Assembly: GCA_963706745.1 (NCBI GenBank)
Contig: CAVPMX010000004.1
Coordinates: 1,112,375-1,176,374 of the forward strand
DNA from: an uncultured Actinomycetes bacterium
Lineage (GTDB): Bacteria > Actinomycetota > Acidimicrobiia > IMCC26256 > PALSA-610
DNA: 64,000 bases
Direction: 5' to 3'
Shown here: positions 1-64,000 of the stretch, piece by piece
How the letters are laid out: each line of letters starts with the position of its first letter
How positions within the stretch are numbered: the first letter of the stretch is position 1
The notes under the pieces: generated by a model
Databases searched by the model: none
Told to the model about the DNA's origin: nothing
Seen by the model: the letters and a program-made list of their open reading frames with translations, nothing else
Program-made: the position numbers and the translations under genes

Positions 1-347
1 GACTCACCGTCGACGTAGCCCATCACGGCGAATCGGCCGCCGAGCTCGGATGCATCCGTCTCCACGTGGAGCACGTCGGGGACCGGTAGGCCGGCGGCGC
101 CGACCCTCGCCACGAGCCCGCACTCCCCCTCGATGTCGTAGGGAGGGATCACGCCGTGCTCGGGCTCCGCGCGCAGCACCCAGACCGCGGGGCCGTCGTC
201 GGTCTCGACGTCGACCCGACAGCTGAGCGACGACAGGCCGTTCGGGAACCGCTCCACCCGCACGACGCGCCGTGCACCGAGGCGCGGGGCGCGTCTGGCC
301 AGGTACTCCTCGAGCCTCTCGGCGTCAGGCACGCGCCCGCCCGCCAT
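1..347 (-). CDS. Phosphotransferase (APH/ACAD10-like kinase) family protein, runs off the window edge
   Basis: Manual translation from ATG at 347 (RBS GAGGAGG): MAGGRVPDAERLEEYL...WVLRAEPEHGVIPPYDIEGE...GLPVPDVLHVETDASELGGRFAVMGYVDG, typical APH N-lobe. Confidence 0.75.
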   Translation of the reverse strand, partial: MAGGRVPDAERLEEYLARRAPRLGARRVVRVERFPNGLSSLSCRVDVETDDGPAVWVLRAEPEHGVIPPYDIEGECGLVARVGAAGLPVPDVLHVETDASELGGRFAVMGYVDGE

Positions 348-536
348 CGCTTCCTCCTCGGTGGCGTCAGCCCCACCGCGTCGACACGGCCCCTCGCACT
401 CCGACGCGACGGCTTGACTTATCGGATTAACTTAGCGTAATAAACCTTCGGAAGGCGACGCCCGGATCGGCCGATCGCAGGCATCTTCGCAGCGGCCGTC
501 GGAGGGTCAGTCGCACGGGTAGGAGAAGGGGCCGAG

Positions 537-980
537 ATGACCACTGACTACAGCCACCACAAGGTCCACATCAACCACGACTTCGCGGTCTCGGCCGACA
601 CGCTCTGGTCGGTCGTCGGCGACTTCGCGAACCTGAGCTGGGTCCCGGCCGTCCCACGGTGCGAGTTCGAGGGCGAGGGCATCGGCATGACCAGGCGCAT
701 GTACCTCGACGACACCTACGCGATCCTGGAGCGGCTCGAGGCCCTCGACGACGCGAGCCGCACCACGTCGTACTCGATCCCCGAGAACAACCCGCTGCCG
801 TGCTCCGACTACTACGCGACCATGGAGGTCGTCGAGACGGGCCCGGGCACCTGCCGGCTCGAGTGGGGGTGCACGTTCGAACCGCTCGGCATGAGCGACG
901 CAGAGGCGACCGAGAACGTGACGCAGTTCTACTGGTCTCTGATCCCGGGAATCGAGGAGGCGGCATCGTCGGCGGGATGA
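537..980 (+). CDS. SRPBCC/polyketide cyclase-dehydrase family protein
   Basis: 147 aa; LWSVVGDFANLSWVP, GEGIGMTR, ERLEALDD motifs; RBS AGGAG. Confidence 0.85.
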   Translation: MTTDYSHHKVHINHDFAVSADTLWSVVGDFANLSWVPAVPRCEFEGEGIGMTRRMYLDDTYAILERLEALDDASRTTSYSIPENNPLPCSDYYATMEVVETGPGTCRLEWGCTFEPLGMSDAEATENVTQFYWSLIPGIEEAASSAG

Positions 981-1153
981 CCGTCGTCGAGCGCCGCGAC
1001 GCGGTACTCGCACGTGAGGCAGCGCCGCATCGCCGCCCGCAGCCTCTCGTTCTGAAGCCGGAGCTTCGCGTTCTCGGCCTCGAGGTCGGCGACCTCTCTT
1101 CGTGCTCGCGCAGCGTCGCGCATCCGCAGCACGCCCTCCCGTAGACCGGCCAT
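929..1153 (-). CDS. Small coiled-coil protein with CxxC (hypothetical)
   Basis: 74-aa ORF, GAGGAGG RBS upstream, LEAENAKLRLQNERL heptads followed by CLTC. Confidence 0.5.
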   Translation of the reverse strand: MAGLREGVLRMRDAARARREVADLEAENAKLRLQNERLRAAMRRCLTCEYRVAALDDGHPADDAASSIPGIRDQ

Positions 1154-1431
1154 CTGCAGAGACCTCCTCGCCCTCCGGCGCTCTCCGGCGCTCTCCGGCG
1201 GCCCCGGAGAGCGAGACTAGGGCCACGAGGCCCGAGGATCCGGTCCTGCCGGTCGGGACGCGGGTTGCAGGGTCTCAACTGAACACCGTAAAGTCAACTG
1301 ACTGAACGGCACTAAGTTAGGCCGCCGGACCCGAGAAGGTCGCCACGGCGAGCCGCGTCGCCCATGCTGTGCGAGTCACCCATGCTGTTCAGGTGCCGTC
1401 TGAGCCGGGAGCGGACACGAGAGACGTGAGA

Positions 1432-3099
1432 ATGGCCGAGAGATCCCAGCGATTCCCCCGCTTCGACGACACATACCGGAAGCGTTGGGTCGACGCCGGC
1501 CTCTGGACCGACCGCACCCTCCACGACCTCTTCGACGAGACCGTCGCCGAGCGCCCCGACTCGCCCGCCGTGATCACACGCGAGCAGCGCCTCACCTTCG
1601 CAGAGCTGAAGGCCTCGTCCGACGCCCTCGCAGCCGGCCTCGTCGGCGCCGGGATCGGGACCGGCGACATCGTCGCGGTGCAGCTACCCAACTGGATCGA
1701 GTTCTGCCTGCTCCAGCTTGCGCTCTCGCGGGTCGGCGCGGTCATCCAACCCACGCACATGGTCTTCCGGGAGAGAGAGCTCCGATCGCTCCTGTCGTTC
1801 TGCGGAACGGACTGTGCCGTGGTCGCCGGCGAGATCGACAGCCACGACTACGCGCAGACGCTGCGCGACCTCCGAGGCACACTCCCCCGACTGCGACGGC
1901 TGGTGATCGCACGTGGCGAGGCTCTCTCGGACGACGAAGTCACGTTCGATGCACTCGTCGACGACGGCGCGCTCCACCTCGACCGCCTCGCGGGAATCGA
2001 GGTCGACCCCGACGACGTCTTCTACCTCAACTTCACGTCGGGCACGGAAGGCAGCCCCAAGGGATTCCTGCACTCGCACAACACGCTCATCTCGACCTTC
2101 GCCGCGATGTCGAGGGCGATGGCGAGCATGGATCCCGGAGCGGTGAACCTCGCCTGCTCGCCGATGACGCACAGCTTCGGGCACTTCACCACCTATCAGT
2201 GCGCACTCGCGGGCATCCCCATGGTCCTCGTCGACAGGTACCGGCCGGCCGACGTGCTCGAGCTGATCGAGCGCGAGCGCGTCACCTCGATCTCGGGGAC
2301 TCCCGCCCACATGATCGGGATCCTCCACCACCCCGACTTCGCCCGTTACGACACCTCCAGCGTGCGCTCCGTCAGCGTCGGGGGTGCCCGCAGCTCGCCC
2401 GAGCTGATGGCCGAGCTGGAGGCGACCTGGGGCGTCAAGTCGGCCAACACCTACGGGATGGGCGAGACGATCATCCACACGCGGACGATGCCCTGGGACC
2501 CCGAGGAGAAGGCCGCCCAGTCGGTCGGGCAGCCGCTCTTCGGCGCCGAGCTCAAGATCGCCGACCCCGACAACCGAACTGTGGAGATGCCCATCGGGGA
2601 GGTCGGGGAGATCATGTTCAGGGGCCCGACGCTCTTCGTCGCATACCACGAGCAGCCCGAGCTCACGGCACAGACTCGCGACGCCGACGGTTGGTTCGCG
2701 ACCGGCGACCGCGGGTGGGTCGACGCCGACGGCTACCTCTACTTCGCCGGGCGCGCCAAAGAGGTGATCAACCGTGGCGGCACGAAGATCTACCCGAAGG
2801 CCACCGAGGACCTCCTCGCCGCCCACCCAGACATCGTCGACGCCGCGGTGGTAGGGATGCCCGACGAACGTCTCGGGGAGCTGGTCTGCGCCTACATCGT
2901 GCCCAGGGACGGGGCGGCGCCCGGAGTCGCCGATCTCCGCACCTACTTCACGCAGCAGAAGGCGATGAAGTACCTCGCACCCGAAGTGGTCATCCTCGTC
3001 GACGATCTCCCGATGACGCCGACGGGCAAGGTCGCCAAGGCGACCCTGCAGGAAGACGCAGCCAGGCGCGCCGGCCTCGACCGCGGAGACGCCGGGTGA
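1432..3099 (+). CDS. AMP-dependent acyl-CoA ligase (cyclohexanecarboxylate-CoA ligase-like)
   Basis: FTSGTEGSPKG, YGMGE, TGDRG, GRAKEVINRGG, LPMTPTGKV motifs. Confidence 0.9.
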   Translation: MAERSQRFPRFDDTYRKRWVDAGLWTDRTLHDLFDETVAERPDSPAVITREQRLTFAELKASSDALAAGLVGAGIGTGDIVAVQLPNWIEFCLLQLALSRVGAVIQPTHMVFRERELRSLLSFCGTDCAVVAGEIDSHDYAQTLRDLRGTLPRLRRLVIARGEALSDDEVTFDALVDDGALHLDRLAGIEVDPDDVFYLNFTSGTEGSPKGFLHSHNTLISTFAAMSRAMASMDPGAVNLACSPMTHSFGHFTTYQCALAGIPMVLVDRYRPADVLELIERERVTSISGTPAHMIGILHHPDFARYDTSSVRSVSVGGARSSPELMAELEATWGVKSANTYGMGETIIHTRTMPWDPEEKAAQSVGQPLFGAELKIADPDNRTVEMPIGEVGEIMFRGPTLFVAYHEQPELTAQTRDADGWFATGDRGWVDADGYLYFAGRAKEVINRGGTKIYPKATEDLLAAHPDIVDAAVVGMPDERLGELVCAYIVPRDGAAPGVADLRTYFTQQKAMKYLAPEVVILVDDLPMTPTGKVAKATLQEDAARRAGLDRGDAG

Positions 3100-4014
3100 G
3101 GGTCGGCCTCGGCTGGGAGACCACGGGCGACGACGCCGGCGCTGCATGGCAGCACGTCGTCGCCGAGGCGGTCGCCGCCGACGGACTCGGGTACGACAGC
3201 GTCTGGATCCGGGAGTCTCGAGACCTGCCCGCGTCGGTCTCCTCGCCGGCGGTCTTCCTCACCTACCTCTCACGCCTCACGAAGACCGTGCAGCTGCGAG
3301 CCGTCCGCCTCCTCACCCACGCGAACCCCGTGCGTGTGGCGGAGGAGATGGCGGTGCTCGACGTCTTCTCTCGCGGTCGCGCCGGCCTCGCGCTCGCCGC
3401 TGCCGCGCCGCAGAGGGCGACGGCCTCTCTCCTCCACGAGACCCACGACTTCGTGACGGCTGCGTGGGCTCTCGACGAGATCCGCTATCGCGGCGAGCAC
3501 ATCAGGTTCCCGTCTCACACTCCCGACGACGCGCCTCGCGGGGCGACGACACCAGCTCCCGGCGGACGCTACGTGCCGCAGTGGGAGCGCGGCCCCGCCA
3601 CGTCGGACTACCTCGCGATCACTCCGAAGCCGTACGCGTCGATGCCGCCCACGAACGTCGACATCTCCGACGACGAGACCCTGGAGTGGGCGGCACGATC
3701 AGGGGTCTCGCCCCTCGTCCCGGCGACTACCCCCACCGAGGAGGCCGTCGAGCAGCTCTCGCGCTACCGCGGAGTCGCCGACGCCGCCGGGCGCCGGCGG
3801 GCGGAGGTCGAGCCGGTGATCGAGAGGTACATCGCAGTCGATGGCGCAGAAGACCCCGTTACGCTCGGCGGCCGGCCGGCCGCGCTCGTCGAGCGGATCC
3901 GAGAGGTCGCGCTCGCGAGCGTGCGCGACCCACCTCGTGTGGAGGCGGCGTGGGCCCGGCGACGGCGACCTCTTCCGCTTCGCCACCGAGGTGCAACCCC
4001 TCCTACAAGCATGA
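3096..4014 (+). CDS. Luciferase-like (LLM) flavin-dependent oxidoreductase, degenerate subunit; frameshift near 3925
   Basis: GTG overlaps upstream stop; ADGLGYDSVW, NPVRVAEEMAVLDVFSRGR; C-terminus FATEVQPLLQA* in another frame. Confidence 0.75.
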
Positions 4015-4031
4015 GCGAGTAGAGGAGAACC

Positions 4032-5026
4032 GTGGAGTTCTGGACCGGGGCGATGGGCATCACGAAGATGCGCACGATGCCGTCGTCGCTCGCCAACGGC
4101 TACGACGTCTTCGTCAACGACGCCATGCACGCCGAGGCACTCGGCTTCCACGCGTACGGCGCCCCCGAGCACCACTTCACCTACGACGGCTTCCTCCCGT
4201 TCCCATTGGAGGCACTCGCCGCCGCGGCCGCCGTCACGTCGAAGATCCGACTCGTGACCGGCGCGATGCTCCAGACCCTCTACGACCCGCTGGAGGCCGC
4301 CGAGCACGCGGCGACCCTCGACGTCCTCTCCGGTGGGCGCGTCGTGCTCGGCCTCGGGATGGGGTACCGGCCCATAGAGTTCGACGGCATCGGCACCGCG
4401 AAGCGGACACGCGGCAAGCGGCTGCGGGAGGCCATGGACGTGCTGAGATCGGCGACCTCCGAAGACGTCTTCACCCACGAGGGCGAGCACTACCGGTACG
4501 ACTCGGTCAGCCTCGCACCCGACTCCCGTTCGGCGACCGATGGAGATGTGGTTCTGTGGCGGCACCTCGGAGGCGGCGGCGCAGCGCGCCGGAAGGGCGG
4601 GCCTCCCCTACTGGCTCGCGAACTCCCCATTCGAGCGGACGCGGACGATCGTCGAGGAGTACCGCCGCGCGGGCCGCGAGGCGGGGCACCCCGAGGAGCG
4701 CCTCAGAGTCGCGTCCTTCAAGGACGTCTTCATCGGCGAGACGGCCGAGGAGGCCCAGGGCCTCCGACAGATGATGATCGACGCCTTCTACGCCGAGCAC
4801 ATCCTCGGCTACGGATACCTCGTCGACGACGACGGCACGCAGGTCTACAACCCGTCGGAGGACCATCCCGATGTACCGGCGATTCGTCGACAGCCTCTTC
4901 TGCGGGACCCTCGACCAGGTGCTGGAGGAGCTGCAGCGCTACGCGGACCTCGGCATCGAGGCGGTCTTCCTGCCGTCGTTCCAGAGAGAGCTGATCGCGT
5001 CCCGGATCATCCCCGAGCTCGGGTAG
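4032..5026 (+). CDS. LLM-class flavin-dependent oxidoreductase (frameshifted)
   Basis: PEHHF, DPLEAAEHAATLDVLSGGRVVLGLGMGYR; continues in ORF 4540..5115 and returns to the first frame. Confidence 0.85.
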
Positions 5027-5031
5027 CGACG

Positions 5032-6251
5032 ATGGACCTGAGCTTCTCCCCGGACGACGAGCGGTACCGGGACGCGCGTGCGCGCCTGGCTCGAGGCCCA
5101 CGCCTCCACTCGTGACGTCGCCGCAGGCGTCATGCGAGGCGCCGGCGCGTCGAACATCATGGAGGCGCTCCAGGCCGCGCGAGACTGGCAGCGGACCCTC
5201 TGGGAGGCGGGCTACGTCGGCCTCTCGTGGCCGCAGGAGTACGGCGGCCAGGACGCCTCCTTCACCGAGCAGGTGATCCTCGCCGAAGAGCTATCGCGCG
5301 TGCGCACACCACCGCTGATCAACACGATCGGGCTGACGATCCTCGGACCGACGCTCATACGTCACGGCAGCGACGAGCAGCGCCGCCGCTTCCTACCACG
5401 CATCCTCGCCGCGGAGGACCTCTGGTGCCAGGGGTTCAGCGAGCCCGGAGCCGGGAGCGACCTCGCCTCGCTCGCGCACACGGGCCGAGGTCGACGGCGA
5501 CCACCTGGTGGTCACCGGGCAGAAGGTGTGGACCAGCATGGCCCCGATCGCCGACTGGTGCTTCATGCTCGTGCGCACCGATCCCGACGCACCGAAGCGC
5601 GAGGGCATCAGCTACCTGCTCTGCGAGATGAACACCCCTGGCGTCACGGTCCGGCCGCTGCGCAACGCGGCGGGCGGCATCCACTTCAGCGAGGTCTTCT
5701 TCGACGGAGCGCGCGGTACCCATGAGCGGCCTCGTCGGAGGCTCTGACACGGTGGCTGGCAGATCGCCCGCACCACTCTCGGAGCACGAGAGGAGCGGCC
5801 TCTCGTCGGTGCTCGCGCTCGAGGAGACCCTCGGCCGCGTCATCTCGCTGGCCGAGCGGGTCGAACGCATCCGGGGCGGCCTGCCGATCGACGACCGGTC
5901 ACTGCGCCGGGACGCTCGCGCAGACGGTGGATCGAGGTCGAGGGCCTGCGGCACCTCGGCTACCGCACTCTCAGCGCACAGATCTCGGGCCGCGGCAGCC
6001 TCGGTCGTCGTCGTCGGTCGGCAAGCTCTTCGCGTCGGATCTGAGGCAGCGCCTCGCCCACCTCGCGCTCGAGATCGAGGGGCCGCTCGCGCCGGTTGCG
6101 ACGCCGGTCTCCCCACGTCGTCGACCGGGGCCGTTGGCACGCCGCATACTTCGACGCCCTCGGCCACAGCATCGGCGGGGGTACCAGCGAGATCCTCCAC
6201 AACACGATCGCGGAGCGGGTCCTCGGGCTCCCGCGGTCGGTGCAGGACTGA
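5032..6251 (+). CDS. Acyl-CoA dehydrogenase, FadE26/FadE29-type subunit (frameshifted)
   Basis: WCQGFSEPGAGSDLASL, GQKVWTS, FSEVFFD, IGGGTSEI...IAERVLGLPR spread across frames. Confidence 0.85.
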
Positions 6252-6252
6252 C

Positions 6253-7399
6253 GTGGACTTCGAGCTCGGCGACGAGCAGATCGCGCTCGCCGAGTCGGCG
6301 CGCGGGCTTCTCGCGAGCGCGGTGGAACGCCGGACACGCTCGCGCCGCGATCGACATCCACTCCGCGTCGGTACCCGGACGGCACTCTGGCACGAGATGG
6401 CCGGCCTCGGCTGGATCGGGATCGCCGCATCCGAGGCGTCCGGGGGCAGCGGGGCCGACGTGATGACGGCGTGCGTCATCGCGATCGAGGCCGGGCGTGC
6501 GCTGCTCCCCTCGACACTGGCCTCGGTGACCGTCGCAGCGATGGCGATCGACCGAGCGGGCGACTCCCATCTCCGCACCTCGGTTCTTCCCCGCCTCCTG
6601 TCGGGTGCCGGCCGCGCCGTCTGCGCCGTCGAGGAGCCCGGGGGGTCGTGGGGCCCGCGACGCGGTGCGACCCTGCACGCCTCGGAGTCGGGCGACGACT
6701 GGCACCTCACCGGCATCAAGATCCTCGTCCCCGACACCGAGGGCGCCGACACTCCTCCTGGTCGCCGCCCGCACACCGCACGGACTCGGTCTCGTCGCCG
6801 TCCCCACCGACGCGCCCGGCGTCACCATCACGCCGATGCGGCGCCTCGACGCGCAGTCGATCGCCGAGGTCGGCTTCGAGGGGACGCCGGTCGACCCCGG
6901 TGCCCTCCTCGGCGGACCCGGCGGCTGCGAGTCGATCCTGCGCGACACCTACGACATCTGGACCGTGATCTGCGCCGCCGACCTCCTCGGGGTCGACCGA
7001 GGCCGTGCTCGAGGCGACCACCGACTACGCGAAGGAGCGCGTGCAGTTCGACCGGCCGATCGGGAGCTTCCAGGCCGTCGCACACCGCCTCGCCGACATC
7101 CTGCGTCGACTGCCGAGATCGCGCGCAGCCTGCTCTACGCGGCCTGCCTCGCGATCGACGAGGGCAGCGACAACGCCCCGCTGCTCGTCTCCGCGGCGAA
7201 GGCCTGGGCGGGCGACACCGCGGTCGCTGCGGCGGAGCGCGCCGTGAAGCTCCACGGCGGCATCGGCTTCACCTGGGAGCTCGACCTGCACCTGTACCTC
7301 CGCCGCGCACATGCGTCCGCGGCGTCGTCTCGGCGACGCCGACTTCCACCGCGACCGCATCGCCGACTCCCCGGCCGTCGCCGGTCGCACGAGAGGTGA
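6253..7399 (+). CDS. Acyl-CoA dehydrogenase, FadE27/FadE28-type partner subunit (frameshifted)
   Basis: MDFELGDEQ start, RVQFDRPIGSFQAVAHRLAD, HGGIGFTWELDLHLYLRRA. Confidence 0.85.
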
Positions 7400-7402
7400 C
7401 AC

Positions 7403-9425
7403 GTGACCTCCGCGGCGGACCCGGGCGCGAGAGGCACCGCCGACGACGGCGCCCACTTCCCGCTGCTCTTCGCGCCTCTGCGGGTCGGGCCGATCGAGGT
7501 CCCCAACCGCATCTGCGAGACGACCAACTCGATAGGCGCCGGCGCGACACCGGGATTCCCCGACGACGCCTTCATCGCACACCACGTCGCCAAGGCGCGG
7601 GCGGCACCGGATGGATCGGCGGCGAGACGTTCGTGCTCGACACCCCGCTCCCGGCCGAGGCCGCCGACGAGTTCTTCCCCGGAGCGGCCGCCATACGCAT
7701 TCCCGCTCTACGCCATGCCCGGCTTCGTCGAGCAGAACGCCCGGTACATCGACGCGGTCCACGAAGCCGGTTCGGTGGCCGTCTGCCAGCTGACGCACCT
7801 GAACCACACCGTCGCCGCGTCGTCGGTGCCACTCGTCGAGGCGTACGACTGGGTGCCGCACTCGCTCGACGACGCCGAGATCCATCAGATCATCGCCACA
7901 TACGCCGCAGCCGCAGCCGCACTCTCCGAGGCCGGCGCCGACGGGATCGAGATCCACTGCGCCCACGAGACGCTCCCGCAGTCCTTCCTCTCACCGGCCC
8001 TCAACCTGCGTACCGATCGGTGGGGCGGCGACGCGGAGGCCCGCACGCGATTCGTGACCGAGGTCGTGACGGCCGTGCGCTCGCGGATCGGCGACGGCCT
8101 GGCGATCGGGCTGCGGATCTGCGGCATGGAGCACCGCGAGGGGGATACGACCTCCTCGGCATGCGCGAGATGATCTCCCTGATCGCCGGGAGCGTCGCTC
8201 TCGACTTCGTGAGCGTCGACGTCGGCCACTCCTGGGGCACACCCTACGTGCAGCCCTCGTATCACGAACCGGCCGAGCACCGCGAGGTCGCGCCGCGCCA
8301 TCCGCGCCGACGTCGCACCCGTGCCGGTCCTCTTCTCGGGCCGCGTGAACGACCCGGTGGTCGCCGAAGACCTGATCCGCTCCGGGGTCTGCGACCTGGT
8401 GGGGATGACGCGGGCGGGGATCGCCGACCCGGAGTTCGCCGACAAGGCGCGCTCCGGCCGCCTCGGGGAGATCCGGCGATGCATCGGATGCAACCGTTGC
8501 ATCGCCGAGTCGATCGACACCACCACGCCGGCGATGTTCCACCGACCTGTCTGCTCCGTGAACCCCGCGATCGGTATCGAGGTCGAGTGGGACCTCACCT
8601 TCCTGCCCGCCCCCGTGGCACGACGCGTGGTGGTCGTAGGCGGCGGACCGGCCGGCCTGGAGGTGGCTCGCGTCGCCGCCGAGCGCGGCAACGATGTGAT
8701 CCTCCTGGAGCGCGACACGGCCCTCGGCGGACAGGTCCGTCTCGCCGCGCGCGCCCCGGGCGCGACGCGTTCGAGGACTTCATCGACTTCGAGGAGCGGA
8801 GACTGAGCGCACTCGGGGTGCGAGGTGCACCTCGCTACCGCGGCCACCGCCGACGCGGTGCTCGCACTCGAGCCCCAGTCAGTCGCGTGCGCCGACCGGG
8901 TCGCGGCCGCGCATGCCCGACACCCCCGGCGTCGGGGCGGAGCACGTCGTAACCGGATGGGACGCACTCGCGGGACGAGCCGAGGTGGGTGAACGCGTCG
9001 CGGTCGTCTCCCAGGAGGACCACTTCGAGACCCCCGGCGTCGCCGACCACCTCGCCACCTCCGGGCGCAGCGTCGAGATCTTCCACAAGTGGACCAGTGT
9101 CGGGAGCGCGATCGACCGCTACTCGATCGGCCCCGTGATGCGACGGCTCACCGCGCACGGAATACCGATCCACACCGGACTCCGCCTCGCGGAGGTCGAC
9201 GGATCGACGCTCGCCTTCCTCTCGGCGTTCACCGGGGAGGCCACGACCTTCGAGGGCTTCGACACCGTCGTCCTCGTCTACGGATCGGTCCCCGACGACC
9301 GCCTGTACCGCCACCTGCGTGCAGCCGGCTCCGTCGAGCGGCTCTACCTCGTAGGGTCGGCATGGGTCCCCCGCCGCCTCGCAGAGGCCACCCGACACGG
9401 CGCCCGAGTGGGCATGGAGGTCTGA
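7403..9425 (+). CDS. NADH:flavin oxidoreductase (OYE TIM barrel + 4Fe-4S + FAD; FadH/BaiH-like), frameshifted
   Basis: GADGIEIHCAH, NLRTDRWGG, CIGCNRC, VVGGGPAGLE across ORFs 7403, 8321 and 8913. Confidence 0.85.
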
Positions 9426-9428
9426 CCG

Positions 9429-10409
9429 TTGCCCGAGCTCACCGACTACCCGACGATCGACGTGATGAACCACCTGCTCGAGGTCCGCAGCGGCCTCGCC
9501 GGGAACCCGTTCGCCTTTCGCGAGTTCCAGATCATGCTCGAGACGACGTTCAAGGCGCTCGGCAAGCCGCGGCCGCCTGTCGCACCGCGCGACGTCGAGG
9601 CGCCCGGCGACGCCGACGCCGACGCCGGCTCGGACTCCCACAGCCGACAGCGGCGCGGCTCGGGAGGCATGCTCTCGGGCCACGCCACGACCGCCGAGTG
9701 CCTCACCGACATGGACGCGCTCGGCTACACGCACATCTCGGTCTGCGCCACGAAGATGTGGTCGTACTACTACCACCGCGACTTCATCATGGACTACCCG
9801 ATCGAGCCGGTCGCAGAGGCAGTCGCGGAGTCGGGTGGCCGAATCATCGGGACCGCGAGCTACGACCCGTTCCGGATCACCGAGAGCTGTGCGGAGATCG
9901 AGGTGGCCGTCAAGGAGCACGGATTCCGCTACGTGTGGTTCCACCCGCTCTCCTACGGACTGCCGCCGAACGACCGACGCTTCTACCCGCTCTACGCGAA
10001 GTGCGTGGAGCTCGGCATCCCCGTGGGGTTCCAGGTAGGGCAGTCGGCCGAGGTGCTCCCGTCCAACTGCGGCAGGCCGATGCTCGCCGACGACGTCGCC
10101 ATCGAGTTCCCCACGCTGCGCATCAACCTCTCGCACACGGGATGGCCCTGGGTCGACGAGTGGTGCTCGATGCTGTGGAGGCACCCGAACGTGTACGGCG
10201 ACATCTCTGCGTACTACCCGCACAGCCTCGACGACCGCCTGGTGCGCTTCATGGACTCCTCCCGCGGCCGCGACAAGGTCCTCTTCGGAACGAACGGCCT
10301 GGGCCTCGAGCGCTGCAAGGCGGAGTTCATCGAGCTCGCGATCTCCGAGGAGACGAAGCGGATGGTCCTGCACGACAACGCCGTGCGCTTCTTCGGCCTC
10401 GACGACTGA
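9429..10409 (+). CDS. Amidohydrolase_2 family protein
   Basis: YPLYAKCVELGIPV, FPTLRINLSHTGWPW, PNVYGDISA, KVLFGTN. Confidence 0.85.
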   Translation: MPELTDYPTIDVMNHLLEVRSGLAGNPFAFREFQIMLETTFKALGKPRPPVAPRDVEAPGDADADAGSDSHSRQRRGSGGMLSGHATTAECLTDMDALGYTHISVCATKMWSYYYHRDFIMDYPIEPVAEAVAESGGRIIGTASYDPFRITESCAEIEVAVKEHGFRYVWFHPLSYGLPPNDRRFYPLYAKCVELGIPVGFQVGQSAEVLPSNCGRPMLADDVAIEFPTLRINLSHTGWPWVDEWCSMLWRHPNVYGDISAYYPHSLDDRLVRFMDSSRGRDKVLFGTNGLGLERCKAEFIELAISEETKRMVLHDNAVRFFGLDD

Positions 10410-10446
10410 ACAACCGAGACAGACGACCAAGAGAGAAGGTAGGGCG

Positions 10447-11694
10447 ATGCCGCTCCACGAAGGTGAGATCTGGGGAGAGATCACGCAGGCGAGCCTCGAC
10501 CGGCTCCTCGAGCGTCGCGGCGTGGCGCGAGAGGAACGCGGGACGATGTTCCGCCTGAACCGGTCCGACTCCGACCCGGATGCATGGCGACCGACGATGG
10601 CGAACTTCGCCGTCTCGAAGGAGACGAACGGGCGCCTCGCGCGTGGGATCGGCGACCTGAACCCCATGTACCTCGACGACAAGTACGCGAAGGCCTCGAT
10701 CTGGGGCGGCATGATCGCTCCTCCTGCATCCCTGTGCTGGACGGAGACGGTCAACGGCGCCACCGACGGCTTCCCCGGCTGCCACACGATCTGGCGCGGA
10801 GTCGAGTACGAGTGGGAGCGCCCCCTCTTCGCCGGCGAGCCGATCGGGTCGCGCACCTACCTGGTCGACGCCGAGATCATCCGCAGCGACTTCGCCGGCG
10901 GTGACGCCGCCGTGCAGCGCTACGAGACCGAGGCGTACACCCTCGGCGGCGACTACATCGGCTCGTACAGGACGTCGTGGCAACGCTTCTCACGCAACCG
11001 CGCGAAGTCGTCGTCGAAGTACGCGGGTGTGGAGCGCCACCAATGGACCGACGACGAGCTCGAGGCGGTGTGGGAGGAGTACCGGACCCACAACTTCGCG
11101 AATCGTCGAGGCACCGAGCCCCTCTACTTCGACGACGTCACCGTCGGCGAGGAAGTGCCGCACATCATCAAGGGCCCGATCACGCTCACCAGCAAGATCG
11201 CCTTCGAGATGGCCTTCGGAGCGATCGGGTGGTTCGTCGGGCACGAGCTCGCCATGGAGCTGTGGGAGGTGGCGCCACGACTCCCGATCCGCAACGAGGA
11301 GAACGTGCCGGAGCCACCCGTCGCAATCCACTGGACGAACGAGCGCTGCCAGAAGTACCTCGGAATGCCAGGTGCCTACGAGGCGGGCTTCGAACGTCTC
11401 AACTGGCTGACGCAGATGCTCATGTCGTGGTGCGGCGACCACGGGATGTTGAGAAAGCTGGGGCTCGCGTTCAAGGGCTTCCACTGGCAGGGCGACGCGG
11501 TGAGGCTCTTCGCCAAGGTGACCGGCAAGCGCCAGGAAGCCGGCCAGAACCTCATCGACCTGGAGGTCTGGACGATGTCGCACCCCCGGGGTGACCGCAC
11601 CTCTGAGGGGACGGCCGTCATCGAGCTCCCCTCGCGCGAGGCCGGCACCGAGATCTGGCCGCGGGCAGGCGCGGGGATCGAGGCGGGCGCGTGA
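10447..11694 (+). CDS. Double hot-dog (MaoC/FAS1-like) dehydratase/hydratase
   Basis: GIGDLNPMYLDDKYAKASIWGGMIAPP; second domain LYFDDVTVGEE...AIHW...GMPGAYEAG. Confidence 0.8.
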   Translation: MPLHEGEIWGEITQASLDRLLERRGVAREERGTMFRLNRSDSDPDAWRPTMANFAVSKETNGRLARGIGDLNPMYLDDKYAKASIWGGMIAPPASLCWTETVNGATDGFPGCHTIWRGVEYEWERPLFAGEPIGSRTYLVDAEIIRSDFAGGDAAVQRYETEAYTLGGDYIGSYRTSWQRFSRNRAKSSSKYAGVERHQWTDDELEAVWEEYRTHNFANRRGTEPLYFDDVTVGEEVPHIIKGPITLTSKIAFEMAFGAIGWFVGHELAMELWEVAPRLPIRNEENVPEPPVAIHWTNERCQKYLGMPGAYEAGFERLNWLTQMLMSWCGDHGMLRKLGLAFKGFHWQGDAVRLFAKVTGKRQEAGQNLIDLEVWTMSHPRGDRTSEGTAVIELPSREAGTEIWPRAGAGIEAGA

Positions 11695-14080
11695 CCCGCG
11701 GCGCGCTCGACGGACTGCGCGTCGTGGAGGTCGGGCGCCACATCGCGGGCCCGTTCTGTGCGCGCCTCCTCGCCGATCTCGGCGCCGACGTGCTCAAGGT
11801 CGAGCCGCCCGGCGGCGATCCTTCGCGATCCAGCGGCCCGTTCGCCAACGACGTCGTCGATCCCGAGGAGAGCGGTCTCTTCCACTACCTCAACGCCGGC
11901 AAGCGCGGCGCCACACTCGACCTCGACGATGCGTCGGGGGCCGACCGCCTCCACGGCCTGCTCGCCGATGCCGACATCCTGGTGGAGAACCTCGAACCGT
12001 CCGAGCGCTCACGGCTGGGCCTCGGGTTCGCCGAGATCGAGGCGCGCCACCCCCGCCTCGTCGCGGTCTCCCTCTCGCCCTACGGCCGCACCGGGCCCTG
12101 GGCGGAGCGCCCCGGGTGCGACCTCACAGCGCAGGCGGCGTCGTCGCTGCCGCTCGGCCTCGGCTCCGAGGACCGCAGCCCGCTGCGCATCCCCTACGAC
12201 CAGGGCGACTACCAAGCGGCGTTCCACGGGGCAGCCGCGGCACTCTGCGCGATCCGGGAGCGCTCGCGCTCCGGTCGCGGCCAGGGTGTCGACATCTCGG
12301 CGGCGCAGGTCATGGGCTACCTGGTCGGGGGGATGCACAACGTCGCCGCCAAGAACGGCAACAAGTGGGCGCGCCGCGGGACCCTCATGGGAGGGGCCCC
12401 GTATCCCACCGGGTTCTTCACCTGCAAGGACGGATTCGTCTGCATCGCCTCGACCACTCCCGCTATGTGGGAGAAGTTCCTCTCGCTGATGGACAACCCG
12501 AAGTGGGCGAAGGAGGAGAACGCGCGGCAACGCGATCTACCTCGGTCTCGTCGACTCGAAGCCTGCCCACGGCCACTTCCAGGAGTGGCTGATGACGTAC
12601 GACCGGAGCGAGCTCCTCGAGATGGCGTCGGCCGAGGGCATCGTGATGGGAGTCGCGCAGACCGTCGACGAGGTGCTCGAGAGCGCGGCAGCTCGCGTTC
12701 CGCGACCTCTGGGAGACCCTGAGCGTCGACGGACACGACGTGCGCATCCCGAAGCCCGGGTACCGCTTGTCGGAGTCGCCCACGGCGATCAAGGGGCGCG
12801 GACCGGCCCTCACGGGCATCGACGACTCGCAGACCGCGGCCGGTGCCGCGGCCGGTACCGAGGGCGGCGGCACTTCACCCTCGTCGGAGCGTGGGCGCGC
12901 CCTCGCGGGAGTTCGGGTCCTCGACTTCGGCTGGAACTGGGCCGGCCCGATGGCCGGTCAGCTCCTCGCCGACATGGGGGCCGAGGTCATCCGGGTCGAG
13001 ACGTCGAAGCGACAGGACCTGATGCGCTTCCTCGACTACACGTCGTACTTCTTCTGCCACAACAACCGTTCGAAGATGTCGACGACCATCAACGTCGCGG
13101 TGCCGGAGGGCTCACGCCTCGTTCACGAGCTCGTCCGGCACGCCGACATCGTCCTCGACAACTTCGCCGCCGGGGTGATGGCGAAGAACTCGCTCGCCTA
13201 CGAAGACCTCCGTGCTGCCCGACCCGACATCATCGCCGTCTCGATGAGCATGGCCGGCGAGGAGGGTCCCCAGCGGGGCATGAGGGGCTTCGCATCGATC
13301 GCAACGGGGTACTCGGGGCTCGAGCTCATGGTCGGGTACCCCGAGGCGGGGGTCTCCACCGGCCTCCTGCCGTTCGGCCTGGGCGACGTGACCATGTCGA
13401 TCCAGGCAGTGATCGGGGCACTGGCGGCGCTGGAGCACCGCGACCGCACGGGCGAGGGGCAGCTCGTCGACGTCAGCCAGATCGACTCCGCCACCTCGAC
13501 GATGGGGCAGCCACTCCTCGACTTCCAGCTCAACGGTCGTGTGGCCGGAGCGCAGGGCAATGCCCATCCCTCGTTCTGCCCGCACGGGATCTACGCGGCC
13601 GAGGGCGACGACCGGTGGCTGGCCCTGGCGGCACGAGACGAGGCCGAGTGGAAGGCGCTCGCCACCACCGTCGGACGCGCCGACTGGGCCTCCGACGTCA
13701 GCCTTGCGACCGCCGACGGCCGGCGCGAGAAGATCACCGAGATCGACGCGGCGATCGCGCAGTGGGCGTCCGGCCTGGAACGAGACGCCGCTGCCGAAGC
13801 TCTCGCCGCGGCGGGCGTGCCCTCCTCGCCCCTGCTCGAGCTGACGGAGCGGAACGAGCACCCGCACTGGGTCGCCCGCGGATTGACCTTCCATCATGCC
13901 TTCGAGGGCTGGGACCCGTGCACGATCTACTCCACTCCATGGCACCTCACTGCCACGCCGCCCGAGGTGACCCGAGCGACACCGCGGCTCGGCGAGCACA
14001 ACGAGTACGTCTTTCGCGACCTCCTCGGCCTCGACGTGGCCGCAGTCGAGCGTCTCACCGCCGACGGCGTGCTGACCTGA
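11691..14080 (+). CDS. Class III CoA-transferase (CaiB/BaiF), two domains fused; frameshifted near 12530 and 12690
   Basis: Two LxG(L/V)RV...AGP...LLAD(L/M)GAxV motifs in ORFs 11691 and 12740, joined by an Ala/Gly linker with no intervening start. Confidence 0.8.
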
Positions 14081-14098
14081 GCCGGCGCCTCTCTCCCG

Positions 14099-15746
14099 AT
14101 GGCATCCATGGACGCTCCCCCCGAGACCCTGTTCGAGCTGTTCTCCGACAGCGCGACACGGCACGCCGATCGCACGGCGATCGTGACGAGCGATCAACGC
14201 TGGACCTACCGCGATCTCTCCGACCGCGTAGACGGCCATGCACGCGCCCTCGTCGCCTCCGGAGTCGGCAAGGGCACCCGCGTGGGCCTGCTGATGGAGA
14301 ACGATCCCGACTGGGTCGCGTTCGCCCTCGCTGCGACGGGCATCGGGTCCCTGCTCGTACCTGTCAGCACGTTCGCCCATGTCGACGACCTCGCGTACCT
14401 ACTCCGCGACGCCGACGTCGCGCACCTGTACATGAGTGCGCGCTTCCTCGCCAACGACTACCTGGGCATGCTCGCGGAGATCACGCCCGAGATCGCGGCT
14501 GCGCGCGCCGGCCCCATCCACTGCGCGAGCCTCCCCGCCCTGCGCGACGTGGTCGTTCGCGGAGCCGACCCGCTGCCGCCCGGATGCCGCTCCTGGGAGG
14601 ACGTCCTGGCCTCGGGCGGCGGCGTACCCGACGCCGTTCTCCGCGGGCTGCGCGAAGGCCTCGACCCCGAGGACGAGTGCTACCTCCTGACGACCTCCGG
14701 CACCACGGCCCGGCCGAAGGGGGTCCTCCACACCCATCGCGCCCTCGCCGGCAACGGAGCTCGTATCGCGGCGCTCCAGGGACTCACCTGCGACGACGTC
14801 GTGTGGTTCTACTTCCCCTTCTTCTTCTCTGCCGGATGCGTCAACGTGATGCTCGGCACGCTGGCGGCGGGGGCCTCGCTCATCGTCCAGCCGACATTCG
14901 ACGCCGGTACGGCACTCGAGCTGATCGAGAGCGAGGGGGCGACCACGTGGCACCTCTGGCCGCATCAGCTGACGGCGCTCCTCGAGCACCCGGATTGGGC
15001 CACGCGCGACCACAGCGGGCTCCACAAGGGCACCGCCCCCTACGACGCACTGCGCGCATCACCTCACGCCGACGGGCTCGGCGGGGTGAACATGTACGGG
15101 ATGACCGAGACGGCGACTGCCTTCGCCTGCACTCCCGCCGACGACCCCCTCGACGTCAGGATCGCGACCCAGGGCAGACCGCTGCCAGGGAACGAGGTCG
15201 TCGTCGTCGACCCGGAGACCGGCAGGCGGCTTCCTCAGGGGGCTTCGGGCGAGCTCTGCGTGAAGGGGCCGAGCCTGATGCTGCGCTACTACAAGGTCGA
15301 CCCGGCCACGACCTTCGATGCCGACGGGTTCTTCCACACGGGCGACCTCGGCCATGTCGACCAGGACGGGCGCGTTCACTTCGAGCGCCGCCTCAAGGAG
15401 GTCATCAAGACCGGTGGGATCAACGTGAGCCCCGCCGACGTCGAGGCGGCTCTCGTCTCCATCGAGGGGGTCGACGCCGCCTACGCATTCGCGCTGCCGG
15501 CGGGCGACCGGGGCGAGGACGTCGGCGCCGCGCTCGTCACCGCGCGACGCCACGGGACTCGACGAGGAGTCCGTGCTCGCCCACTGCAGGGATGCCCTTC
15601 CGTCCCACAAGCGCCCGCGGGCGTTCGCCGTGGTCGCGCCCGAGGCTGTCCCGATGACCGGTAGCGGCAAGGTCCGGAAGAACGCGCTGCGCGACGCGCT
15701 CCTCGAGGCCCTGGATCGCGGCGCCGGACCCTTCGTCCGACTCTGA
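14099..15746 (+). CDS. AMP-dependent acyl-CoA synthetase (frameshift near 15545)
   Basis: TTSGTTARPKG, YGMTET, FHTGDLG; terminal PMTGSGKVRK in another frame. Confidence 0.88.
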
Positions 15747-15840
15747 TGGCCGCGCTCGGGTGCCTCCATGACGATTTCACACTGACGCGTCGCGCGGACC
15801 ACCTGTGCACACCCGAGGAATCCCCGCACCAGGAGGACAG

Positions 15841-16634
15841 ATGAACCGTCTCGAAGGACGAGTAGCGGTCGTGACCGGTGCCGGTCGTGGGATCGGCGAG
15901 GCGATCGCCCGTCGTTTCGTCGCCGAGGGAGCCCGCGTCGTCGTCGGCGACATCGACGACGACGGGGTGCAGGCGCGTCGCCGAGGACCTCGGCGAGTCG
16001 CGCAGCGTGGCGCAGGTGCGACGTCACGACGGAGGACGACGTCGACACTCTGGTGGCCGCGGCCACCGAGGAGTTCGGGCGCCTCGACATCATGGTCAAC
16101 AACGCGGGTGCGCTCGGCGTGGTCGGCTCGATCACCGAGATCACCACGGCCGAGTGGGATGCGACGATGGATCTCCTGCTGCGCAGCGTCTTCTTCGGCA
16201 TGAGGGCGGCCGGAAGAGTGCTGGTCGAGCAGGGCGAGGGCGGATCGATCATCAGCACGGCGAGCATCGCGGCCCACGACCCGGGAAACGGCCCACACGT
16301 CTACGGAACGGCCAAGGCCGGCGTCGTGCACCTGACCCAGCGCGTGGCCCTGGAGCTCGGTGAGCACCGCATCCGGGTGAACGCGATCTGCCCCGGGGGA
16401 GTCGTTACCGCACTCGTCTGCGAAGCGGTCGGAATGGGCATGGAGTCGGCAGCGCTCCTCGAAGAGGTCGCGGCCACGATGCGGCCCTATCCGCGGGCCG
16501 GCTCCGTCGACGACGTGGCCGCGGCGGCTGCGTGGCTGGCGAGCCCCGACGGCGAGTTCGTGACCGGTCAGGCGATCACGGTCGACGGCGGAGAGAGCGT
16601 CGGGCCCAAGTGGTCCGACCAGTTCGTGAAGTAG
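15841..16634 (+). CDS. SDR family oxidoreductase (frameshifted)
   Basis: [26 protein letters not shown]. Confidence 0.9.
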
Positions 16635-16647
16635 CCACCCGGGCCGG

Positions 16648-17055
16648 CTAGGTACCCTCCATCCAGAGCGCCTCGAGCTCGTGGTGGCAGATGCGCCAGC
16701 CTTCCGGGGTGCGGACGAGTCGTTCCCTGTAGACGCCCCCGACGACGAACGTCGTGCCGTCGTGAACGTGCGTGGCGATGAGGTTCGCGCGCAGGGTCGC
16801 GGCGTCGCCGTCGACCTCGACCTCCTGGTCGGCGATGTGATGCTGGGTGCGCTCGTAGGCACCGAGGGCGAACCTCACTGCGGCCTGGAGGTCCTCGTAC
16901 CCCTCGATGGGTGGCCCGCCCGCGAGGATGCTGGTGACGTCGGGGACGAAGCAGGTCGCCAGTCGCGGCCAGTCGTTCTCGTCGAGGCTCGATCCGTACC
17001 TGACGATCACGTCGGCGACCGCCAACCGGTCCAGCATCTCGTTCACGGGGTCCAT
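16648..17055 (-). CDS. NTF2/SnoaL-like domain protein
   Basis: LDRLAVADVIVRY...LD...W, TQHHI, GGVYRERLVRTPEGWRI. Confidence 0.85.
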   Translation of the reverse strand: MDPVNEMLDRLAVADVIVRYGSSLDENDWPRLATCFVPDVTSILAGGPPIEGYEDLQAAVRFALGAYERTQHHIADQEVEVDGDAATLRANLIATHVHDGTTFVVGGVYRERLVRTPEGWRICHHELEALWMEGT

Positions 17056-17074
17056 GGGTCGTGTGCTCCTGTCC

Positions 17075-17836
17075 TCACCTGACCGCCATGACGCCGCCGT
17101 CGATGCTGATGCTCTCCCCGGTCACGTAGCGCGCCTCGTCGCTGCAGAGGAAGAGGACGACCCCGACGACGTCGTCGATCGTCCCGACGCGGCCGAGCAG
17201 CGCCTTCTCGGCCCACTCCTGCTTGAACTGCGGGGCGATCTCGGCGACCGGGTCGGTCATCGGGCTCTCGATGTACCCGGGATGGACGCTGTTCACACGG
17301 ATCAGTGGTGCGCACTCCTGGGCGAGCGCCCTGCAGAGGCCGACGAGCGCCGTCTTCGACGTGCTGTACGCCGGGAGCATGGCGTTGCCGATCAGCCCCT
17401 CGATGCTGGAGGTGATCACGATCGCACCGCCGTCGCCCTTGCGCATCACGGGGAGCGCGGCCTTCACGGTGCGGAAGACGCCGTTGAGATTCACGTCGAC
17501 GATCTGTGCGAAGTCGTCCTCCGTCGTGTGCTCCACGCCGCCCGCCCCGACCATGCCCGCATTCGCGAAGACGAAGTGGAGCCCGCCCCACACATCCTCG
17601 ATCGCCTCGGCCGCAGCCCGGCACGCGGCGAGGTCGCGCACGTCACACGGAACGGAGATCGCGGTCCCGCCGTCTCTCTCGATGAGATCGACGGTCTCGT
17701 CGGAGCCCTCGGAGTCGATGTCGCCGACGGCCACGCGAGCCCCTTCGGCAGCAAACCTCAGCGCAGCGCCGCGCCCGATCCCAGAAGCCCCGCCGGTCAC
17801 CCACACGACCTTGTCCCGGAACCTCTCCATTGCCAT
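17075..17836 (-). CDS. SDR family oxidoreductase
   Basis: TGGASGIG, ANAG, YSTSK, IRVNSVHPG. Confidence 0.92.
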   Translation of the reverse strand: MAMERFRDKVVWVTGGASGIGRGAALRFAAEGARVAVGDIDSEGSDETVDLIERDGGTAISVPCDVRDLAACRAAAEAIEDVWGGLHFVFANAGMVGAGGVEHTTEDDFAQIVDVNLNGVFRTVKAALPVMRKGDGGAIVITSSIEGLIGNAMLPAYSTSKTALVGLCRALAQECAPLIRVNSVHPGYIESPMTDPVAEIAPQFKQEWAEKALLGRVGTIDDVVGVVLFLCSDEARYVTGESISIDGGVMAVR

Positions 17837-17894
17837 GGCCTCCCTCGTTCGTCAGCGCCGGCGACCTTCCGGCGTCAGCCGGTGCCGGACATGC

Positions 17895-18920
17895 TCAGAC
17901 GAGCCACTGCGGCAGCGGCGGATAGACGCTGTACTCCGCGACCCCGGTACCGACCTCGCCCGTCTCCTCGACCTCGTACTCGACGAACGACTCGTAGCAG
18001 TCCATGCGGTTCTCGAGATCGTTCTCCGCTCGGTTCCAGAGCTTGATCTGTCCGTGATGAGCGGTGTTGCGGACGTGGATCACCTCGCCGTCGGGCAGAG
18101 TGAACTCGTAGCGGAACTTCTTCACGCGGCGGAGCTCGTCGCCCTCCGCGTCGAGGATCTCGGCGGCCACGTTCAGAATCGGCCGACTGCCGCTCGCGTC
18201 CGAGACGAACCCGCCGAGGCACGACCCCTCGTTCGCCTCACCCATCTTGGAGTCGAAGTAGAAGCCGAACGCGTTGATGTGACGATCGGGGAGCTGCACG
18301 GAAGGCCAGAAGTGCGCTGGCATGTGACCGCCTCCGAGCTGCCACGCGGGCTCGTCCGAGAACCGGTCGGACCACGTGTGGTCACGGTGCGACCAGCAGT
18401 CGATCGCTCGCGTCTCCCCCTTCGCCGGTCCTCCGCGGATCTCGAACGTGCCCGTGCAGCTCATCGCCTGCTCGAAGTGACCGGCGTGGAACGGGAACGC
18501 GATGGCGAGCGGGTCGCCGCGCACGGAGTCGTTGTAGTCGAATGCCTCGAAGCGCGCCTTGAAGTCGAGCTCGAAGCCGTACCGGTAGCCGTCCATCGTG
18601 ATCCTGATGTGCTCGAACGGCTTGACGACCTCGTACGTGAGGGTTCCGTCGGTCCACGGCCCACCGTCGGGCTCCGGGTCTAGCGCGACCCGTTGCGCGT
18701 ACGACTGCTCCACGCCGTCTATTACGTAGTAGGTCTCGAACCGACCGTAGCCCTTGTTGGAGAGGTGCCAGTGGTTGACCCCGAAGATGTTCGCTTCGGT
18801 GTCGACCACGCTGACCCAGAGCGTGTCCCCGAATAGCAGGGCCTCGGCTCCGGGCGGGGCCGCGTGGCGGCCCTCGTCCTCTGCGACGAGGTTCGGCGGT
18901 GGCTTGGAAACGTCCGGCAC
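17895..18920 (-). CDS. Hypothetical protein, probable AttH/tocopherol-cyclase-like beta fold
   Basis: 341-aa ORF with RBS; EVVKPFEH, GHFEQ, HRDHTW, GTGVAEY motifs. Confidence 0.6.
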   Translation of the reverse strand: MPDVSKPPPNLVAEDEGRHAAPPGAEALLFGDTLWVSVVDTEANIFGVNHWHLSNKGYGRFETYYVIDGVEQSYAQRVALDPEPDGGPWTDGTLTYEVVKPFEHIRITMDGYRYGFELDFKARFEAFDYNDSVRGDPLAIAFPFHAGHFEQAMSCTGTFEIRGGPAKGETRAIDCWSHRDHTWSDRFSDEPAWQLGGGHMPAHFWPSVQLPDRHINAFGFYFDSKMGEANEGSCLGGFVSDASGSRPILNVAAEILDAEGDELRRVKKFRYEFTLPDGEVIHVRNTAHHGQIKLWNRAENDLENRMDCYESFVEYEVEETGEVGTGVAEYSVYPPLPQWLV

Positions 18921-19019
18921 TGCGAGCTCCTCTTCTCGGTCGGACCGGCTGCCCGACCGGACCCATGACTTAGTGACACTAACTCCCCCGGTCGCCTGGC
19001 TGCCAGACGCCTCGGGGCC

Positions 19020-19994
19020 TCAGACCTTCCCCTCGGACCTGAGCCAGTCGAAGATCTCCTCGACGATCTCCTCGAGCGAGGGCGGCGCGTATCCGAGCTC
19101 GGCGATCGCCTTGTCGGAGCACGTGTACCAGTTGTGCCTGAAGGCCTTCGCGAACGTGCGCGTCAGCGCGGGCGGCTTCTTGGTGAGGGCCGCGACCGCC
19201 TCCAAGACTGCACCCACGCCGTAGAGGACCGGCCCTGGGATCACGTACTTCGGCGGCTTGGTGCCCGCGGCTTCGGCGATCACCCTCGCGAGCTCCAGCT
19301 GAGAGGTGTTCGGGCCGCCGAGCAGGTAGTTCTCACCCGAGCGACCCCGCTCGTACGCGGCGATGTGAGCACGCGCCACCTCGCCGACGTGACAGAAGGA
19401 GGTGTTGTGAGGGAGAACTGCAGGCAGCTTCCCCTTGGCGATCTGTAGGAACAGGACCGTGAAGTTCGGGTCACGCGGGCCGAGGACGGCCGCGGGGTTC
19501 AAGATGACCGGGTCGAGTCCCTCGTCCATCCCGGCCCGCACCTCGCACTCGGCGAGCCACTTCGTGCGGTCGTAGTTGACGGGAGAGACCAGGGCCCTGG
19601 ACTCCATGCCCTCGTGGAGGGGTTTGGTCTGCTGCCCGTATGCGGCCCCGCTGGAGGTGTAGACGAACCGCCGCGCACCCTTGGCGATCGCTGCGGCGAC
19701 GAGCGATCTCGTCCCCAGGACGTTGTCGCGGTACTGCGCATCGAACTCGCGTGGCCAGAAGGTGCTGTTGCCGGCGACGTGAAAGACGCAGTCCAGCCCC
19801 TCGGGCATGTCCTGAGCGACCCGCTTCGGGTCGTGGATGTCGGTCTCCACCCACTCGACGGGGAAGCCCTCCATGTCGGCGGTGCTCGACGTCGCACGGC
19901 GCGACGCAGTCACCCTCCAGCCCGCGTCGCAGAGCTGCATCGCCACCTCGGACCCGACGAAGCCGGTGGCTCCCGTTACGAATGCGTGCGGCAC
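19020..19994 (-). CDS. NAD-dependent epimerase/dehydratase (HpnA/dihydroflavonol reductase-like)
   Basis: TGATGFVG, VYTSS, YDRTK, LNPAAVLGP. Confidence 0.9.
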   Translation of the reverse strand: MPHAFVTGATGFVGSEVAMQLCDAGWRVTASRRATSSTADMEGFPVEWVETDIHDPKRVAQDMPEGLDCVFHVAGNSTFWPREFDAQYRDNVLGTRSLVAAAIAKGARRFVYTSSGAAYGQQTKPLHEGMESRALVSPVNYDRTKWLAECEVRAGMDEGLDPVILNPAAVLGPRDPNFTVLFLQIAKGKLPAVLPHNTSFCHVGEVARAHIAAYERGRSGENYLLGGPNTSQLELARVIAEAAGTKPPKYVIPGPVLYGVGAVLEAVAALTKKPPALTRTFAKAFRHNWYTCSDKAIAELGYAPPSLEEIVEEIFDWLRSEGKV

Positions 19995-20074
19995 CGACTC
20001 TCTCCCTCTCCGCCAAAGCGGTCACTTCACCTCCGGGCACGCAGCGGCGCGCACGGAGGTTCCGACTCCGACAC

Positions 20075-20575
20075 TCACTCCATGTGCTTGATGATGGAGC
20101 GATACACCTTGTTCACCTTGGGAAAGGTCTCGATCATGTCGCCCCAGAGATCGAAGTAGTCCCGGTGCTCCACAACGAGCCCATCGGCATCGAGCTTCAG
20201 CTTCGAGGTGCCGTTGTTCCTGGCGATCGGGAGCCTCGGCCTGAAACGCATCTCCGTCGTCCACTCCACGAAGATCAAGTCGCCGACCTGGACCGCCTCG
20301 TGCACGATGTTCCTCAACTCGTGGCATCGCTGTGGGAACCGCAGCATCATCTCGATGACGGCATCGCGACCGCGCACCTCCTGAATGGCGTCGCGGAAGC
20401 GGACGTCGGGGTGGTAGTGCTCCCGAATGATCGAGACGTCGACGCCCTGGCCCGCCTCCGTCTTGCCCCTGAAGGAGAACATGTTCCGGGCGGTCTCGAC
20501 GGTGAAGGGCTCGCGCCCACCGGCCGCTTCCGAACCCGCTGCTTCCGCGCCTGCTACATCCGCCTCTGGATCCAT
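20075..20575 (-). CDS. NTF2/SnoaL-like protein
   Basis: YHPDVRFRD, GRDAV, VVEHRDYFD. Confidence 0.8.
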   Translation of the reverse strand: MDPEADVAGAEAAGSEAAGGREPFTVETARNMFSFRGKTEAGQGVDVSIIREHYHPDVRFRDAIQEVRGRDAVIEMMLRFPQRCHELRNIVHEAVQVGDLIFVEWTTEMRFRPRLPIARNNGTSKLKLDADGLVVEHRDYFDLWGDMIETFPKVNKVYRSIIKHME

Positions 20576-20662
20576 GACCGCGCTCCCGGACTCGGGCCGC
20601 CCCACCGGGTACGGGGCGTCGGCGGGAGTCTAAGTTAGGCAGACTAAGTCATGCAAGGGCGC

Positions 20663-21547
20663 TCACGTGCTGATCCGGATCGTGCACGACGTCTCGGGCA
20701 GGTGCGGGTCGAACTCCATCTTGATCGCGTCGGACCCGTCGAAGATCCTCTCGAAGACCCCCTTGCAGATGAGCAGGCAGCCCTGCTCCGGGAGAGCGTC
20801 GGGGTTCGGGAGCGACGCCGGGTCCGGGCAGGTGTGCCAGGCACAGCTCGGGACTTCCATCACTGCGCTGCCCGAGGCGGCGTCGATCTCGGTCACCTCC
20901 GACTCACCCACTAGGAAGCCGGCGAACCTGCCCGGGTCGAAGACCTCGAGCAGCCACTGCTTCAACGCACCGGGCTCGGCCGCACCCGCCGGGTCGCTCT
21001 CGCGCTTCTCCTTCGCCTTCCTAGCCCCCCGGTTCAGGAAATCGATCTCCTTCTGCGAGTCGATGCGAGCGAGGGCCGCTCCGGTGCCCACGACGATCTC
21101 CTCGTACTGCTTCTGCGTGAAGTGCTTGCGCAGCTCCAGGAGCGCCCACTCCGACTCTCGGACGAAGTTCCCGTAGATCTTCCGCCAGCGCTCGCGAGGC
21201 GAGTCCCACAACCTGATGGGCTCGCGTTGATCGTGGACCCGGATGTACGCAGCATCGACTGCTCCCGGATCGTCGGACGCGATGCGGATCATCGGCAGGT
21301 ACGTCATCTTGACGATCTGCTCGCCACGCTCGGCGATCATCCGCTTCGCCATGATCATGTCGATGAACGCCTGCAGCCCGTAGTTGTACGCGAAGCCCCG
21401 GCGGCGCGCAGCAGCGCCCGACGCCCCCTGTCGTACCGCGTCGCCCGAGGATGACGGAGCATCCGGGGCGCCCGTGGCCCCGACCCCGTGCGTCTCCGTG
21501 TGCGTCTCCGCGCGAGTCCCGGATCGCAGATCCTTGGCCGTCTTCAT
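20663..21547 (-). CDS. Hypothetical protein with C-terminal Cys-rich V4R/ATC-hydrolase-like domain
   Basis: EVPSCAW...C...GCLLICK...SCTIRI pattern; start abuts the upstream stop. Confidence 0.55.
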   Translation of the reverse strand: MKTAKDLRSGTRAETHTETHGVGATGAPDAPSSSGDAVRQGASGAAARRRGFAYNYGLQAFIDMIMAKRMIAERGEQIVKMTYLPMIRIASDDPGAVDAAYIRVHDQREPIRLWDSPRERWRKIYGNFVRESEWALLELRKHFTQKQYEEIVVGTGAALARIDSQKEIDFLNRGARKAKEKRESDPAGAAEPGALKQWLLEVFDPGRFAGFLVGESEVTEIDAASGSAVMEVPSCAWHTCPDPASLPNPDALPEQGCLLICKGVFERIFDGSDAIKMEFDPHLPETSCTIRIST

Positions 21548-21548
21548 C

Positions 21549-23783
21549 TCACGACTCCCTTCCGAGTGCATCGTCGGTCCACTGGCGGGTCGCACCCGAG
21601 AGAACGCCACGACCGCTCACAGCCTCATCCGTCGCCCGATACACGTTCACGGGGATCGCGCTCTGGAGCGCCAACCCGCTCACGGAGTCGAAGAGCTCGT
21701 CGTCGGGTATCAGGTACTGCACGTTCACCCCTCGGTCGTCTGGGCCGCCCCATCCGAATGCCAACGCCACCACGCCCGGGGGAAGGTCATCCGACGGCTC
21801 CACCTTCGCCACGACGCGCCCGAAACCGCTCTCGACGACGACCGGGTCGCCCGCCCCGACTCCGAGCGACTCCATGGCGGCCGGGTTGATCAGCGCGGGG
21901 TTGAAGGGCCGGCGGGCCGCGAGCGAGGGCAGGTTCTGCCCCTGCGTGCAGTACACCTCCTTGACGCGATACGTGATCAGACGGAAGCCGAACTCAGCCG
22001 TCCCCCCGTAACCGCCGCCGGCGACGACCGGCTCCGCGAGGACCTCGGCCAGCTCCGCGATCACGTCGGGGTGCCCGACCGCCATCGGACGATCGGCGTG
22101 ACCCGCCATCTGTGGGACCACGCCCCCGACCAGGGGGGTCCGGTCGCCCCAGACGTGGCCGTCGGGGTACCGCCGGATCTCGCTCATCGGTATGCGCGAC
22201 GTGGAGTTCAGAGCGTCGATCATCTCGTCGGCGGTGGGCTTCCTCCCCGGTTCGAGGCCGGGGAGGTCGAGGGAGAGACTGAGCCGTTCGGCCAACCCCC
22301 AGAACACCTCCCAGTCCTCGAGGACGCCCTCGGGCGCGTCGACGAGCGGTGGCGTGTACTGGCTGAACGGGAACGGATAGCTCGAGTCCATGAGCTTCGG
22401 CACGTCGGCACGCTCGAACGGGTGCTTCACCGCGAGCACGTAGTCGGCGTGCTGCGCCGTCGCAGTCATGAAGAGATCGTTCACGACCAACAACCGCAGC
22501 TCGCTCAATGCCAGCGCGGTGGACTCGGCGTCGGCGAAGGCGAGCGCCGGGTTCCCGCCGTGGACGATCAGGGCCTTGATCTGGCCGGCCCCTGGCGTGA
22601 GGATCTCGTCGGTGAGCGTGTTCGTCGGCATCTCCTCGAAGAAGCCGAGGTAGTTGAACGAGCCCTCGATCCCCCGGATCCGCGACTTGGGGCCCGTGTA
22701 CTCGGGGATCTTCACCGGACCGTCGAAGTCGGGCAGCTCGAAGTTGACCGCTCCGGCGTGTCGCGTGAGACCTCCGCGCCTGTCGTACCGTCCGCAGAGG
22801 ACGTTCAGCGTCATGACGAGCTGGGTGGCGAGGTTCTGATGGCGGGCCATGTGCAGGCCGGTGCCGCTCTGCGCTCCCCCGCTCGACGCCGTGGCGAACG
22901 CCGTCGCCGCGTCCCGCACCAGATCGGCCGGCACCTGACTGCGCTCGGCGACGTAGTCGAGGTCGAACCCGGAGACCGCCTCGCTCAGGAGACCGAAGCC
23001 GCTCGCGTGGTTCGCGACGTACTCGTGGTCGTAGAGGTCGCCGTCGATCACGACCTTGACCATCCCCGCGAGCAGCGTCGCGTCCTCGCCGGGCTTCACC
23101 TGCAGGTGGAAGTCGGCGAGGCGGGCGATCTCGCTCCGCCGCGGGTCGACGACGATGAGGCGCATCCCGCGCTTGCGGGCCTCCTGCACCCGGCGACGAG
23201 GGTCCGACTGCGGCATGCTCATGAAGTGCGACGTCAGCGGGTTGGTGCCGACGAACATCGCCACATCCGCATGGTCGATGTCGAGGAGCTGCAGTGGCAG
23301 CGGTGACCCGAACATCCGGGAGGCGGCCACGATCATGCTCGGCGAGTCGATGGTGAACGACGTGTACATCCGGCGCGACCCGAGCGCGTCGAGCCACTTG
23401 CTCACGAACGGCGGGCCCCCGGCAGCGGTGCGGTGCCCGCCGTCGCCCACGTACACGGCGACGGCGTCGGGACCGTGCTCGTCGACGATCGCAGCGATCT
23501 CCCGTGCGATCTCGTCGAGTGCCGGCTCCGCCGCGATGTCGACCATGACGCCGCCGACCCGCTTCTTCGACGACACCAGCCTGTCGGGGTGGTAGATGCG
23601 CTCGATCTCGGCGCGGCCCTTCACGCACGTGTAGCCGCGCGAGACGGCGTTGTCGGGGTCGCCTCGCACCGCGACGACCCTGCCGTCGCGCACGTCGACC
23701 TCCACGCCACAGAACGCGTGGCAGAACCGGCAGAACGACTTCTTCGTCTCCACCGGTCCAGATCCGTCGCTGTGCACCAGCAC
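21549..23783 (-). CDS. Molybdopterin (bis-MGD) oxidoreductase, DMSO reductase superfamily
   Basis: CRFCHAFCG...CVKG Fe-S motif, VVDPRRS, KPGED, C-terminal INP...GVGAGDPVVVES. Confidence 0.9.
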   Translation of the reverse strand: MLVHSDGSGPVETKKSFCRFCHAFCGVEVDVRDGRVVAVRGDPDNAVSRGYTCVKGRAEIERIYHPDRLVSSKKRVGGVMVDIAAEPALDEIAREIAAIVDEHGPDAVAVYVGDGGHRTAAGGPPFVSKWLDALGSRRMYTSFTIDSPSMIVAASRMFGSPLPLQLLDIDHADVAMFVGTNPLTSHFMSMPQSDPRRRVQEARKRGMRLIVVDPRRSEIARLADFHLQVKPGEDATLLAGMVKVVIDGDLYDHEYVANHASGFGLLSEAVSGFDLDYVAERSQVPADLVRDAATAFATASSGGAQSGTGLHMARHQNLATQLVMTLNVLCGRYDRRGGLTRHAGAVNFELPDFDGPVKIPEYTGPKSRIRGIEGSFNYLGFFEEMPTNTLTDEILTPGAGQIKALIVHGGNPALAFADAESTALALSELRLLVVNDLFMTATAQHADYVLAVKHPFERADVPKLMDSSYPFPFSQYTPPLVDAPEGVLEDWEVFWGLAERLSLSLDLPGLEPGRKPTADEMIDALNSTSRIPMSEIRRYPDGHVWGDRTPLVGGVVPQMAGHADRPMAVGHPDVIAELAEVLAEPVVAGGGYGGTAEFGFRLITYRVKEVYCTQGQNLPSLAARRPFNPALINPAAMESLGVGAGDPVVVESGFGRVVAKVEPSDDLPPGVVALAFGWGGPDDRGVNVQYLIPDDELFDSVSGLALQSAIPVNVYRATDEAVSGRGVLSGATRQWTDDALGRES

Positions 23784-23939
23784 CCCCGACTGCCACCTCG
23801 GTCCTGCTCAGCGCCGCCTGCTCGGCGCTTCCTGATACGTGCTTGCTACTACGCGCTTCCAGACCAACGGCCTCTTGGTTAATGCTCCTAACCTAGGCTA
23901 CTACGCGCCGAGGGTCGTCGCTCCTTAGACTCCCCGGCC

Positions 23940-25584
23940 GTGACCGACCCGGGCCGACTCGCCGCCGATGCAGCCGCCGGGCTCCAGCCGTTGGAGACCG
24001 CTCTCAACGAGTCGTGGTGGGCGTTCAGCACCTCCGCGAACCCGGAGAACGAGCGTCGCAGGACAGAGGCCGAGGTGGCGGTCTCCGACTTCCTAGCCGA
24101 CCGCGACCGCTTCGCGGCGATCCGCTCCGCGCGCGAGATCTCCGACGTCGACGGGCTCGCCGCTCGCCAGATCGCGATCCTCCACGACATCCACGTGCCG
24201 CATCAGGCTCCGGATGATCTCCGCCGCGCGCTCGTCGAGGCCCAGGTCTCGATCGAGTCGACGTTCGCGACGCACCGGGGCGTCGTCGCCGGCCAGACCG
24301 TCGACGACAACGCGGTGCGCGGCATCCTCCGCTCCAGCGACGACCCGGGCGAGCGACTCGAGGCGTGGGAAGCGTCGAAGACCGTCGGTGCCGCTACGGC
24401 CGAGCGCGTCCGAGATCTCGCGCGGCTTCGCAATCGTCTGGCGCGCTCGCTCGGATACCGGGACCACTTCGCGATGTCCCTCGCGACAGACGACCTCGAC
24501 GAAGCTCGCCTGTTCGAGACGCTCCAGGAAGTCGACGAGTCCACGCGGCGGCCGTTCGCCGATTGGAAGGCCTCCCTCGACGGGCTGCTCGCCGAACGGT
24601 TCCACTGCTCGGCCGGCGACCTGCGACCGCACCACTACGACGACCCTTTCTTCCAGGAGCCCCCGAGTGCCGCCGGGGTGGACCTCGACGAGTGGTTCGC
24701 CGGACGCGACCTCGCAGAGCTGACCCTCGAAACCTTCGCCGGGAACGGCCTCGACGTGGCCGAGATACTCGGGCGCTCCGATCTCTACGCCCGCCCGGCC
24801 AAGAACCAGCACGCCTTCTGCCTCGACGTCGACCGATCCGGCGACGTGCGGGTCCTCTGCAACGTCGAGGCGAACACCCAATGGACCGAGACGATGCTGC
24901 ACGAGATCGGCCACGCCGTGTACTTCGACGGGGTCGATCGCTCTCTTCCCTGGCTGCTGCGCACCATGCACTCGCTCGCCACCGAGGGCATCGCCATGAT
25001 GTTCGGCGCTCTGGTGCACGATCCGCAGTGGCTGGTGGAGGTCGCGGGAGTGCCCGCCGCCGAGGTCGACCGACTGCGCGAACGCCTCGCCGCCGCCGCG
25101 GCGCTCCTCGCTCCTCGTCTTCACCCGCTGGGCACTGGTCATGACCCACTTCGAGCGGGACCTGTACGCCGACCCGGACGCAGACCACGACACCCGGTGG
25201 TGGGACCTCGTGGAGCGGTTCCAGCTGCTGCACCGTCCCGACCGCAGCGCACCCGATTGGGCGGCGAAGATCCACATCGCGGTCGCACCCGTCTACTACC
25301 AGAGCTACATGTACGGCCAGATGGTCGCTTCGCAGTGGAGCGCGGCCCTGCGCAGGGAGTGCGGCGGCATCGTCGACAGGCCGGAGGCCGGCAGCCTGCT
25401 GAAGCGAGCGGTTCTTCGCCCCGGAGCATCACTGCGATGGGACCACCTGATCGAGACCGCCACCGGTTCGCTGCTCTCGCCGCTCGCGATGGCGGCCGAG
25501 ATCGGCGGCCTGAACGCGGCCGGACCACCCGCCGGTCGAGCGGGAGGGATAGCGTCGCGCCCATGTGCGACACACTCTGCGTGA
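23940..25584 (+). CDS. M2/M3-type zinc metallopeptidase (frameshift near 25100)
   Basis: HEIGH zinc motif, TEGIAMMF, DWAAKIHI...PVYYQSY. Confidence 0.85.
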
Positions 25585-26755
25585 ACGGAACGGGCGGCAC
25601 CGTCTTCGCCAAGAACTCCGACCGCCCCTTCGACGAGCGCCAGGTGCTCGCCGTAGCTCAGCCTCGGCGGCCGGCCGGAGAGCTGCTCCGGACCCAGTAC
25701 ATCGAGATCGCCGACGCCCCGCCGCACGCGCTGATCGGGTCCCAGCCCACGTGGCTGTGGGGGTTCGAGCACGGCGTGAACGAGCACCGTCTGGCCATCG
25801 GCAACGAGACCGTGTGGACCACGCGAGGACCCGAACGGCCTGCCGCCCGCCCTGATCGGCATGGACCTGGTGCGACTCGGTCTCGAGAGGTCCCGCTCGG
25901 CCGACGACGCCCTCGAGGTGATCACCTCGCTGATCGAGGCGCACGGGCAAGGTGGATCGGCGTGGGAGAGCGCCGACATGCCGTACTTCTCCTCCTTCCT
26001 GCTGGCCGACCCTCGCGGCGGATGGGTGATCGAGACGAGCAACCGCACGTGGGTCGCCCGCCCCGTGGAGGGTGGAGCAGCGATCTCGAACCGGGTCTCG
26101 ATGAGCACCGACTGGACACGTTCCTCGGCCGACGTACCCGACGGCACCGACTTCGACGATCTGCGCGACCCCAGCGCTCCGACCGCCTTCGCCGACCTGC
26201 GCCTCGACGCCACACGCGCGGCCGTCGAACAGGGTGCTGCAGCCTTGGGCCCGCGTGAGGTCGCGGCGACGCTGCGCCACCATGGCTCCCGCGCATGGGG
26301 CGCGCCCGGTGCCGACGCGTCCGACTGCAGCCCACCACCCGAGTCCGTCGCAGAGGACTGGACGGGCGTCACCGTCTGCATGCACGTCCGCGACTACATC
26401 GCCACGACGTCGTCGATGATCTGCGACCTCCGTGCGGATCCGGAAGCTCCGCTGCGGCATCTGGGTCGCCCTCGGCAGCCCGTGCGTCAGCGTCTACGTC
26501 CCGGTCTTCTTCGACGCCGTACCCGGTGAGCTCTCCGACCCTGCACAGTGGGAGCGCATCCGCCGACTGCGCGACCGCGTCGAGGCCGACGGCTCCGCGC
26601 TCGCCGAGGTGAGGAGCGTCCTGGCTCCGGTGGAGGCCGATCTGTGGGAGGAGGCCGACGCGCTGGCCGACTCGGGCGACCCGGCAGCCCTGAAGGAGTA
26701 CGCCGAGCGCGCGTGGGCCCCCGTCGACTCCGCGTTGACCGCCCTCGCCACCTGA
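25563..26755 (+). CDS. Secernin/peptidase C69-like Ntn hydrolase (frameshifted)
   Basis: MCDT N-terminal Cys, FAKNSDRP, WLWGFEHGVNEH, MDLVRLGLER, VCMH. Confidence 0.85.
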
Positions 26756-26816
26756 CCCCTCGTTCTTGCGTCACTTTCTCGCGTCTGTCGCGAGAAAGTG
26801 ACGCAAGAACGAGGGG
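26756..26816. repeat. REP-like palindrome copy 1 (perfect 28-bp stem, 5-nt loop) between convergent genes
   Basis: CCCCTCGTTCTTGCGTCACTTTCTCGCG-TCTGT-CGCGAGAAAGTGACGCAAGAACGAGGGG. Confidence 0.92.
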
Positions 26817-26829
26817 TGGGGGCCCGGGA

Positions 26830-27889
26830 TCAGGTCGAGAGCAGCTGGGCGAGGGCGGCGACGACGGCGACGCCGAGCAGACCGACGAGGAGGGCCACCT
26901 TCAGACCTCGGCCGTCGACTGCCGCGGTGCCCACCGTTGCGACCAACGCACCGCCGTGCCCGGCCGCGGCCCTCGGAGCTTGCGCCGACGACCGCAGCCG
27001 ACGGAGCCGACGACCCCACCGCCACCGATGATGCGCCCGGCGTCGGCCGGGGCGACGCCGGCCCCGCGTCGGCGGGGGAACCGCCGCCACCGATCGAAGC
27101 AGTGAGGGCCGACAGGAACGACTCCCGGAGCAGCATGGGTGCGGGCTGCAGCCGAACGGCCGCCAGGAGCGCGGCAGGGTTGACGAGCCGCGTGCGCTGC
27201 TCGGCGCACCGGGCGCACTCGTCGATGTGGCGCGCGACGCGCTTGCGCATCCGCGGCTCCAGCCGGCCTCCCCAGTCGGCGAGCATCGCGTTCATCTCCG
27301 GACAGCCGTGCCGGCCCCCGCGGCCCACGAGAAGCACTTCCAACGATCGCTCCACCCGACGTCGCGCGCTCGACAGCAGGGCGTGCATGTGGTCGAGCCG
27401 CACTCCGAGCGCGTCGGCGAGCTCCTGGCCCTCGAGGCCGTGACGCGCGCTGAGGTCCATGATCGCCCGGTCGCGCGCATCGAGCCCGCCGACGACCTCC
27501 CAGACCAACGCAGCGAGCTCGTTCCGCTCCGCTTCGAAGCCCGGTCCGCGATCGGAATCGACGATCTCCGAACGCGCCTCGGTCGCGACGCCTCGCGCAC
27601 GACCTCGACCCCGTCGCAGCACCTCGTTGCGCGCTATGGCGTAGAGCCACGGCCTGAGCCGGCTCGGCTCATGGAGCTGGTGCAGGCCGCGCGCCGCCGA
27701 TAGCAGGGCGTCGCGAACGGCGTCGGCGGCCACGTCCCGGTCGCGTAGGACCGCGAGGCAGAAGTCGTGCAGATGATCTGCGTACCTGTCGTAGACGGCC
27801 GCGAACGCGCCCGGGTCGGCGCGCGCCGCCTCGACCAGGTCGGCATCGAGTGGCGCTGGGCTTCTCGTGGGCGCGTCCGTGGAGATCAA
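26830..27889 (-). CDS. ECF sigma factor fused to a zinc finger and probable C-terminal TM helix (frameshift near 27080)
   Basis: Region 2 (LRPWLYAIARNE), region 4, C...RHIDECARC; hydrophobic VALLVGLLGVAVVAALAQLL in ORF 26830..27090. Confidence 0.78.
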
Positions 27890-28082
27890 CTCATCCCTCC
27901 AGAGGCTTCATCGACCGGCGGAGCGCCACTCTGGAGGGATCGCCAGCATGTCGGAGCGGAGACCCCCGGGACTCGTCATCCATCTCGCCCTCATCGCCGC
28001 GAAACGTGCCTACGGCGCCGGTTTCGTGCACCGCAGCCACCCTTCGCTACGGTCCCCGGACGCCGCGCCACCTGGGAGCAGG

Positions 28083-29693
28083 ATGGAGTTCAACCTCGCC
28101 GACCTGTGGGAGATGGTCGTCGATACGGTTCCGGATCACGAGGCCGTCGTCTGCGACGGCCGTCGGTTCACGTATCGCGAGGCCGACGAGCGAGCGAACC
28201 GCCTCGCCCACGCCCTCGCGGATCGCGGAGTCGGGCCCGGCGACCACGTCGCCCTCTACCTGTTCAACTCCTCCGAGTACCTCGAAGGGATGCTCGCCGC
28301 ATTCAAGCTGCCGCGCCGTCCCCATCAACGTCAACTACCGATACGTCGAGGAGGAGTTGCGATATCTCCTCGCCGACGCCGACGCGAAGGCGATCGTCTT
28401 CCACCGCGGGTTCGCTCCCAAGATCGACGCCATCCGAGCCGACCTCCCCCTGATGCGCACCTACATCGCCGTCGACGACGGAACCGACGCCGATCTCGCC
28501 GGGTTCGGCGCAGTCGAGTACGACGCCGCTCTGCGGGAGGCGTCGCCGTCACGCGACTTCGCCCGCGCTCGGCCGACGACCTCTACATCCTCTATACGGG
28601 GGGCACCACCGGCATGCCCAAGGGCGTCATGTGGCGCCACGAGGACATCTTCTTCGGCGCGCTCGGGGGCGCGGCCTCCGGCGGCGCGATGATCACCGCG
28701 CCCGAGCAGATCGCGGAACGCTGTCTTGCGGGCCGGCAGCGCTGCGTCCCGGCGTGCCCGTTCATGCACGGCACAGCCCACTGGATGGCCTTCTCGGCGC
28801 TCTTCGCCGGTGGAACCGTCATCGTCTACACCGACAGGCATCTCGACGCTGTGAGCATGTGGGAGCTGGTGGCCCGCGAGCGCGCCAACTTCCTCGTCAT
28901 CGTCGGCGACGCCTTCGCCCGCCCGCTCGACGACGCGCTCGACAGCGTGGCGCACCTCGACCTCTCCGGATGTCACGTCATCCTGTCGGGAGGAGCAGTG
29001 CTCTCACCGACGGTGAAGCACTCTCTCGCCGAGAGGCTTCCGGCCTCTCTCATCGTCGACGGCTATGGAGCCTCCGAGACCGGCGGCCAGGGGCAGTCGG
29101 TTACCGTCGCTGGCGGTGACACACCGGCGACGCCGCGCTTCAGTGTGAACGACGAGACCACGGTGCTGGACGACGACCTGGTCCCGGCCGATCCCGGCGT
29201 GGTCGGCCTCCTCGCACGCCGAGGGCACATACCGGTCGGGTACTACAAGGACCCGGCCAAGACGGCGGCGACCTTCCCCGAGGTAGACGGGGTCCGATGG
29301 TCGGTACCGGGAGACCACGCCGTGATCGAGGACGACGGCACGATCACTCTCCTCGGACGCGGATCCGTCTCGATCAACACCGGCGGTGAGAAGGTCTACC
29401 CGGAGGAGGTCGAGGCGGCACTGAAATCGCACCCCGAAGTATTCGACGCGATCGTCGTTGGCATCCCCGACGACAGGTGGGGAGAGCGCGTCGTTGCGGT
29501 GATCCAGCCACGTGCAGGCGCGTCACCCGCAATGGAGTCGCTGCGCGATCACACCCGAGGGCACCTCGCGCCGTACAAGATCCCTCGCGAGGCGATCCTC
29601 GTCGACAGCGTCGTGCGCTCACCGTCGGGCAAGCCCGACTACCGATGGGCGCGTTCCACCGCCGTCGAGCGGCTCGCCTCACAAGAGGACTGA
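28083..29693 (+). CDS. Acyl-CoA synthetase, FadD19-like (frameshifted between ~28310 and ~28560)
   Basis: MEFNLADLWE start, YTGGTTGMPKGVMWRHED, GYGASETG, GRGSVSINTGGEKV, SPSGKPDY. Confidence 0.88.
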   Translation: MEFNLADLWEMVVDTVPDHEAVVCDGRRFTYREADERANRLAHALADRGVGPGDHVALYLFNSSEYLEGMLAAFKLPRRPHQRQLPIRRGGVAISPRRRRREGDRLPPRVRSQDRRHPSRPPPDAHLHRRRRRNRRRSRRVRRSRVRRRSAGGVAVTRLRPRSADDLYILYTGGTTGMPKGVMWRHEDIFFGALGGAASGGAMITAPEQIAERCLAGRQRCVPACPFMHGTAHWMAFSALFAGGTVIVYTDRHLDAVSMWELVARERANFLVIVGDAFARPLDDALDSVAHLDLSGCHVILSGGAVLSPTVKHSLAERLPASLIVDGYGASETGGQGQSVTVAGGDTPATPRFSVNDETTVLDDDLVPADPGVVGLLARRGHIPVGYYKDPAKTAATFPEVDGVRWSVPGDHAVIEDDGTITLLGRGSVSINTGGEKVYPEEVEAALKSHPEVFDAIVVGIPDDRWGERVVAVIQPRAGASPAMESLRDHTRGHLAPYKIPREAILVDSVVRSPSGKPDYRWARSTAVERLASQED

Positions 29694-29843
29694 CCCGCCG
29701 AGCACTCCGTTCATCCGCGCCATACCTGCGGGCAATCGGCTGCGCTTCGGCGGCACCCGAGCGTGCGAGTGCGCTCCTCGCGCAGCACCGGAACAGGACC
29801 GGCCCGCGCTGTCTCGACGGCACGATCGCGCGAGGGTGCACTC

Positions 29844-31892
29844 GTGAACCGTCTCTCTCGCGAGTCGAGCCCCTATCTGCGGCAGCACGCCTCCAACCCG
29901 GTCGACTGGTACCCCTGGTGTGACGCTGCGTTCGAACGGGCGCTCGCTGACGAGAAGCCGGTCTTTCTCTCCATCGGCTACTCCTCGTGTCACTGGTGCC
30001 ACGTCATGGCGCACGAGTCGTTCGAGGACGCCGACACCGCCGCCTTGCTCAATCGCCTCTTCGTGTGCGTGAAGGTCGACCGCGAGGAGCGGCCCGACGT
30101 CGACGCCTTGTACATGCAGGCGGTCCAGGCGACGACCGGGCGCGGCGGATGGCCGATGAGCGTGTGGCTCACCCCGGACCGCAAGCCCATCTACGCCGGG
30201 ACCTACTTCCCCGACACAGATCGCTCCGGGATGCCGGCCTTCTCTCGCGTCTGCTCCGAGGTCGGGCGTGCGTGGACGGAGCAGCGCGACCGAGTCGTCG
30301 AGGGCGCAGAGGCCCTGACCTCGTCACTTGCGGCGCCGTTGCCTCTCGCCGACGACGGTCCGCTCTCGGCTGAGATCGTTGCAGCCGCCCCGGAGTCGTA
30401 CCGCTCCCAGTTCGATGCCGAGTGGGGCGGCTTCGGAAGCCCACCCAAGTTCCCTCCGTCGTCGGCGATCTCGTTCCTGTGCAGGGCGTACGTGAGGAAT
30501 CAGTCCGCCGATGACCTCGCCATCGTCACCACGACCCTCGACGCGATGGCGGCCGGCGGCATCCGCGATCACCTCGGCGGGGGGTTCTCGCGTTACTCGA
30601 CAGACCGCTTCTGGCTCGTACCCCACTTCGAGAAGATGCTCTACGACAACGCGTTGCTGGCACGCGCGTACCTGCACGGATGGATGGTCACGGGCGAGAC
30701 CCGGTACCGGCAGGTCGTCGAGGAGACGATCGCCTACGTCGTGCGCGAGCTCTCTCTGGCCGACGACTCGGGCACCCCGACGGGGGCGTTCCACTCCGCA
30801 GAGGACGCCGACTCCGAGGGAGAGGAGGGGACCTACTACCTATGGGACCTGGCCGAGATCGCCGAGGTCTGCGGCGACGACACCGATGCGGTGATCGCCC
30901 ACTTCGGGGTGACCGACGGCGGGAACTTCGAGGGTCGCAACATACTCCGCACAGCAGCCCACTCGGACAGGGTCCCAGAAGCGGTCCGACGCTCGATCCC
31001 CCTCCTGCGGGCCCGCCGCAACCGGCGGACTCGACCGGAGCTCGACGACAAGGTCCTTCTCGCGTGGAACGCCCTCTTCCTGCGCACCCTTGCCGAGGCC
31101 GGCGTCGCCTTCGATCGCGACGACTGGCGCGCACTCGCGCGAACCGGCACGCGCTTCCTCCTCGGCGAGCTGCGGCGCGACGACGGCCGACTCCTGAGGA
31201 CCTGGCACTCGCTCAACTCCGACGAGCCCGGAACGGGTCGCGCACGCCATCTCGCCGTAGCCGAGGACTACTCCGCGTTGCTGGAGACCCTGCTGACCCT
31301 GGCCGAGCTCGACAACGCGCTCTGGCTCGACGACGCGCGCCGGATCGCCGACGACCTGCTTCGGCTCTTCCACGACCCGACCCACGGCGGCTTCTTCGCC
31401 ACCGGCACCGACGCCGAGACGCTCCCTGCCCGCCCGAAGGACCTGCAGGATGGAGCGACGCCGTCGGCTTCGTCGATGGCGGCAAACGGGCTCCTGCGTC
31501 TCGCTGCCCTGACGGGCGAGCGGGCGTACGCGACTCCCGCCGTCGACCTGCTGCGCAGACTCGCTCGTCACGCCGCGGCTCACCCCGGAGCATTCGCCTA
31601 CCTGCTCGAGGCGTACGAGCGCGACGCCGGCCCCACGCTCGAGGTCGTGGTCGTCGGCGAACCGGACGACCCGGGATTCGAGGCCCTCCGCCGCGTGGTC
31701 GGACGTCGCCTCGTTCCGGGGTCGGTGACGATCTCGGGACGCCCGGGGGCCGAGTCGTCGCCGCTGCTCGCCGACCGCGGGCTCGTCGAGGGCGGACCTG
31801 CTGCCTACGTCTGCGAGCAGGGGACCTGCCTCAGGCCCGTCGCCGAGCCCGGCCCCCTAGGTGCCGCCATCGACGAGGCGGTCCGAAGATGA
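29844..31892 (+). CDS. Thioredoxin-domain YyaL/SPATA20 family protein
   Basis: [47 protein letters not shown]. Confidence 0.92.
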
Positions 31893-31983
31893 CAGGCGGA
31901 CGGACGCGGGTTTCACGCCTCTCGATACGGGACCGGTTCGGGACGGTGCGGAGTCGGGAGCGATGCCCGAAGCGGGCCCCGGG

Positions 31984-32664
31984 TCAGCAGGCGGCGGTGT
32001 ACACGCCGGACGCGAGCTGCTCGGCGATGGCCCAGCCGAACGCGATCATCGCCTCACCGCGGCAGGGATCGGGGTTGCCCACCAATCCGACCACCTTCGC
32101 CCCGCCCGTCGCCTTGATCGCACCGGCTTCGAATACCGGCAGCGTCTTCGCCTTGCGTCGCGACCTCTGAACCTGGAACACCCGGTCGTCGAAGGCGCCG
32201 TCGCAGCCGAACCGCTTCGCGAGACGCCGACCCCAGGCACGGTCCTCCCCCGTGGGTACGTACCCGGGCCGCGGGCAGACGTTCGAGTAGGTGCCGAGCA
32301 GCGTGTACGCAGCCGGCTGTGCAATCCGTCCGGCGACGAGGACGTCTTCGTCGGGGAACGATATGCCGGCGCGGCGCGCGAACTCGCCCGTGAGGGCCTT
32401 GAGTGCAGCGGCGCCGTTGCGCCCTCGCCTCGCCGTGCCGAGGCCCCAGAGGATCGAGGGGGTACCGCCGATCCTCTCCAGCGACCCGAGCAGGAAAGCG
32501 TGCAGCTGCCCCTCGACAGTCGCGACCGTCGCCAGCGGGAACTGCTCGATCTCATTGTCGAGCTCGTCGTCGGAGATCGGGAGCCCCGCGGCGTGCAGCA
32601 TCTGGCCGAGCTCGTCGAGCTCCGCCGGCTTGAAGGAAACGGAATCACGGGATTCGACCATCAT
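31984..32664 (-). CDS. Hypothetical protein (possible GNAT-like fold)
   Basis: ~226-aa ORF with normal codon bias; no diagnostic motif. Confidence 0.6.
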   Translation of the reverse strand: MMVESRDSVSFKPAELDELGQMLHAAGLPISDDELDNEIEQFPLATVATVEGQLHAFLLGSLERIGGTPSILWGLGTARRGRNGAAALKALTGEFARRAGISFPDEDVLVAGRIAQPAAYTLLGTYSNVCPRPGYVPTGEDRAWGRRLAKRFGCDGAFDDRVFQVQRSRRKAKTLPVFEAGAIKATGGAKVVGLVGNPDPCRGEAMIAFGWAIAEQLASGVYTAAC

Positions 32665-32806
32665 CGTCCGTGAATTCTGGCCCAAGCGACCCCCTCGAGG
32701 AAAGTCGAGATTCGTGGTCACTCGCGCGCCGCGCGTGGCGACTACCGCCGGATGAGCGCTGCTTCGGTCCGCACCCCGCCCGAACCGGGGCGTTCCGACG
32801 CTCCGC

Positions 32807-33611
32807 CTAGGTCACGACCACGCCGTCGAGGCTCTCGGAAGGCTGCGGCACACGGGGGTCCATGCGCTCGAGCGCATCGACGAGCAGCGACGAGATCGCG
32901 AGGTCGCGAACCCACTTGTGATCGGCGGGCACCACGTACCACGGGGCCCACTCGGCGGTGGTGGCGTCGATCGCATCCTCGTACGCGGCTTGGTACTCGT
33001 CCCACCTCGTGCGCGTCACGAGGTCCTCGGAGCGGAACTTCCACCGCTTCTCCGGATCGTCGAGGCGCTCCTGCAGACGCCGGCGCTGCTCCTCCTTCGA
33101 GACGTGGAGGAAGACCTTCACGATCGACGTGCCCTCGTCGTGCAGCATCCGCTCGAAGTCGAGGAGGTGTCGGTAGCGCCGACGCCGCGTAGCTGCGTCG
33201 ACGAGGCCCAGCACGTAGGTGGTCACGACGTCCTCGTAGTGCGAGCGGTTGAAGATCCCCATCTCTCCACGCGGCGGGCAGGCCGCGTGCACGCGCCACA
33301 AGTAGTCGTGATCGCTCTCGTGGCCGCAGGGAACCTTGAACGACGTGACCCTGCAGCCCTGCGGGTTGACCCCGGAGAGGACTCTCCTGACGGTCCCGTC
33401 CTTGCCGCATGCGTCCATGCCCTGGAGGACCACCAACAGACTGCGGGTGTTCTCAGCCCAGAGCCGGTTCTGTAGGACACGCAGCGATTCCAGCCGCTCC
33501 GCGACCTTCGACGCGGCATCCTTCTTGTCGGAGAGGCCCAGACGGTCACCCGGGTCGCGGGACCGGAGCAGCGAGGCCTCGCCGGGAGCGACGCGCGATT
33601 TCGACGAGCAT
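32807..33611 (-). CDS. ppk2: Polyphosphate kinase 2 family (class III-like); frameshift just after the start
   Basis: LQGMDACGKDG, FKVP, FNRSHYEDV, PWYVVPADHKW. Confidence 0.9.
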
Positions 33612-33642
33612 CGCGGAAGCCTACGCGCCGTATGCTCGCCCG
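33612..33642. promoter_or_regulatory. Back-to-back leaderless promoters
   Basis: TATGCT (33631-36) lies 6 nt before ATG 33643; TAGGCT (minus strand, 33618-23) lies 6 nt before ATG 33611. Confidence 0.6.
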
Positions 33643-35382
33643 ATGATCCCCACCGGTCGCATCCTCGTCGTCGCACGCCGGACCCGAGGCGAGCGACTCA
33701 CAGGCGCCGTCGAGGGAGGCGGCACCGCAGGACTCGGCGATCTCGTCGTCGAGATCGAGAACGACGGGGGACGGGTCTCGTGGACAGTGGCGAATGGCGG
33801 CTCGAACGCGATCGCGCTCGACGCGTTGGCACTGGTGTGGGATGGCGGCGGGGCCGGCGAGGAGCCGTGCATGTTCTCGAACGGCTATCAGTCGTGGTCG
33901 CCCACCGGACGACGGGCCCTCGGCGTGGACGCCGACCCGTCGCGTGCGTCGGGCTCGATCCCGTTCCTGCGCGCCATGCACCACGCCGATCCCGCCGTCG
34001 CTCCCGAAGGCGAGCTCCGCTCCGAGCAGGTGGCCGTACTCGACCCCGACTCGGGCGCACCGCTCACCTGCGTCGGCTTCGAGGGTGGTGCAGACCACGC
34101 CGGGACCCTGCGCGCACGCCTGCTCGACGGGCGTGTCGAGCTGACCGCAGAGGCGTGGTTCGGCGGCGCAGAGATCGCCCCTGGTGAGCGGCGCGAGCTG
34201 CACGCCGTCGTGTGCAGCGACGGCGACGACGCCCCGGCGCTGCTCGACGCGTGGGCGACCACGGCCGGTCGTGGCGAGAGCGCACGCACGGCGGCGCCAT
34301 ACCAGGTCGGGTGGTGCTCCTGGTACCACTACTTCCACGAGATCGGCGAGGCGGCGTTCTCCGACAACCTCTCCCGGGCGGCCGACTGGCCCTTCGACGT
34401 CTTCCAGCTCGACGACGGCTACCAGTCGGCGATCGGCGACTGGCTCGTGACCAACCAGAAGTTCCCCGGCGGCGTCGAGGGCGTCGCTGCGGCGGTCGAG
34501 AGATCCGGTCGGATCCCCGGCATCTGGATCGCGCCGTTCCTGGCTGCGCCCGACTCGGTGACGGCACGTGAGCACCCCGACTGGATCGCGCGCGATCTCG
34601 ACGGCGACGAGCCGATGATCGGCATGTGGCACGAGATCTGGGGCGGCTTCATGTGGCAGCTCGACACGACGCTGCCCGAGGTGCAGGAGCACCTCTCGCA
34701 GGTCGCGTCCGACCTCGTCTCCGCCGGCTACCGGTACCTGAAGCTCGACTTCACCTTCTCGCCGGCCGTCCCGGGGCGGTTCGGCGACCGTTCGCGCACC
34801 CCGGCGGAGCGGGTCCGCCTCGGCTACGAGGCGGTGCGACGAGGCGCAGGCGACGACGTCTTCATCCTCGGGTGCGGCTGCCCGCTAGGCGCGGTGGTCG
34901 GCGTCGTCGACGGCATGCGCATCGGTCCCGACGTCGCACCATCGTGGGAGGTCGGCCCCGACGACACGGTCTTCGCCGGGTACGACGACGCTGCACCCTC
35001 GACCCGCAATGCGTGGACGAGCACGCTTCACCGGTCCTTCCAGCACCGGCGGCTCTGGCTGAACGACCCGGACTGCCTGATGCTGCGCACCACCGAGACG
35101 CGACTCGCGCCGGACGCTGCCCGCGCGTGGGCACTGGCCGTGGGCCTCTCGGGCGGGCTCGCCCTCGTCTCCGACGACCTATCGCTGCTCGACCCCGCTG
35201 CCCGCAGCCTCCTCGACGAGGTGATCGCGCTCGGCCGCGTCGCCGACCAAGACGCTCTCGCCGGCAGCGCGCCGAGGTGCGAGGACCTCTTGCTGCCGGG
35301 CGGTCCGTCGATCCTCACAGCAGCCGGATACGTGCTGACCGCCGATCCCGACGAGCCGCACGCGGTGCTGGATCATCGCTGA
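33643..35382 (+). CDS. Alpha-galactosidase (GH36)
   Basis: GWCSWYHY, FQLDDGYQ, YLKLDF, MRIGPD, WLNDPDC. Confidence 0.9.
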   Translation: MIPTGRILVVARRTRGERLTGAVEGGGTAGLGDLVVEIENDGGRVSWTVANGGSNAIALDALALVWDGGGAGEEPCMFSNGYQSWSPTGRRALGVDADPSRASGSIPFLRAMHHADPAVAPEGELRSEQVAVLDPDSGAPLTCVGFEGGADHAGTLRARLLDGRVELTAEAWFGGAEIAPGERRELHAVVCSDGDDAPALLDAWATTAGRGESARTAAPYQVGWCSWYHYFHEIGEAAFSDNLSRAADWPFDVFQLDDGYQSAIGDWLVTNQKFPGGVEGVAAAVERSGRIPGIWIAPFLAAPDSVTAREHPDWIARDLDGDEPMIGMWHEIWGGFMWQLDTTLPEVQEHLSQVASDLVSAGYRYLKLDFTFSPAVPGRFGDRSRTPAERVRLGYEAVRRGAGDDVFILGCGCPLGAVVGVVDGMRIGPDVAPSWEVGPDDTVFAGYDDAAPSTRNAWTSTLHRSFQHRRLWLNDPDCLMLRTTETRLAPDAARAWALAVGLSGGLALVSDDLSLLDPAARSLLDEVIALGRVADQDALAGSAPRCEDLLLPGGPSILTAAGYVLTADPDEPHAVLDHR

Positions 35383-35512
35383 AACCGACACGGCCCGCCC
35401 GGGGCTAGCCGCAGAGCGGCGGTACGGTTACTATCAGTGACCGTCGAATTCGGCCCCCGTCGTGACGACCCAGTCGCCACACGGGCCCGGCCGGACGAGG
35501 GAAGGAGTTCCG

Positions 35513-35710
35513 ATGCCCCTTCAGCACCTCAGCATCCTGGCCCATGCGCTCTCCGCCAGGTTGCGGACCGGCGACGACGAGCGCGGCGCGGGGCTCGTCG
35601 AGTATCTGCTGCTCTTCGCGTTCATCGCCGTCGTCGTGATCGTCGTCGTGCAGTCGTTCGGCGGCAAGGTCAGCACGATGTACTCGAGCGCCAACTCCCA
35701 GATCCCCTGA
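35513..35710 (+). CDS. Flp family type IVb pilin
   Basis: DERG/AGLVEY prepilin motif followed by a hydrophobic helix; RBS AAGGAG. Confidence 0.88.
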   Translation: MPLQHLSILAHALSARLRTGDDERGAGLVEYLLLFAFIAVVVIVVVQSFGGKVSTMYSSANSQIP

Positions 35711-35764
35711 GCGGGTGCAGCGCGAACAGGCGCCGAGTCCCTGCGAGCCCACCCGTGGAGCCGC

Positions 35765-36553
35765 TCAACGACGTCGGCTGACGGCGTGGGCAGTGACCAC
35801 CCACGACCCACACGTCCATAGCGCGAGCGCGAGATACGAACGACCGGCACCGCTGACCAGATCGTCGGTGAGCCCGTCGCGTATGACGATCGCCATGTGG
35901 TGGAACGGCAGGACGCGGTGGACCGCCGCGAGCCAATCAGGGAACTGGCTGATCGGGAACGCCACCGGCGAGAACATGAGCACGAAGAAGATCAACACGT
36001 TCGTCGTCAAGTTGATGACGCGGGGGTTCGCGATTGCGTGCCCGAGTCCGAAGCCGACCGAGGTCGCCATCAACGCCGTCAGGAGCACGGCCGGCACCAC
36101 CAGGGGCGTGACGCTCAGGTCGAGGTCGAACCTCGCCGTCGCCACAACCAGCGACACGAATGCCCCCGGGAGCGAGATCAGCGTGAAGACGGTGAACGAC
36201 GCGAGGGCCCCCGCGCTTCGCGGCACGGGTAGCGACCACATGAAGTCGTACGTGCCCTCGAGCTTCTGCTGACCGATCACGTTGGGGACGTGGACGAACC
36301 CGACGGGGATCAGCGCAAGGACGGGAGCGGCCGTGGCGAGGTACTCGACCCGCTTCGGGTCGATGTCGCCGAGCACGAATCCGTAGATCACCGCCGTCCC
36401 CGCCCCGGTCAGGAGCTGCAGGAACGCCATCGCCGTGAGCTCGCGACGCAGACCCGTCGCCTGGAACCGGATCATCGACGTGTACGCGCGGAAATAGCGC
36501 CGCACCCCACGGCGCACGCCGACACCGCCGAGCACGACCTCGCCGGCCCCCAC
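35765..36553 (-). CDS. ABC-2 transporter permease
   Basis: Multiple TM segments, FSPVAFPISQFPDWL. Confidence 0.85.
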   Translation of the reverse strand: MGAGEVVLGGVGVRRGVRRYFRAYTSMIRFQATGLRRELTAMAFLQLLTGAGTAVIYGFVLGDIDPKRVEYLATAAPVLALIPVGFVHVPNVIGQQKLEGTYDFMWSLPVPRSAGALASFTVFTLISLPGAFVSLVVATARFDLDLSVTPLVVPAVLLTALMATSVGFGLGHAIANPRVINLTTNVLIFFVLMFSPVAFPISQFPDWLAAVHRVLPFHHMAIVIRDGLTDDLVSGAGRSYLALALWTCGSWVVTAHAVSRRR

Positions 36554-37393
36554 CTACCGCCTCCGCCCCAGAACCGCGGCGACGACCCCCGTTGAGAGCA
36601 CCGCCCATCCGGCAAGCACCGCGTAGGAGCGGGCGACGCCGTCGGTCAGGCCGGCGCTGAGGCCCCCGCGCACGACCGCCGCCATGTGCTGGAAGGGAAG
36701 CCACTCGTTCACCGAGATGAGCCACCGCGGCAGGTTCGCGGCCGGGAACAGCACCGGCGAGAAGCCGAAGAGCACGAAGATGAAGAGCTGGGTCACGAGC
36801 GAGACGAGCACAGGGCTGCCCAGGGCGTGAGCTAGGGCGTAGCCGACCATCGTCGCCGTGTAGACCGTGACCACGACGGCGACGAGGATCGACGGAGAGA
36901 GCGCGAGCTCGAAGTCGTGGACCGCCGAGCCGACGAGCACCGTGACTGCCGCCGCTGGGACACCGATGAGAAGGTTGAGGCTGAACCAGGCCGCTACCGC
37001 GGCGCTGCGCGGCGCGGGCAGCGACCACACGAAGTCGTAGACGAGCTCCGCCTTCTGCTGGGCCACCAGCTGAGGCCCGATCACCAGGCTCACGATCACC
37101 AGTGCCAGCGCCGCTCCCCCGGTGCACGCATACAGCGCCGCCACTGCGGGGACGTCTTCGAACCAGATCCCGATGGCGAAGACGACCCCCACTCCGCTGA
37201 GCGCCTGAACGGCGATCACCACCGGGAGCATCAACCGAAGACCGGTCAGCTCCCACCGGAGAAGAAGCGCGTAGGACCGCAACCAATACGACGACCCCGC
37301 TCGCAGGCCGCCGACAACCTCGCGGTACCCGCCCTGGAGCCGAGACGGGTCTCGTCCGGCCACGGCGCCGCGCGTCCCGCCCAGATCGGTCAC
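36554..37393 (-). CDS. ABC-2 transporter permease
   Basis: Paralogous to the neighbouring permease; FSPVLFPAANLPRWL; GTG overlaps the ATPase stop. Confidence 0.85.
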   Translation of the reverse strand: MTDLGGTRGAVAGRDPSRLQGGYREVVGGLRAGSSYWLRSYALLLRWELTGLRLMLPVVIAVQALSGVGVVFAIGIWFEDVPAVAALYACTGGAALALVIVSLVIGPQLVAQQKAELVYDFVWSLPAPRSAAVAAWFSLNLLIGVPAAAVTVLVGSAVHDFELALSPSILVAVVVTVYTATMVGYALAHALGSPVLVSLVTQLFIFVLFGFSPVLFPAANLPRWLISVNEWLPFQHMAAVVRGGLSAGLTDGVARSYAVLAGWAVLSTGVVAAVLGRRR

Positions 37394-38324
37394 GCCTCTT
37401 CGTGGCCCGTCGCGCCCGTGGCGCCGAGATCGCCCGTCAGTCGTATGTAGACGTCTTCGAGTGTCGTGGCGGCGAGCGCGTACTCCTCGGCTACACCGTC
37501 GTCTACGAGGCCACGCGCCCATGCGATCCCGGCGGCGGTGTCGCCGTCACCGACGACGGTCACCACGTTGTGGCCCACGCGCGTGTGGTCAATGACGAAG
37601 GGGGGCAGCGGCGGTGTCGCTTCTCCGGGGACGAGCATGACCTGGAGGCGCATACGGCCGCGATCGCCCGCCTTCAACGACGACGGCGTACCCTCGGCCA
37701 ACAACCGCCCGTCGGAGATCACGGCCAGGCGATCGACCGACCTCTCCGCCTCGACGACGTTGTGAGTGACGAGCACCACCGCCGAGCCCTCGTCGCCCAG
37801 GCGTCTCACCTGCTCCCAGAGCAGGCGACGCCGAAGCGGGTCGACGTCGTTGGTCGGCTCGTCGAGAATGACGACCCTGCCGGCCGACACCGTGACCATC
37901 GCGAACCCGACGAGCCTCTTGACCCCACCCGAGAGGCGTGCACCGACCGTGTCGCGCCACTCCTCGATCTGAAGCGCCTCGATCATCTCCGCGGACCGAC
38001 GACGCACCGTCGCGGCGTCGCCTCCCCGGATCATCCCCGTGATCTCGATCGCCTCGCGGACCTTGAAGGAGCCGATCGGCATCTGAGCCTGAGGGAGGTA
38101 TGAGCAGAGCTGCCTCGCGGCGTCGGGGTCGGCGACCAGATCGTGCGGGCCGAGAGTGATGGCACCGGCGTCGGGCTTCAAGAGCCCGATCACCTGTTTG
38201 ACCAGCGTCGACTTGCCCGCGCCGTTCGGGCCGAGGAGTCCGTAGACCTCACCGGGAGCCACGTGCAGCGTGATGCCGTCGTTCGCGCGGACCGCTCCCT
38301 TGAAGACCTTGGTGAGGCCCTCCA
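37390..38324 (-). CDS. ABC transporter ATP-binding protein
   Basis: GPNGAGKS, LSGG, ILDEPT, VTH; exact start uncertain. Confidence 0.9.
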
Positions 38325-38401
38325 TCCGGAACGTCCAGTCGGCCCATGCGGGATTCGAGCCCGCCAGAGGCGCCTCCGTAGGCGCCCTCCCCGGATCTGC
38401 G

Positions 38402-38475
38402 TGGGCGGTACTGGACTCGAACCAGCGACCTCGTCGGTGTGAACGACGCGCTCTAGCCAACTGAGCTAACCGCCC
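38402..38475 (-). tRNA. tRNA-Val(CAC)
   Basis: GGGCGGTTAGCTCAGTTGG...CGTCG-TTCACAC-CGACG...GGTTCGAGTCC...ACCGCCCA; CCA not encoded. Confidence 0.95.
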
Positions 38476-38553
38476 CGGGACAGGCGAGGATACTCGCACC
38501 TCGGACGGGACAGGCCGGGAACCGGGGGCCGCGGGGAGCACCTCCCGGGGTGA

Positions 38554-39787
38554 TCACCGCTCGGACACCGCTACCTCGAGGCCCCCCGAGAGGTAGTCGA
38601 GCGCGACGGCCGCATAGAGCGCCACTCCGGACCGCATCGCCTCCTCGTCGATCTGCATCCGGTTCGAGTGGCAGGACGGCGCCTCCGATGCCGCAGTGCC
38701 CGCAGGGCAGGCGCCGAGATACGCGAATGCGCCCGGGCGCTCCCGGAGCACGTACCCGAAGTCCTCGGCCCCCATGATCGGCGCGGGCATCTCGGCGAAC
38801 CCCGACTCCCCGAGCAGGCTCCGAGCGGTCCTCCCGACAAAGGCAGCGAAGTCGCGGTCGTTCACCGTCGGTGCGTAGCCGCGCTCGACCTTGGCTGCAG
38901 CGTGCGCACCATGCGCCGCCGCGATGCCCGAGGCGACACGCTCTATCCCCTCGATCGCGCGATTGCGACTCCGCTCCGAGATCGCCCTCAGCGTCCCGCT
39001 CATCTCGACCGACTCCGGGATGATGTTCGTGGCGGTACCGGCATTGACCGTGGTGATCGTGACGACGACGGGGTCGAAGGCGTCGATCTCCCGGGTCACG
39101 AACGTCTGCAGCGCCTGGATCATCGCCGCCGCGACCGGCATGGGATCGAGCGCGAGGTGCGGCGTCGAGGCGTGACCGCCGCGTCCCGAGACCGAGATGT
39201 AGACCTTGTCGGCCGAGGCCATCACGGGCCCGCCGCGTGTCGCGACCATGCCCGAGGGGATGTTGGGCGTCACGTGGAGCCCGAAGGCGGCGTCGACTGC
39301 GGGCGACTCCAGGACACCCTCGGCGATCATCGCCTGCGCCCCGAAGAAGCCCTCCTCCCCCGGCTGGAACATGAACCGGACGGTCCCGGCGAGGTCGTCG
39401 CGCCGCGAAGACAGCAGGCGGGCAGCGCCGATGAGCATCGCCGTGTGCGCATCGTGCCCGCAGGCGTGCATCGCGCCCGTCGACCTCGCTCGCGTAGTCG
39501 AGGCCTGTGTCCTCCGGCATGGGGAGCGCGTCCATGTCGGCCCGGAGAAGGATCGACCGACCGGGGCCCGCCGCCCCCCGGAGATCGGCGGTGACCGATG
39601 TGAGCGCGGTCCCGGTGCTCACATCCAGCCCGAGATCCGCCAGCTCCTCGAGGACCGCGGCCTGGGTGCCCGGCAGGTCCAGCCCGAGCTCCGGTGCACG
39701 GTGCAGGCGGCGGCGGAGCGCCACCACGCCGGGCAGCAGTCCACCGGCCTGGTCGATCAGATCCTCGGCGACGAAAGGCACGGGCAC
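38554..39787 (-). CDS. M20 family amidohydrolase (hippurate hydrolase-like), frameshift near 39480
   Basis: LHRAPELG, LRADMDAL, MHACGHDAH, FQPGEEG, GAEDF. Confidence 0.9.
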
Positions 39788-39976
39788 CCCCGGATCGTGG
39801 CGGCTCGGGCAGGGACAGCGACGGGCATCGGGGAGCCTACCGACGATTCCGACACGGGCCACTCCCGGATCGCCGGCCCGATCCGACCCCGACGTGCCGG
39901 GTTCCGTGTCCCCGACGCTGCGGGGACCCCCTCGTGTGCGGCATTATGTGCGCACGACGTCGAGGCAGGTGACCAC

Positions 39977-40192
39977 GTGGCTAGGAAGGGACGAGCGCGC
40001 CGCTTCCGCGAAGCGCGCCAACTCAAGCAGGGCTACGACGACGGCCTCTTCGCCGAGGGCTCCGGAAGCCTCGCCGACGTCGCCGAATCGGATTCCGATG
40101 CCGACGAGGACGACGACTTCGACGACGACGAGAGCGACGACGCCGACGAGGCCGAGCCTGGGCTCGACTGGGATCCCGACCGCTCCGTCTGA
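39977..40192 (+). CDS. Small protein with basic N-terminus and acidic C-terminus
   Basis: GTG after GAGG/AGGTG; MARKGRARRFREARQLKQGY...DEDDDFDDDESDD. Confidence 0.55.
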   Translation: MARKGRARRFREARQLKQGYDDGLFAEGSGSLADVAESDSDADEDDDFDDDESDDADEAEPGLDWDPDRSV

Positions 40193-40282
40193 CTCCGACG
40201 CACGGGCACGAGGAGCGCTCCGACGACACTGTTGTCCGCGGAGAGTCGTACCGCTGACGGTCGTACCGCGGAGAGCGCCGTG

Positions 40283-42976
40283 CTACGTGCGCAGGGGGTC
40301 GGGTGCGTCGGCCGCCAGGCCGTAGCGCGTGATGGCGGCCTCGACCGCCGAGCTCGGCAGGCTGCCACCGGTCGAGAGCCCCGACAGCACCGCGACCACG
40401 ACGTGCGCTGCATCGACCTCGAAGTGCCTGCGCAGGGCGGCTCTCGTGTCGGAGAAGCCGAACCCGTCGGTGCCCAGGGGGACGAACGGCTGCGGCACGA
40501 AGCGCGCGATTCCCTCCGTGACCGACTTCACGAAGTCCGTGACGGCCACGACGGGCCCCGGCGAGTCGGCGAGCGCGCCGGTCACGTAGGCGACCCGCGG
40601 AGGCGCGCCGCGGGTGCAGCCGGTTCCAACGCTCGCACTCCCGTGCGTCGTCGCCGAGCTGCTTCCAACCCGGCACGCTCCACACGTCGGCGGCGACATC
40701 CCACTCCTCTCCGAGCATCTCCTGCGCCTCCAGCGCTGCGCGCATCGCAGACCCACTGGCAAGGATCTGAGCTCGATGGCGCCGCTCGGCCGTCGCCGGT
40801 CGGTAGAGGTACAAGCCGCGGACGATCGCCTCCTCGACGCCCTGGGGCATCGCTGGCTGCGGTGAGGTCTCGTTGTAGAGCGTCAGGTAGTAGAAGCAGT
40901 CTTCCGGCTCGGATCCGTACATGCGATCGATGCCGTCTCGCACGAGGACTCCCACCTCGTAGGCGAACGCCGGGTCGTAGGCGCGACAGCTCGGTACGGC
41001 AGATGCCAGCAGGAGACTCTGGCCGTCGCAGTGCTGGAGACCCTCGCCCTGGAGCGTCGTGCGGCCCGCCGTAGCCCCGATCAGGAACCCGCGGCCACGC
41101 ATGTCGCCGAACGCCCAGACGAGGTCGCCGACCCTCTGGAAGCCGAACATCGAGTAGAAGACGAAGAACGGGATCATCGGCTCGCCCCACGTCGCGTACG
41201 CCGTTCCCGCCGCAGTGAACGACGCCATGGAGCCGGCCTCGGTGATGCCCTCCATCAGTATCCGCCCGTCGCTGGCCTCGCGGTACGAGAGGAGCAGACC
41301 GGCGTCGACGGGCTCATAGCGCCTGCCCGAACGGCGCGTAGATCTTCGACGTCGGGGAAGAGCGCGTCGATGCCGAAGGTGCGTGCCTCGTCGGGGACGA
41401 TCGGCACGATCCTGCTACCGATGTCGGGGTCCCGCAGCAGCTCCCGCAGCAGGCGCGTGAACGCCATCGTCGTCGAGGCGTCGACACTTCCCGGCCGTGC
41501 CCGCACTCAGGTTCGCGGCCACGTCGGGGCGGACCGAGATCGGCCGGGTGGGGCGCTCGACCCGTTCGGGAACGAACCCGTCGAGCGCTCGGCGCCGCTC
41601 GGCCAGGTACCTGCACTCCGGCGACTCCTCCCCCGGGTGAACATAGGGTGGCAGTCCTTCTTCGAGAACGTCGTCGGGAATCTCGAGGTGCAGTCGGTCG
41701 CGGAACGCCTTCAGCTCCGCGACGGAGAGCTTCTTGATCTGATGGGTCGCGTTGCGCGCCTCGATGTCGGTCCCGAGCGTCCAGCCCTTCACCGTCTTCG
41801 CGAGGATCGCCGTCGGCGCACCCTCGTGCTCCACTGCCGCGCGATAGGCGGCGTGCACCTTCCGGTAGTCGTGTCCTCCGCGTGGCAGTCGCCGCAGGTC
41901 CTCGTCGGCGAGGCCCTCGACCATCTTGCGGAGTCGCGGGTCGGGTCCGAAGAAGTGCTCCCTGATGTACGCGCCGCTCTCGACCGCGTACTTCTGGAAC
42001 TCGCCGTCGAGGGTCGAGTTCATCTTGCCCACCAACACGCCGTCGACGTCGCGGGCCAGCAGCTCGTCCCACTCACGTCCCCACACGACCTTGACGACGT
42101 TCCATCCCGCTCCGCGGAAGCGCGGACTCGAGCTCCTGTATGACCTTCCCGTTGCCCCTCACCGGGCCGTCGAGGCGCTGGAGGTTGCAGTTGACGACGA
42201 AGGTCAGGTTGTCGAGCCGTTCCCGTGCCGCGATCGACAACCCCGCCAGCGACTCCGGCTCGTCCATCTCCCCGTCACCGACGAAGCACCACACGCGTGC
42301 GCGGCTCGTGTCGACCACGCGGTTGTGCAGCAGGTAGCGGTTGAATCGAGCCTGGTACACGGCGTTGAGCGGTCCGAGCCCCATCGAGACCGTAGGGAAC
42401 TCCCAGAAGTGCGGCGAGCGGCGCGGATGGGGGTACGAGGGCAGGCCGGCGCCTCCGACCTCGCGACGGAAGTGATCGAGGCGCTCCTCGGTCAGCCGAC
42501 CCTCGAGGAAGGCGCGTGCGTAGATCCCCGGGGCGGCGTGGCCCTGCACGAAGACCTGGTCGCCGAAGCCACCGTCGCCCTTCCCACGGAAGAAGTGGTT
42601 GAACCCGACCTCGTAAAGCGACGCCGCAGAGGCATACGTGGACAGGTGACCCCCGAGACCCTCGTCTCTCAGGTTCGCCCGTGCGACCATCGCCGCAGCG
42701 TTCCACCGCACGAACCGCCTGATGCGCCGCTCGATCTCCTCGTCGCCGGGGAACCACGGCTCTTCCTCGGCCGGGATCGTGTTGATGTAGTCGGTGGTGA
42801 CCGTCGCGGGGACAGGGACTCCCCTGTCGCGCGGCACGCTCGAGCAGGCGCGCCAGCAGATAGTGGGCGCGCGCCTTCCCACGTGTCTCGACCACGGCGT
42901 CGAGCGAGTCGAGCCACTCCGCCGTCTCTTGACGGTCGACGTCGGGTAGCTGGTGTACGGAGCCGTCGATGAACAC
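40283..42976 (-). CDS. aceE: Pyruvate dehydrogenase E1 component, homodimeric type (several frameshifts)
   Basis: [66 protein letters not shown]. Confidence 0.93.
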
Positions 42977-42993
42977 TCCGTCCTCCTCTCGAC

Positions 42994-43434
42994 GCGCCGG
43001 CCCGGAAGATCCTGCTCCGCGCGCCAGGTGTCGCTGTCGAGGCTAGGCGCGCAACGCCCGACGTCGTGCCCACCCGGGGATTCGCCGGCCGGAGGATCCT
43101 GCTCCGCGCCAGGTGTCGCTGTCGAGGCCGCGGAACGCCCGACGTCGTGCCCACCCCGACATGCGCCGGCCCGGAGGATCCTGCTCCGCGCGCCAGGTGT
43201 CGCTGTCGAGGCCACGCGCGCAACGCCCGACGTCGGGCCCACCCCGACATGCGCCGGCCCGGAGGATCCTGCTCCGCGCGCCAGGTGTCGCTGTCGAGGC
43301 CACGCGCGCAACGCCCGAGGTCGTGCCCACCCCGACATGCGTCGGCCCGGGGGATCCTGCTCCGCGCGCCAGGTGTCGCTGTCGAGGCCAGGCGCGTCGA
43401 GCCCGAGGTCGTGCCCACCCCGACATGCGCCGGG
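42994..43434. repeat. Tandem array of five ~88-bp units (periods 87, 82, 88, 88)
   Basis: GATCCTGCTCC recurs at 43008, 43095, 43177, 43265 and 43353; unit cgccggcccggaggatcctgctccgcgcgccaggtgtcgctgtcgaggcc...cccaccccgacatg. Confidence 0.92.
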
Positions 43435-43460
43435 GCGGAAGACGGACGGCCCGCCGGCCG

Positions 43461-43721
43461 TCAGCCGCCGGAGGAGTCGATGCAGGAGTCGATGTGCACC
43501 TTGTCGAAGATGAACTTGCAGGAGCACTTCGCTTCGCAGTCGTCGAGCGTCGATCCGTACCAGAGCGATCCCGCTGCGATGGCGCCGCAGATGACGAGCA
43601 TCACCAGCCGACGCGCGGCCGTCCGCACGAAGATGAGGGCCGCGACGACGCCGAGGGCAGCAAAGAGGGTCGAGCCGGCAACGGTCGCCCGGAGCGCGTC
43701 TAGATCGAACCAATCGGGCAT
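43461..43721 (-). CDS. Small two-TM membrane protein with Cys-rich C-terminus
   Basis: RBS GGAGG; 86 aa; two hydrophobic helices then CEAKCSC...C. Confidence 0.65.
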
Positions 43722-43887
43722 CGCCTCCCAGACTACCCCTGTCGGGCCCTCGAGAGCGTCCCTGGTCCGCTCGGAGAGGCTCCCGGACGCCGTCAGCGTT
43801 CCGATACCCTGCTGCGGCGACCGACCCGACGGTTGCGGGACCCCCGGCACGGGTGGCTCTCGGCCTCGGACGAGACAGGAGTGGGCG

Positions 43888-45489
43888 CTGAACGATTCCT
43901 GGGAGACCGACGTCGTCGTGATCGGAGCCGGCATCGGCGGCCTCGTGGCCGCCGCCTACCTCCAATCCCTCGGGAAGCGGGTCGTCATCGTCGACAGGCA
44001 CACCGTCGTCGGCGGGAACATCTCGGCATTCACCCACCACGGCTACGAGTTCGACGTAGGGACGCACTACGTAGGCGACTGCCGCCCGGGCGGGGGCATC
44101 CCGTCGATCTACGCAGGGCTCGGTCTCGAGGACCGGATCAGCTGGACCGAGCTCGACCCCGAGGGCTTCGACAACCTCTACTTCTCGGACGCCACGTACT
44201 CGATCCCCACCGGGCTCGACCGGTTCCGCGACCGCCTCCACGCCTGGTTCCCCAAGGAGGGCGCGGGGATCGACGCGTTCTGCAAGCTCGCCGCCGAGAC
44301 CCGCGTCGCCATGGCGGCGATGCGGAACGGTGAGTTCGACGAGCGGCTCGCCGTCCTCCTGCAGCACCGCGACACCACGCTCGGCCAGCTCTTCGGCGAG
44401 CTCGGGCTCTCCACCCGTCTACAGATGGTCCTCGCCGGCCAGCACCTCACCTACGGCGTCGCGCCGTCGCGCGTCTCGGCGCTCCTCCAGGCGATGGTGC
44501 TCGACCACTACATCGACGGGGCCTTCTACCCGCAGGGCGGTGGCCAGGTCCTCACGCAGGTCCTCGCCGAGCACATCCGGTCCGAGGGCGGCGAGATCGT
44601 GCTGCGGACGCCGGTCGAGAAGGTCATCGTCGAGGGCGGCCGGGCCGTCGGGATCCGCATCCGCCCGCCGTCACCCGACCGCGAGCGCGGCGTCCCCACC
44701 GAGGTACGGGCACCGGTGGTCCTGTCGAACGCCGACATGCGCCGAACCGTGCTCGACCTCGTCGGCGAGGAGCACCTCCCGGCCGACTTCGTCTCCCGCA
44801 TGCGCACCATGCGGCTCGCCCCGCCGCTCTTCGTCGCGTACGCGGTCATCGACCGCGACCTCGGCGCCGAGGGCTTCTCGAACGGGAACGCCTACGTCTT
44901 CGGCGACACCGACTTCGACACGGAGTACGCGGCGCTCGCACGCGGTGGTCTGATCGACGAACCGACCGTGTTCTGCTCCTTCTCCAGCCTGAAGGACCCT
45001 GACAACGCCGCACTGTGCAGACCCGGCCAGACGAACTTCCAGATGATGTCGCTCGTCCCGCCCGACTACGGGTACTGGGGCCTGAACGACGGCCCGGTCG
45101 CCGGTGAGCGCTACCGGCAGAGTCCCGAGTACCGCGATCGCAAGCTCGGGCTCGCCGAGCGCCTGGTGAGGTTGACCGAGCGCGCGATCCCGGGCCTCGC
45201 AGACTCGGTCGCCTACCTCGAGGCGGCGACGCCGATGACCCACGAGCGCTTCGTCCGCTCGAGCGGCGGCACGTCGTACGGGTTCGAGCTGACGCCCGAC
45301 CAGACGGCCGACCGCCGACCGACTCCCGTCTCCCCGCTCCCAGGCCTCTACTTCACCGGCCAGAGCATCACGACGGGCCACGGCATCGCCGCCTGCGCGT
45401 CGGGAGGGGTGCTGGCGGCCGAGATGATCAGCGGTGAGCCGCTGTCGGCCGCCATCAGGCGGGGTGAGAGGCTGGTGGGCCGGAGGTAG
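43888..45489 (+). CDS. Phytoene desaturase/retinol saturase family FAD oxidoreductase
   Basis: [37 protein letters not shown]; start approximate. Confidence 0.88.
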
Positions 45490-45609
45490 GCCCCACGCCC
45501 TTCCGACCGTGGTTCGACGTACCTTGCGCCCTCCAATGCCCCCTCAGGGAACTCACGGGCACGATCTCCGTACGGACCTCTCCGGATCACGAACGACGAC
45601 GGGGTCCGG

Positions 45610-45683
45610 TGGGCGGTAGAGGACTCGAACCTCCGACCTCATGCGTGTCGAGCATGCGCTCTAACCAACTGAGCTAACCGCCC
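45610..45683 (-). tRNA. tRNA-Val(GAC)
   Basis: GGGCGGTTAGCTCAGTTGG...CATGC-TCGACAC-GCATG...GGTTCGAGTCC...ACCGCCCA. Confidence 0.93.
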
Positions 45684-45853
45684 CGGGAAGGGGCAAGGCT
45701 ACCAAAGACGCGCACGCCGCCCCGCTGCGGCCCGAGGGAACGGGTCGTGTCGCCGTCCCACCTTCTCATGGCGCCCTCGCGACTTCTTCACAGATGGACA
45801 ACATCTCTCGGCCACGATGGTCGGGACCACCTCGACCTGAGTGAAGGACCCGG

Positions 45854-46618
45854 ATGAGACGCCTCATCGCCACCGCCACCACTGCAGCCGTCCTCGTCGG
45901 AGGAACCGTCGCCGCGGGCGCGGCTGTCAGATCGGCCGGTCGCACCGAGCAGGGTCTCTCGCCAGGGGACGAGCAGCCGCCCGACCGGCGGGCGGTACTC
46001 CGACGACGCGTCCTGGCCGAGGCCGTCCGTGTGGCGGCCGAGACCATCGGCGTCGAACCGGCCGAGCTCGTAGCCGCCGTCCGCTCCGGCACCCCAGTCG
46101 CGGAGGTGGCCACCCAGCGCGGCGTCGACCCGGAGGCGGTTGTGGGAGCGCTCGTCGCGGCGGCCGAAGGTGGCATCGAGCGGGCCGTCGACACCGGTCG
46201 AATCGGCGTCGAGCGAGCCGCCACACTGCGCGAACGCGCCCCGGACATCGCGGCGCGACTCGTCGACGCAACCCGGCCGCCCGGATCCAATCAGTCCCCG
46301 ACCGCCTCGCAGCCGCACGCGTCGCTCCGTCGCCGAGCCTTGCGGGCCGCCGTCGAGATCGCCGCACAGACGATCGGCGTGGAACCGGAGTCAGTGGTGC
46401 GGGCGCACCGCGCCGGACAGTCGGTCGGCGACCTCGCGACCGAGAACGGCGTGCTGCCGCAGACCGTGATCGACGCGCTCGTCGAGGCCGCCGCCGGCCG
46501 CCTCGACGAGGCCGTCGCCCGTGGCAGGCTCGACGCCGTGCGGGCCTCCTCGATCATGGAGCGCCTCCCGGACCTCGCCCGGCGCCTCGTGGAGGCGCGA
46601 AGGAGCGATGCCGTGTAG
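45854..46618 (+). CDS. Secreted hypothetical protein with two ~80-aa internal repeats
   Basis: Signal-peptide-like N-terminus; AAxTIGVEP...G.S/PV...GV.P..V..ALV.AA occurs twice. Confidence 0.7.
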   Translation: MRRLIATATTAAVLVGGTVAAGAAVRSAGRTEQGLSPGDEQPPDRRAVLRRRVLAEAVRVAAETIGVEPAELVAAVRSGTPVAEVATQRGVDPEAVVGALVAAAEGGIERAVDTGRIGVERAATLRERAPDIAARLVDATRPPGSNQSPTASQPHASLRRRALRAAVEIAAQTIGVEPESVVRAHRAGQSVGDLATENGVLPQTVIDALVEAAAGRLDEAVARGRLDAVRASSIMERLPDLARRLVEARRSDAV

Positions 46619-46798
46619 GCGAGGCACTCCGCGGCGGGCCACGCGCCGCCGCATCGGCTGCGGGGACCGCCGGCCTCGGCCGCTCACACGGCACTGACCG
46701 CCGATCCGAGCCGTCCGCGCAGACCCCGCAGTCCGCGCAGCGACTACGGTCGCCGCCGAACACCACTTCTGCGAGGGCTTCCGGAGGCTGCGTCGCCT

Positions 46799-48285
46799 AT
46801 GGACCTGACACTCGGCTTCCGTGAGCTGCTCGACGCGCTTCCCGACGCCATCGTCATCTCGTCGCCCGAGGGGTGCATCCTGCACGCGAACCGGCGCGCC
46901 GCCGAGCTCACCGGGTTCGCCGCCGCCGATCTCGTCGGACGCCCGGTCGAGGACCTGGTGCCGGAGCGGATGCGCGACACACACCTGCACCGCCGGTCGC
47001 TCTCGGGTGGCCGACCGGCCGCATCCCGGGCCATGGACGCCGGCATCGACTTCGTTCTGCTGCGGGCCGATGGGCGCGAAGTGCCCGTGGACATAGCGCT
47101 GAGCACGCTGAAGACCCCGGACGCCTCCTACGTCCTCAGCTGCCTCCGCGACGTCACCGACCGACACGAGACCGCGGCGAGGCTCCGCGCCGCCGTCGAG
47201 GTCAACGACGCGCTCCTCGCCGGGCAGGACTCCGACGACATCCTGCGGCTCGTCTGCGCCCGCCGCGCGAGCTGGTCCACGCCGATCTCGCGACCATCGC
47301 CGCACCGACCGAGGGCAATGAAGCGCTGACGATCCGCGTCGCCGTGGGTCGCTACGCCGACCGGGTCGAGGGCATGGTCTTCTCGTACGAGCAGTCGATC
47401 TCTGGAACCGTCATCCGCCGCGGCAAGGCCGAGGTGGTCGAGGACGCCGCCGCCGATGACCGCGTCTACCAGCCCGTCGTGGCAGTCGGCGAGATCGGTC
47501 CGGCGATCATCGTTCCACTTGCGGTCCGCGGCAGCGCGTTCGCGACGATCCTCGTCGCCAATGCTCGTGGGGGCCAGGCCTTCGACAAGCGCGAGCTGGA
47601 GCTCGTCGAGATGTTTGCTGCCCAGGCAGCGGTCACGCTCGAGTACGCGAGGGCGCAGCAGGAGCTCAGGCGCCTGATGGTGTTCGAGGATCGGGAGAGG
47701 ATCGCGCGCGACCTGCACGACACCGTCATCCAGCGCGTCTTCGCGATCGGGATGTCCCTGCAGGCGGCCTCCCACCTGATGCCGCCCGAGCTGGCAGCTC
47801 GGATAGACGACGCCGTCGACGAGCTCGACACGACGATCAAGGAGATCCGCTCGACGATCTTCGCTCTCGAGACTGCTCGGCGCGGCGGCGAGGGTGTCCG
47901 CGCCGACGTGCTGGGCCTCATCGGCGAGGCGTCACGCGGCCTCGGCTACGAACCGCGGGTGATCTTCGAGGGTGCCATCGACTCCTTGCTCTCAGTGGAG
48001 GCCGGCGAGCACCTCCTGGCGTCGCTACGCGAGGCGATCTCCAACGTCGCGCGTCATGCGCGGGCGACGCGGGCGGAGATCAGCGTCACTACGAACGACG
48101 GGGAGCTGCACCTGAAGGTCTCGGACGACGGCGTGGGGACCCCCAACGAATCCACGCTCCGCGGGTTGGGCCTCCGCAACATGGCCGAACGCGCCCGCAG
48201 CCTGGGCGGGAGCCTCGAGATCTCCTCCCCGGCCCGCGGGGGCACCGTCCTCGACTGGCGCGTCCCGCTCGACCGGACCGGCTGA
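46799..48285 (+). CDS. PAS-GAF sensor histidine kinase, HisKA_3 (DosS/DosT-like); frameshift near 47262
   Basis: PAS (LLDALPDAI...N..A..LTG), GAF, DRERIARDLHDTVIQR, REAISNVARHA, DDGVG, GLGLRNM. Confidence 0.88.
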
Positions 48286-48413
48286 CCGCCCCGAGCCCCC
48301 GAGGGCCTCACTCCGGGATCCGATACCCGGCAGCTCCCACCCGAACCGACCCGGCCAGGGTCGCCGTACCCGGGAGCAGGGCGGTCGGTCACGCTGGAAT
48401 GCGAGCGCGCCTG

Positions 48414-48854
48414 CTACTCGTCGCCTGCGAGGCCGGCCCGTCGAGGCCCGAGCACCCTCCAGCGGGCCTCGGCCGTCGTCAGCAGCACTCCGTCGGCATC
48501 GCGCAGCTCGGCCTCCACCCAGACAGAGGGCCTCTCGACCCTCGTCGCCCTCGCGACTGCGACGAGGGGCGCCTCCACCGGGGCCGGCCGCCGGTACCTC
48601 AGCGAGAGCTCGACGGTGACGATCGCCATCTCGAGGTCGGTGTCGTCGACGGCGGCGTGGACGGCGAAGCCCATGACCTCGTCGAGGACCGTCGCTTGGA
48701 TGCCGCCGTGTGCGATGCCGGGACCGCCCTGGAAGTGGGCCGACAGCTCGACGTCGGCGCCGACCCAGCCCTCGGCGCGCACCGTCGTTCGGACCTGCAG
48801 GCCGTGGGGGTTCCCAGGGCCGCACCCGAAGCAGGTGCTCACCGCCTTCTCCAT
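48414..48854 (-). CDS. PaaI family thioesterase
   Basis: CFGCGPGNPHGL, GIAHGGIQATVLDE. Confidence 0.88.
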   Translation of the reverse strand: MEKAVSTCFGCGPGNPHGLQVRTTVRAEGWVGADVELSAHFQGGPGIAHGGIQATVLDEVMGFAVHAAVDDTDLEMAIVTVELSLRYRRPAPVEAPLVAVARATRVERPSVWVEAELRDADGVLLTTAEARWRVLGPRRAGLAGDE

Positions 48855-49062
48855 GGCGGGGCAGAGTACCGACAGCCACGCGTGGCATCCGAGCCGTGGG
48901 ACGGGCGGACGACGACTCCCCGCCGGCGACTCCGCACCGGTGCGTGGACCGCATCCGGTTCCGTTCCGGGCCGCGAACCCAGAGGACCCCGCCCAGGAGC
49001 AATGCTTTGCCTCGACCGACTGCCTGGCGTACAACGGCGCTCGACACCGACAAGGGAGGACG

Positions 49063-50436
49063 ATGACCGACGTCTCCGCTCTGCTCGCCGGCACTGTGCC
49101 GGCCGGTCACCTGCTGATCGGCCCGCAAGTCTCGGACGACTACTCCCACGACGAGTGCCTGACGGCGGAGCCGCAGATGCCCGCAGCCGTCGTCTGCCCG
49201 GAGACCGCCGCCGAGGTCGCGGCGATCCTGCGGGTCGCGAGCGCGAACGGCCTGCCGGTCACCGCCCGAGGCAGCGGGACCGGGCTCTCCGGCGCCTGCA
49301 TCCCGCAACCGGGCGGAATCGTCCTGTCGCTCGAGCGAATGAACAGGATCCGCGAGATCGACACCCAGAACCACGTCGCCGTCGTCGAGCCCGCGGTCAC
49401 CCTCACCGACCTCGACGAGGCCACCTCGGCCGTCGGGCTCGTCTACCCCGTCTACCCGGGCGAGATGGGCGGGTCGCTCGGCGGCAACGTCGCCACCAAC
49501 GCCGGCGGGATGCGAGCCGTCAAGTACGGCGTGACACGACACCAGGTGCTCGGCCTCGAAGCGGTGCTCGCCAGCGGCGAGATCATCCGGACCGGGGGGA
49601 AGTACGTCAAGGCCACGAGCGGCTACGACCTCACGCAGCTGATAACCGGCTCAGAAGGCACGCTCGCCGTCGTCACAGAGGTGACCGTCAAGCTGTACCC
49701 GCGCCCCGAGCACCAGACCATGGTCGTCGCACCGTTTGCGAGCCTCGCCGACCTAACCGGGGCCGTACCGCGCATCGTCACCAGCGGCGTCGGACCACTC
49801 GTTCTCGAGTACGCCGAGATGGGTTCGCTGATCGCCATAACGGGCGAGGCGGGGATCGACCTCGGAATCCCCTCCGACGTGCGTGAACGCGCCTTCGGGT
49901 GCCTGCTCCTGGTCGTGGAGGGGCACATGGAGGACCGGGTCGAGGAAGACGTCGCCACCGCCTGCGAGCTGCTCTACGCGCTCGGAGCCATCGACGCCTA
50001 TGTCCTGCCCGGGCACGCCTCCGCCCAGGTGCTCGACGCCCGCGAGAAGGCGTTCCACTTCGCCAAGCGCGCCGGGGCGCACGACATCGTCGACGTCGTC
50101 GTGCCGAGGGCGTCGATAGCCCCGTACCTCGCGACCGTCGCCGACCTGGCCGCGCAGCACGGGGCCCTGGTGGCGGGCCTCGGCCACGCCGGTGACGGGA
50201 ACGTGCACCTGTCGGTCTTCCAGCCCGACGCCGAGCGCCGATCGAGGCTGATGCGCGGGATCTTCGAGGCGGGCCTCGCCCTCGGCGGGGCGATCTCCGC
50301 CGAGCACGGGATCGGCTCGGAGAAGCGCGGCTACTTCCTCGATCTGGAGGACCCCGTCAAGATCGACTTGATGCGGGGGATCAAGGCCGCATTCGACCCG
50401 AATGGCATCCTCAACCCCGGAACCCTCCTCGACTGA
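49063..50436 (+). CDS. FAD-binding oxidoreductase (GlcD/D-lactate dehydrogenase family)
   Basis: RGSGTGLSG, GGNVATNAGG, GSEGTL, GHAGDGNVH, SAEHGIG. Confidence 0.92.
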   Translation: MTDVSALLAGTVPAGHLLIGPQVSDDYSHDECLTAEPQMPAAVVCPETAAEVAAILRVASANGLPVTARGSGTGLSGACIPQPGGIVLSLERMNRIREIDTQNHVAVVEPAVTLTDLDEATSAVGLVYPVYPGEMGGSLGGNVATNAGGMRAVKYGVTRHQVLGLEAVLASGEIIRTGGKYVKATSGYDLTQLITGSEGTLAVVTEVTVKLYPRPEHQTMVVAPFASLADLTGAVPRIVTSGVGPLVLEYAEMGSLIAITGEAGIDLGIPSDVRERAFGCLLLVVEGHMEDRVEEDVATACELLYALGAIDAYVLPGHASAQVLDAREKAFHFAKRAGAHDIVDVVVPRASIAPYLATVADLAAQHGALVAGLGHAGDGNVHLSVFQPDAERRSRLMRGIFEAGLALGGAISAEHGIGSEKRGYFLDLEDPVKIDLMRGIKAAFDPNGILNPGTLLD

Positions 50437-50453
50437 CCCCCCTCGCTCCACCA

Positions 50454-50514
50454 CCCCCCGTTCTTGCGTCACTTGCTCGCAACTATCGCGAGTAAGTGAC
50501 GCAAGAACGGGGGG
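50454..50514. repeat. REP-like palindrome copy 2
   Basis: CGTTCTTGCGTCACTTGCTCGC-AACTATC-GCGAGTAAGTGACGCAAGAACG. Confidence 0.9.
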
Positions 50515-50606
50515 GTGGGGTTGGGATTCCTAAACCGGGATATCCTGACTAGAGTTGCGAGCAACTGGTATCCCGCACTCGCGCGCAGTCACCCGAGGGG
50601 GCAGAC

Positions 50607-53445
50607 ATGGGCATCGCAGGCCGCACCACCGACGCTTTCAGGGGATCCGAGGATCAGTACCGGACCCGGTGGTCGTGGGACAGCGTCACGTGGGGCACCC
50701 ACTGCGTCGACTGCTACCCGGGGAACTGCCCGTACAAGGTCTTCGTGCGCGACGGCAAGGTCGTGCGCGAAGAGGTGGCAGGCAGCCACCGCACCATCGA
50801 GGAAGGCGTCCCCGACTTCAACCCGATGGGGTGCAACAAGGGCGCGTCGTGGAGCCAGAGCCTCTACGACGGTGACCGCCTCGTCTACCCGCTCAAGCGC
50901 GCAGGCGAGCGCGGCGAAGGCAAGTGGGAGCGCATCACCTGGGACGATGCCTGCACGATCATCGCCGACGCGATGCTCGACGCGATCGAGGCGGGTGGCC
51001 CCGAGGACATCGCGAGGGAGGGCACCCCCGAGATCGCAACCGTGGCACCCACCGAGAGGTTCTTCGGGACGATCGGCGGCCGCGCGATGGATCTGCACGC
51101 GTCGTTCAACGACTTCTCGATCGGCCTGCACGAGACGTACGGCAAGTTCTGCCCGGTCTCCTCGGGCGACGACTGGTTCAAGTCGGAACTCATCCTCATC
51201 TGGCACATGAACCCCGCCTTCACCCGCATCCCCCTCTACCACTTCATGCTCGAAGCCCGATACCACGGCGCCGAAGTCGTCTCCATCTCCCCCGACCTCA
51301 ACGCATCACACATGCACGCCGACTACCACGTCCCCGTCCCATCGGGCAACGACGTCCCCTTCGGCCTCGCAATGGTCCAAGTCATCCTCGAAGAAGGACT
51401 CGAGGACAAGACCTTCATCCGCGAGCAGACCGACCTCCCGTGCCTCGTGCGCACCGACAACAACCGGTACCTACGCCAGACCGACCTCGAAGGCGACGGC
51501 CGCGAAGACCAGCTCTACCACTGGGACCCCACCACCGGCGCCCCCACGAAAGCCGACCGCGGCAACCTCCTCCTCCACGGACGCGAGATCGCCCTCGAAG
51601 GCACCTACAACGTCACACTCCACGACGGCACCAAGGTCGAGGTCGAACCCGTCCTCGCACGCCTACGTCGCATGCTCGACGAGCAGTACACCCCCGAGAC
51701 CCAACAGGCCACCACCAACATCCACCCCGACCTCGTGCGCACCATCGCCCGCAAAGCCGCCACCAAGAAGACCAACATCATGTTGGGCTGGAACTCCTGC
51801 AAGTACTACCACGGCGACCTAATCGAACGAACCATGTGCCTCCTCCTCGCCGTCACCGGCAACTGGGGCAAGTTCGGCACCGGCATCCGCTCCTGGACCG
51901 CCGGCGTCATCGACGGCCAGGGAATGCTCATGGCGAAGCAGAGCCCCGGCGTGGAGGCCACCGAGCAGATCCTCACCATGCACGACACGATGGTCGACGC
52001 AATGCGTGCCGACGACCCGTCGCTCACATCGAAGGAGCTCGCGGCCAAGGAGATGCAGATCCGCATCCGCCAGGCCTCGGTGGAGTTCGCCAAGACAGAC
52101 GACGAGAACGACCCGTACGGGCGTCGCGGGTCGACGCCGTCGGTCGAGGCGTTCTGGTGGTACTGGCAGGCCGGCTACAAGGAGCGGTGGAACGAGAAGG
52201 ACTGGGGCGACAACACACTCCCCCGCAGCTTCGACGAGTACTTCGACGAGGCCCTCGCTGTCCGGGTGGTGGGCGGGTGTCGACGGACCGCGCCCCGACA
52301 CGCCGCCGAAGGTGCTGATCGAGTGCGGCGGCAACATGCTGCGCCGCACCCGCGGCGGCAAGACCGCTCTCCTCGACACGCTCTGGCCGAAGCTGAACCT
52401 GATCGTCTCGATCGACTTCCGCATCAACGCAACCGGGCTCTGGTCAGACATCCTGCTGCCCGCAGCCCAGCACTACGAGAAGCTCGCCTACCACATCCCC
52501 ACCCCGCACCAGATGATGATGACCTTCTCCGACAAGGCCGCCGAGCCCGCCGGAGAGGCCCTGCCCGAATGGGAGATCTACCAGCGCATCCTCAAGAAGT
52601 TCGAGGCGCGCGCGAAGGCACGCGGCATCGAGAACTACCAGACGCGCGACGGCGTACCGTTCAACACGCAGGACGCCTGGGACCGCTACACGATGGGCGG
52701 GAACATCGTCACCGAGGAGCAGATGGCCGACGAGATCGCCCGCGACGCGGCGTACATCGGCGTCATCCCCGAGGGAACGACCCTGCAGACGATGCGCGAG
52801 GAAGGCCATGTGCGCATCACAGGCTGGGGGATGTCGTTCTTCAGCCTCGCGCAGGCATCACCCGTCGAGAAGGAGCGCACGCACGCTCCGTTCCGCAACC
52901 ACGTCGAGATCGGCGACCCGTTCCCGACCTACTCGCGGCGCGCCCAGTTCTACATCGACCACCCGTGGTGGCTCGAGGCCGGCGAAGAGCTACCCGTCCA
53001 CAAGTCGAACCCGAAAGCCGGAGGCGACCACCCCCTACGCATGACCTCCGGGCACAACCGCTGGTCGATCCACTCGATGAACATGGCGAACCCCGTCCTG
53101 CTACAGACCCACCGCGGCGAACCCGCCGTCGAGATCAACCCCGACGACGCAGCAGCCCGCGGAGTGGCCGACGACGACCCGATCCGCATCTGGAACGACA
53201 TCTCGTCGTTCGTCTGCCGGGCGAAGATCGTCCAAGGCGTCATGCCCGGCCAGATCATCTCCTACAACGGATGGGACCCGCACCAGTACCAGGACAACAT
53301 GGGAGCCAACGAGATCGAGGCCGGCATGGTCAAGTGGATCGCCTTCGCCGGCGGCTACGGCCACATCAACTACACCTCAGCGGAGTGGCAGCCGATCCCC
53401 ACCGACCGCGGCGTCCCCTGCAACTTCGAGAAGGTCACCGCCTAA
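50607..53445 (+). CDS. DMSO reductase family type II molybdoenzyme alpha subunit (EbdA/S25dA-like), copy 1; +1 frameshift near 52259
   Basis: GTHCVDCYPGNC...PMGCNKG FS0 motif, SFNDFS (likely Mo-ligand Asp), DILLPAAQHYEK, HNRWSIHS. Confidence 0.85.
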
Positions 53446-53458
53446 CCCCCTCCCCGCT

Positions 53459-53509
53459 CGTTCTTGCGTCACTTACTCGCAACTATCGCGAGTAAGTGAC
53501 GCAAGAACG
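53459..53509. repeat. REP-like palindrome copy 3
   Basis: CGTTCTTGCGTCACTTACTCGC-AACTATC-GCGAGTAAGTGACGCAAGAACG. Confidence 0.9.
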
Positions 53510-53606
53510 GGGAGGTGGGGTTGGGATTCCTAAACCGGGATATCCTGACTAGAGTTGCGAGCAACTGGCAACCCGCACTCGCGCGCAGTCACCCGAGGGG
53601 GCAGAC

Positions 53607-56459
53607 ATGGGCATCGCAGGCCGCACCACCGACGCTTTCAGGGGATCCGAGGATCAGTACCGGACCCGGTGGTCGTGGGACAGCGTCACGTGGGGCACCC
53701 ACTGCGTCGACTGCTACCCGGGGAACTGCCCGTACAAGGTCTTCGTGCGCGACGGCAAGGTCGTGCGCGAAGAGGTGGCAGGCAGCCACCGCACCATCGA
53801 GGAAGGCGTCCCCGACTTCAACCCGATGGGGTGCAACAAGGGCGCCTCGTGGAGCCAGAGCCTCTACGACGGTGACCGCCTCGTCTACCCGCTCAAGCGC
53901 GCAGGCGAGCGCGGCGAAGGCAAGTGGGAGCGCATCACCTGGGACGATGCCTGCACGATCATCGCCGACGCGATGCTCGATGTGATCGAGGCGGGTGGCC
54001 CCGAGGACATCGCCCACGAGGGCACCCCAGAAGTCGCGACGGTGATGCCGACGGGCCGCTTCTTCGGTGCGATCGGCGGCCGCTCGATGGATCTGCACGC
54101 GTCGTTCAACGACTTCTCGATCGGCCTGCACGAGACGTACGGCAAGTTCTGCCCGGTCTCCTCGGGCGACGACTGGTTCAAGTCGGAACTCATCCTCATC
54201 TGGCACATGAACCCCGCCTTCACCCGCATCCCCCTCTACCACTTCATGCTCGAAGCCCGATACCACGGCGCCGAAGTCGTCTCCATCTCCCCCGACCTCA
54301 ACGCATCACACATGCACGCCGACTACCACGTCCCCGTCCCATCGGGCAACGACGTCCCCTTCGGCCTCGCAATGGTCCAAGTCATCCTCGAAGAAGGACT
54401 CGAGGACAAGACCTTCATCCGCGAGCAGACCGACCTCCCGTGCCTCGTGCGCACCGACAACAACCGGTACCTACGCCAGACCGACCTCGAAGGCGACGGC
54501 CGCGAAGACCAGCTCTACCACTGGGACCCCACCACCGGCGCCCCCACGAAAGCCGACCGCGGCAACCTCCTCCTCCACGGACGCGAGATCGCCCTCGAAG
54601 GCACCTACAACGTCACACTCCACGACGGCACCAAGGTCGAGGTCGAACCCGTCCTCGCACGCCTACGTCGCATGCTCGACGAGCAGTACACCCCCGAGAC
54701 CCAACAGGCCACCACCAACATCCACCCCGACCTCGTGCGCACCATCGCCCGCAAAGCCGCCACCAAGAAGACCAACATCATGTTGGGCTGGAACTCCTGC
54801 AAGTACTACCACGGCGACCTAATCGAACGAACCATGTGCCTCCTCCTCGCCGTCACCGGCAACTGGGGCAAGTTCGGCACCGGCATCCGCTCCTGGACCG
54901 CCGGCACGATGGACGGCTCCGGGATGCTCTCGATGAAGAGCGGGCCCGGAGTGGAGGCCACCGAGCAGGTCATCGCTGCCCGCGACGGCGCCATCGCGAT
55001 GATTCAGGCGGCCGACCCGTCGGTCACCTCCGAGGAGCTCGCAGCCAAGGAGCTCCAGTGGCGCATGCGCGAGGCGGGAGGCCGCGCAGGGATGATGGCC
55101 GGTGCCAGTGCCGCGAAAGACGGCAAGGGGCACCGAGGGCGCCACGACAGGTTCAATGTGGAGGCGTTCTGGTGGTACTGGCAGGCCGGCTACAAGGAGC
55201 GGTGGAACAAGAAGGACTGGGGCGACAACACACTCCCCCGCAGCTTCGACGAGTACTTCGACGAGGCCCTCGCGTCCGGGTGGTGGGACGGCGTGGCTGG
55301 GCCGACGCCCGAGTACCCGCCCAGGATGCTGATCGAGTGCGGCGGCAACATGCTGCGCCGCACCCGCGGCGGCAAGACCGCTCTCCTCGACACGCTCTGG
55401 CCGAAGCTGAACCTGATCGTCTCGATCGACTTCCGCATCAACGCAACCGGGCTCTGGTCAGACATCCTGCTGCCCGCAGCCCAGCACTACGAGAAGCTCG
55501 CCTACCACATCCCCACCCCGCACCAGATGATGATGACCTTCTCCGACAAGGCCGCCGAGCCCGCCGGAGAGGCCCTGCCCGAATGGGAGATCTACCAGCG
55601 CATCCTCAAGAAGTTCTCCGAGCGCGCCAAGGCCCGCGGCATCGAGACCTACAAGGGCCGTGACGGCACGGAGTACAACACGCAGGATGCCTGGGAGCGC
55701 TACACGCTGGGCGGGAACATCGTCACCGAGGAGCAGATGGCCGACGAGATCGCCCGCGACGCGGCGTACATCGGCGTCATCCCCGGCGACACGACCCTGC
55801 AGACGATGCGCGAGAAGGGCCATGTGCGCATCACAGGCTGGGGGATGTCGTTCTTCAGCCTCGCGCAGGCATCACCCGTCGAGAAGGAGCGCACACACAC
55901 CCCGTTCCGCAACCACATCGAGATCGGCGACCCGTACCCCACCTACTCGCGGCGCGCCCAGTTCTACATCGACCACCCGTGGTGGCTCGAGGCCGGCGAA
56001 GAGCTACCCGTCCACAAGCCGAACCCGAAAGCCGGAGGCGACCACCCCCTACGCATGACCTCCGGGCACAACCGCTGGTCGATCCACTCGATGAACATGG
56101 CGAACCCGGTCCTGCTCCAGACCCACCGCGGCGAACCCGCCGTCGAGATCAACCCCGACGACGCCGCAGCCCGCGGAGTGGCCGACGACGACCCGATCCG
56201 CATCTGGAACGACATCTCGTCGTTCGTCTGCCGGGCGAAGATCGTCCAAGGCGTCATGCCCGGCCAGATCATCTCCTACAACGGATGGGACCCGCACCAG
56301 TACCAGGACAACATGGGAGCCAACGAGATCGAGGCCGGCATGGTCAAGTGGATCGCCTTCGCCGGCGGCTACGGCCACATCAACTACACGATGGCCGAGT
56401 GGCAGCCGATCCCCACCGACCGCGGCGTCCCCTGCAACTTCGAGAAGGTCACCACGTAA
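53607..56459 (+). CDS. DMSO reductase family type II molybdoenzyme alpha subunit (EbdA/S25dA-like), copy 2, intact 950 aa
   Basis: Same motifs as copy 1; no twin-arginine leader visible. Confidence 0.88.
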   Translation: MGIAGRTTDAFRGSEDQYRTRWSWDSVTWGTHCVDCYPGNCPYKVFVRDGKVVREEVAGSHRTIEEGVPDFNPMGCNKGASWSQSLYDGDRLVYPLKRAGERGEGKWERITWDDACTIIADAMLDVIEAGGPEDIAHEGTPEVATVMPTGRFFGAIGGRSMDLHASFNDFSIGLHETYGKFCPVSSGDDWFKSELILIWHMNPAFTRIPLYHFMLEARYHGAEVVSISPDLNASHMHADYHVPVPSGNDVPFGLAMVQVILEEGLEDKTFIREQTDLPCLVRTDNNRYLRQTDLEGDGREDQLYHWDPTTGAPTKADRGNLLLHGREIALEGTYNVTLHDGTKVEVEPVLARLRRMLDEQYTPETQQATTNIHPDLVRTIARKAATKKTNIMLGWNSCKYYHGDLIERTMCLLLAVTGNWGKFGTGIRSWTAGTMDGSGMLSMKSGPGVEATEQVIAARDGAIAMIQAADPSVTSEELAAKELQWRMREAGGRAGMMAGASAAKDGKGHRGRHDRFNVEAFWWYWQAGYKERWNKKDWGDNTLPRSFDEYFDEALASGWWDGVAGPTPEYPPRMLIECGGNMLRRTRGGKTALLDTLWPKLNLIVSIDFRINATGLWSDILLPAAQHYEKLAYHIPTPHQMMMTFSDKAAEPAGEALPEWEIYQRILKKFSERAKARGIETYKGRDGTEYNTQDAWERYTLGGNIVTEEQMADEIARDAAYIGVIPGDTTLQTMREKGHVRITGWGMSFFSLAQASPVEKERTHTPFRNHIEIGDPYPTYSRRAQFYIDHPWWLEAGEELPVHKPNPKAGGDHPLRMTSGHNRWSIHSMNMANPVLLQTHRGEPAVEINPDDAAARGVADDDPIRIWNDISSFVCRAKIVQGVMPGQIISYNGWDPHQYQDNMGANEIEAGMVKWIAFAGGYGHINYTMAEWQPIPTDRGVPCNFEKVTT

Positions 56460-56467
56460 CCCCCCCT

Positions 56468-56518
56468 CGTTCTTGCGTCACTTACTCGCAACTATCGCGA
56501 GTAAGTGACGCAAGAACG
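56468..56518. repeat. REP-like palindrome copy 4
   Basis: Core identical to copy 3; 8 nt after the TAA stop, between convergent genes. Confidence 0.9.
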
Positions 56519-56529
56519 GGTCAGGCGGG

Positions 56530-56967
56530 TCAGTGGGAGCGCAGCCTGACGGCGACCGCCGCCACGGCCACCACGCCCCAGGCGATCGCGAGCACTGTCA
56601 GGGTCGCGGTGCCGTAGTCGAGTGGTTGGATGGTGGGATTCCGAGCACGCGCGGCGGTGTTGCGCAGCGGCGCTGCGGCGACGATCAGGACCACGCCGCT
56701 CGCGATCAACGCCGCCTGGAGAGCGGGCCGCACCCGCCGCGGCGCCACACGCTCGACGACCACCCCGACGAGCACGAGCAGCGGGACGAACAGCAGGTCG
56801 TGCAGGAGCGCGGCACCCGCGAGAAAGATCGCGAAGTTGCCGCGGCGGGCCAGGTCGGGGGTCGCGTCGAAAAAGAGCCTGCCACCCCAGGCCATGAGCG
56901 ACCCTCCGACCGCAGCGCAGACCCAGAAACGAGCTCCGTGCTCGCTCTGCCCACCCTCGCTCTTCAC
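56530..56967 (-). CDS. Hypothetical membrane protein (~4 TM)
   Basis: LLHDLLFVP, NPTIQPLDY; GTG overlaps the upstream stop. Confidence 0.7.
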   Translation of the reverse strand: MKSEGGQSEHGARFWVCAAVGGSLMAWGGRLFFDATPDLARRGNFAIFLAGAALLHDLLFVPLLVLVGVVVERVAPRRVRPALQAALIASGVVLIVAAAPLRNTAARARNPTIQPLDYGTATLTVLAIAWGVVAVAAVAVRLRSH

Positions 56968-58118
56968 GCGGTCACCTCCACTCGCGTCACCCACTTGGTC
57001 TGATGCACACCGGGACGGTTCGGGCCGATCAGCCTCACCGGGAATCCGTGATCCGCAGCGAGCACCTCGCCGTTCACCCTCAGTGCGAGGAGGGTTCCAC
57101 GATCGCGCGCCTGGCCGGCATTGACAGGCGACGTCCTCTGCCGCGGATTGTCGTGCATCGCGTACACGATCGCCTCGGAGCCTCTGTCGGCTCCCGCAAG
57201 ATCGAACAGGTCGCGCAGCGGGACTCCGGTCCAGCGTTGTGAGGTGCTCCATCCCTCGACGCACGCGATCGGGAGCGTCTCGGTCCTCTGCGGCAGCGCC
57301 TCCAGATCCGCGTACGTGAGCTCCAGGGGCTGCGTCACACCCGGGCCGTCGACGTGCAGCCGCCACGTCGCCAAGTCGACATCGTCGAGGCCGACAGAGC
57401 CGGCAGTCCGGTTGACGGGGAAGCCCTGAGGGCCGACGTCGGGGCGCCGGGGCGCGAGCAGCGCGATCTTGCGGAGCGGCTCGAACGCCTGGCCGACGGT
57501 GACGAGTGCCAGGAGCCCAGCGGAACCGAAGACGGTAGCCAGAAACCCCCGGCGGTCGAGGCCACCGTCGCTCGACGAGCCGGTCTGCTCATCGACCGTC
57601 TGACCGACTGCCGCCCGGATCGCCGTCCACTTCGCTCCCACGTGAACGACCATCCCTCCGATCACGATCCACGCCGCGGCGTAGTGACCGCTTCGGAACG
57701 AGAACGTCCAGGGCCGCCACAAGTTCACGTTCGCGAGCCCGGTGAACAGGAGCAGGATCCCACCGCCGACGAGCGGCAGCAGGGCCAGTCGTTCGACCGC
57801 GTGCGCGATCGAGCGCACCGGCGGCCACTCGAACAGGTTCGGGTATACCGCCCACATCTTGGCCAGGAGCAACGGAATCGACGCGATCCCCATCGTCACG
57901 TGCAGACCCTGTGTGAACCGGTAGAGACCTGCAGGGCGCGCCGGCCAGGAGAACCAGCCGGGCGGATTCTGCGAGACGTGTGAGAGCACTCCCGTTGCGA
58001 AGCACACCGTGAAGGCGACTCCGAGTGCGACTCCGAGAACAGCGGCCACCCGCTCGTCGTGCAGGACACTGCGGAACTCGGGGCGCGTCGATGCGATCCG
58101 TCGGAGACGACTGCTCAT
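56964..58118 (-). CDS. Membrane-anchored sulfite-oxidase-family (MsrP-like) molybdopterin oxidoreductase
   Basis: N-terminal TM segments with His, then LPIACVEGWS, WTGVPL, DHGFPVRLI, TKWV. Confidence 0.85.
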   Translation of the reverse strand: MSSRLRRIASTRPEFRSVLHDERVAAVLGVALGVAFTVCFATGVLSHVSQNPPGWFSWPARPAGLYRFTQGLHVTMGIASIPLLLAKMWAVYPNLFEWPPVRSIAHAVERLALLPLVGGGILLLFTGLANVNLWRPWTFSFRSGHYAAAWIVIGGMVVHVGAKWTAIRAAVGQTVDEQTGSSSDGGLDRRGFLATVFGSAGLLALVTVGQAFEPLRKIALLAPRRPDVGPQGFPVNRTAGSVGLDDVDLATWRLHVDGPGVTQPLELTYADLEALPQRTETLPIACVEGWSTSQRWTGVPLRDLFDLAGADRGSEAIVYAMHDNPRQRTSPVNAGQARDRGTLLALRVNGEVLAADHGFPVRLIGPNRPGVHQTKWVTRVEVTA

Positions 58119-58717
58119 CGGCGCACCGCTTCGAGTCGGGCGAACCAACGATCTCCACAGCTCCACTGCTCGCAGCACTCGAAGCCCGCTGACGCCGAGA
58201 CGCCGTCGAGGTCGTCGGCCGCGACCGAGGTCCAGGGGAACCACGGTCCCGCGTCACCGTCGACGATCACCCGCGCCCGGTCGTCGAACCCTGCCGACCC
58301 GGGCGCCTCGGTCTCCACGAGTACTCGCCCACCCGGAGCGAGAAGACGCCGCACGCGCTGGAGCAGCACGACCGGATCCCCGCCGATTCCGAGATTGCCG
58401 TCGAGTAGCAGCGCTGTCTCCCACCTTCCCGCTCCGGGGATGCGATCGAAGACCGAGCGTTGGAGCACGGTCGCTCCGCGCTCGCGCGCCACACGAAGCG
58501 CCGACGGCGTGATGTCGATCCCCAGGGCCACGAATCCGCGCTCCGACAGGGCGAGCGTGTGGCGAGCCGGCCCGCAGCCGATGTCGAGCACCGCGGGAAC
58601 GGCGTGTGCCAGAACGGTGTGGTCGGCCTCACCGAGCGGACCGGTCCAGCGACAGATCGAGGCTGATTCCCGCCGTTCGAGCTGAAGGCTCCCGCGCACC
58701 ACATCCTCACTCGGCAC
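58115..58717 (-). CDS. Class I SAM-dependent methyltransferase
   Basis: VLDIGCGPARH, LGIDIT, LLDGNLGIGGDP; start approximate. Confidence 0.85.
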   Translation of the reverse strand: MPSEDVVRGSLQLERRESASICRWTGPLGEADHTVLAHAVPAVLDIGCGPARHTLALSERGFVALGIDITPSALRVARERGATVLQRSVFDRIPGAGRWETALLLDGNLGIGGDPVVLLQRVRRLLAPGGRVLVETEAPGSAGFDDRARVIVDGDAGPWFPWTSVAADDLDGVSASAGFECCEQWSCGDRWFARLEAVRR

Positions 58718-59366
58718 GGTTCGCCACCTCCACGGGTAGACACGATGCGATGCGAGCGACCTCCGCCGCGAATCGCGTTCCAGGCACCTCACGCGCGACA
58801 GCGAGTGCATCTCGCCACTCGTCCACGTCGAGGAGCGGCTCGAGCACACCGACTACGCCGGCGCGCTCCCTGAGGCGCTCGAGCTGCAGCATGCCGGTGG
58901 ATCTGGTGCTCATCGGCACGCCGAGGAAGAGCAGCGGGTCGCTCCGCCTGACACCGACGGCCCAGAACCCCCCGTCGTCGGCCGGTCCGAAGACTGCGGC
59001 GCAGCCGCTCTCGAGCAGGCCGAGCGCCCGCACGAGCTCGTCGCTGCCGATCTGCGGAGTATCCATGCCGACGAGGACGGCTGGTCCCCCGACGTCATCG
59101 AATGCCGCTGCGAGACGCTCGTCGAGCCCGACACCCCGCTGGCCGATCACCTCGACCGGGTAGCCGTCGAGCCATTCACCCGCGGGACCGTCGAGAGCGA
59201 GCACGTGTCGCCGCGCCGGCGTTGCGACGACGGCGTCAAGCGTGTCGAGGAGCGCTCCGAGGGCGATGCGAGCAGCCTCTGCCGGCGTGCACGGAGGGCA
59301 GAGTCGCGTCTTGACGCGCCCGGGCTCGGGCGACTTGGCCATCACGATCAACGCGGCCTCACTCAT
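58707..59366 (-). CDS. DUF2064/TIGR04282-type glycosyltransferase-fold protein
   Basis: IVMAKSPEPGRVKTRL, QRGVGLDERL, GMDTPQ, GPADDGGFW, DVD. Confidence 0.88.
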   Translation of the reverse strand: MSEAALIVMAKSPEPGRVKTRLCPPCTPAEAARIALGALLDTLDAVVATPARRHVLALDGPAGEWLDGYPVEVIGQRGVGLDERLAAAFDDVGGPAVLVGMDTPQIGSDELVRALGLLESGCAAVFGPADDGGFWAVGVRRSDPLLFLGVPMSTRSTGMLQLERLRERAGVVGVLEPLLDVDEWRDALAVAREVPGTRFAAEVARIASCLPVEVANRAE

Positions 59367-59552
59367 GTCTCCCGCTCCTGGCCCTGCGGGCCGGGCCGCT
59401 CGGGCCACGCTCCGCCACGCGAGGTGGCGGCCATCGTGCGCAGGGCGGCCTCACTCATGTCTCCCGCTCCTGGCCCTGCGGGCCGGGCCGCTCGGGCCAC
59501 GCTCCGCCGCGCGAGGTGGCGGCCATCGTGCGCAGGGCGGCCTCACTCATGT
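59353..59552 (-). repeat. MIRU-like 92-bp tandem repeat (2 units + 16 bp), each unit encoding a 31-aa ORF
   Basis: gcggcctcactcatgt at 59353, 59445 and 59537; minus-strand ATGs at 59550, 59458 and 59366 linked by ATGA overlaps. Confidence 0.88.
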
Positions 59553-59568
59553 TGCTCGCTCGCGGGGC

Positions 59569-60234
59569 TCATCGCCTGGCCGAGCGCGAACGGTCGAGGG
59601 AGACGCGAGCCATGTCGCGACACGTGCGAGCGGTTCCCAGCAGCGTCCCGGTGACCTTCGACTGCCCCACGCGCGGACGATAGGAGACCTCGACCTCGTC
59701 GACCCTCCACCCGGCCGTCGATGCGGCCAACACCATCTCCAGCGGCCAGCCGAAGCCGCGATCGACGAGCCCCAGTGCCACCAGGGCTTCGCGCCGCGCC
59801 GCGCGCATCGGCCCGAGATCCCTGAGAGGAAGCCCCGTCCAACGTCGCAGTGCCAGTGCGATCACTGCGTTGGCCGCACGCGCGTGCACCGGCCACGCTC
59901 CATCCGTCGGCCTCCGGGCACCAAGCACCAGATCGGCTCTGCCCTCCGTGACCGGGTCCGCCACCCTGGGCAGCTCGCGTCCGTCGAACGACGCGTCGCA
60001 GTCCATGAAGCAGACGACGCTCGCCCTCGCCGCGCAGAGACCCGCCCAGCAGGCGGCTCCGAAGCCGCGCTTCGCCTCATAGACGACCTCGGCGCCCAGA
60101 GAGCGTGCGATGTCGCCGGAGCCGTCGGACGAGCCGTTGTCGACGACGATCGGCGCGTATCCCTCCGGCAGCGATTCGAGCACCCCGGGCAGGGCACCGG
60201 CCTCGTCGAGCACGGGGAGGATCACGTCGGGCAT
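59569..60234 (-). CDS. Glycosyltransferase family 2 (polyprenol-phosphate glycosyltransferase-like)
   Basis: VILPVLDEA, VVDNGSSDG, FMDCDAS, DLVLGAR, SKVTGT. Confidence 0.9.
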   Translation of the reverse strand: MPDVILPVLDEAGALPGVLESLPEGYAPIVVDNGSSDGSGDIARSLGAEVVYEAKRGFGAACWAGLCAARASVVCFMDCDASFDGRELPRVADPVTEGRADLVLGARRPTDGAWPVHARAANAVIALALRRWTGLPLRDLGPMRAARREALVALGLVDRGFGWPLEMVLAASTAGWRVDEVEVSYRPRVGQSKVTGTLLGTARTCRDMARVSLDRSRSARR

Positions 60235-60414
60235 GGGTGCATCCAATCAGATGTGAGCCCGCTTCGGCAGGGTGCAGCCCTTACGGTTCGCGAAACTCCG
60301 TGTCGTCTCTCCGCGCGGGCCGACCTGTCGCCGGTACCCTGCCGACGTGACCACGAGGCACCGGACGAGGCTCTCGGCGAGGCTCTCAGCGATACGCACG
60401 ACGACGATCTCGAG

Positions 60415-61809
60415 ATGACTCGCACACCCCCGGCATCTGCGCCGAAGGCCCCGGAGATACCCTGCTTCTCGGAGGGTCGCACGCCGGATCCGCCCGTGCG
60501 CAGAGCGCGGCGGTCGGGCGGCGAGCGTGCCGGCCTCGTCGCTGTCGGGGTGGCCGCTCTGCTGCTGTTCCTGGTCAACCGATGGGGCACACACCTCCTC
60601 GAGCGCGGCGCCGACCTACGCATACTCGCCCCGCCCCTGGTCGGTCGGTACCGCTGGACGATCGACGCGCCGATCCATGCCGCGGCATCACTCATCGTCG
60701 TCGTGGGCGTGCTCATCGTGAGGTTCGGGCCGCGTGTCAGTGCCGCGATCCGGTGGCGGCGTCTGCTCGTGCTCAGCGCGCTCACGACCGCGCTGTGGGC
60801 CGTCGCTCTGGCAGCGATAGACGGCTCGGCGGCCCTGGCACGGCCGATGAGCCTCCCGGGGCACTCGCTCCTCGACGTCGCATCGATAACCGACCCGTTC
60901 GACTTCCTCAGGAGCTTCACCGATCGGATCGACCTCTACGGCACGCACACGCGATCACACCCGCCCGGCTTCGTCCTCCTTCTCTGGGGGATCGACCGAA
61001 TCGGACTCGGCGGGCAGGGATGGGCTGCAACGCTCGTGATCGTCGCCGGCGCACTCGCCACACCGTCGGTGCTCGTGGCGACACGCGAGGTCGCGGGAGA
61101 GGCGACGGCGCGCGCAGTCGCTCCCTTCGTCGCGCTGACGCCCGCCGCGCTCTACGTCGCCACAACGTCCGACGCCTTCTTCACCGGGGTGGGTGCGGCC
61201 GCGGTGGCATTCGTCGTGGTGTCGACCGGCTCGTCCGGGCGACGCGGAGACGTGCTCGCTGCCACCGGGGGTCTGCTCTTCGGCGCGACGGCGATGCTCT
61301 CCTACGGGCTGGTGCTGCTCTGCATCGTCCCGCTCTCGGTCGCGATCGCGCGGCGCCGAGCGCGCCCGATCATGGTCGCCGCGGCTGCCGGTGCCGCCGT
61401 GATCATCGCCGTCGGGCTCGCGGGGTTCTCCTGGATCGACGGGCTCACTGCCACGCGTGAGCAGTACCTCGCAAGCGTCGCCAGCGTGCGCCCGTACGGC
61501 TACTTCCTCATTGCCAACCTGGCGACGTTCGCCGTGATCGTCGGTCCCGCCACGATCGCAGGTGCCGTGCGGCTCCGCGACCGAGGCGTGTGGCTCCTCG
61601 CGGGGAGCGCGCTCGCCGCGGTAGTCGTCGCAGACCTGAGCGGCATGTCGAAGGGTGAGGTGGAGCGGATCTGGTTGCCGTTCGCGTTCTGGGTCACCCC
61701 CGCCGCGGCAGCCCTCGCCGTCGGCTCCCCGGCGTCGCGACGCGCCTGGCTCGCCGGTCAGGCCGCCTTCGCCGCCGGCATCCAGCTGGCTGTACGGACC
61801 CACTGGTGA
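60415..61809 (+). CDS. Multi-pass membrane protein, probable GT-C fold glycosyltransferase
   Basis: ~10 TM segments; HTRSHPPG loop; SKGEVERIWLPF; start approximate. Confidence 0.65.
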   Translation: MTRTPPASAPKAPEIPCFSEGRTPDPPVRRARRSGGERAGLVAVGVAALLLFLVNRWGTHLLERGADLRILAPPLVGRYRWTIDAPIHAAASLIVVVGVLIVRFGPRVSAAIRWRRLLVLSALTTALWAVALAAIDGSAALARPMSLPGHSLLDVASITDPFDFLRSFTDRIDLYGTHTRSHPPGFVLLLWGIDRIGLGGQGWAATLVIVAGALATPSVLVATREVAGEATARAVAPFVALTPAALYVATTSDAFFTGVGAAAVAFVVVSTGSSGRRGDVLAATGGLLFGATAMLSYGLVLLCIVPLSVAIARRRARPIMVAAAAGAAVIIAVGLAGFSWIDGLTATREQYLASVASVRPYGYFLIANLATFAVIVGPATIAGAVRLRDRGVWLLAGSALAAVVVADLSGMSKGEVERIWLPFAFWVTPAAAALAVGSPASRRAWLAGQAAFAAGIQLAVRTHW

Positions 61810-62519
61810 GCTCGGTGACGTCTCCCCTGCCGCACCCCGCCAGGGTCCTCCTGGTCGACGACGACGCCACGGTCGCCGAGGTGGTCGTGCGCTATCTAGA
61901 GGCGAACGGCATGGCGGTCACCTGGGTCTCCGACGGTGCGCTCGCGGTCGACACGGCGCTCGACCTCCTTCCCGATCTGCTCATCCTCGACCTCATGCTT
62001 CCGAACGTCGACGGCCTGGATGTGTTCCGGCGCGTCCGCGCAGTCGCACCGCTCCCGGTCATCATGCTGACCGCCCGAGGGGGCGAGGTCGACCGCATCC
62101 TCGGCCTGGAGCTCGGCGCCGACGACTACGTCGCCAAGCCCTTCTCGCCGCGGGAGCTGATGGCCCGAGTGAACGCGGTGCTCCGCCGAGCGCGCGAACC
62201 GCTACCGGTCGACAAACCCGCCTCGCTCTTGGAGTCGGGAGATCTCATCGTCGACACCGCTGCGCGCCAGGCTCACCTGCGCGACGAGGCACTGCTGCTC
62301 ACTGCGCGCGAGTTCGACCTCCTGGTCCATCTCATGCGGCATCCCCGGAGGGCGTTTCGACGCGAGGAGCTTCTGGAGCAGGTCTGGGGGTACACATACG
62401 GCGACTCGTCGACGGTCACCGTGCACGTTCGTCGCCTGCGCGAGAAGATCGAGGACGACCCTTCGCGCCCCGAGCGCGTGACAACGGTATGGGGGGTGGG
62501 CTACAGGTGGGACGGATGA
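61806..62519 (+). CDS. OmpR-family response regulator
   Basis: VDDD, LDLMLP, MLTA, GADDYVAKPFS, VHVRRLREKIE, VWGVGY. Confidence 0.95.
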   Translation: MSSVTSPLPHPARVLLVDDDATVAEVVVRYLEANGMAVTWVSDGALAVDTALDLLPDLLILDLMLPNVDGLDVFRRVRAVAPLPVIMLTARGGEVDRILGLELGADDYVAKPFSPRELMARVNAVLRRAREPLPVDKPASLLESGDLIVDTAARQAHLRDEALLLTAREFDLLVHLMRHPRRAFRREELLEQVWGYTYGDSSTVTVHVRRLREKIEDDPSRPERVTTVWGVGYRWDG

Positions 62520-63734
62520 GCGGACCACGAGCGGCTGCGATCATTGTCGCGATCGTGGGCACCGTCGCCACGACGGCCGTCGCCCAGGGCGCCGCCATGT
62601 CTTCTGCCGACATGACCCGGCTGGTCACGTGGGCGGCCGGCACCGCCTTCGCGGGGGCCACTGCCGCGGCGCTCGCGCTCCGAATGCTTCGAGGGCGCTC
62701 GGTAGCGGCGCAGGTCGCGACTCTCAACGCCGTGATGATCGCCACGGTCATGCTGGGCGCCTGGTTGGGAGCGCGTGAGATGTTCCTCTCCCGCCACGAC
62801 CTCTCCGCCCTCGCCGTGCTCCTCCTCTCGGCCGGAACCGTCGGCAGCGTGGGGGCTCTGGCACTCGGCGATCGGGTCGGACGCGCCGGAGCCTCCCTCC
62901 TCGCAGCAACACGGCGCCTCGGCACCGGGGAGCCGCCCGCGACCGGGGCCGCGGCGTCGGCAGCCGCCGATACCGCGCGACTTGCGCCGCGAGCTCGACG
63001 AGACGGCGCGTCGCCTGGCGGAGTCCCGCGAACGCGAGCAGGCTGTCGAGACGTCGCGTCGCGAGCTGGTCGCCTGGATATCACACGATCTGCGGACACC
63101 CCTCGCAGGGATCCGCGCCATCGCCGAGGTGCTCGAGGACGGGCTCGCCCCCGATCCCGAGACCGTCGCCGGCTACCACACCACGCTCCGACACGAGGCA
63201 GAACAGCTCTCCGGCCTCATCGACGACCTCTTCGAGCTCAGCCGCGCTCATGCCGGAGTCCTGCAGCTCGAGATGCAGCGCGTCTCCCTGGAAGACGTCG
63301 TCTCCGACGCGCTGGCCGGGATCGCCCCCATCGCAGCCCAGAAGGGCGTGCGCGTCGAGGGCCGGCTCACCGGCCCTGCCGAGCTGAGCGCATCGGTTCC
63401 CGAGCTGCTCCGCGCGTTGCGCAACCTCCTCGAGAACGCTGTCAGGCACACCCCGAGCGACGGAACGGTTCTGGTGGAGGCCGGCATCGAGGACTCGGCC
63501 GTCGTCGTATCCGTGCGCGACGACGGCGGCGGCATTGCGCCCGTCGACTTCGATCGCATATTCGAGGTCGGCTACCGCGCCGATCGGGCCAGGTCGCCGG
63601 GGGGCGGCGCCGGGCTCGGTCTCGCAATCGCGAAGGGGATCGTCGAGGCGCACCGTGGTCGCATCACGGTCCGCAACGAGCGCGGCGGGGCACGGTTCAC
63701 TGTCCACCTCCCCAGCGAGGTCGACTCCCTGTGA
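62516..63734 (+). CDS. Membrane sensor histidine kinase (HisKA/HATPase), frameshift near 62960
   Basis: ATGA overlap with the regulator; TM N-terminus; SHDLRTPL, NLLENA, DDGGG, GAGLGLAI. Confidence 0.9.
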
Positions 63735-64000
63735 TCGTCCTCGTCACTGGAGGCGCCGGCTTCGTCGGATCCCACGTCGTGGATGCCCTCGTCGAGCATG
63801 GTCTGTCGGTCCGTGTCCTCGACCGGTTGCACCCCCGAGCGCACGAAGGAATGCCCGACTACACGAACGCCGGCGCCGAGTACCTATGGGGTGACCTCAA
63901 CGATCCGGAAGCCGTGGCGCGAGCCGTCGGCGGAGTCGGCGCCGTCTGTCACCAGGCTGCGATGGTGGGCCTCGGCGTCGACTTCGGGGACGTCGAGCCG
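63731..64000 (+). CDS. NAD-dependent epimerase/dehydratase, runs off the window edge
   Basis: VLVTGGAGFVGSHVVDAL...HQAAMVGLGVDF. Confidence 0.85.
   Translation, partial: MIVLVTGGAGFVGSHVVDALVEHGLSVRVLDRLHPRAHEGMPDYTNAGAEYLWGDLNDPEAVARAVGGVGAVCHQAAMVGLGVDFGDVEP

Follow-up and report, generated by a model that had tools for sequence, protein, structure and literature searches.

Integron attC sites are imperfect palindromes with RYYYAAC and GTTRRRY core sites and extrahelical bases, and tail-less hairpin terminators have been proposed for high-GC Actinobacteria. For tandem duplications, classic work on join points in Salmonella reportedly found REP palindromes at the duplication ends. A published statement that REP elements facilitate duplications of 18-49 kb on F'128 (PMC8763031) to that extent bears out the premise of the original prediction for the present locus, namely that REP-type repeats can act as duplication end points. 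For the enzyme concerned, a study of steroid C25 dehydrogenase (S25DH) of Sterolibacterium denitrificans describes eight alpha paralogues, with alpha1 produced together with beta3 and gamma3 (PMC6016249), that is, several alpha paralogues in one genome working with beta and gamma subunits from elsewhere.

The locus described here lies in a 64-kb window, the whole stretch of DNA that was analysed, from an uncultured high-GC actinobacterial lineage. From 50454 to 56518 the order is palindrome, leader and gene, palindrome, leader and gene, palindrome. This is the layout that had been proposed, with palindromes at about 50460, 53460 and 56468; all three are present. The features of the locus and its neighbours are the following.

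48616..50436, plus strand: upstream neighbour, a GlcD-like FAD-linked oxidase, with domains from residue 189 of the ORF
50459-50509 (feature 50454..50514), no strand: palindrome 1, arms 50459-50480 and 50488-50509, 7-nt loop, one mismatch
50510-50606, plus strand: leader of unit 1, 97 nt, with a 6-2-6 palindrome (AGTTGC GA GCAACT) and a GAGGGGG Shine-Dalgarno-like run before the ATG
50607..53445, plus strand: gene 1, alpha subunit of an EBDH/S25DH-like Mo-bisPGD enzyme, frame broken at 52259
53459-53509 (feature 53448..53520), no strand: palindrome 2, the junction copy, arms 53459-53480 and 53488-53509, perfect
53510-53606, plus strand: leader of unit 2, 97 nt, with a GAGGGGG Shine-Dalgarno-like run
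53607..56459, plus strand: gene 2, intact, encoding a 950-aa EBDH/S25DH-like alpha subunit (P0001)
56468-56518, no strand: palindrome 3, arms 56468-56489 and 56497-56518, perfect
56530..58244, minus strand: convergent downstream neighbour with a sulfite-oxidase-family molybdenum domain and a cytochrome b561-like N-terminus

Palindromes 1-3 each have 22-nt arms and a 7-nt loop, and flanking runs of C and G extend their stems to 27-33 nt. Palindrome 1, clamped by such a C run and G run, begins 22 nt past the stop codon of the FAD-linked oxidase gene, while palindrome 3 starts 8 nt after the stop codon of gene 2 and ends 11 nt before that of the convergent minus-strand gene. The folding energies of the palindromes as RNA lie between -52.7 and -71.8 kcal/mol and the z-scores between -11.2 and -12.7; none of 200 shuffles was as stable. 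Allowing up to three mismatches, the arm sequence is matched 8 times in the window against 0.02 expected, a count reached by 0 of 100 shuffles. The starts of the two units are 3000 nt apart, and those of palindromes 2 and 3 are 3009 nt apart. The near-identical upstream region of about 95 bp with its ribosome-binding site, claimed for each cassette, was also found: the two 97-nt leaders differ at 3 positions and both carry GAGGGGG. A promoter and terminator consensus scan of 50000-57000 returned no consensus promoter. An 8-mer common to the small palindrome of the leader and the top of the hairpin is absent from a fourth palindrome copy described below, and was put down to chance.

Gene 1 carries one extra T at 52259 that shifts the frame; its N-terminal part is in the frame of 50607, and its true end is the TAA at 53443-53445, in the frame of the C-terminal part, rather than position 53495, where the ORF ends. 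On the public contig, a separate 369-aa protein is annotated for the C-terminal piece. The window is rich in broken genes, with aceE in 4 pieces and an OYE/FadH-type gene in 3, and since so many other genes are likewise broken, an assembly error is the likelier cause of the frame break in gene 1, and the idea of a true pseudogene was dropped. The sulfite-oxidase-family neighbour also seems to be split over two frames. In the case of the GlcD-like gene, the true start is probably further downstream than the ORF start, because the domains of the protein begin only at residue 189.

The homology between the units extends from the left edge of palindrome 1 to the right edge of palindrome 3, and beyond these outer borders the sequences are unrelated; the boundaries of the duplication therefore coincide with the palindromes, as had been claimed. 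Palindrome 2 is a hybrid, in that its left flank and the 3' end of the gene before it match palindrome 3 and its surroundings, while its right flank and the following leader match those of palindrome 1. The match on the left is interrupted by a 5-nt indel and by substitutions relative to palindrome 3. Thus the repeat occurs at the two ends of the duplicated region as well as at its joint, where the copy combines features of the outer two, as a tandem duplication by unequal exchange requires; unequal recombination between two palindromes on either side of one ancestral gene would be expected to leave just such a hybrid in the middle.

Taking all the evidence together, the best explanation, and in our judgement a probable one, is a repeat-mediated tandem duplication of the alpha-subunit gene that was later partly homogenised by gene conversion. 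The process would have started from a single ancestral gene lying between two copies of the palindromic repeat, and either unequal homologous recombination between the repeats or hairpin-stimulated template switching would have generated the palindrome-gene-palindrome-gene-palindrome order with its hybrid middle copy. Afterwards some tracts would have diverged, while others, and likewise the leaders and the palindromes, were presumably held identical by gene conversion. The arrangement resembles the enterobacterial REP/BIME duplication end points, where a short extragenic palindrome is likewise present on both sides and at the joint, here with a hybrid joint copy. It differs from the REP/BIME duplications in that the duplicated segment is one gene (3 kb) and the pair is diverged and partly converted; moreover, the palindrome is unrelated in sequence to the enterobacterial REPs and has no Rfam match.

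The original prediction spoke of tandem cassettes. Two units are indeed present in the assembled sequence; they are not near-identical but mosaic, with 213 of 3099 aligned columns differing and the differences clustered. Two tracts mark the extremes.

51085..51905, plus strand: longest identical tract, 821 nt, the same as 54085-54905
51906..52312, plus strand: most divergent tract, about 57-88% nucleotide identity, with in-frame indels of 9+4+2 nt

The 821-nt identical run compares with a maximum of 204 in 10000 shuffles, and when third codon positions alone are counted the units agree over 279 in a row, a length that 0 of 10000 shuffles reach; we interpreted 51085..51905 as a gene-conversion tract. 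No synonymous divergence (dS = 0) was found in codons 1-40, 81-120, 161-400, 596-635 and 876-915, and codons 41-80 hold one synonymous difference (dS 0.04), while dS is 0.5-0.96 in codons 121-160 and 441-515. Residues 441-515 form the main gap-free divergent stretch, up to about 52150. The most divergent tract, 51906..52312, encodes a variable surface loop, in which the two copies are 47% identical to each other and 51-57% identical to P0004, a homologue with 80% identity to P0001. In the unconverted tracts, the copies stand as far apart from one another as they do from homologues in other genomes, and within codons 121-160 the identity of copy 1 is 98% to P0004, which comes from another MAG, and only 82% to copy 2. 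The clustering of the differences would fit older paralogues undergoing gene conversion, not fresh copies. If the duplication is old, as dS values of up to about 1 would imply, the palindromes would owe their near-identity to later homogenisation, and the original join may have lain elsewhere than the borders seen today. The expandable array that had been envisaged is not what we see, since there are two units only and their mosaic divergence points to an older paralogue pair and not to active amplification. The copies differ mainly in the variable loop, which could mean different substrate ranges.

The palindrome is not confined to the tandem pair, and a further copy lies elsewhere in the window.

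26761-26811 (feature 26755..26817), no strand: fourth family member, 29-nt perfect arms, 5-nt loop

Compared with copies 1-3, the fourth palindrome has a compensated A-to-T / T-to-A change in the stem and a different loop, and it sits between unrelated genes, away from any molybdoenzyme gene. A covariance model recovered exactly these 4 members in the window, the next best match having E = 0.59, and with filters off it found no diverged members in the window beyond the four. All four are extragenic, between ORFs, and they start 22, 13, 8 and 5 nt downstream of the preceding stop codons. The 64 kb thus contains 4 copies, of which 3 belong to the tandem locus, and a scan of GTDB representatives, which do not include the genome of the window, found other genomes with one strict match each. 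An Acidimicrobiia MAG (L004) contains a 64-68 bp match to the palindrome at 84-87% identity in a non-homologous context, and 4 other Actinomycetota MAGs carry, in unrelated contexts, hairpins that share the base of 12-15 bp but differ at the top. Copies outside this genome lie beside unrelated genes and none borders a molybdoenzyme. The original prediction asked whether other alpha-subunit paralogs are also palindrome-flanked; in the window, the second molybdoenzyme gene has no flanking palindrome and the fourth copy is flanked by unrelated genes. At the gathering threshold, Rfam detected only two tRNAs in the whole window, and under permissive settings the region 50380-50640 matched nothing but generic microRNA hairpins, with scores far under the cut-offs. 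The palindrome had no blastn match in plasmids, nor did palindrome plus leader in phages, and no RAYT (Y1 transposase) gene was present among the 61 window ORFs scanned. A keyword search, not an exhaustive survey, found no papers on the palindrome or on leaderless EBDH-like enzymes of Acidimicrobiia. The hairpin belongs to a small dispersed palindromic repeat family located mostly just 3' of stop codons. That two palindromes should have stood within 3 kb around the ancestral gene is somewhat unexpected, given one member outside the locus in 64 kb.

In an assembly graph, a gene with the same 51-nt palindrome on either side becomes a loop, through which two strain variants of one palindrome-bordered gene could have been threaded in series to give a false tandem pair. 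The resemblance of the units to diverged alleles with long identical stretches, their spacing of exactly 3000 nt and the visibly error-prone assembly, with its many broken genes, are all compatible with such an artefact. We nevertheless regard it as distinctly unlikely: the 1.64-Mb contig and the indel-type errors suggest long reads, which would be able to span 6 kb; the units differ locally by up to 43% of their nucleotides and by in-frame indels, above what is usual for co-assembled strains; and the junction palindrome has a left flank of its own, set apart from palindrome 3 by the 5-nt indel and the substitutions. The mosaic itself can be read in another way, in which a recent in-situ duplication joined in the palindrome was followed by patchy replacement in one copy by DNA of a diverged strain, so that the pair would be neither old nor homogenised by conversion. 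The bimodal pattern, with zero-difference tracts adjoining tracts of dS 0.5-1, and the close match of codons 121-160 of copy 1 to P0004 (98%, against 82% to copy 2) speak for it, but each of at least 5 separate divergent patches would need its own import, and neither copy is consistently nearer the outgroup across the patches. Gene conversion between tandem paralogues is an established process and the simpler explanation, which leaves serial import unlikely.

Genes on one strand, each with a palindromic element behind it as the border of the unit, also recall integron arrays, and the original prediction had described the locus as loosely integron-like. If the palindrome were a site-specific recombination site and the units had been inserted separately as circular cassettes, their divergence, which is enough for separate acquisitions, would be accounted for; the palindrome does delimit the units exactly, hairpins that share its 12-15 bp base are present in the 4 other Actinomycetota MAGs in unrelated contexts, and a gene with a family member on each side, 3 kb from one another, is more than the density elsewhere in the window predicts. 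Nonetheless, none of the 61 ORFs of the 64-kb window (picked by a codon-position GC heuristic and scanned with Pfam) matched a recombinase, integrase or transposase, so that the statement that no recombinase is visible in the window holds, and neither intI nor attI was found beside the array in the 64-kb window. The palindrome arms are perfect or have one mismatch and no extrahelical bases, and by eye their outer ends do not fit the attC core consensus. Instead of promoterless cassettes with unrelated genes, the two units are paralogues of each other and each has its own 97-nt leader, in which the promoter scan was negative; the palindrome is not specific to one gene, as neither the fourth copy nor any copy in another genome borders a cassette-like gene or a molybdoenzyme; the plasmid and phage collections hold no matches; and the tracts of dS = 0 would need gene conversion anyway. 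Cassette-type mobility thus appears highly improbable, and the idea of integron-like exchange finds no support. Scarcely more credible, in our view, is a broader proposal in which an undescribed Actinomycetota-wide hairpin family, with a conserved 12-15 bp base and a compensated variable top, acts as a recombination site, unrelated to integrons, where catabolic genes are picked up, duplicated or exchanged by a recombinase provided in trans. The locus looks like an ordinary repeat-mediated gene duplication and not a new cassette system.

The tandem genes are predicted from sequence to encode the catalytic (alpha) subunit, cytoplasmic in this case, of an enzyme that is similar to ethylbenzene dehydrogenase and steroid C25 dehydrogenase and falls in the type II DMSO reductase family. 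The gene 2 protein carries an FS0 motif (H32/C36/C41/C76), and its Asp169, which lines up with the molybdenum-ligand Asp in the IGDTY stretch of EbdA, would be the corresponding ligand. It matches PF00384 (1.6e-34) and PF01568 (1.4e-17) in Pfam, TIGR03479 (E = 1e-250) and the EbdA model (4e-207), and the match to PDB entry 2ivf_A (1.7e-195) places it in the same enzyme subfamily as the S25DH alpha paralogues of S. denitrificans and EbdA of Aromatoleum. The TIGR03479 score is 834.6 bits against a curated cut-off of 984.75, and that for the EbdA equivalog 690 against 2000; the protein is related to these families and is not a member of them by NCBI thresholds. Unlike S25DH and EbdA, it has no Tat leader, the alignment beginning at EbdA residue 54 and model position 40, and it is accompanied by no beta, gamma or chaperone gene within 64 kb, according to a Pfam scan of selected window ORFs; the ferredoxin-type motif CxxCxxCxxxC was absent from all six frames of the window. 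Because the gene encodes the catalytic subunit only and no partner subunit genes are nearby, the units are not the self-contained enzyme cassettes that had been suggested. The alpha subunits would presumably pair with beta and gamma subunits encoded elsewhere, as do several alpha paralogues of steroid C25 dehydrogenase.

The matches listed for P0001 include at least 120 homologues at 55-80% identity, and those of them that have names come chiefly from Acidimicrobiia and Chloroflexota (Dehalococcoidia) and in some cases from Gammaproteobacteria; one homologue is named steroid C-25 hydroxylase alpha subunit in a JGI source. A tblastn search of plasmids with P0001 returned 11 records, none of which reached 60% identity or covered half of the query; they were chlorate and nitrate reductase alpha subunits and were uninformative as to context. 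The enzyme is part of a large, uncharacterised clade of EBDH-like alpha subunits that have no leader.

On this reading the locus would be a clean natural case, in an uncultured actinobacterial lineage of high GC content, of one gene duplicated in tandem, with the joint inside a short extragenic palindrome and with gene conversion acting afterwards, and it adds little that is new on mechanism. Of specialist interest is the hairpin family itself, which is without an Rfam match and whose 12-nt outer stem recurs with a different top in the four other Actinomycetota MAGs. The hairpin most likely shapes transcript 3' ends, and could do so as a tail-less terminator, a barrier to exonucleases or a target of RNase III. 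The hairpins are followed by G-rich sequence and lack the U tract that intrinsic terminators would have, and a terminator scan of 50000-57000 found 6 terminator-like sites, none at a palindrome. In having a strong hairpin right after stop codons and between convergent genes without a U tract, they are like the tail-less actinobacterial terminators; unlike ordinary terminators, one sequence is found at four sites, and the perfect stem of 22-33 bp is far longer than is typical.

Within 50.4-56.6 kb, two same-strand ORFs start at 50607 and 53607, and the same palindrome stands before and after each of them. The palindrome-gene-palindrome-gene-palindrome layout of the original prediction is thus borne out, with its elements placed as follows.

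Palindromes and leaders of the two units
50459-50509, palindrome 1 (arms 50459-50480 and 50488-50509, one mismatch, 7-nt loop)
50510-50606, leader of unit 1 (97 nt)
53459-53509, palindrome 2 (arms 53459-53480 and 53488-53509, perfect, 7-nt loop)
53510-53606, leader of unit 2 (97 nt)
56468-56518, palindrome 3 (arms 56468-56489 and 56497-56518, perfect, 7-nt loop)

The second unit begins 3000 nt after the first, and palindrome 3 lies 3009 nt after palindrome 2. The two leaders differ at 3 positions and both finish with a GAGGGGG Shine-Dalgarno-like run, in agreement with the near-identical upstream region and ribosome-binding site expected for each unit. The unit-to-unit homology runs from the left edge of palindrome 1 to the right edge of palindrome 3. 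To its left a GlcD-like FAD-linked oxidase gene ends on one side of the comparison and gene 1 on the other; to its right a leader stands against the end of a convergent gene. The duplication borders therefore coincide with palindromes, as had been proposed, and because the homology has these limits, palindrome 2 combines the left flank of palindrome 3 with the right flank of palindrome 1. Each leader also carries a 6-2-6 palindrome, AGTTGC GA GCAACT (50551-50564, 53551-53564), directly after a TAGAGT hexamer; this small palindrome may be an operator that overlaps a -10-like element, and some 2-4 kb upstream there is a gene for a PAS/GAF HisKA_3-type sensor kinase.

The G+C content of the window is 69.4%, and C and G runs, to the left and right respectively, extend the stems of palindromes 1-3 to 27-33 nt. 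At three mismatches or fewer, the 22-nt arm has 8 matches in the window, two arms at each of four sites, where 0.02 are expected by chance; this number was reached in none of 100 shuffles. Folded as RNA, the palindromes give -52.7 to -71.8 kcal/mol (z-scores -11.2 to -12.7). The fourth site had escaped the original prediction.

26761-26811, fourth palindrome (arms 29 nt and perfect once extended)

An unrelated small ORF ends with its stop codon 5 nt before this site; the other side is occupied by a minus-strand ORF. A covariance model built on the window hairpins and related hairpins, run with filters off, found these four sites in the window and no more (next best match, E = 0.59), and besides them the window holds no further long near-perfect hairpins.

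A scan of 185,579 species genomes (the window's own genome not among them), in which the outermost 12 nt of each arm were searched and the centre was left free, returned five loci with one match each, four of them in Actinomycetota. At L004, in an Acidimicrobiia MAG, 64-68 bp match the window copies at 84-87% identity, G run included; its flanks have no homology to the window, and the hairpin lies 3' of an AhpC/TSA-family gene. Three loci in Actinomycetota MAGs (L001-L003, about positions 1996-2053) have in common only the 12-15 bp hairpin base, with tops that differ and are self-complementary, and adjoin gcvP, DinB/MDMPI genes and a multihaem cytochrome gene. The Muribaculaceae locus may be a chance hairpin. 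These data suggest a lineage-wide hairpin family in Actinomycetota. None of the five loci adjoins a molybdoenzyme homologue, and no palindrome adjoins the second molybdoenzyme gene of the window.

21549-23783, minus strand, second Mo-bisPGD enzyme (744 aa, Fe4S4 domain), terminating a catabolic cluster at 9429-23783

The palindrome is thus not specific to alpha-subunit genes. In Rfam the window copy searched had no match, and the palindrome had none in a plasmid collection or a phage collection.

The gene 2 protein, P0001 (950 aa), has Molybdopterin and Molydop_binding domains. It matches TIGR03479 (type II DMSO reductase alpha) with E = 1e-250, at 834.6 bits under the 984.75 cut-off, and the EbdA model at 4.2e-207; the closest solved structure is EbdA 2ivf_A (1.7e-195), aligned from EbdA residue 54. 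Since the alignments begin beyond the Tat leader, P0001 lacks one. The FS0 ligand motif is present (H32, C36, C41, C76), and Asp169 aligns with the EbdA Asp, the molybdenum ligand. Among the matches listed there are at least 120 homologues at 55-80% identity, the best (80%) from an Acidimicrobiia MAG, and most of those named belong to Acidimicrobiia and Chloroflexota (Dehalococcoidia), and some to Gammaproteobacteria. For two homologues, P0098 and P0122, the longest contig is given as 41468 nt, so that a gammaproteobacterial contig may also carry two paralogues. A ferredoxin-type CxxCxxCxxxC motif is absent from all six frames of the window, and the 61 window ORFs scanned include no beta, gamma or chaperone subunit; each unit is therefore an alpha-subunit gene and not the self-contained enzyme cassette that had been envisaged. 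PMC6016249 describes eight alpha paralogues in Sterolibacterium denitrificans, with alpha1 produced together with beta3 and gamma3, a precedent for alpha-subunit genes that are not self-contained enzymes.

One additional T, at 52259, shifts the frame of gene 1 (GCTGTCC, against GC-GTCC in gene 2). Its long ORF, running to 53495, is nonsense past residue 551, and the conserved C-terminus lies in the frame that ends at 53445. In the public record behind the window, a 1.64 Mb contig encodes both P0001 and, as a distinct protein of 369 aa, a sequence identical to the C-terminal part of gene 1. Other genes are also in pieces: aceE in four ORFs (model positions 3-49, 290-464, 564-780, 779-883), an OYE/FadH-type oxidoreductase in three (2-230, 285-428, 478-644) and, apparently, acyl-CoA dehydrogenases, a PAS/GAF histidine kinase and the sulfite-oxidase-family convergent gene downstream.

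Regions with genes split over several frames
40023-42976, minus strand
7403-9425, plus strand
5078-7399, plus strand
46799-48285, plus strand
56530-58244, minus strand

An essential gene in pieces points to assembly indel errors, and the split genes look like such errors rather than mass pseudogenisation; given these broken genes elsewhere in the window, gene 1 is not treated as a proven pseudogene.

The two units differ at 213 of 3099 aligned columns, and the differences are strongly clustered: tracts without any (821, 290, 274 and 224 nt) are interleaved with blocks of 57-91% identity. The longest identical run is 821 nt, against at most 204 in 10000 shuffles of the differences, and at third codon positions of the gap-free first half an identical run of 279 was reached in none of 10000. 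In 40-codon blocks, dS is 0 for codons 1-40, 81-120, 161-400, 596-635 and 876-915, and 0.04 for codons 41-80 (one synonymous difference), against 0.54 for codons 121-160 (dN/dS 0.26) and 0.51-0.96 for codons 441-515 (dN/dS 0.73-0.82). Over residues 121-160, copy 1 has 98% identity to P0004, the 80% homologue, and only 82% to copy 2; in the variable loop (residues 440-520) identity is 47% between the copies and 51-57% from the copies to P0004. The Gly/Ala/Arg-rich loop of P0001 at residues 480-515 (gene 2, 53607-56459) is 5 residues longer in copy 2 than in copy 1; EbdA has nothing equivalent to it, and among homologues it is hypervariable.

Most simply, the copies would be older paralogues undergoing re-homogenisation by gene conversion; a possible alternative is a recent duplication that received segments from elsewhere. 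We speculate that polishing with multi-mapped reads could partly exaggerate the identical tracts. It is possible that the tandem itself is false, threaded by the assembler through the repeated palindrome, against which stand the length of the contig and the distinct junction flank. The loosely integron-like, expandable array originally put forward was not upheld: the 61 window ORFs scanned yielded no recombinase, the symmetric and perfect hairpin lacks core sites of the attC type, both units come with a leader of their own and are paralogues of one another, and the palindrome also lies beside unrelated genes.

Repeat-mediated tandem duplication followed by gene conversion is an ordinary mechanism. 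The sequence displays the two genes among three palindromes with a hybrid middle copy, and the palindrome family is dispersed and sited at gene 3' ends. We infer that an ancestral single gene would have had a family member on each side, and that unequal homologous exchange or hairpin-provoked template switching inside the 51-62 bp repeat would have duplicated it; the copies would then have diverged, with conversion between them ongoing, and the hairpin would act on transcripts as a 3'-end structure. Duplication join points have reportedly been studied in Salmonella. Duplications facilitated by REP elements are described in PMC8763031.

Elsewhere in the window, the cluster at 9429-23783 resembles lipid or steroid degradation, with two family III CoA-transferases, an AMP-ligase, SDRs, SnoaL-like proteins, a 3-beta-HSD/epimerase and an amidohydrolase_2; its Mo-bisPGD enzyme gene (21549-23783) adjoins two ORFs without a Pfam match. 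Two tRNA genes were also located.

38402-38475, minus strand, tRNA gene overlapping an ABC-transporter ATPase ORF at its over-extended 5' end
45610-45683, minus strand, tRNA gene

Follow-up and report, generated by a model that had tools for sequence, protein, structure and literature searches.

Tandem EbdA-like alpha-subunit genes with alternating identical blocks and divergent patches in an Acidimicrobiia genome

How do two neighbouring genes come to be identical, synonymous sites included, over hundreds of nucleotides and deeply divergent in the segments between? The question is raised by a tandem pair, copies A and B, in the window (the whole stretch of 64,000 nt analysed), for which a sequence-only reading had proposed recurrent gene conversion. 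The answer favoured here, with a probability of about 65%, is segmental gene conversion between two old tandem paralogs. The source is a metagenome-assembled genome (MAG) of 9 contigs, 79.65% complete with 2.43% contamination; the block identity and the tandem arrangement rest on this MAG, which makes it their sole source.

The tandem locus and its enzymes

Both copies follow a FAD-linked oxidase gene and are bordered by REP-like palindromes, in the following order:

48616..50436, + strand, FAD-linked oxidase gene upstream of the copies (Pfam FAD_binding_4 and FAD-oxidase_C)
50450-50511 (also given as 50459..50511), no strand, REP-like palindrome copy 1, left edge of repeat unit 1
50512..50606, + strand, 5' region of copy A, 93 of 95 nt in common with 53512-53606
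50607-53445, + strand, copy A, EbdA-like type II DMSO-reductase alpha subunit with a broken frame
50607..52258, + strand, first part of copy A, with the FS0 motif, the Asp ligand, the Lys450 equivalent and patches p1 and p2 (Pfam Molybdopterin)
52261..53445, + strand, second part of copy A, with patches p3 and p4 and the MGD-binding C-terminal domain (Pfam Molydop_binding)
53450-53511 (also 53459..53511), no strand, REP-like palindrome copy 2, end of unit 1 and start of unit 2
53607..56459, + strand, copy B, intact 950-aa EbdA-like alpha subunit (ORF, Pfam and NCBIfam matches)
56459-56520 (also 56468..56520), no strand, REP-like palindrome copy 3, right edge of unit 2

The palindromes are perfect long hairpins with folding energies of -60 to -73 kcal/mol (91-nt stretches) and are found at about 29 loci across the genome. 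The 5' regions of A and B have no further occurrence elsewhere in the genome and show 4 differences in 148 columns, and the hairpin plus promoter segment is 97.3% identical between the copies. The junctions are distinct, namely unique sequence-palindrome-A, A-palindrome-B, and B-palindrome-unique sequence. The arrangement palindrome-5' region-gene-palindrome-5' region-gene-palindrome is the product expected of unequal recombination, and the tandem unit may have arisen by such an exchange between two dispersed REP-like palindromes flanking a single gene. The closest ortholog (L016/G031) lies at a syntenic locus, where a single alpha gene follows a FAD oxidase homolog that is 70% identical to the one found here. 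Within 50300-56800, a promoter scan returned no sigma-70-like site, a sigma-70 scan being uninformative for an actinobacterium, and terminator-like sites were in no excess over shuffles.

On the favoured reading, A and B are real tandem paralogs, coding for a cytoplasmic EbdA-like Mo-bis-MGD alpha subunit. B matches PF00384 (1.6e-34) and PF01568 (1.4e-17), and the two pieces of A likewise contain both domains. Scores of B against NCBIfam models lie below the cut-offs, with 834.6 bits for TIGR03479 (DMSO_red_II_alp; cut-off 984.75), the match beginning at profile position 40 of 913, and 690.1 bits for the EbdA equivalog NF042978 (cut-off 2000). The predicted model of B (pTM 0.84, mean pLDDT 79.2) retrieves with Foldseek 2ivf_A (E 4e-89, TM 0.90/0.94, rmsd 2.8 A, 36% identity), then PcrA and NarG.

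The conserved Asp ligand of Mo in the type II family (EbdA Asp223; PMC8840923, available text) aligns with D169 of B and D170 of PcrA; 68 of 68 family sequences carry this Asp, as does A. The positions of EbdA Asp223, Lys450, and Trp481 are kept in B as D169, K399, and W430. The position of EbdA His192 is taken by Pro141, invariant in the family alignment, and a Pro at this place has been reported for AhyA sequences (PMC7803848, available text). The FS0 cluster motif consists of one His and three Cys (PMC8840923), and H32-C36-C41 of B aligns to the corresponding EbdA His/Cys segment, the ligand assignment being made from alignment alone; the family alignment shows no variation at C36, C41, and C76 and hardly any at H32. 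A Tat signal is absent, with no twin arginine in the first 30 residues of B, residue 4 of which aligns to EbdA 54, and with only 18 open codons upstream of the ATG. A and B probably encode catalytic subunits of a C-H hydroxylase that depends on water.

No beta, gamma, or delta gene adjoins A and B. Matches to TIGR03478 (beta), TIGR03477 (gamma), and TIGR03482 (delta) are located at 3-4 other loci of the genome, those to TIGR03478 and TIGR03482 all below the cut-offs, and one TIGR03477 locus attains 170.5 against a cut-off of 169.85 only on summing two neighbouring pieces. The genome holds at least 12 alpha loci versus about 3-4 beta, gamma, and delta loci; these other loci may supply the partners of A and B.

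Blocks, patches, and conflicting ancestry

A MAFFT alignment of 50401-53600 with 53401-56600 partitions the two copies as follows:

51085..51905 = 54085-54905, + strand, identical block 1, 821 nt with 0 differences (dS 0 over 189.7 synonymous sites)
52313..52602 = 55327-55616, + strand, identical block 3, 290 nt with 0 differences
51014..51084 versus 54014-54084, + strand, patch p1, 70.4% nucleotide identity, dS 0.61
51906..52145 versus 54906-55160, + strand, patch p2, 59.6% identity with 15 gap columns, dS 0.73
52259..52312 versus 55273-55326, + strand, patch p3, 66.7% identity, dS 0.81
52603..52693 versus 55617-55707, + strand, patch p4, 76.9% identity, dS 0.34
52259..52259, + strand, single additional base of copy A, left border of p3 (A/B alignment)

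The sequence-only reading had matched 51085-51905 to 54085-54905 and about 52313-52600 to its counterpart, and both proved to be exact runs, of 821 nt and of 290 nt (52313-52602). The four divergent patches that it had described are borne out at 59.6-76.9% identity, its 15-nt length difference being the 15 gap columns of p2; the peptide difference IAREGTPEIATVAPTERF versus IAHEGTPEVATVMPTGRF is indeed found in A versus B, as is TSAEW versus TMAEW (residue 929, S/M). Further exact runs cover 50572-50845 (274 nt) and 53152-53375 (224 nt), and an amino-acid difference at 50981-50983 was grouped with p1. The patches represent 471 of the 3068 repeat-unit columns (15%), yet they hold 163 of the 200 differing columns, as well as 73 of the 83 amino-acid differences. 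The C-terminal 752 columns are 96.9% identical, with 23 scattered single differences.

Synonymous divergence follows the same partition. Between A and B, dS is 0 in blocks 161-433, 519-555, and 576-666 (about 272 synonymous sites altogether). It is 0.012 over the N-terminal part and 0.04-0.17 over the C-terminal part, rising to 0.34-0.81 in the patches. The blocks are therefore not merely slow-evolving sequence, and the patches not merely fast-evolving protein. With all patches pooled, the A-B dS of 0.61 is as deep as the block dS to the nearest ortholog L016 (0.56 from A, 0.55 from B), which argues that A and B are old copies. In column shuffles of the Sawyer type, the longest A=B run spans 408 of 1542 polymorphic sites for a shuffle maximum of 130, and 0 of 10000 shuffles reach 408; with third positions alone, the run is 223 versus a maximum of 106 (0 of 10000).

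Trees built on 25 rows disagree on the ancestry of the copies. The block tree places (A,B) as sister to L016 (SH-aLRT 98), whereas in the patch tree B joins L014 and L015 with a support of 100/98. Forcing A and B together in the patches costs 16.2 lnL units (AU p=0.007, for a clade named after the first tree had been viewed). The signal is mixed by patch: A is ortholog-like in p1 (97% to L016) and p3, and B is nearer the orthologs in p2 and p4. The dS contrast and the conflicting trees make recombinational homogenisation between the copies the best explanation, and the different tract ages (dS 0, 0.012, and 0.04-0.17) fit repeated events; this part of the earlier proposal, recurrent gene conversion, is supported.

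Aligned to EbdA, the patches correspond to residues 186-214 (p1, including His192), 484-546 (p2), about 583-603 (p3), and 695-729 (p4). In the B model, p2 is predicted as three helices and a loop, with pLDDT <50 at residues 492-511. By alignment, the end of p1 lies 3-4 residues short of where the PcrA gate residues F164/Y165 would be, and p2 begins 4 residues past the EbdA Trp481 position; the PcrA gate residue W461 would fall at about B 434, a 3-residue extrapolation beyond the aligned stretch, and B residues 432-550 (most of p2) are without aligned counterpart in PcrA. The patches had been taken for substrate-funnel segments, which is supported only in part, p1 and the start of p2 abutting active-site residue positions in the EbdA/PcrA alignment. 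The mosaic had also been called a way to shuffle specificity, and this is unsupported as stated: dN/dS in the patches is 0.26-0.76, exceeding 1 in none, and p1-p4 are the most variable segments of the family. With dN/dS below 1 in every patch, there is no sign of selection for diversity.

The earlier reading had not noticed that the frame of A is broken. At 52259, the A-to-B offset passes from 3015 to 3014, i.e. one surplus base in A (MAFFT). A is read in frame 3 as far as 52256, then in frame 1 beginning with 52261, and tblastn of B matches its residues 1-639 in frame 3 of the first part and its residues 557-949 in frame 1 of the second part (93.6% identity). Owing to this switch, the 962-aa ORF at 50607-53495 is a mixture of two frames. 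Read across the break, A retains 190 of 190 invariant family residues. The break is either recent or an assembly error, and it is located exactly at a block/patch border; a related contig of public run X6 has one base missing at 52256.

Among the other alpha paralogs of the genome, none of which exceeds 56% protein identity to A/B, a second mosaic pair was found (genome G000, C4:5983-10964 versus C8:126325-131297). Its gamma-beta part is identical over a run of 1036 nt, and its alpha part contains divergent windows, the lowest-identity ones corresponding to B residues 126-175, 301-325, 426-450, 676-725, and 901-950 and overlapping p1, p2, and p4. The C6b/C7a pair, 92.8% identical with a longest run of 190 nt and roughly even divergence, was not counted as a mosaic. 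Frame breaks affect A, C4:6299-9062, C8:126642-129396, and C7:431000-433235, thus including other near-identical alpha pairs, and eight further alpha paralog loci have no frame break. With the break of A at a border and further breaks in other pairs, the pattern has the appearance expected of consensus errors in repeats.

Gene conversion and its rivals

Relatives and public sequencing runs provide an outside view of the locus. Among 47 genome_contigs loci, the best reaches 80%. Four of 41 related genomes have a match at E<=1e-150, and matches in G001, a genome of the same genus, do not exceed 53%. The best match among 5.8 billion proteins reaches 80% amino-acid identity, that among shorter fragments 76%, and that among JGI metagenome contigs 77%. 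No relative from these collections is close enough to polarise the patches. Near-identical long matches among the fetched loci are nearly all one locus from different samples; the sole pair from the same MAG, L023/L027, is 90.3% identical over 8863 nt. The sequencing run richest in the words of the stretch contains a share of 0.13, and no run reaches one half. Contigs of four runs from four studies break at the block borders: X1 covers 51096-51901, X4 covers 51087-51901, X7 begins at 51085, and X6 ends at 51901. At 90-94% identity, these runs include B-type p2/p3 (X1, X4, X6) and B-type p1 (X6), and X6 also includes an A-type p2 start, p3, and p4. The classic comparison of paralogs with orthologs in the converted tracts comes down to the pieces listed, in which the block has about 96% identity to this genome, versus 100% between A and B here, and the depths are sums over organisms. 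The ratio of shared-block to B-patch depth is about 1.6-2.0 in X4 and 1.2-1.5 in X1, where the reads may reflect two alleles in two strains. Regions without coverage in the public runs were left out of the evidence.

An unlikely alternative history is that the gene was duplicated in tandem recently and that the patches were then imported from a diverged homolog, residing in another organism or being a paralog lost or hidden in the unassembled 20% of this 79.65% complete genome. The palindrome-bordered unit with its near-identical 5' region does resemble a young duplication, the closest ortholog is single-copy at its syntenic locus, and the B patches group with the L014/L015 lineage and not with A. 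Such a history would, however, call for a donor of only 60-77% identity and for no fewer than four short replacements made separately (71, 240-255, 54, and 91 nt), and its variant with one long import and later back-conversion of the blocks amounts to gene conversion again. Both copies, moreover, hold odd versions, B in p1 and p3 and A in p2 and p4, and the dS of 0.04-0.17 in the C-terminal third means that, even outside the patches, the copies are not young throughout. A donor was sought without success in the searched collections and in the genome, where blastn of the 8 patch versions against the 9 contigs matched only themselves or each other. Quite improbable as well is an artefact of assembly or polishing, by which two strain alleles of one gene would have been placed in tandem or two diverged copies equalised by mis-assigned reads. 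The origin in a metagenome, the position of the frame break of A, the clustering of frame breaks in alpha paralogs with a near-identical partner, and the X1 depths (14.1 for the shared block versus 9.5 for B-type p2), which fit a strain mixture as well as two copies, all speak for it. Yet the eight unbroken alpha loci indicate that indel errors are not general, the junctions of A and B are distinct, and polishing of this assembly cannot cause short-read contigs of four other studies to end at the same borders with both patch types. Single-base differences between A and B are also kept in the N-terminal part and in the C-terminal third, the latter implying that assembly did not homogenise the copies wholesale.

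A third alternative, fast protein evolution of the patches by positive selection after a recent duplication, without gene conversion, is hardly credible. It would accommodate the concentration of amino-acid differences in the patches (73 of 83) and the coincidence of these with the most variable segments of the family, but protein selection does not raise dS, which is 0.34-0.81 in the patches versus 0 in the blocks; besides, dN/dS is 0.26-0.76 and an A+B clade is rejected in the patches. Positive selection alone is rejected on dS.

Segmental gene conversion between the old paralogs A and B is thus retained as the main reading. The copies would be old, their synonymous distance in the four patches equalling that to the nearest ortholog, which belongs to another bacterial family. 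Between the patches, non-reciprocal homologous recombination would have overwritten one copy with the other. This overwriting would be very recent in the 5' two-thirds (dS 0-0.012) and older in the 3' third (dS 0.04-0.17). Converted tracts appear to stop at the hypervariable segments of the family, either because an identity of only 60-77% between the copies would make heteroduplex formation fail there or because selection would act against converted patch variants if the patches shape the substrate pocket. Divergence-limited conversion without selection accounts for the pattern equally well.

A more speculative extension, to which a low probability is given, assigns a function to the mosaic. 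Conversion might keep the scaffold that binds the cofactor and docks beta/gamma identical, allowing many alpha subunits to share few partner sets. A fixed set of four or five hypervariable cassettes, surrounding the entrance to the active site, would be exempt and carry substrate specificity. That the same cassettes differ in two independent pairs of this genome would then suggest a built-in diversification of oxygen-independent hydroxylases in Acidimicrobiia, with the frame-broken A as a possible silent cassette donor.

Significance and comparison with known systems

EbdA-like Mo enzymes, which use water to hydroxylate unactivated C-H bonds, are of interest in the degradation of steroids and hydrocarbons as well as in biocatalysis. 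If the four patches set substrate choice, the locus would be a natural swap experiment between enzymes otherwise identical. For annotation, the identity of the A/B paralogs is uninformative on their age, and near-identical paralogs in long-read metagenome genomes call for read-level checks.

The S25DH1-8 enzymes of Sterolibacterium denitrificans offer a similar gene content, with many EbdA-like alpha paralogs and fewer beta/gamma sets. Eight alpha genes are described, alpha2-4 being 72-82% identical to alpha1, and the beta3gamma3 and beta4gamma4 subunits are 99% identical (PMC6016249, PMC6153880, available text). Paralogous alpha subunits of S25DH differ in substrate, which is the one studied case, and alpha1 carries a Tat signal (PMC6016249, available text), unlike A and B. 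The host is a betaproteobacterium, whereas that of A and B is an Acidimicrobiia MAG. Neither mosaic identity nor gene conversion is described for S25DH in the available text of PMC6016249 and PMC6153880, and the word 'recombination' has 0 occurrences in that of PMC6016249.

EbdA (PDB 2IVF) is both the best sequence match of B among solved structures (E 1.7e-195) and its best fold match. B differs from it in having Pro141 at the His192 position, no adjoining partner gene, and no Tat signal. PcrA (PDB 4YDD, 5CH7, 5E7O) shares the fold of B (TM 0.83/0.88), and its gate positions fall at the edges of p1 and p2; PcrA reduces an oxyanion, however, and is no hydroxylase, and its gate residues are not conserved in B.

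Among bacteria, tufA/tufB is a textbook case of concerted evolution. Interlocus gene conversion generally resembles the present locus in that stretches of identity alternate with diverged ones and paralogs are more alike than their age predicts, features used to define gene conversion between duplicates (PMC2720389, PMC3924837, available text). That literature models selection maintaining escape from conversion, whereas here selection is one of two possible causes of the escape; the present case differs further in concerning a catabolic molybdoenzyme family and in that two independent pairs escape at matching segments. No report of gene conversion in the EbdA-like molybdenum enzyme family was found in the literature searched. 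The best reading is that of a known process, segmental concerted evolution, newly seen in this enzyme family.

Tandem copies and their surroundings

One gene, coding for an EbdA-like type II DMSO-reductase alpha subunit, is present in two tandem copies (A and B) in this region of the window, with the following features:

26738-26821, palindrome, the same dispersed REP-like element
48616-50436, FAD-linked oxidase gene, upstream of A
50459-50511, perfect palindrome of ~53 nt, ahead of A
50607-53445, copy A, with a 5' region as in B; the end is that of the right frame
53459-53511, perfect palindrome of ~53 nt, ahead of B
53607-56459, copy B, intact ORF of 950 codons
56468-56520, palindrome, after B
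56964-58244, opposite strand, sulfite-oxidase-type molybdenum domain protein, downstream of B

Genes for beta, gamma or delta subunits were not found adjacent to A or B. The alternation of palindromes and genes would be the expected product of unequal recombination between two flanking palindromes. The 95-nt 5' region before each copy occurs nowhere else in the genome. The REP-like palindrome (stem of ~21 bp, loop of 7 nt) is dispersed over ~29 genome loci, several of them adjoining other alpha paralogs, and it may serve as terminator and recombination site. On contig C8 of the source genome, it stands at 118319, 14 nt past a paralog end at 118305, and several others directly follow alpha paralogs.

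The nearest ortholog locus (L016) also has an FAD oxidase upstream but a single alpha gene. The match to this oxidase (L101, G031 C1:832257-834025) is split in two and includes an in-frame TGA, and the long-contig MAG that carries it may have indel errors or a broken oxidase gene. In a genome of the same genus (77% complete), queries from the A/B locus found neither alpha nor FAD oxidase gene. Elsewhere in the window, a 92-nt repeat stands in three tandem copies at 59337-59582, and 23016-23747 (minus strand) weakly matches residues 28-271 of B (25% identity), which indicates another, distant putative molybdopterin oxidoreductase.

Copy A carries one extra base at 52259, where the copy-to-copy offset passes from 3015 to 3014 in the nucleotide alignment; a tblastn of B against the window puts residues 1-639 of A in frame 3, and 557-949 in frame 1. 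The 962-aa ORF at 50607-53495 is therefore a wrong-frame run-on. Read through the break, A keeps 190/190 invariant residues of a 68-sequence family alignment; thus, the break is of very recent date or results from faulty assembly. The public run X6 has a related contig that covers 52172-52725 at 92% identity and is one base short at 52256. A PAS domain ORF (46799-47329) and a GAF-HisKA_3-HATPase ORF (46873-48285) overlap in different frames, as if a frame change between ~47170 and 47269 had split a single sensor kinase gene; this is a second candidate indel less than 6 kb from A.

Identical blocks and divergent patches

Comparison of the repeat units (50459-53511 and 53459-56520) gave 200 differing columns out of 3068. 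The sequence-only reading had matched 51085-51905 to 54085-54905 by eye, and this identity is exact over 821 nt; its second match likewise holds (52313-52602 and 55327-55616, 290 nt identical). Further identical runs cover 50572-50845 (274 nt) and 53152-53375 (224 nt). The divergent patches that it had described between such blocks are real, as 163 of the 200 differences fall within the four patches p1-p4, together with 73 of the 83 amino-acid differences, whereas the C-terminal 752 columns hold 23 scattered differences. The dS comparison that it had proposed separates blocks (0) from patches (0.34-0.81).

Divergence between A and B by segment (Nei-Gojobori estimates)
Blocks: dS 0 (no synonymous difference at 272 synonymous sites)
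N-terminal 124 codons: dS 0.012
p1, 51014-51084: 70.4% identity, dS 0.61, dN/dS 0.26
p2, 51906-52145: 59.6% identity, 15 gap columns, dS 0.73, dN/dS 0.76
p3, 52259-52312: 66.7% identity, dS 0.81, dN/dS 0.34
p4, 52603-52693: 76.9% identity, dS 0.34, dN/dS 0.61
C-terminal third: dS 0.04-0.17

The mosaic is neither chance nor mere constraint. Indeed, across a codon alignment of 13 sequences, the longest stretch on which A and B agree spans 408 of 1542 polymorphic sites for a maximum of 130 in 10000 shuffles, and third positions only give 223 against 106 (10000 shuffles). Nowhere is the family alignment more variable than in the patches, whose mean column entropy is 1.2-1.9 bits versus 0.85-0.95 in blocks. 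Over all patches, the dS between A and B (0.61) equals the block dS separating either copy from L016 (0.55-0.56), their nearest ortholog, from another family of the same order.

Blocks and patches have different histories. For the trees, A and B were combined with 23 orthologs (65-80% identity) drawn from 47 loci, giving 25 protein rows. In the block tree, A and B together are sister to L016 (SH-aLRT 98), whereas the concatenated patches (165 columns) place B with the homologs L014 and L015 (ultrafast bootstrap 100, SH-aLRT 98). A patch tree constrained to keep A and B together is worse by 16.2 log-likelihood units (AU p=0.007), for a clade chosen after the first tree was seen. The MAGs of L014 and L015 each have a second alpha gene of the same group, so two coexisting lineages per genome are not unusual. 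Patch by patch, the signal is mixed: the ortholog-like copy is A in p1 (97% to L016) and p3 (89% to the protein P0022), while B is nearer to orthologs in p2 and p4.

Origin of the mosaic

Segmental concerted evolution of two old tandem paralogs is the preferred reading, with a probability of roughly 0.65. The two copies would convert each other repeatedly wherever similar enough, latest in the 5' two-thirds, and conversion tracts would end at hypervariable segments, where either heteroduplex extension would be blocked at 60-77% identity or converted pockets would be removed by selection, neither being favoured by the present data. A young duplication followed by imported patches appears doubtful, as it still requires conversion or four short imports; a search of all patches against the contigs of the source genome found no donor. 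Positive selection alone, a very improbable explanation, is contradicted by dS.

An assembly or polishing artefact is unlikely, since single differences between the copies are preserved and contigs from other studies argue against it. No run holds the entire stretch (highest share of words 0.13), but four runs, each from a different study (bioreactor and groundwater metagenomes), have contigs that match it at 90-96% identity. Those on the 821-nt block coincide with it almost exactly and stop at its borders (X1 51096-51901, X4 51087-51901, X7 from 51085, X6 to 51901), as does an X7 contig at 54713-54904. Among the pieces listed, beyond which there are 262 more, B-type p2 and p3 occur in X1, X4 and X6, and X6 holds B-type p1 together with A-type p2 start, p3 and p4; its patch pieces have similar depths (5.0-6.3). 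Shared blocks are 1.6-2.0x as deep as B-specific patches in X4, but only 1.2-1.5x in X1. These contigs speak for the existence of both patch types, and of a block common to two contexts, outside the source assembly, two copies per genome being unproven there.

This genome has a second mosaic pair, formed by an alpha-gamma-beta operon (C4:5983-10964) and its copy (C8:126325-131297). They share 92.9% identity, and over gamma-beta 1036 nt are identical in one run. The lowest windows of this pair in B numbering, 126-175 (77%), 301-325 (69%), 426-450 (75%, followed by a stretch without alignment to B), 676-725 (77-79%) and 901-950 (72-80%), coincide with p1, p2, p4 and the differences between A and B at the C-terminus. 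In the MAG, the two operons sit close to contig ends and their alpha genes both have frame breaks; strain mixing may be involved. A further alpha 5' end follows the operon copy at C8 131303-131623, so this unit may be tandem too.

Gene-conversion mosaics between paralogs are already well known, as abstracts of two reviews attest (PMC2720389, PMC3924837). A full-text literature search found none described, nor concerted evolution, for ethylbenzene dehydrogenase, steroid C25 dehydrogenase, the DMSO reductase family or molybdoenzymes. The main value of A and B is as a natural patch-swap pair in an enzyme class of biocatalytic interest.

Enzyme identity and relation to known systems

Copy B includes Molybdopterin and Molydop_binding domains and scores below cut-off against both TIGR03479 (type II DMSO reductase alpha; 834.6 bits for 984.75) and the EbdA equivalog model (690 for 2000). 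Its nearest solved relative is ethylbenzene dehydrogenase EbdA (E 1.7e-195), and its AlphaFold2 model (pTM 0.84, mean pLDDT 79.2) has 2ivf_A as top fold match (TM 0.90/0.94), followed by PcrA and NarG. The EbdA residues D223 (the Asp ligand), Lys450 and Trp481 are conserved as D169, K399 and W430, all family-invariant, whereas the His192 position is Pro141 in B, a proline also found there in AhyA sequences described in part of PMC7803848.

By alignment to EbdA and PcrA, p1 (EbdA 186-214) includes the His192 position; its end lies 9 residues short of the Asp ligand and 3-4 short of the positions of F164/Y165, which with W461 are gate residues of PcrA according to a figure legend in PMC6650914. 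The patch p2 (EbdA 484-546) begins 4 residues after Trp481, with W461 approximately at its start by a 3-residue extrapolation past the aligned stretch; its remainder, modelled as three helices and a low-confidence loop (residues 492-511, pLDDT <50), is without aligned PcrA counterpart. The other two correspond to EbdA ~583-603 (p3) and 695-729 (p4).

EbdA and S25DH carry a Tat signal, unlike B, in which residue 4 already pairs with residue 54 of EbdA in the alignment. Since this signal is also lacking in A and the aligned orthologs, the alpha subunits of A/B and of the EbdA-like clade of Acidimicrobiia and Chloroflexi MAGs are predicted from sequence to be cytoplasmic, in contrast to EbdA and S25DH.

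The source genome, an Acidimicrobiia MAG (9 contigs, 3.45 Mb, 79.65% complete), holds at least 12 alpha-like loci versus ~3-4 each of beta, gamma and delta. At one alpha-like locus (C4:933391-936111), matches hop among three frames more than 10 times in 2.7 kb, owing either to pseudogene decay or to poor assembly. A homogenised scaffold could plausibly keep many alpha subunits compatible with few beta/gamma/delta sets. This complement of many alpha paralogs and fewer beta/gamma sets resembles that of Sterolibacterium denitrificans, for which sections of PMC6016249 and PMC6153880 report eight alpha paralogs with fewer beta/gamma sets and differing substrates.
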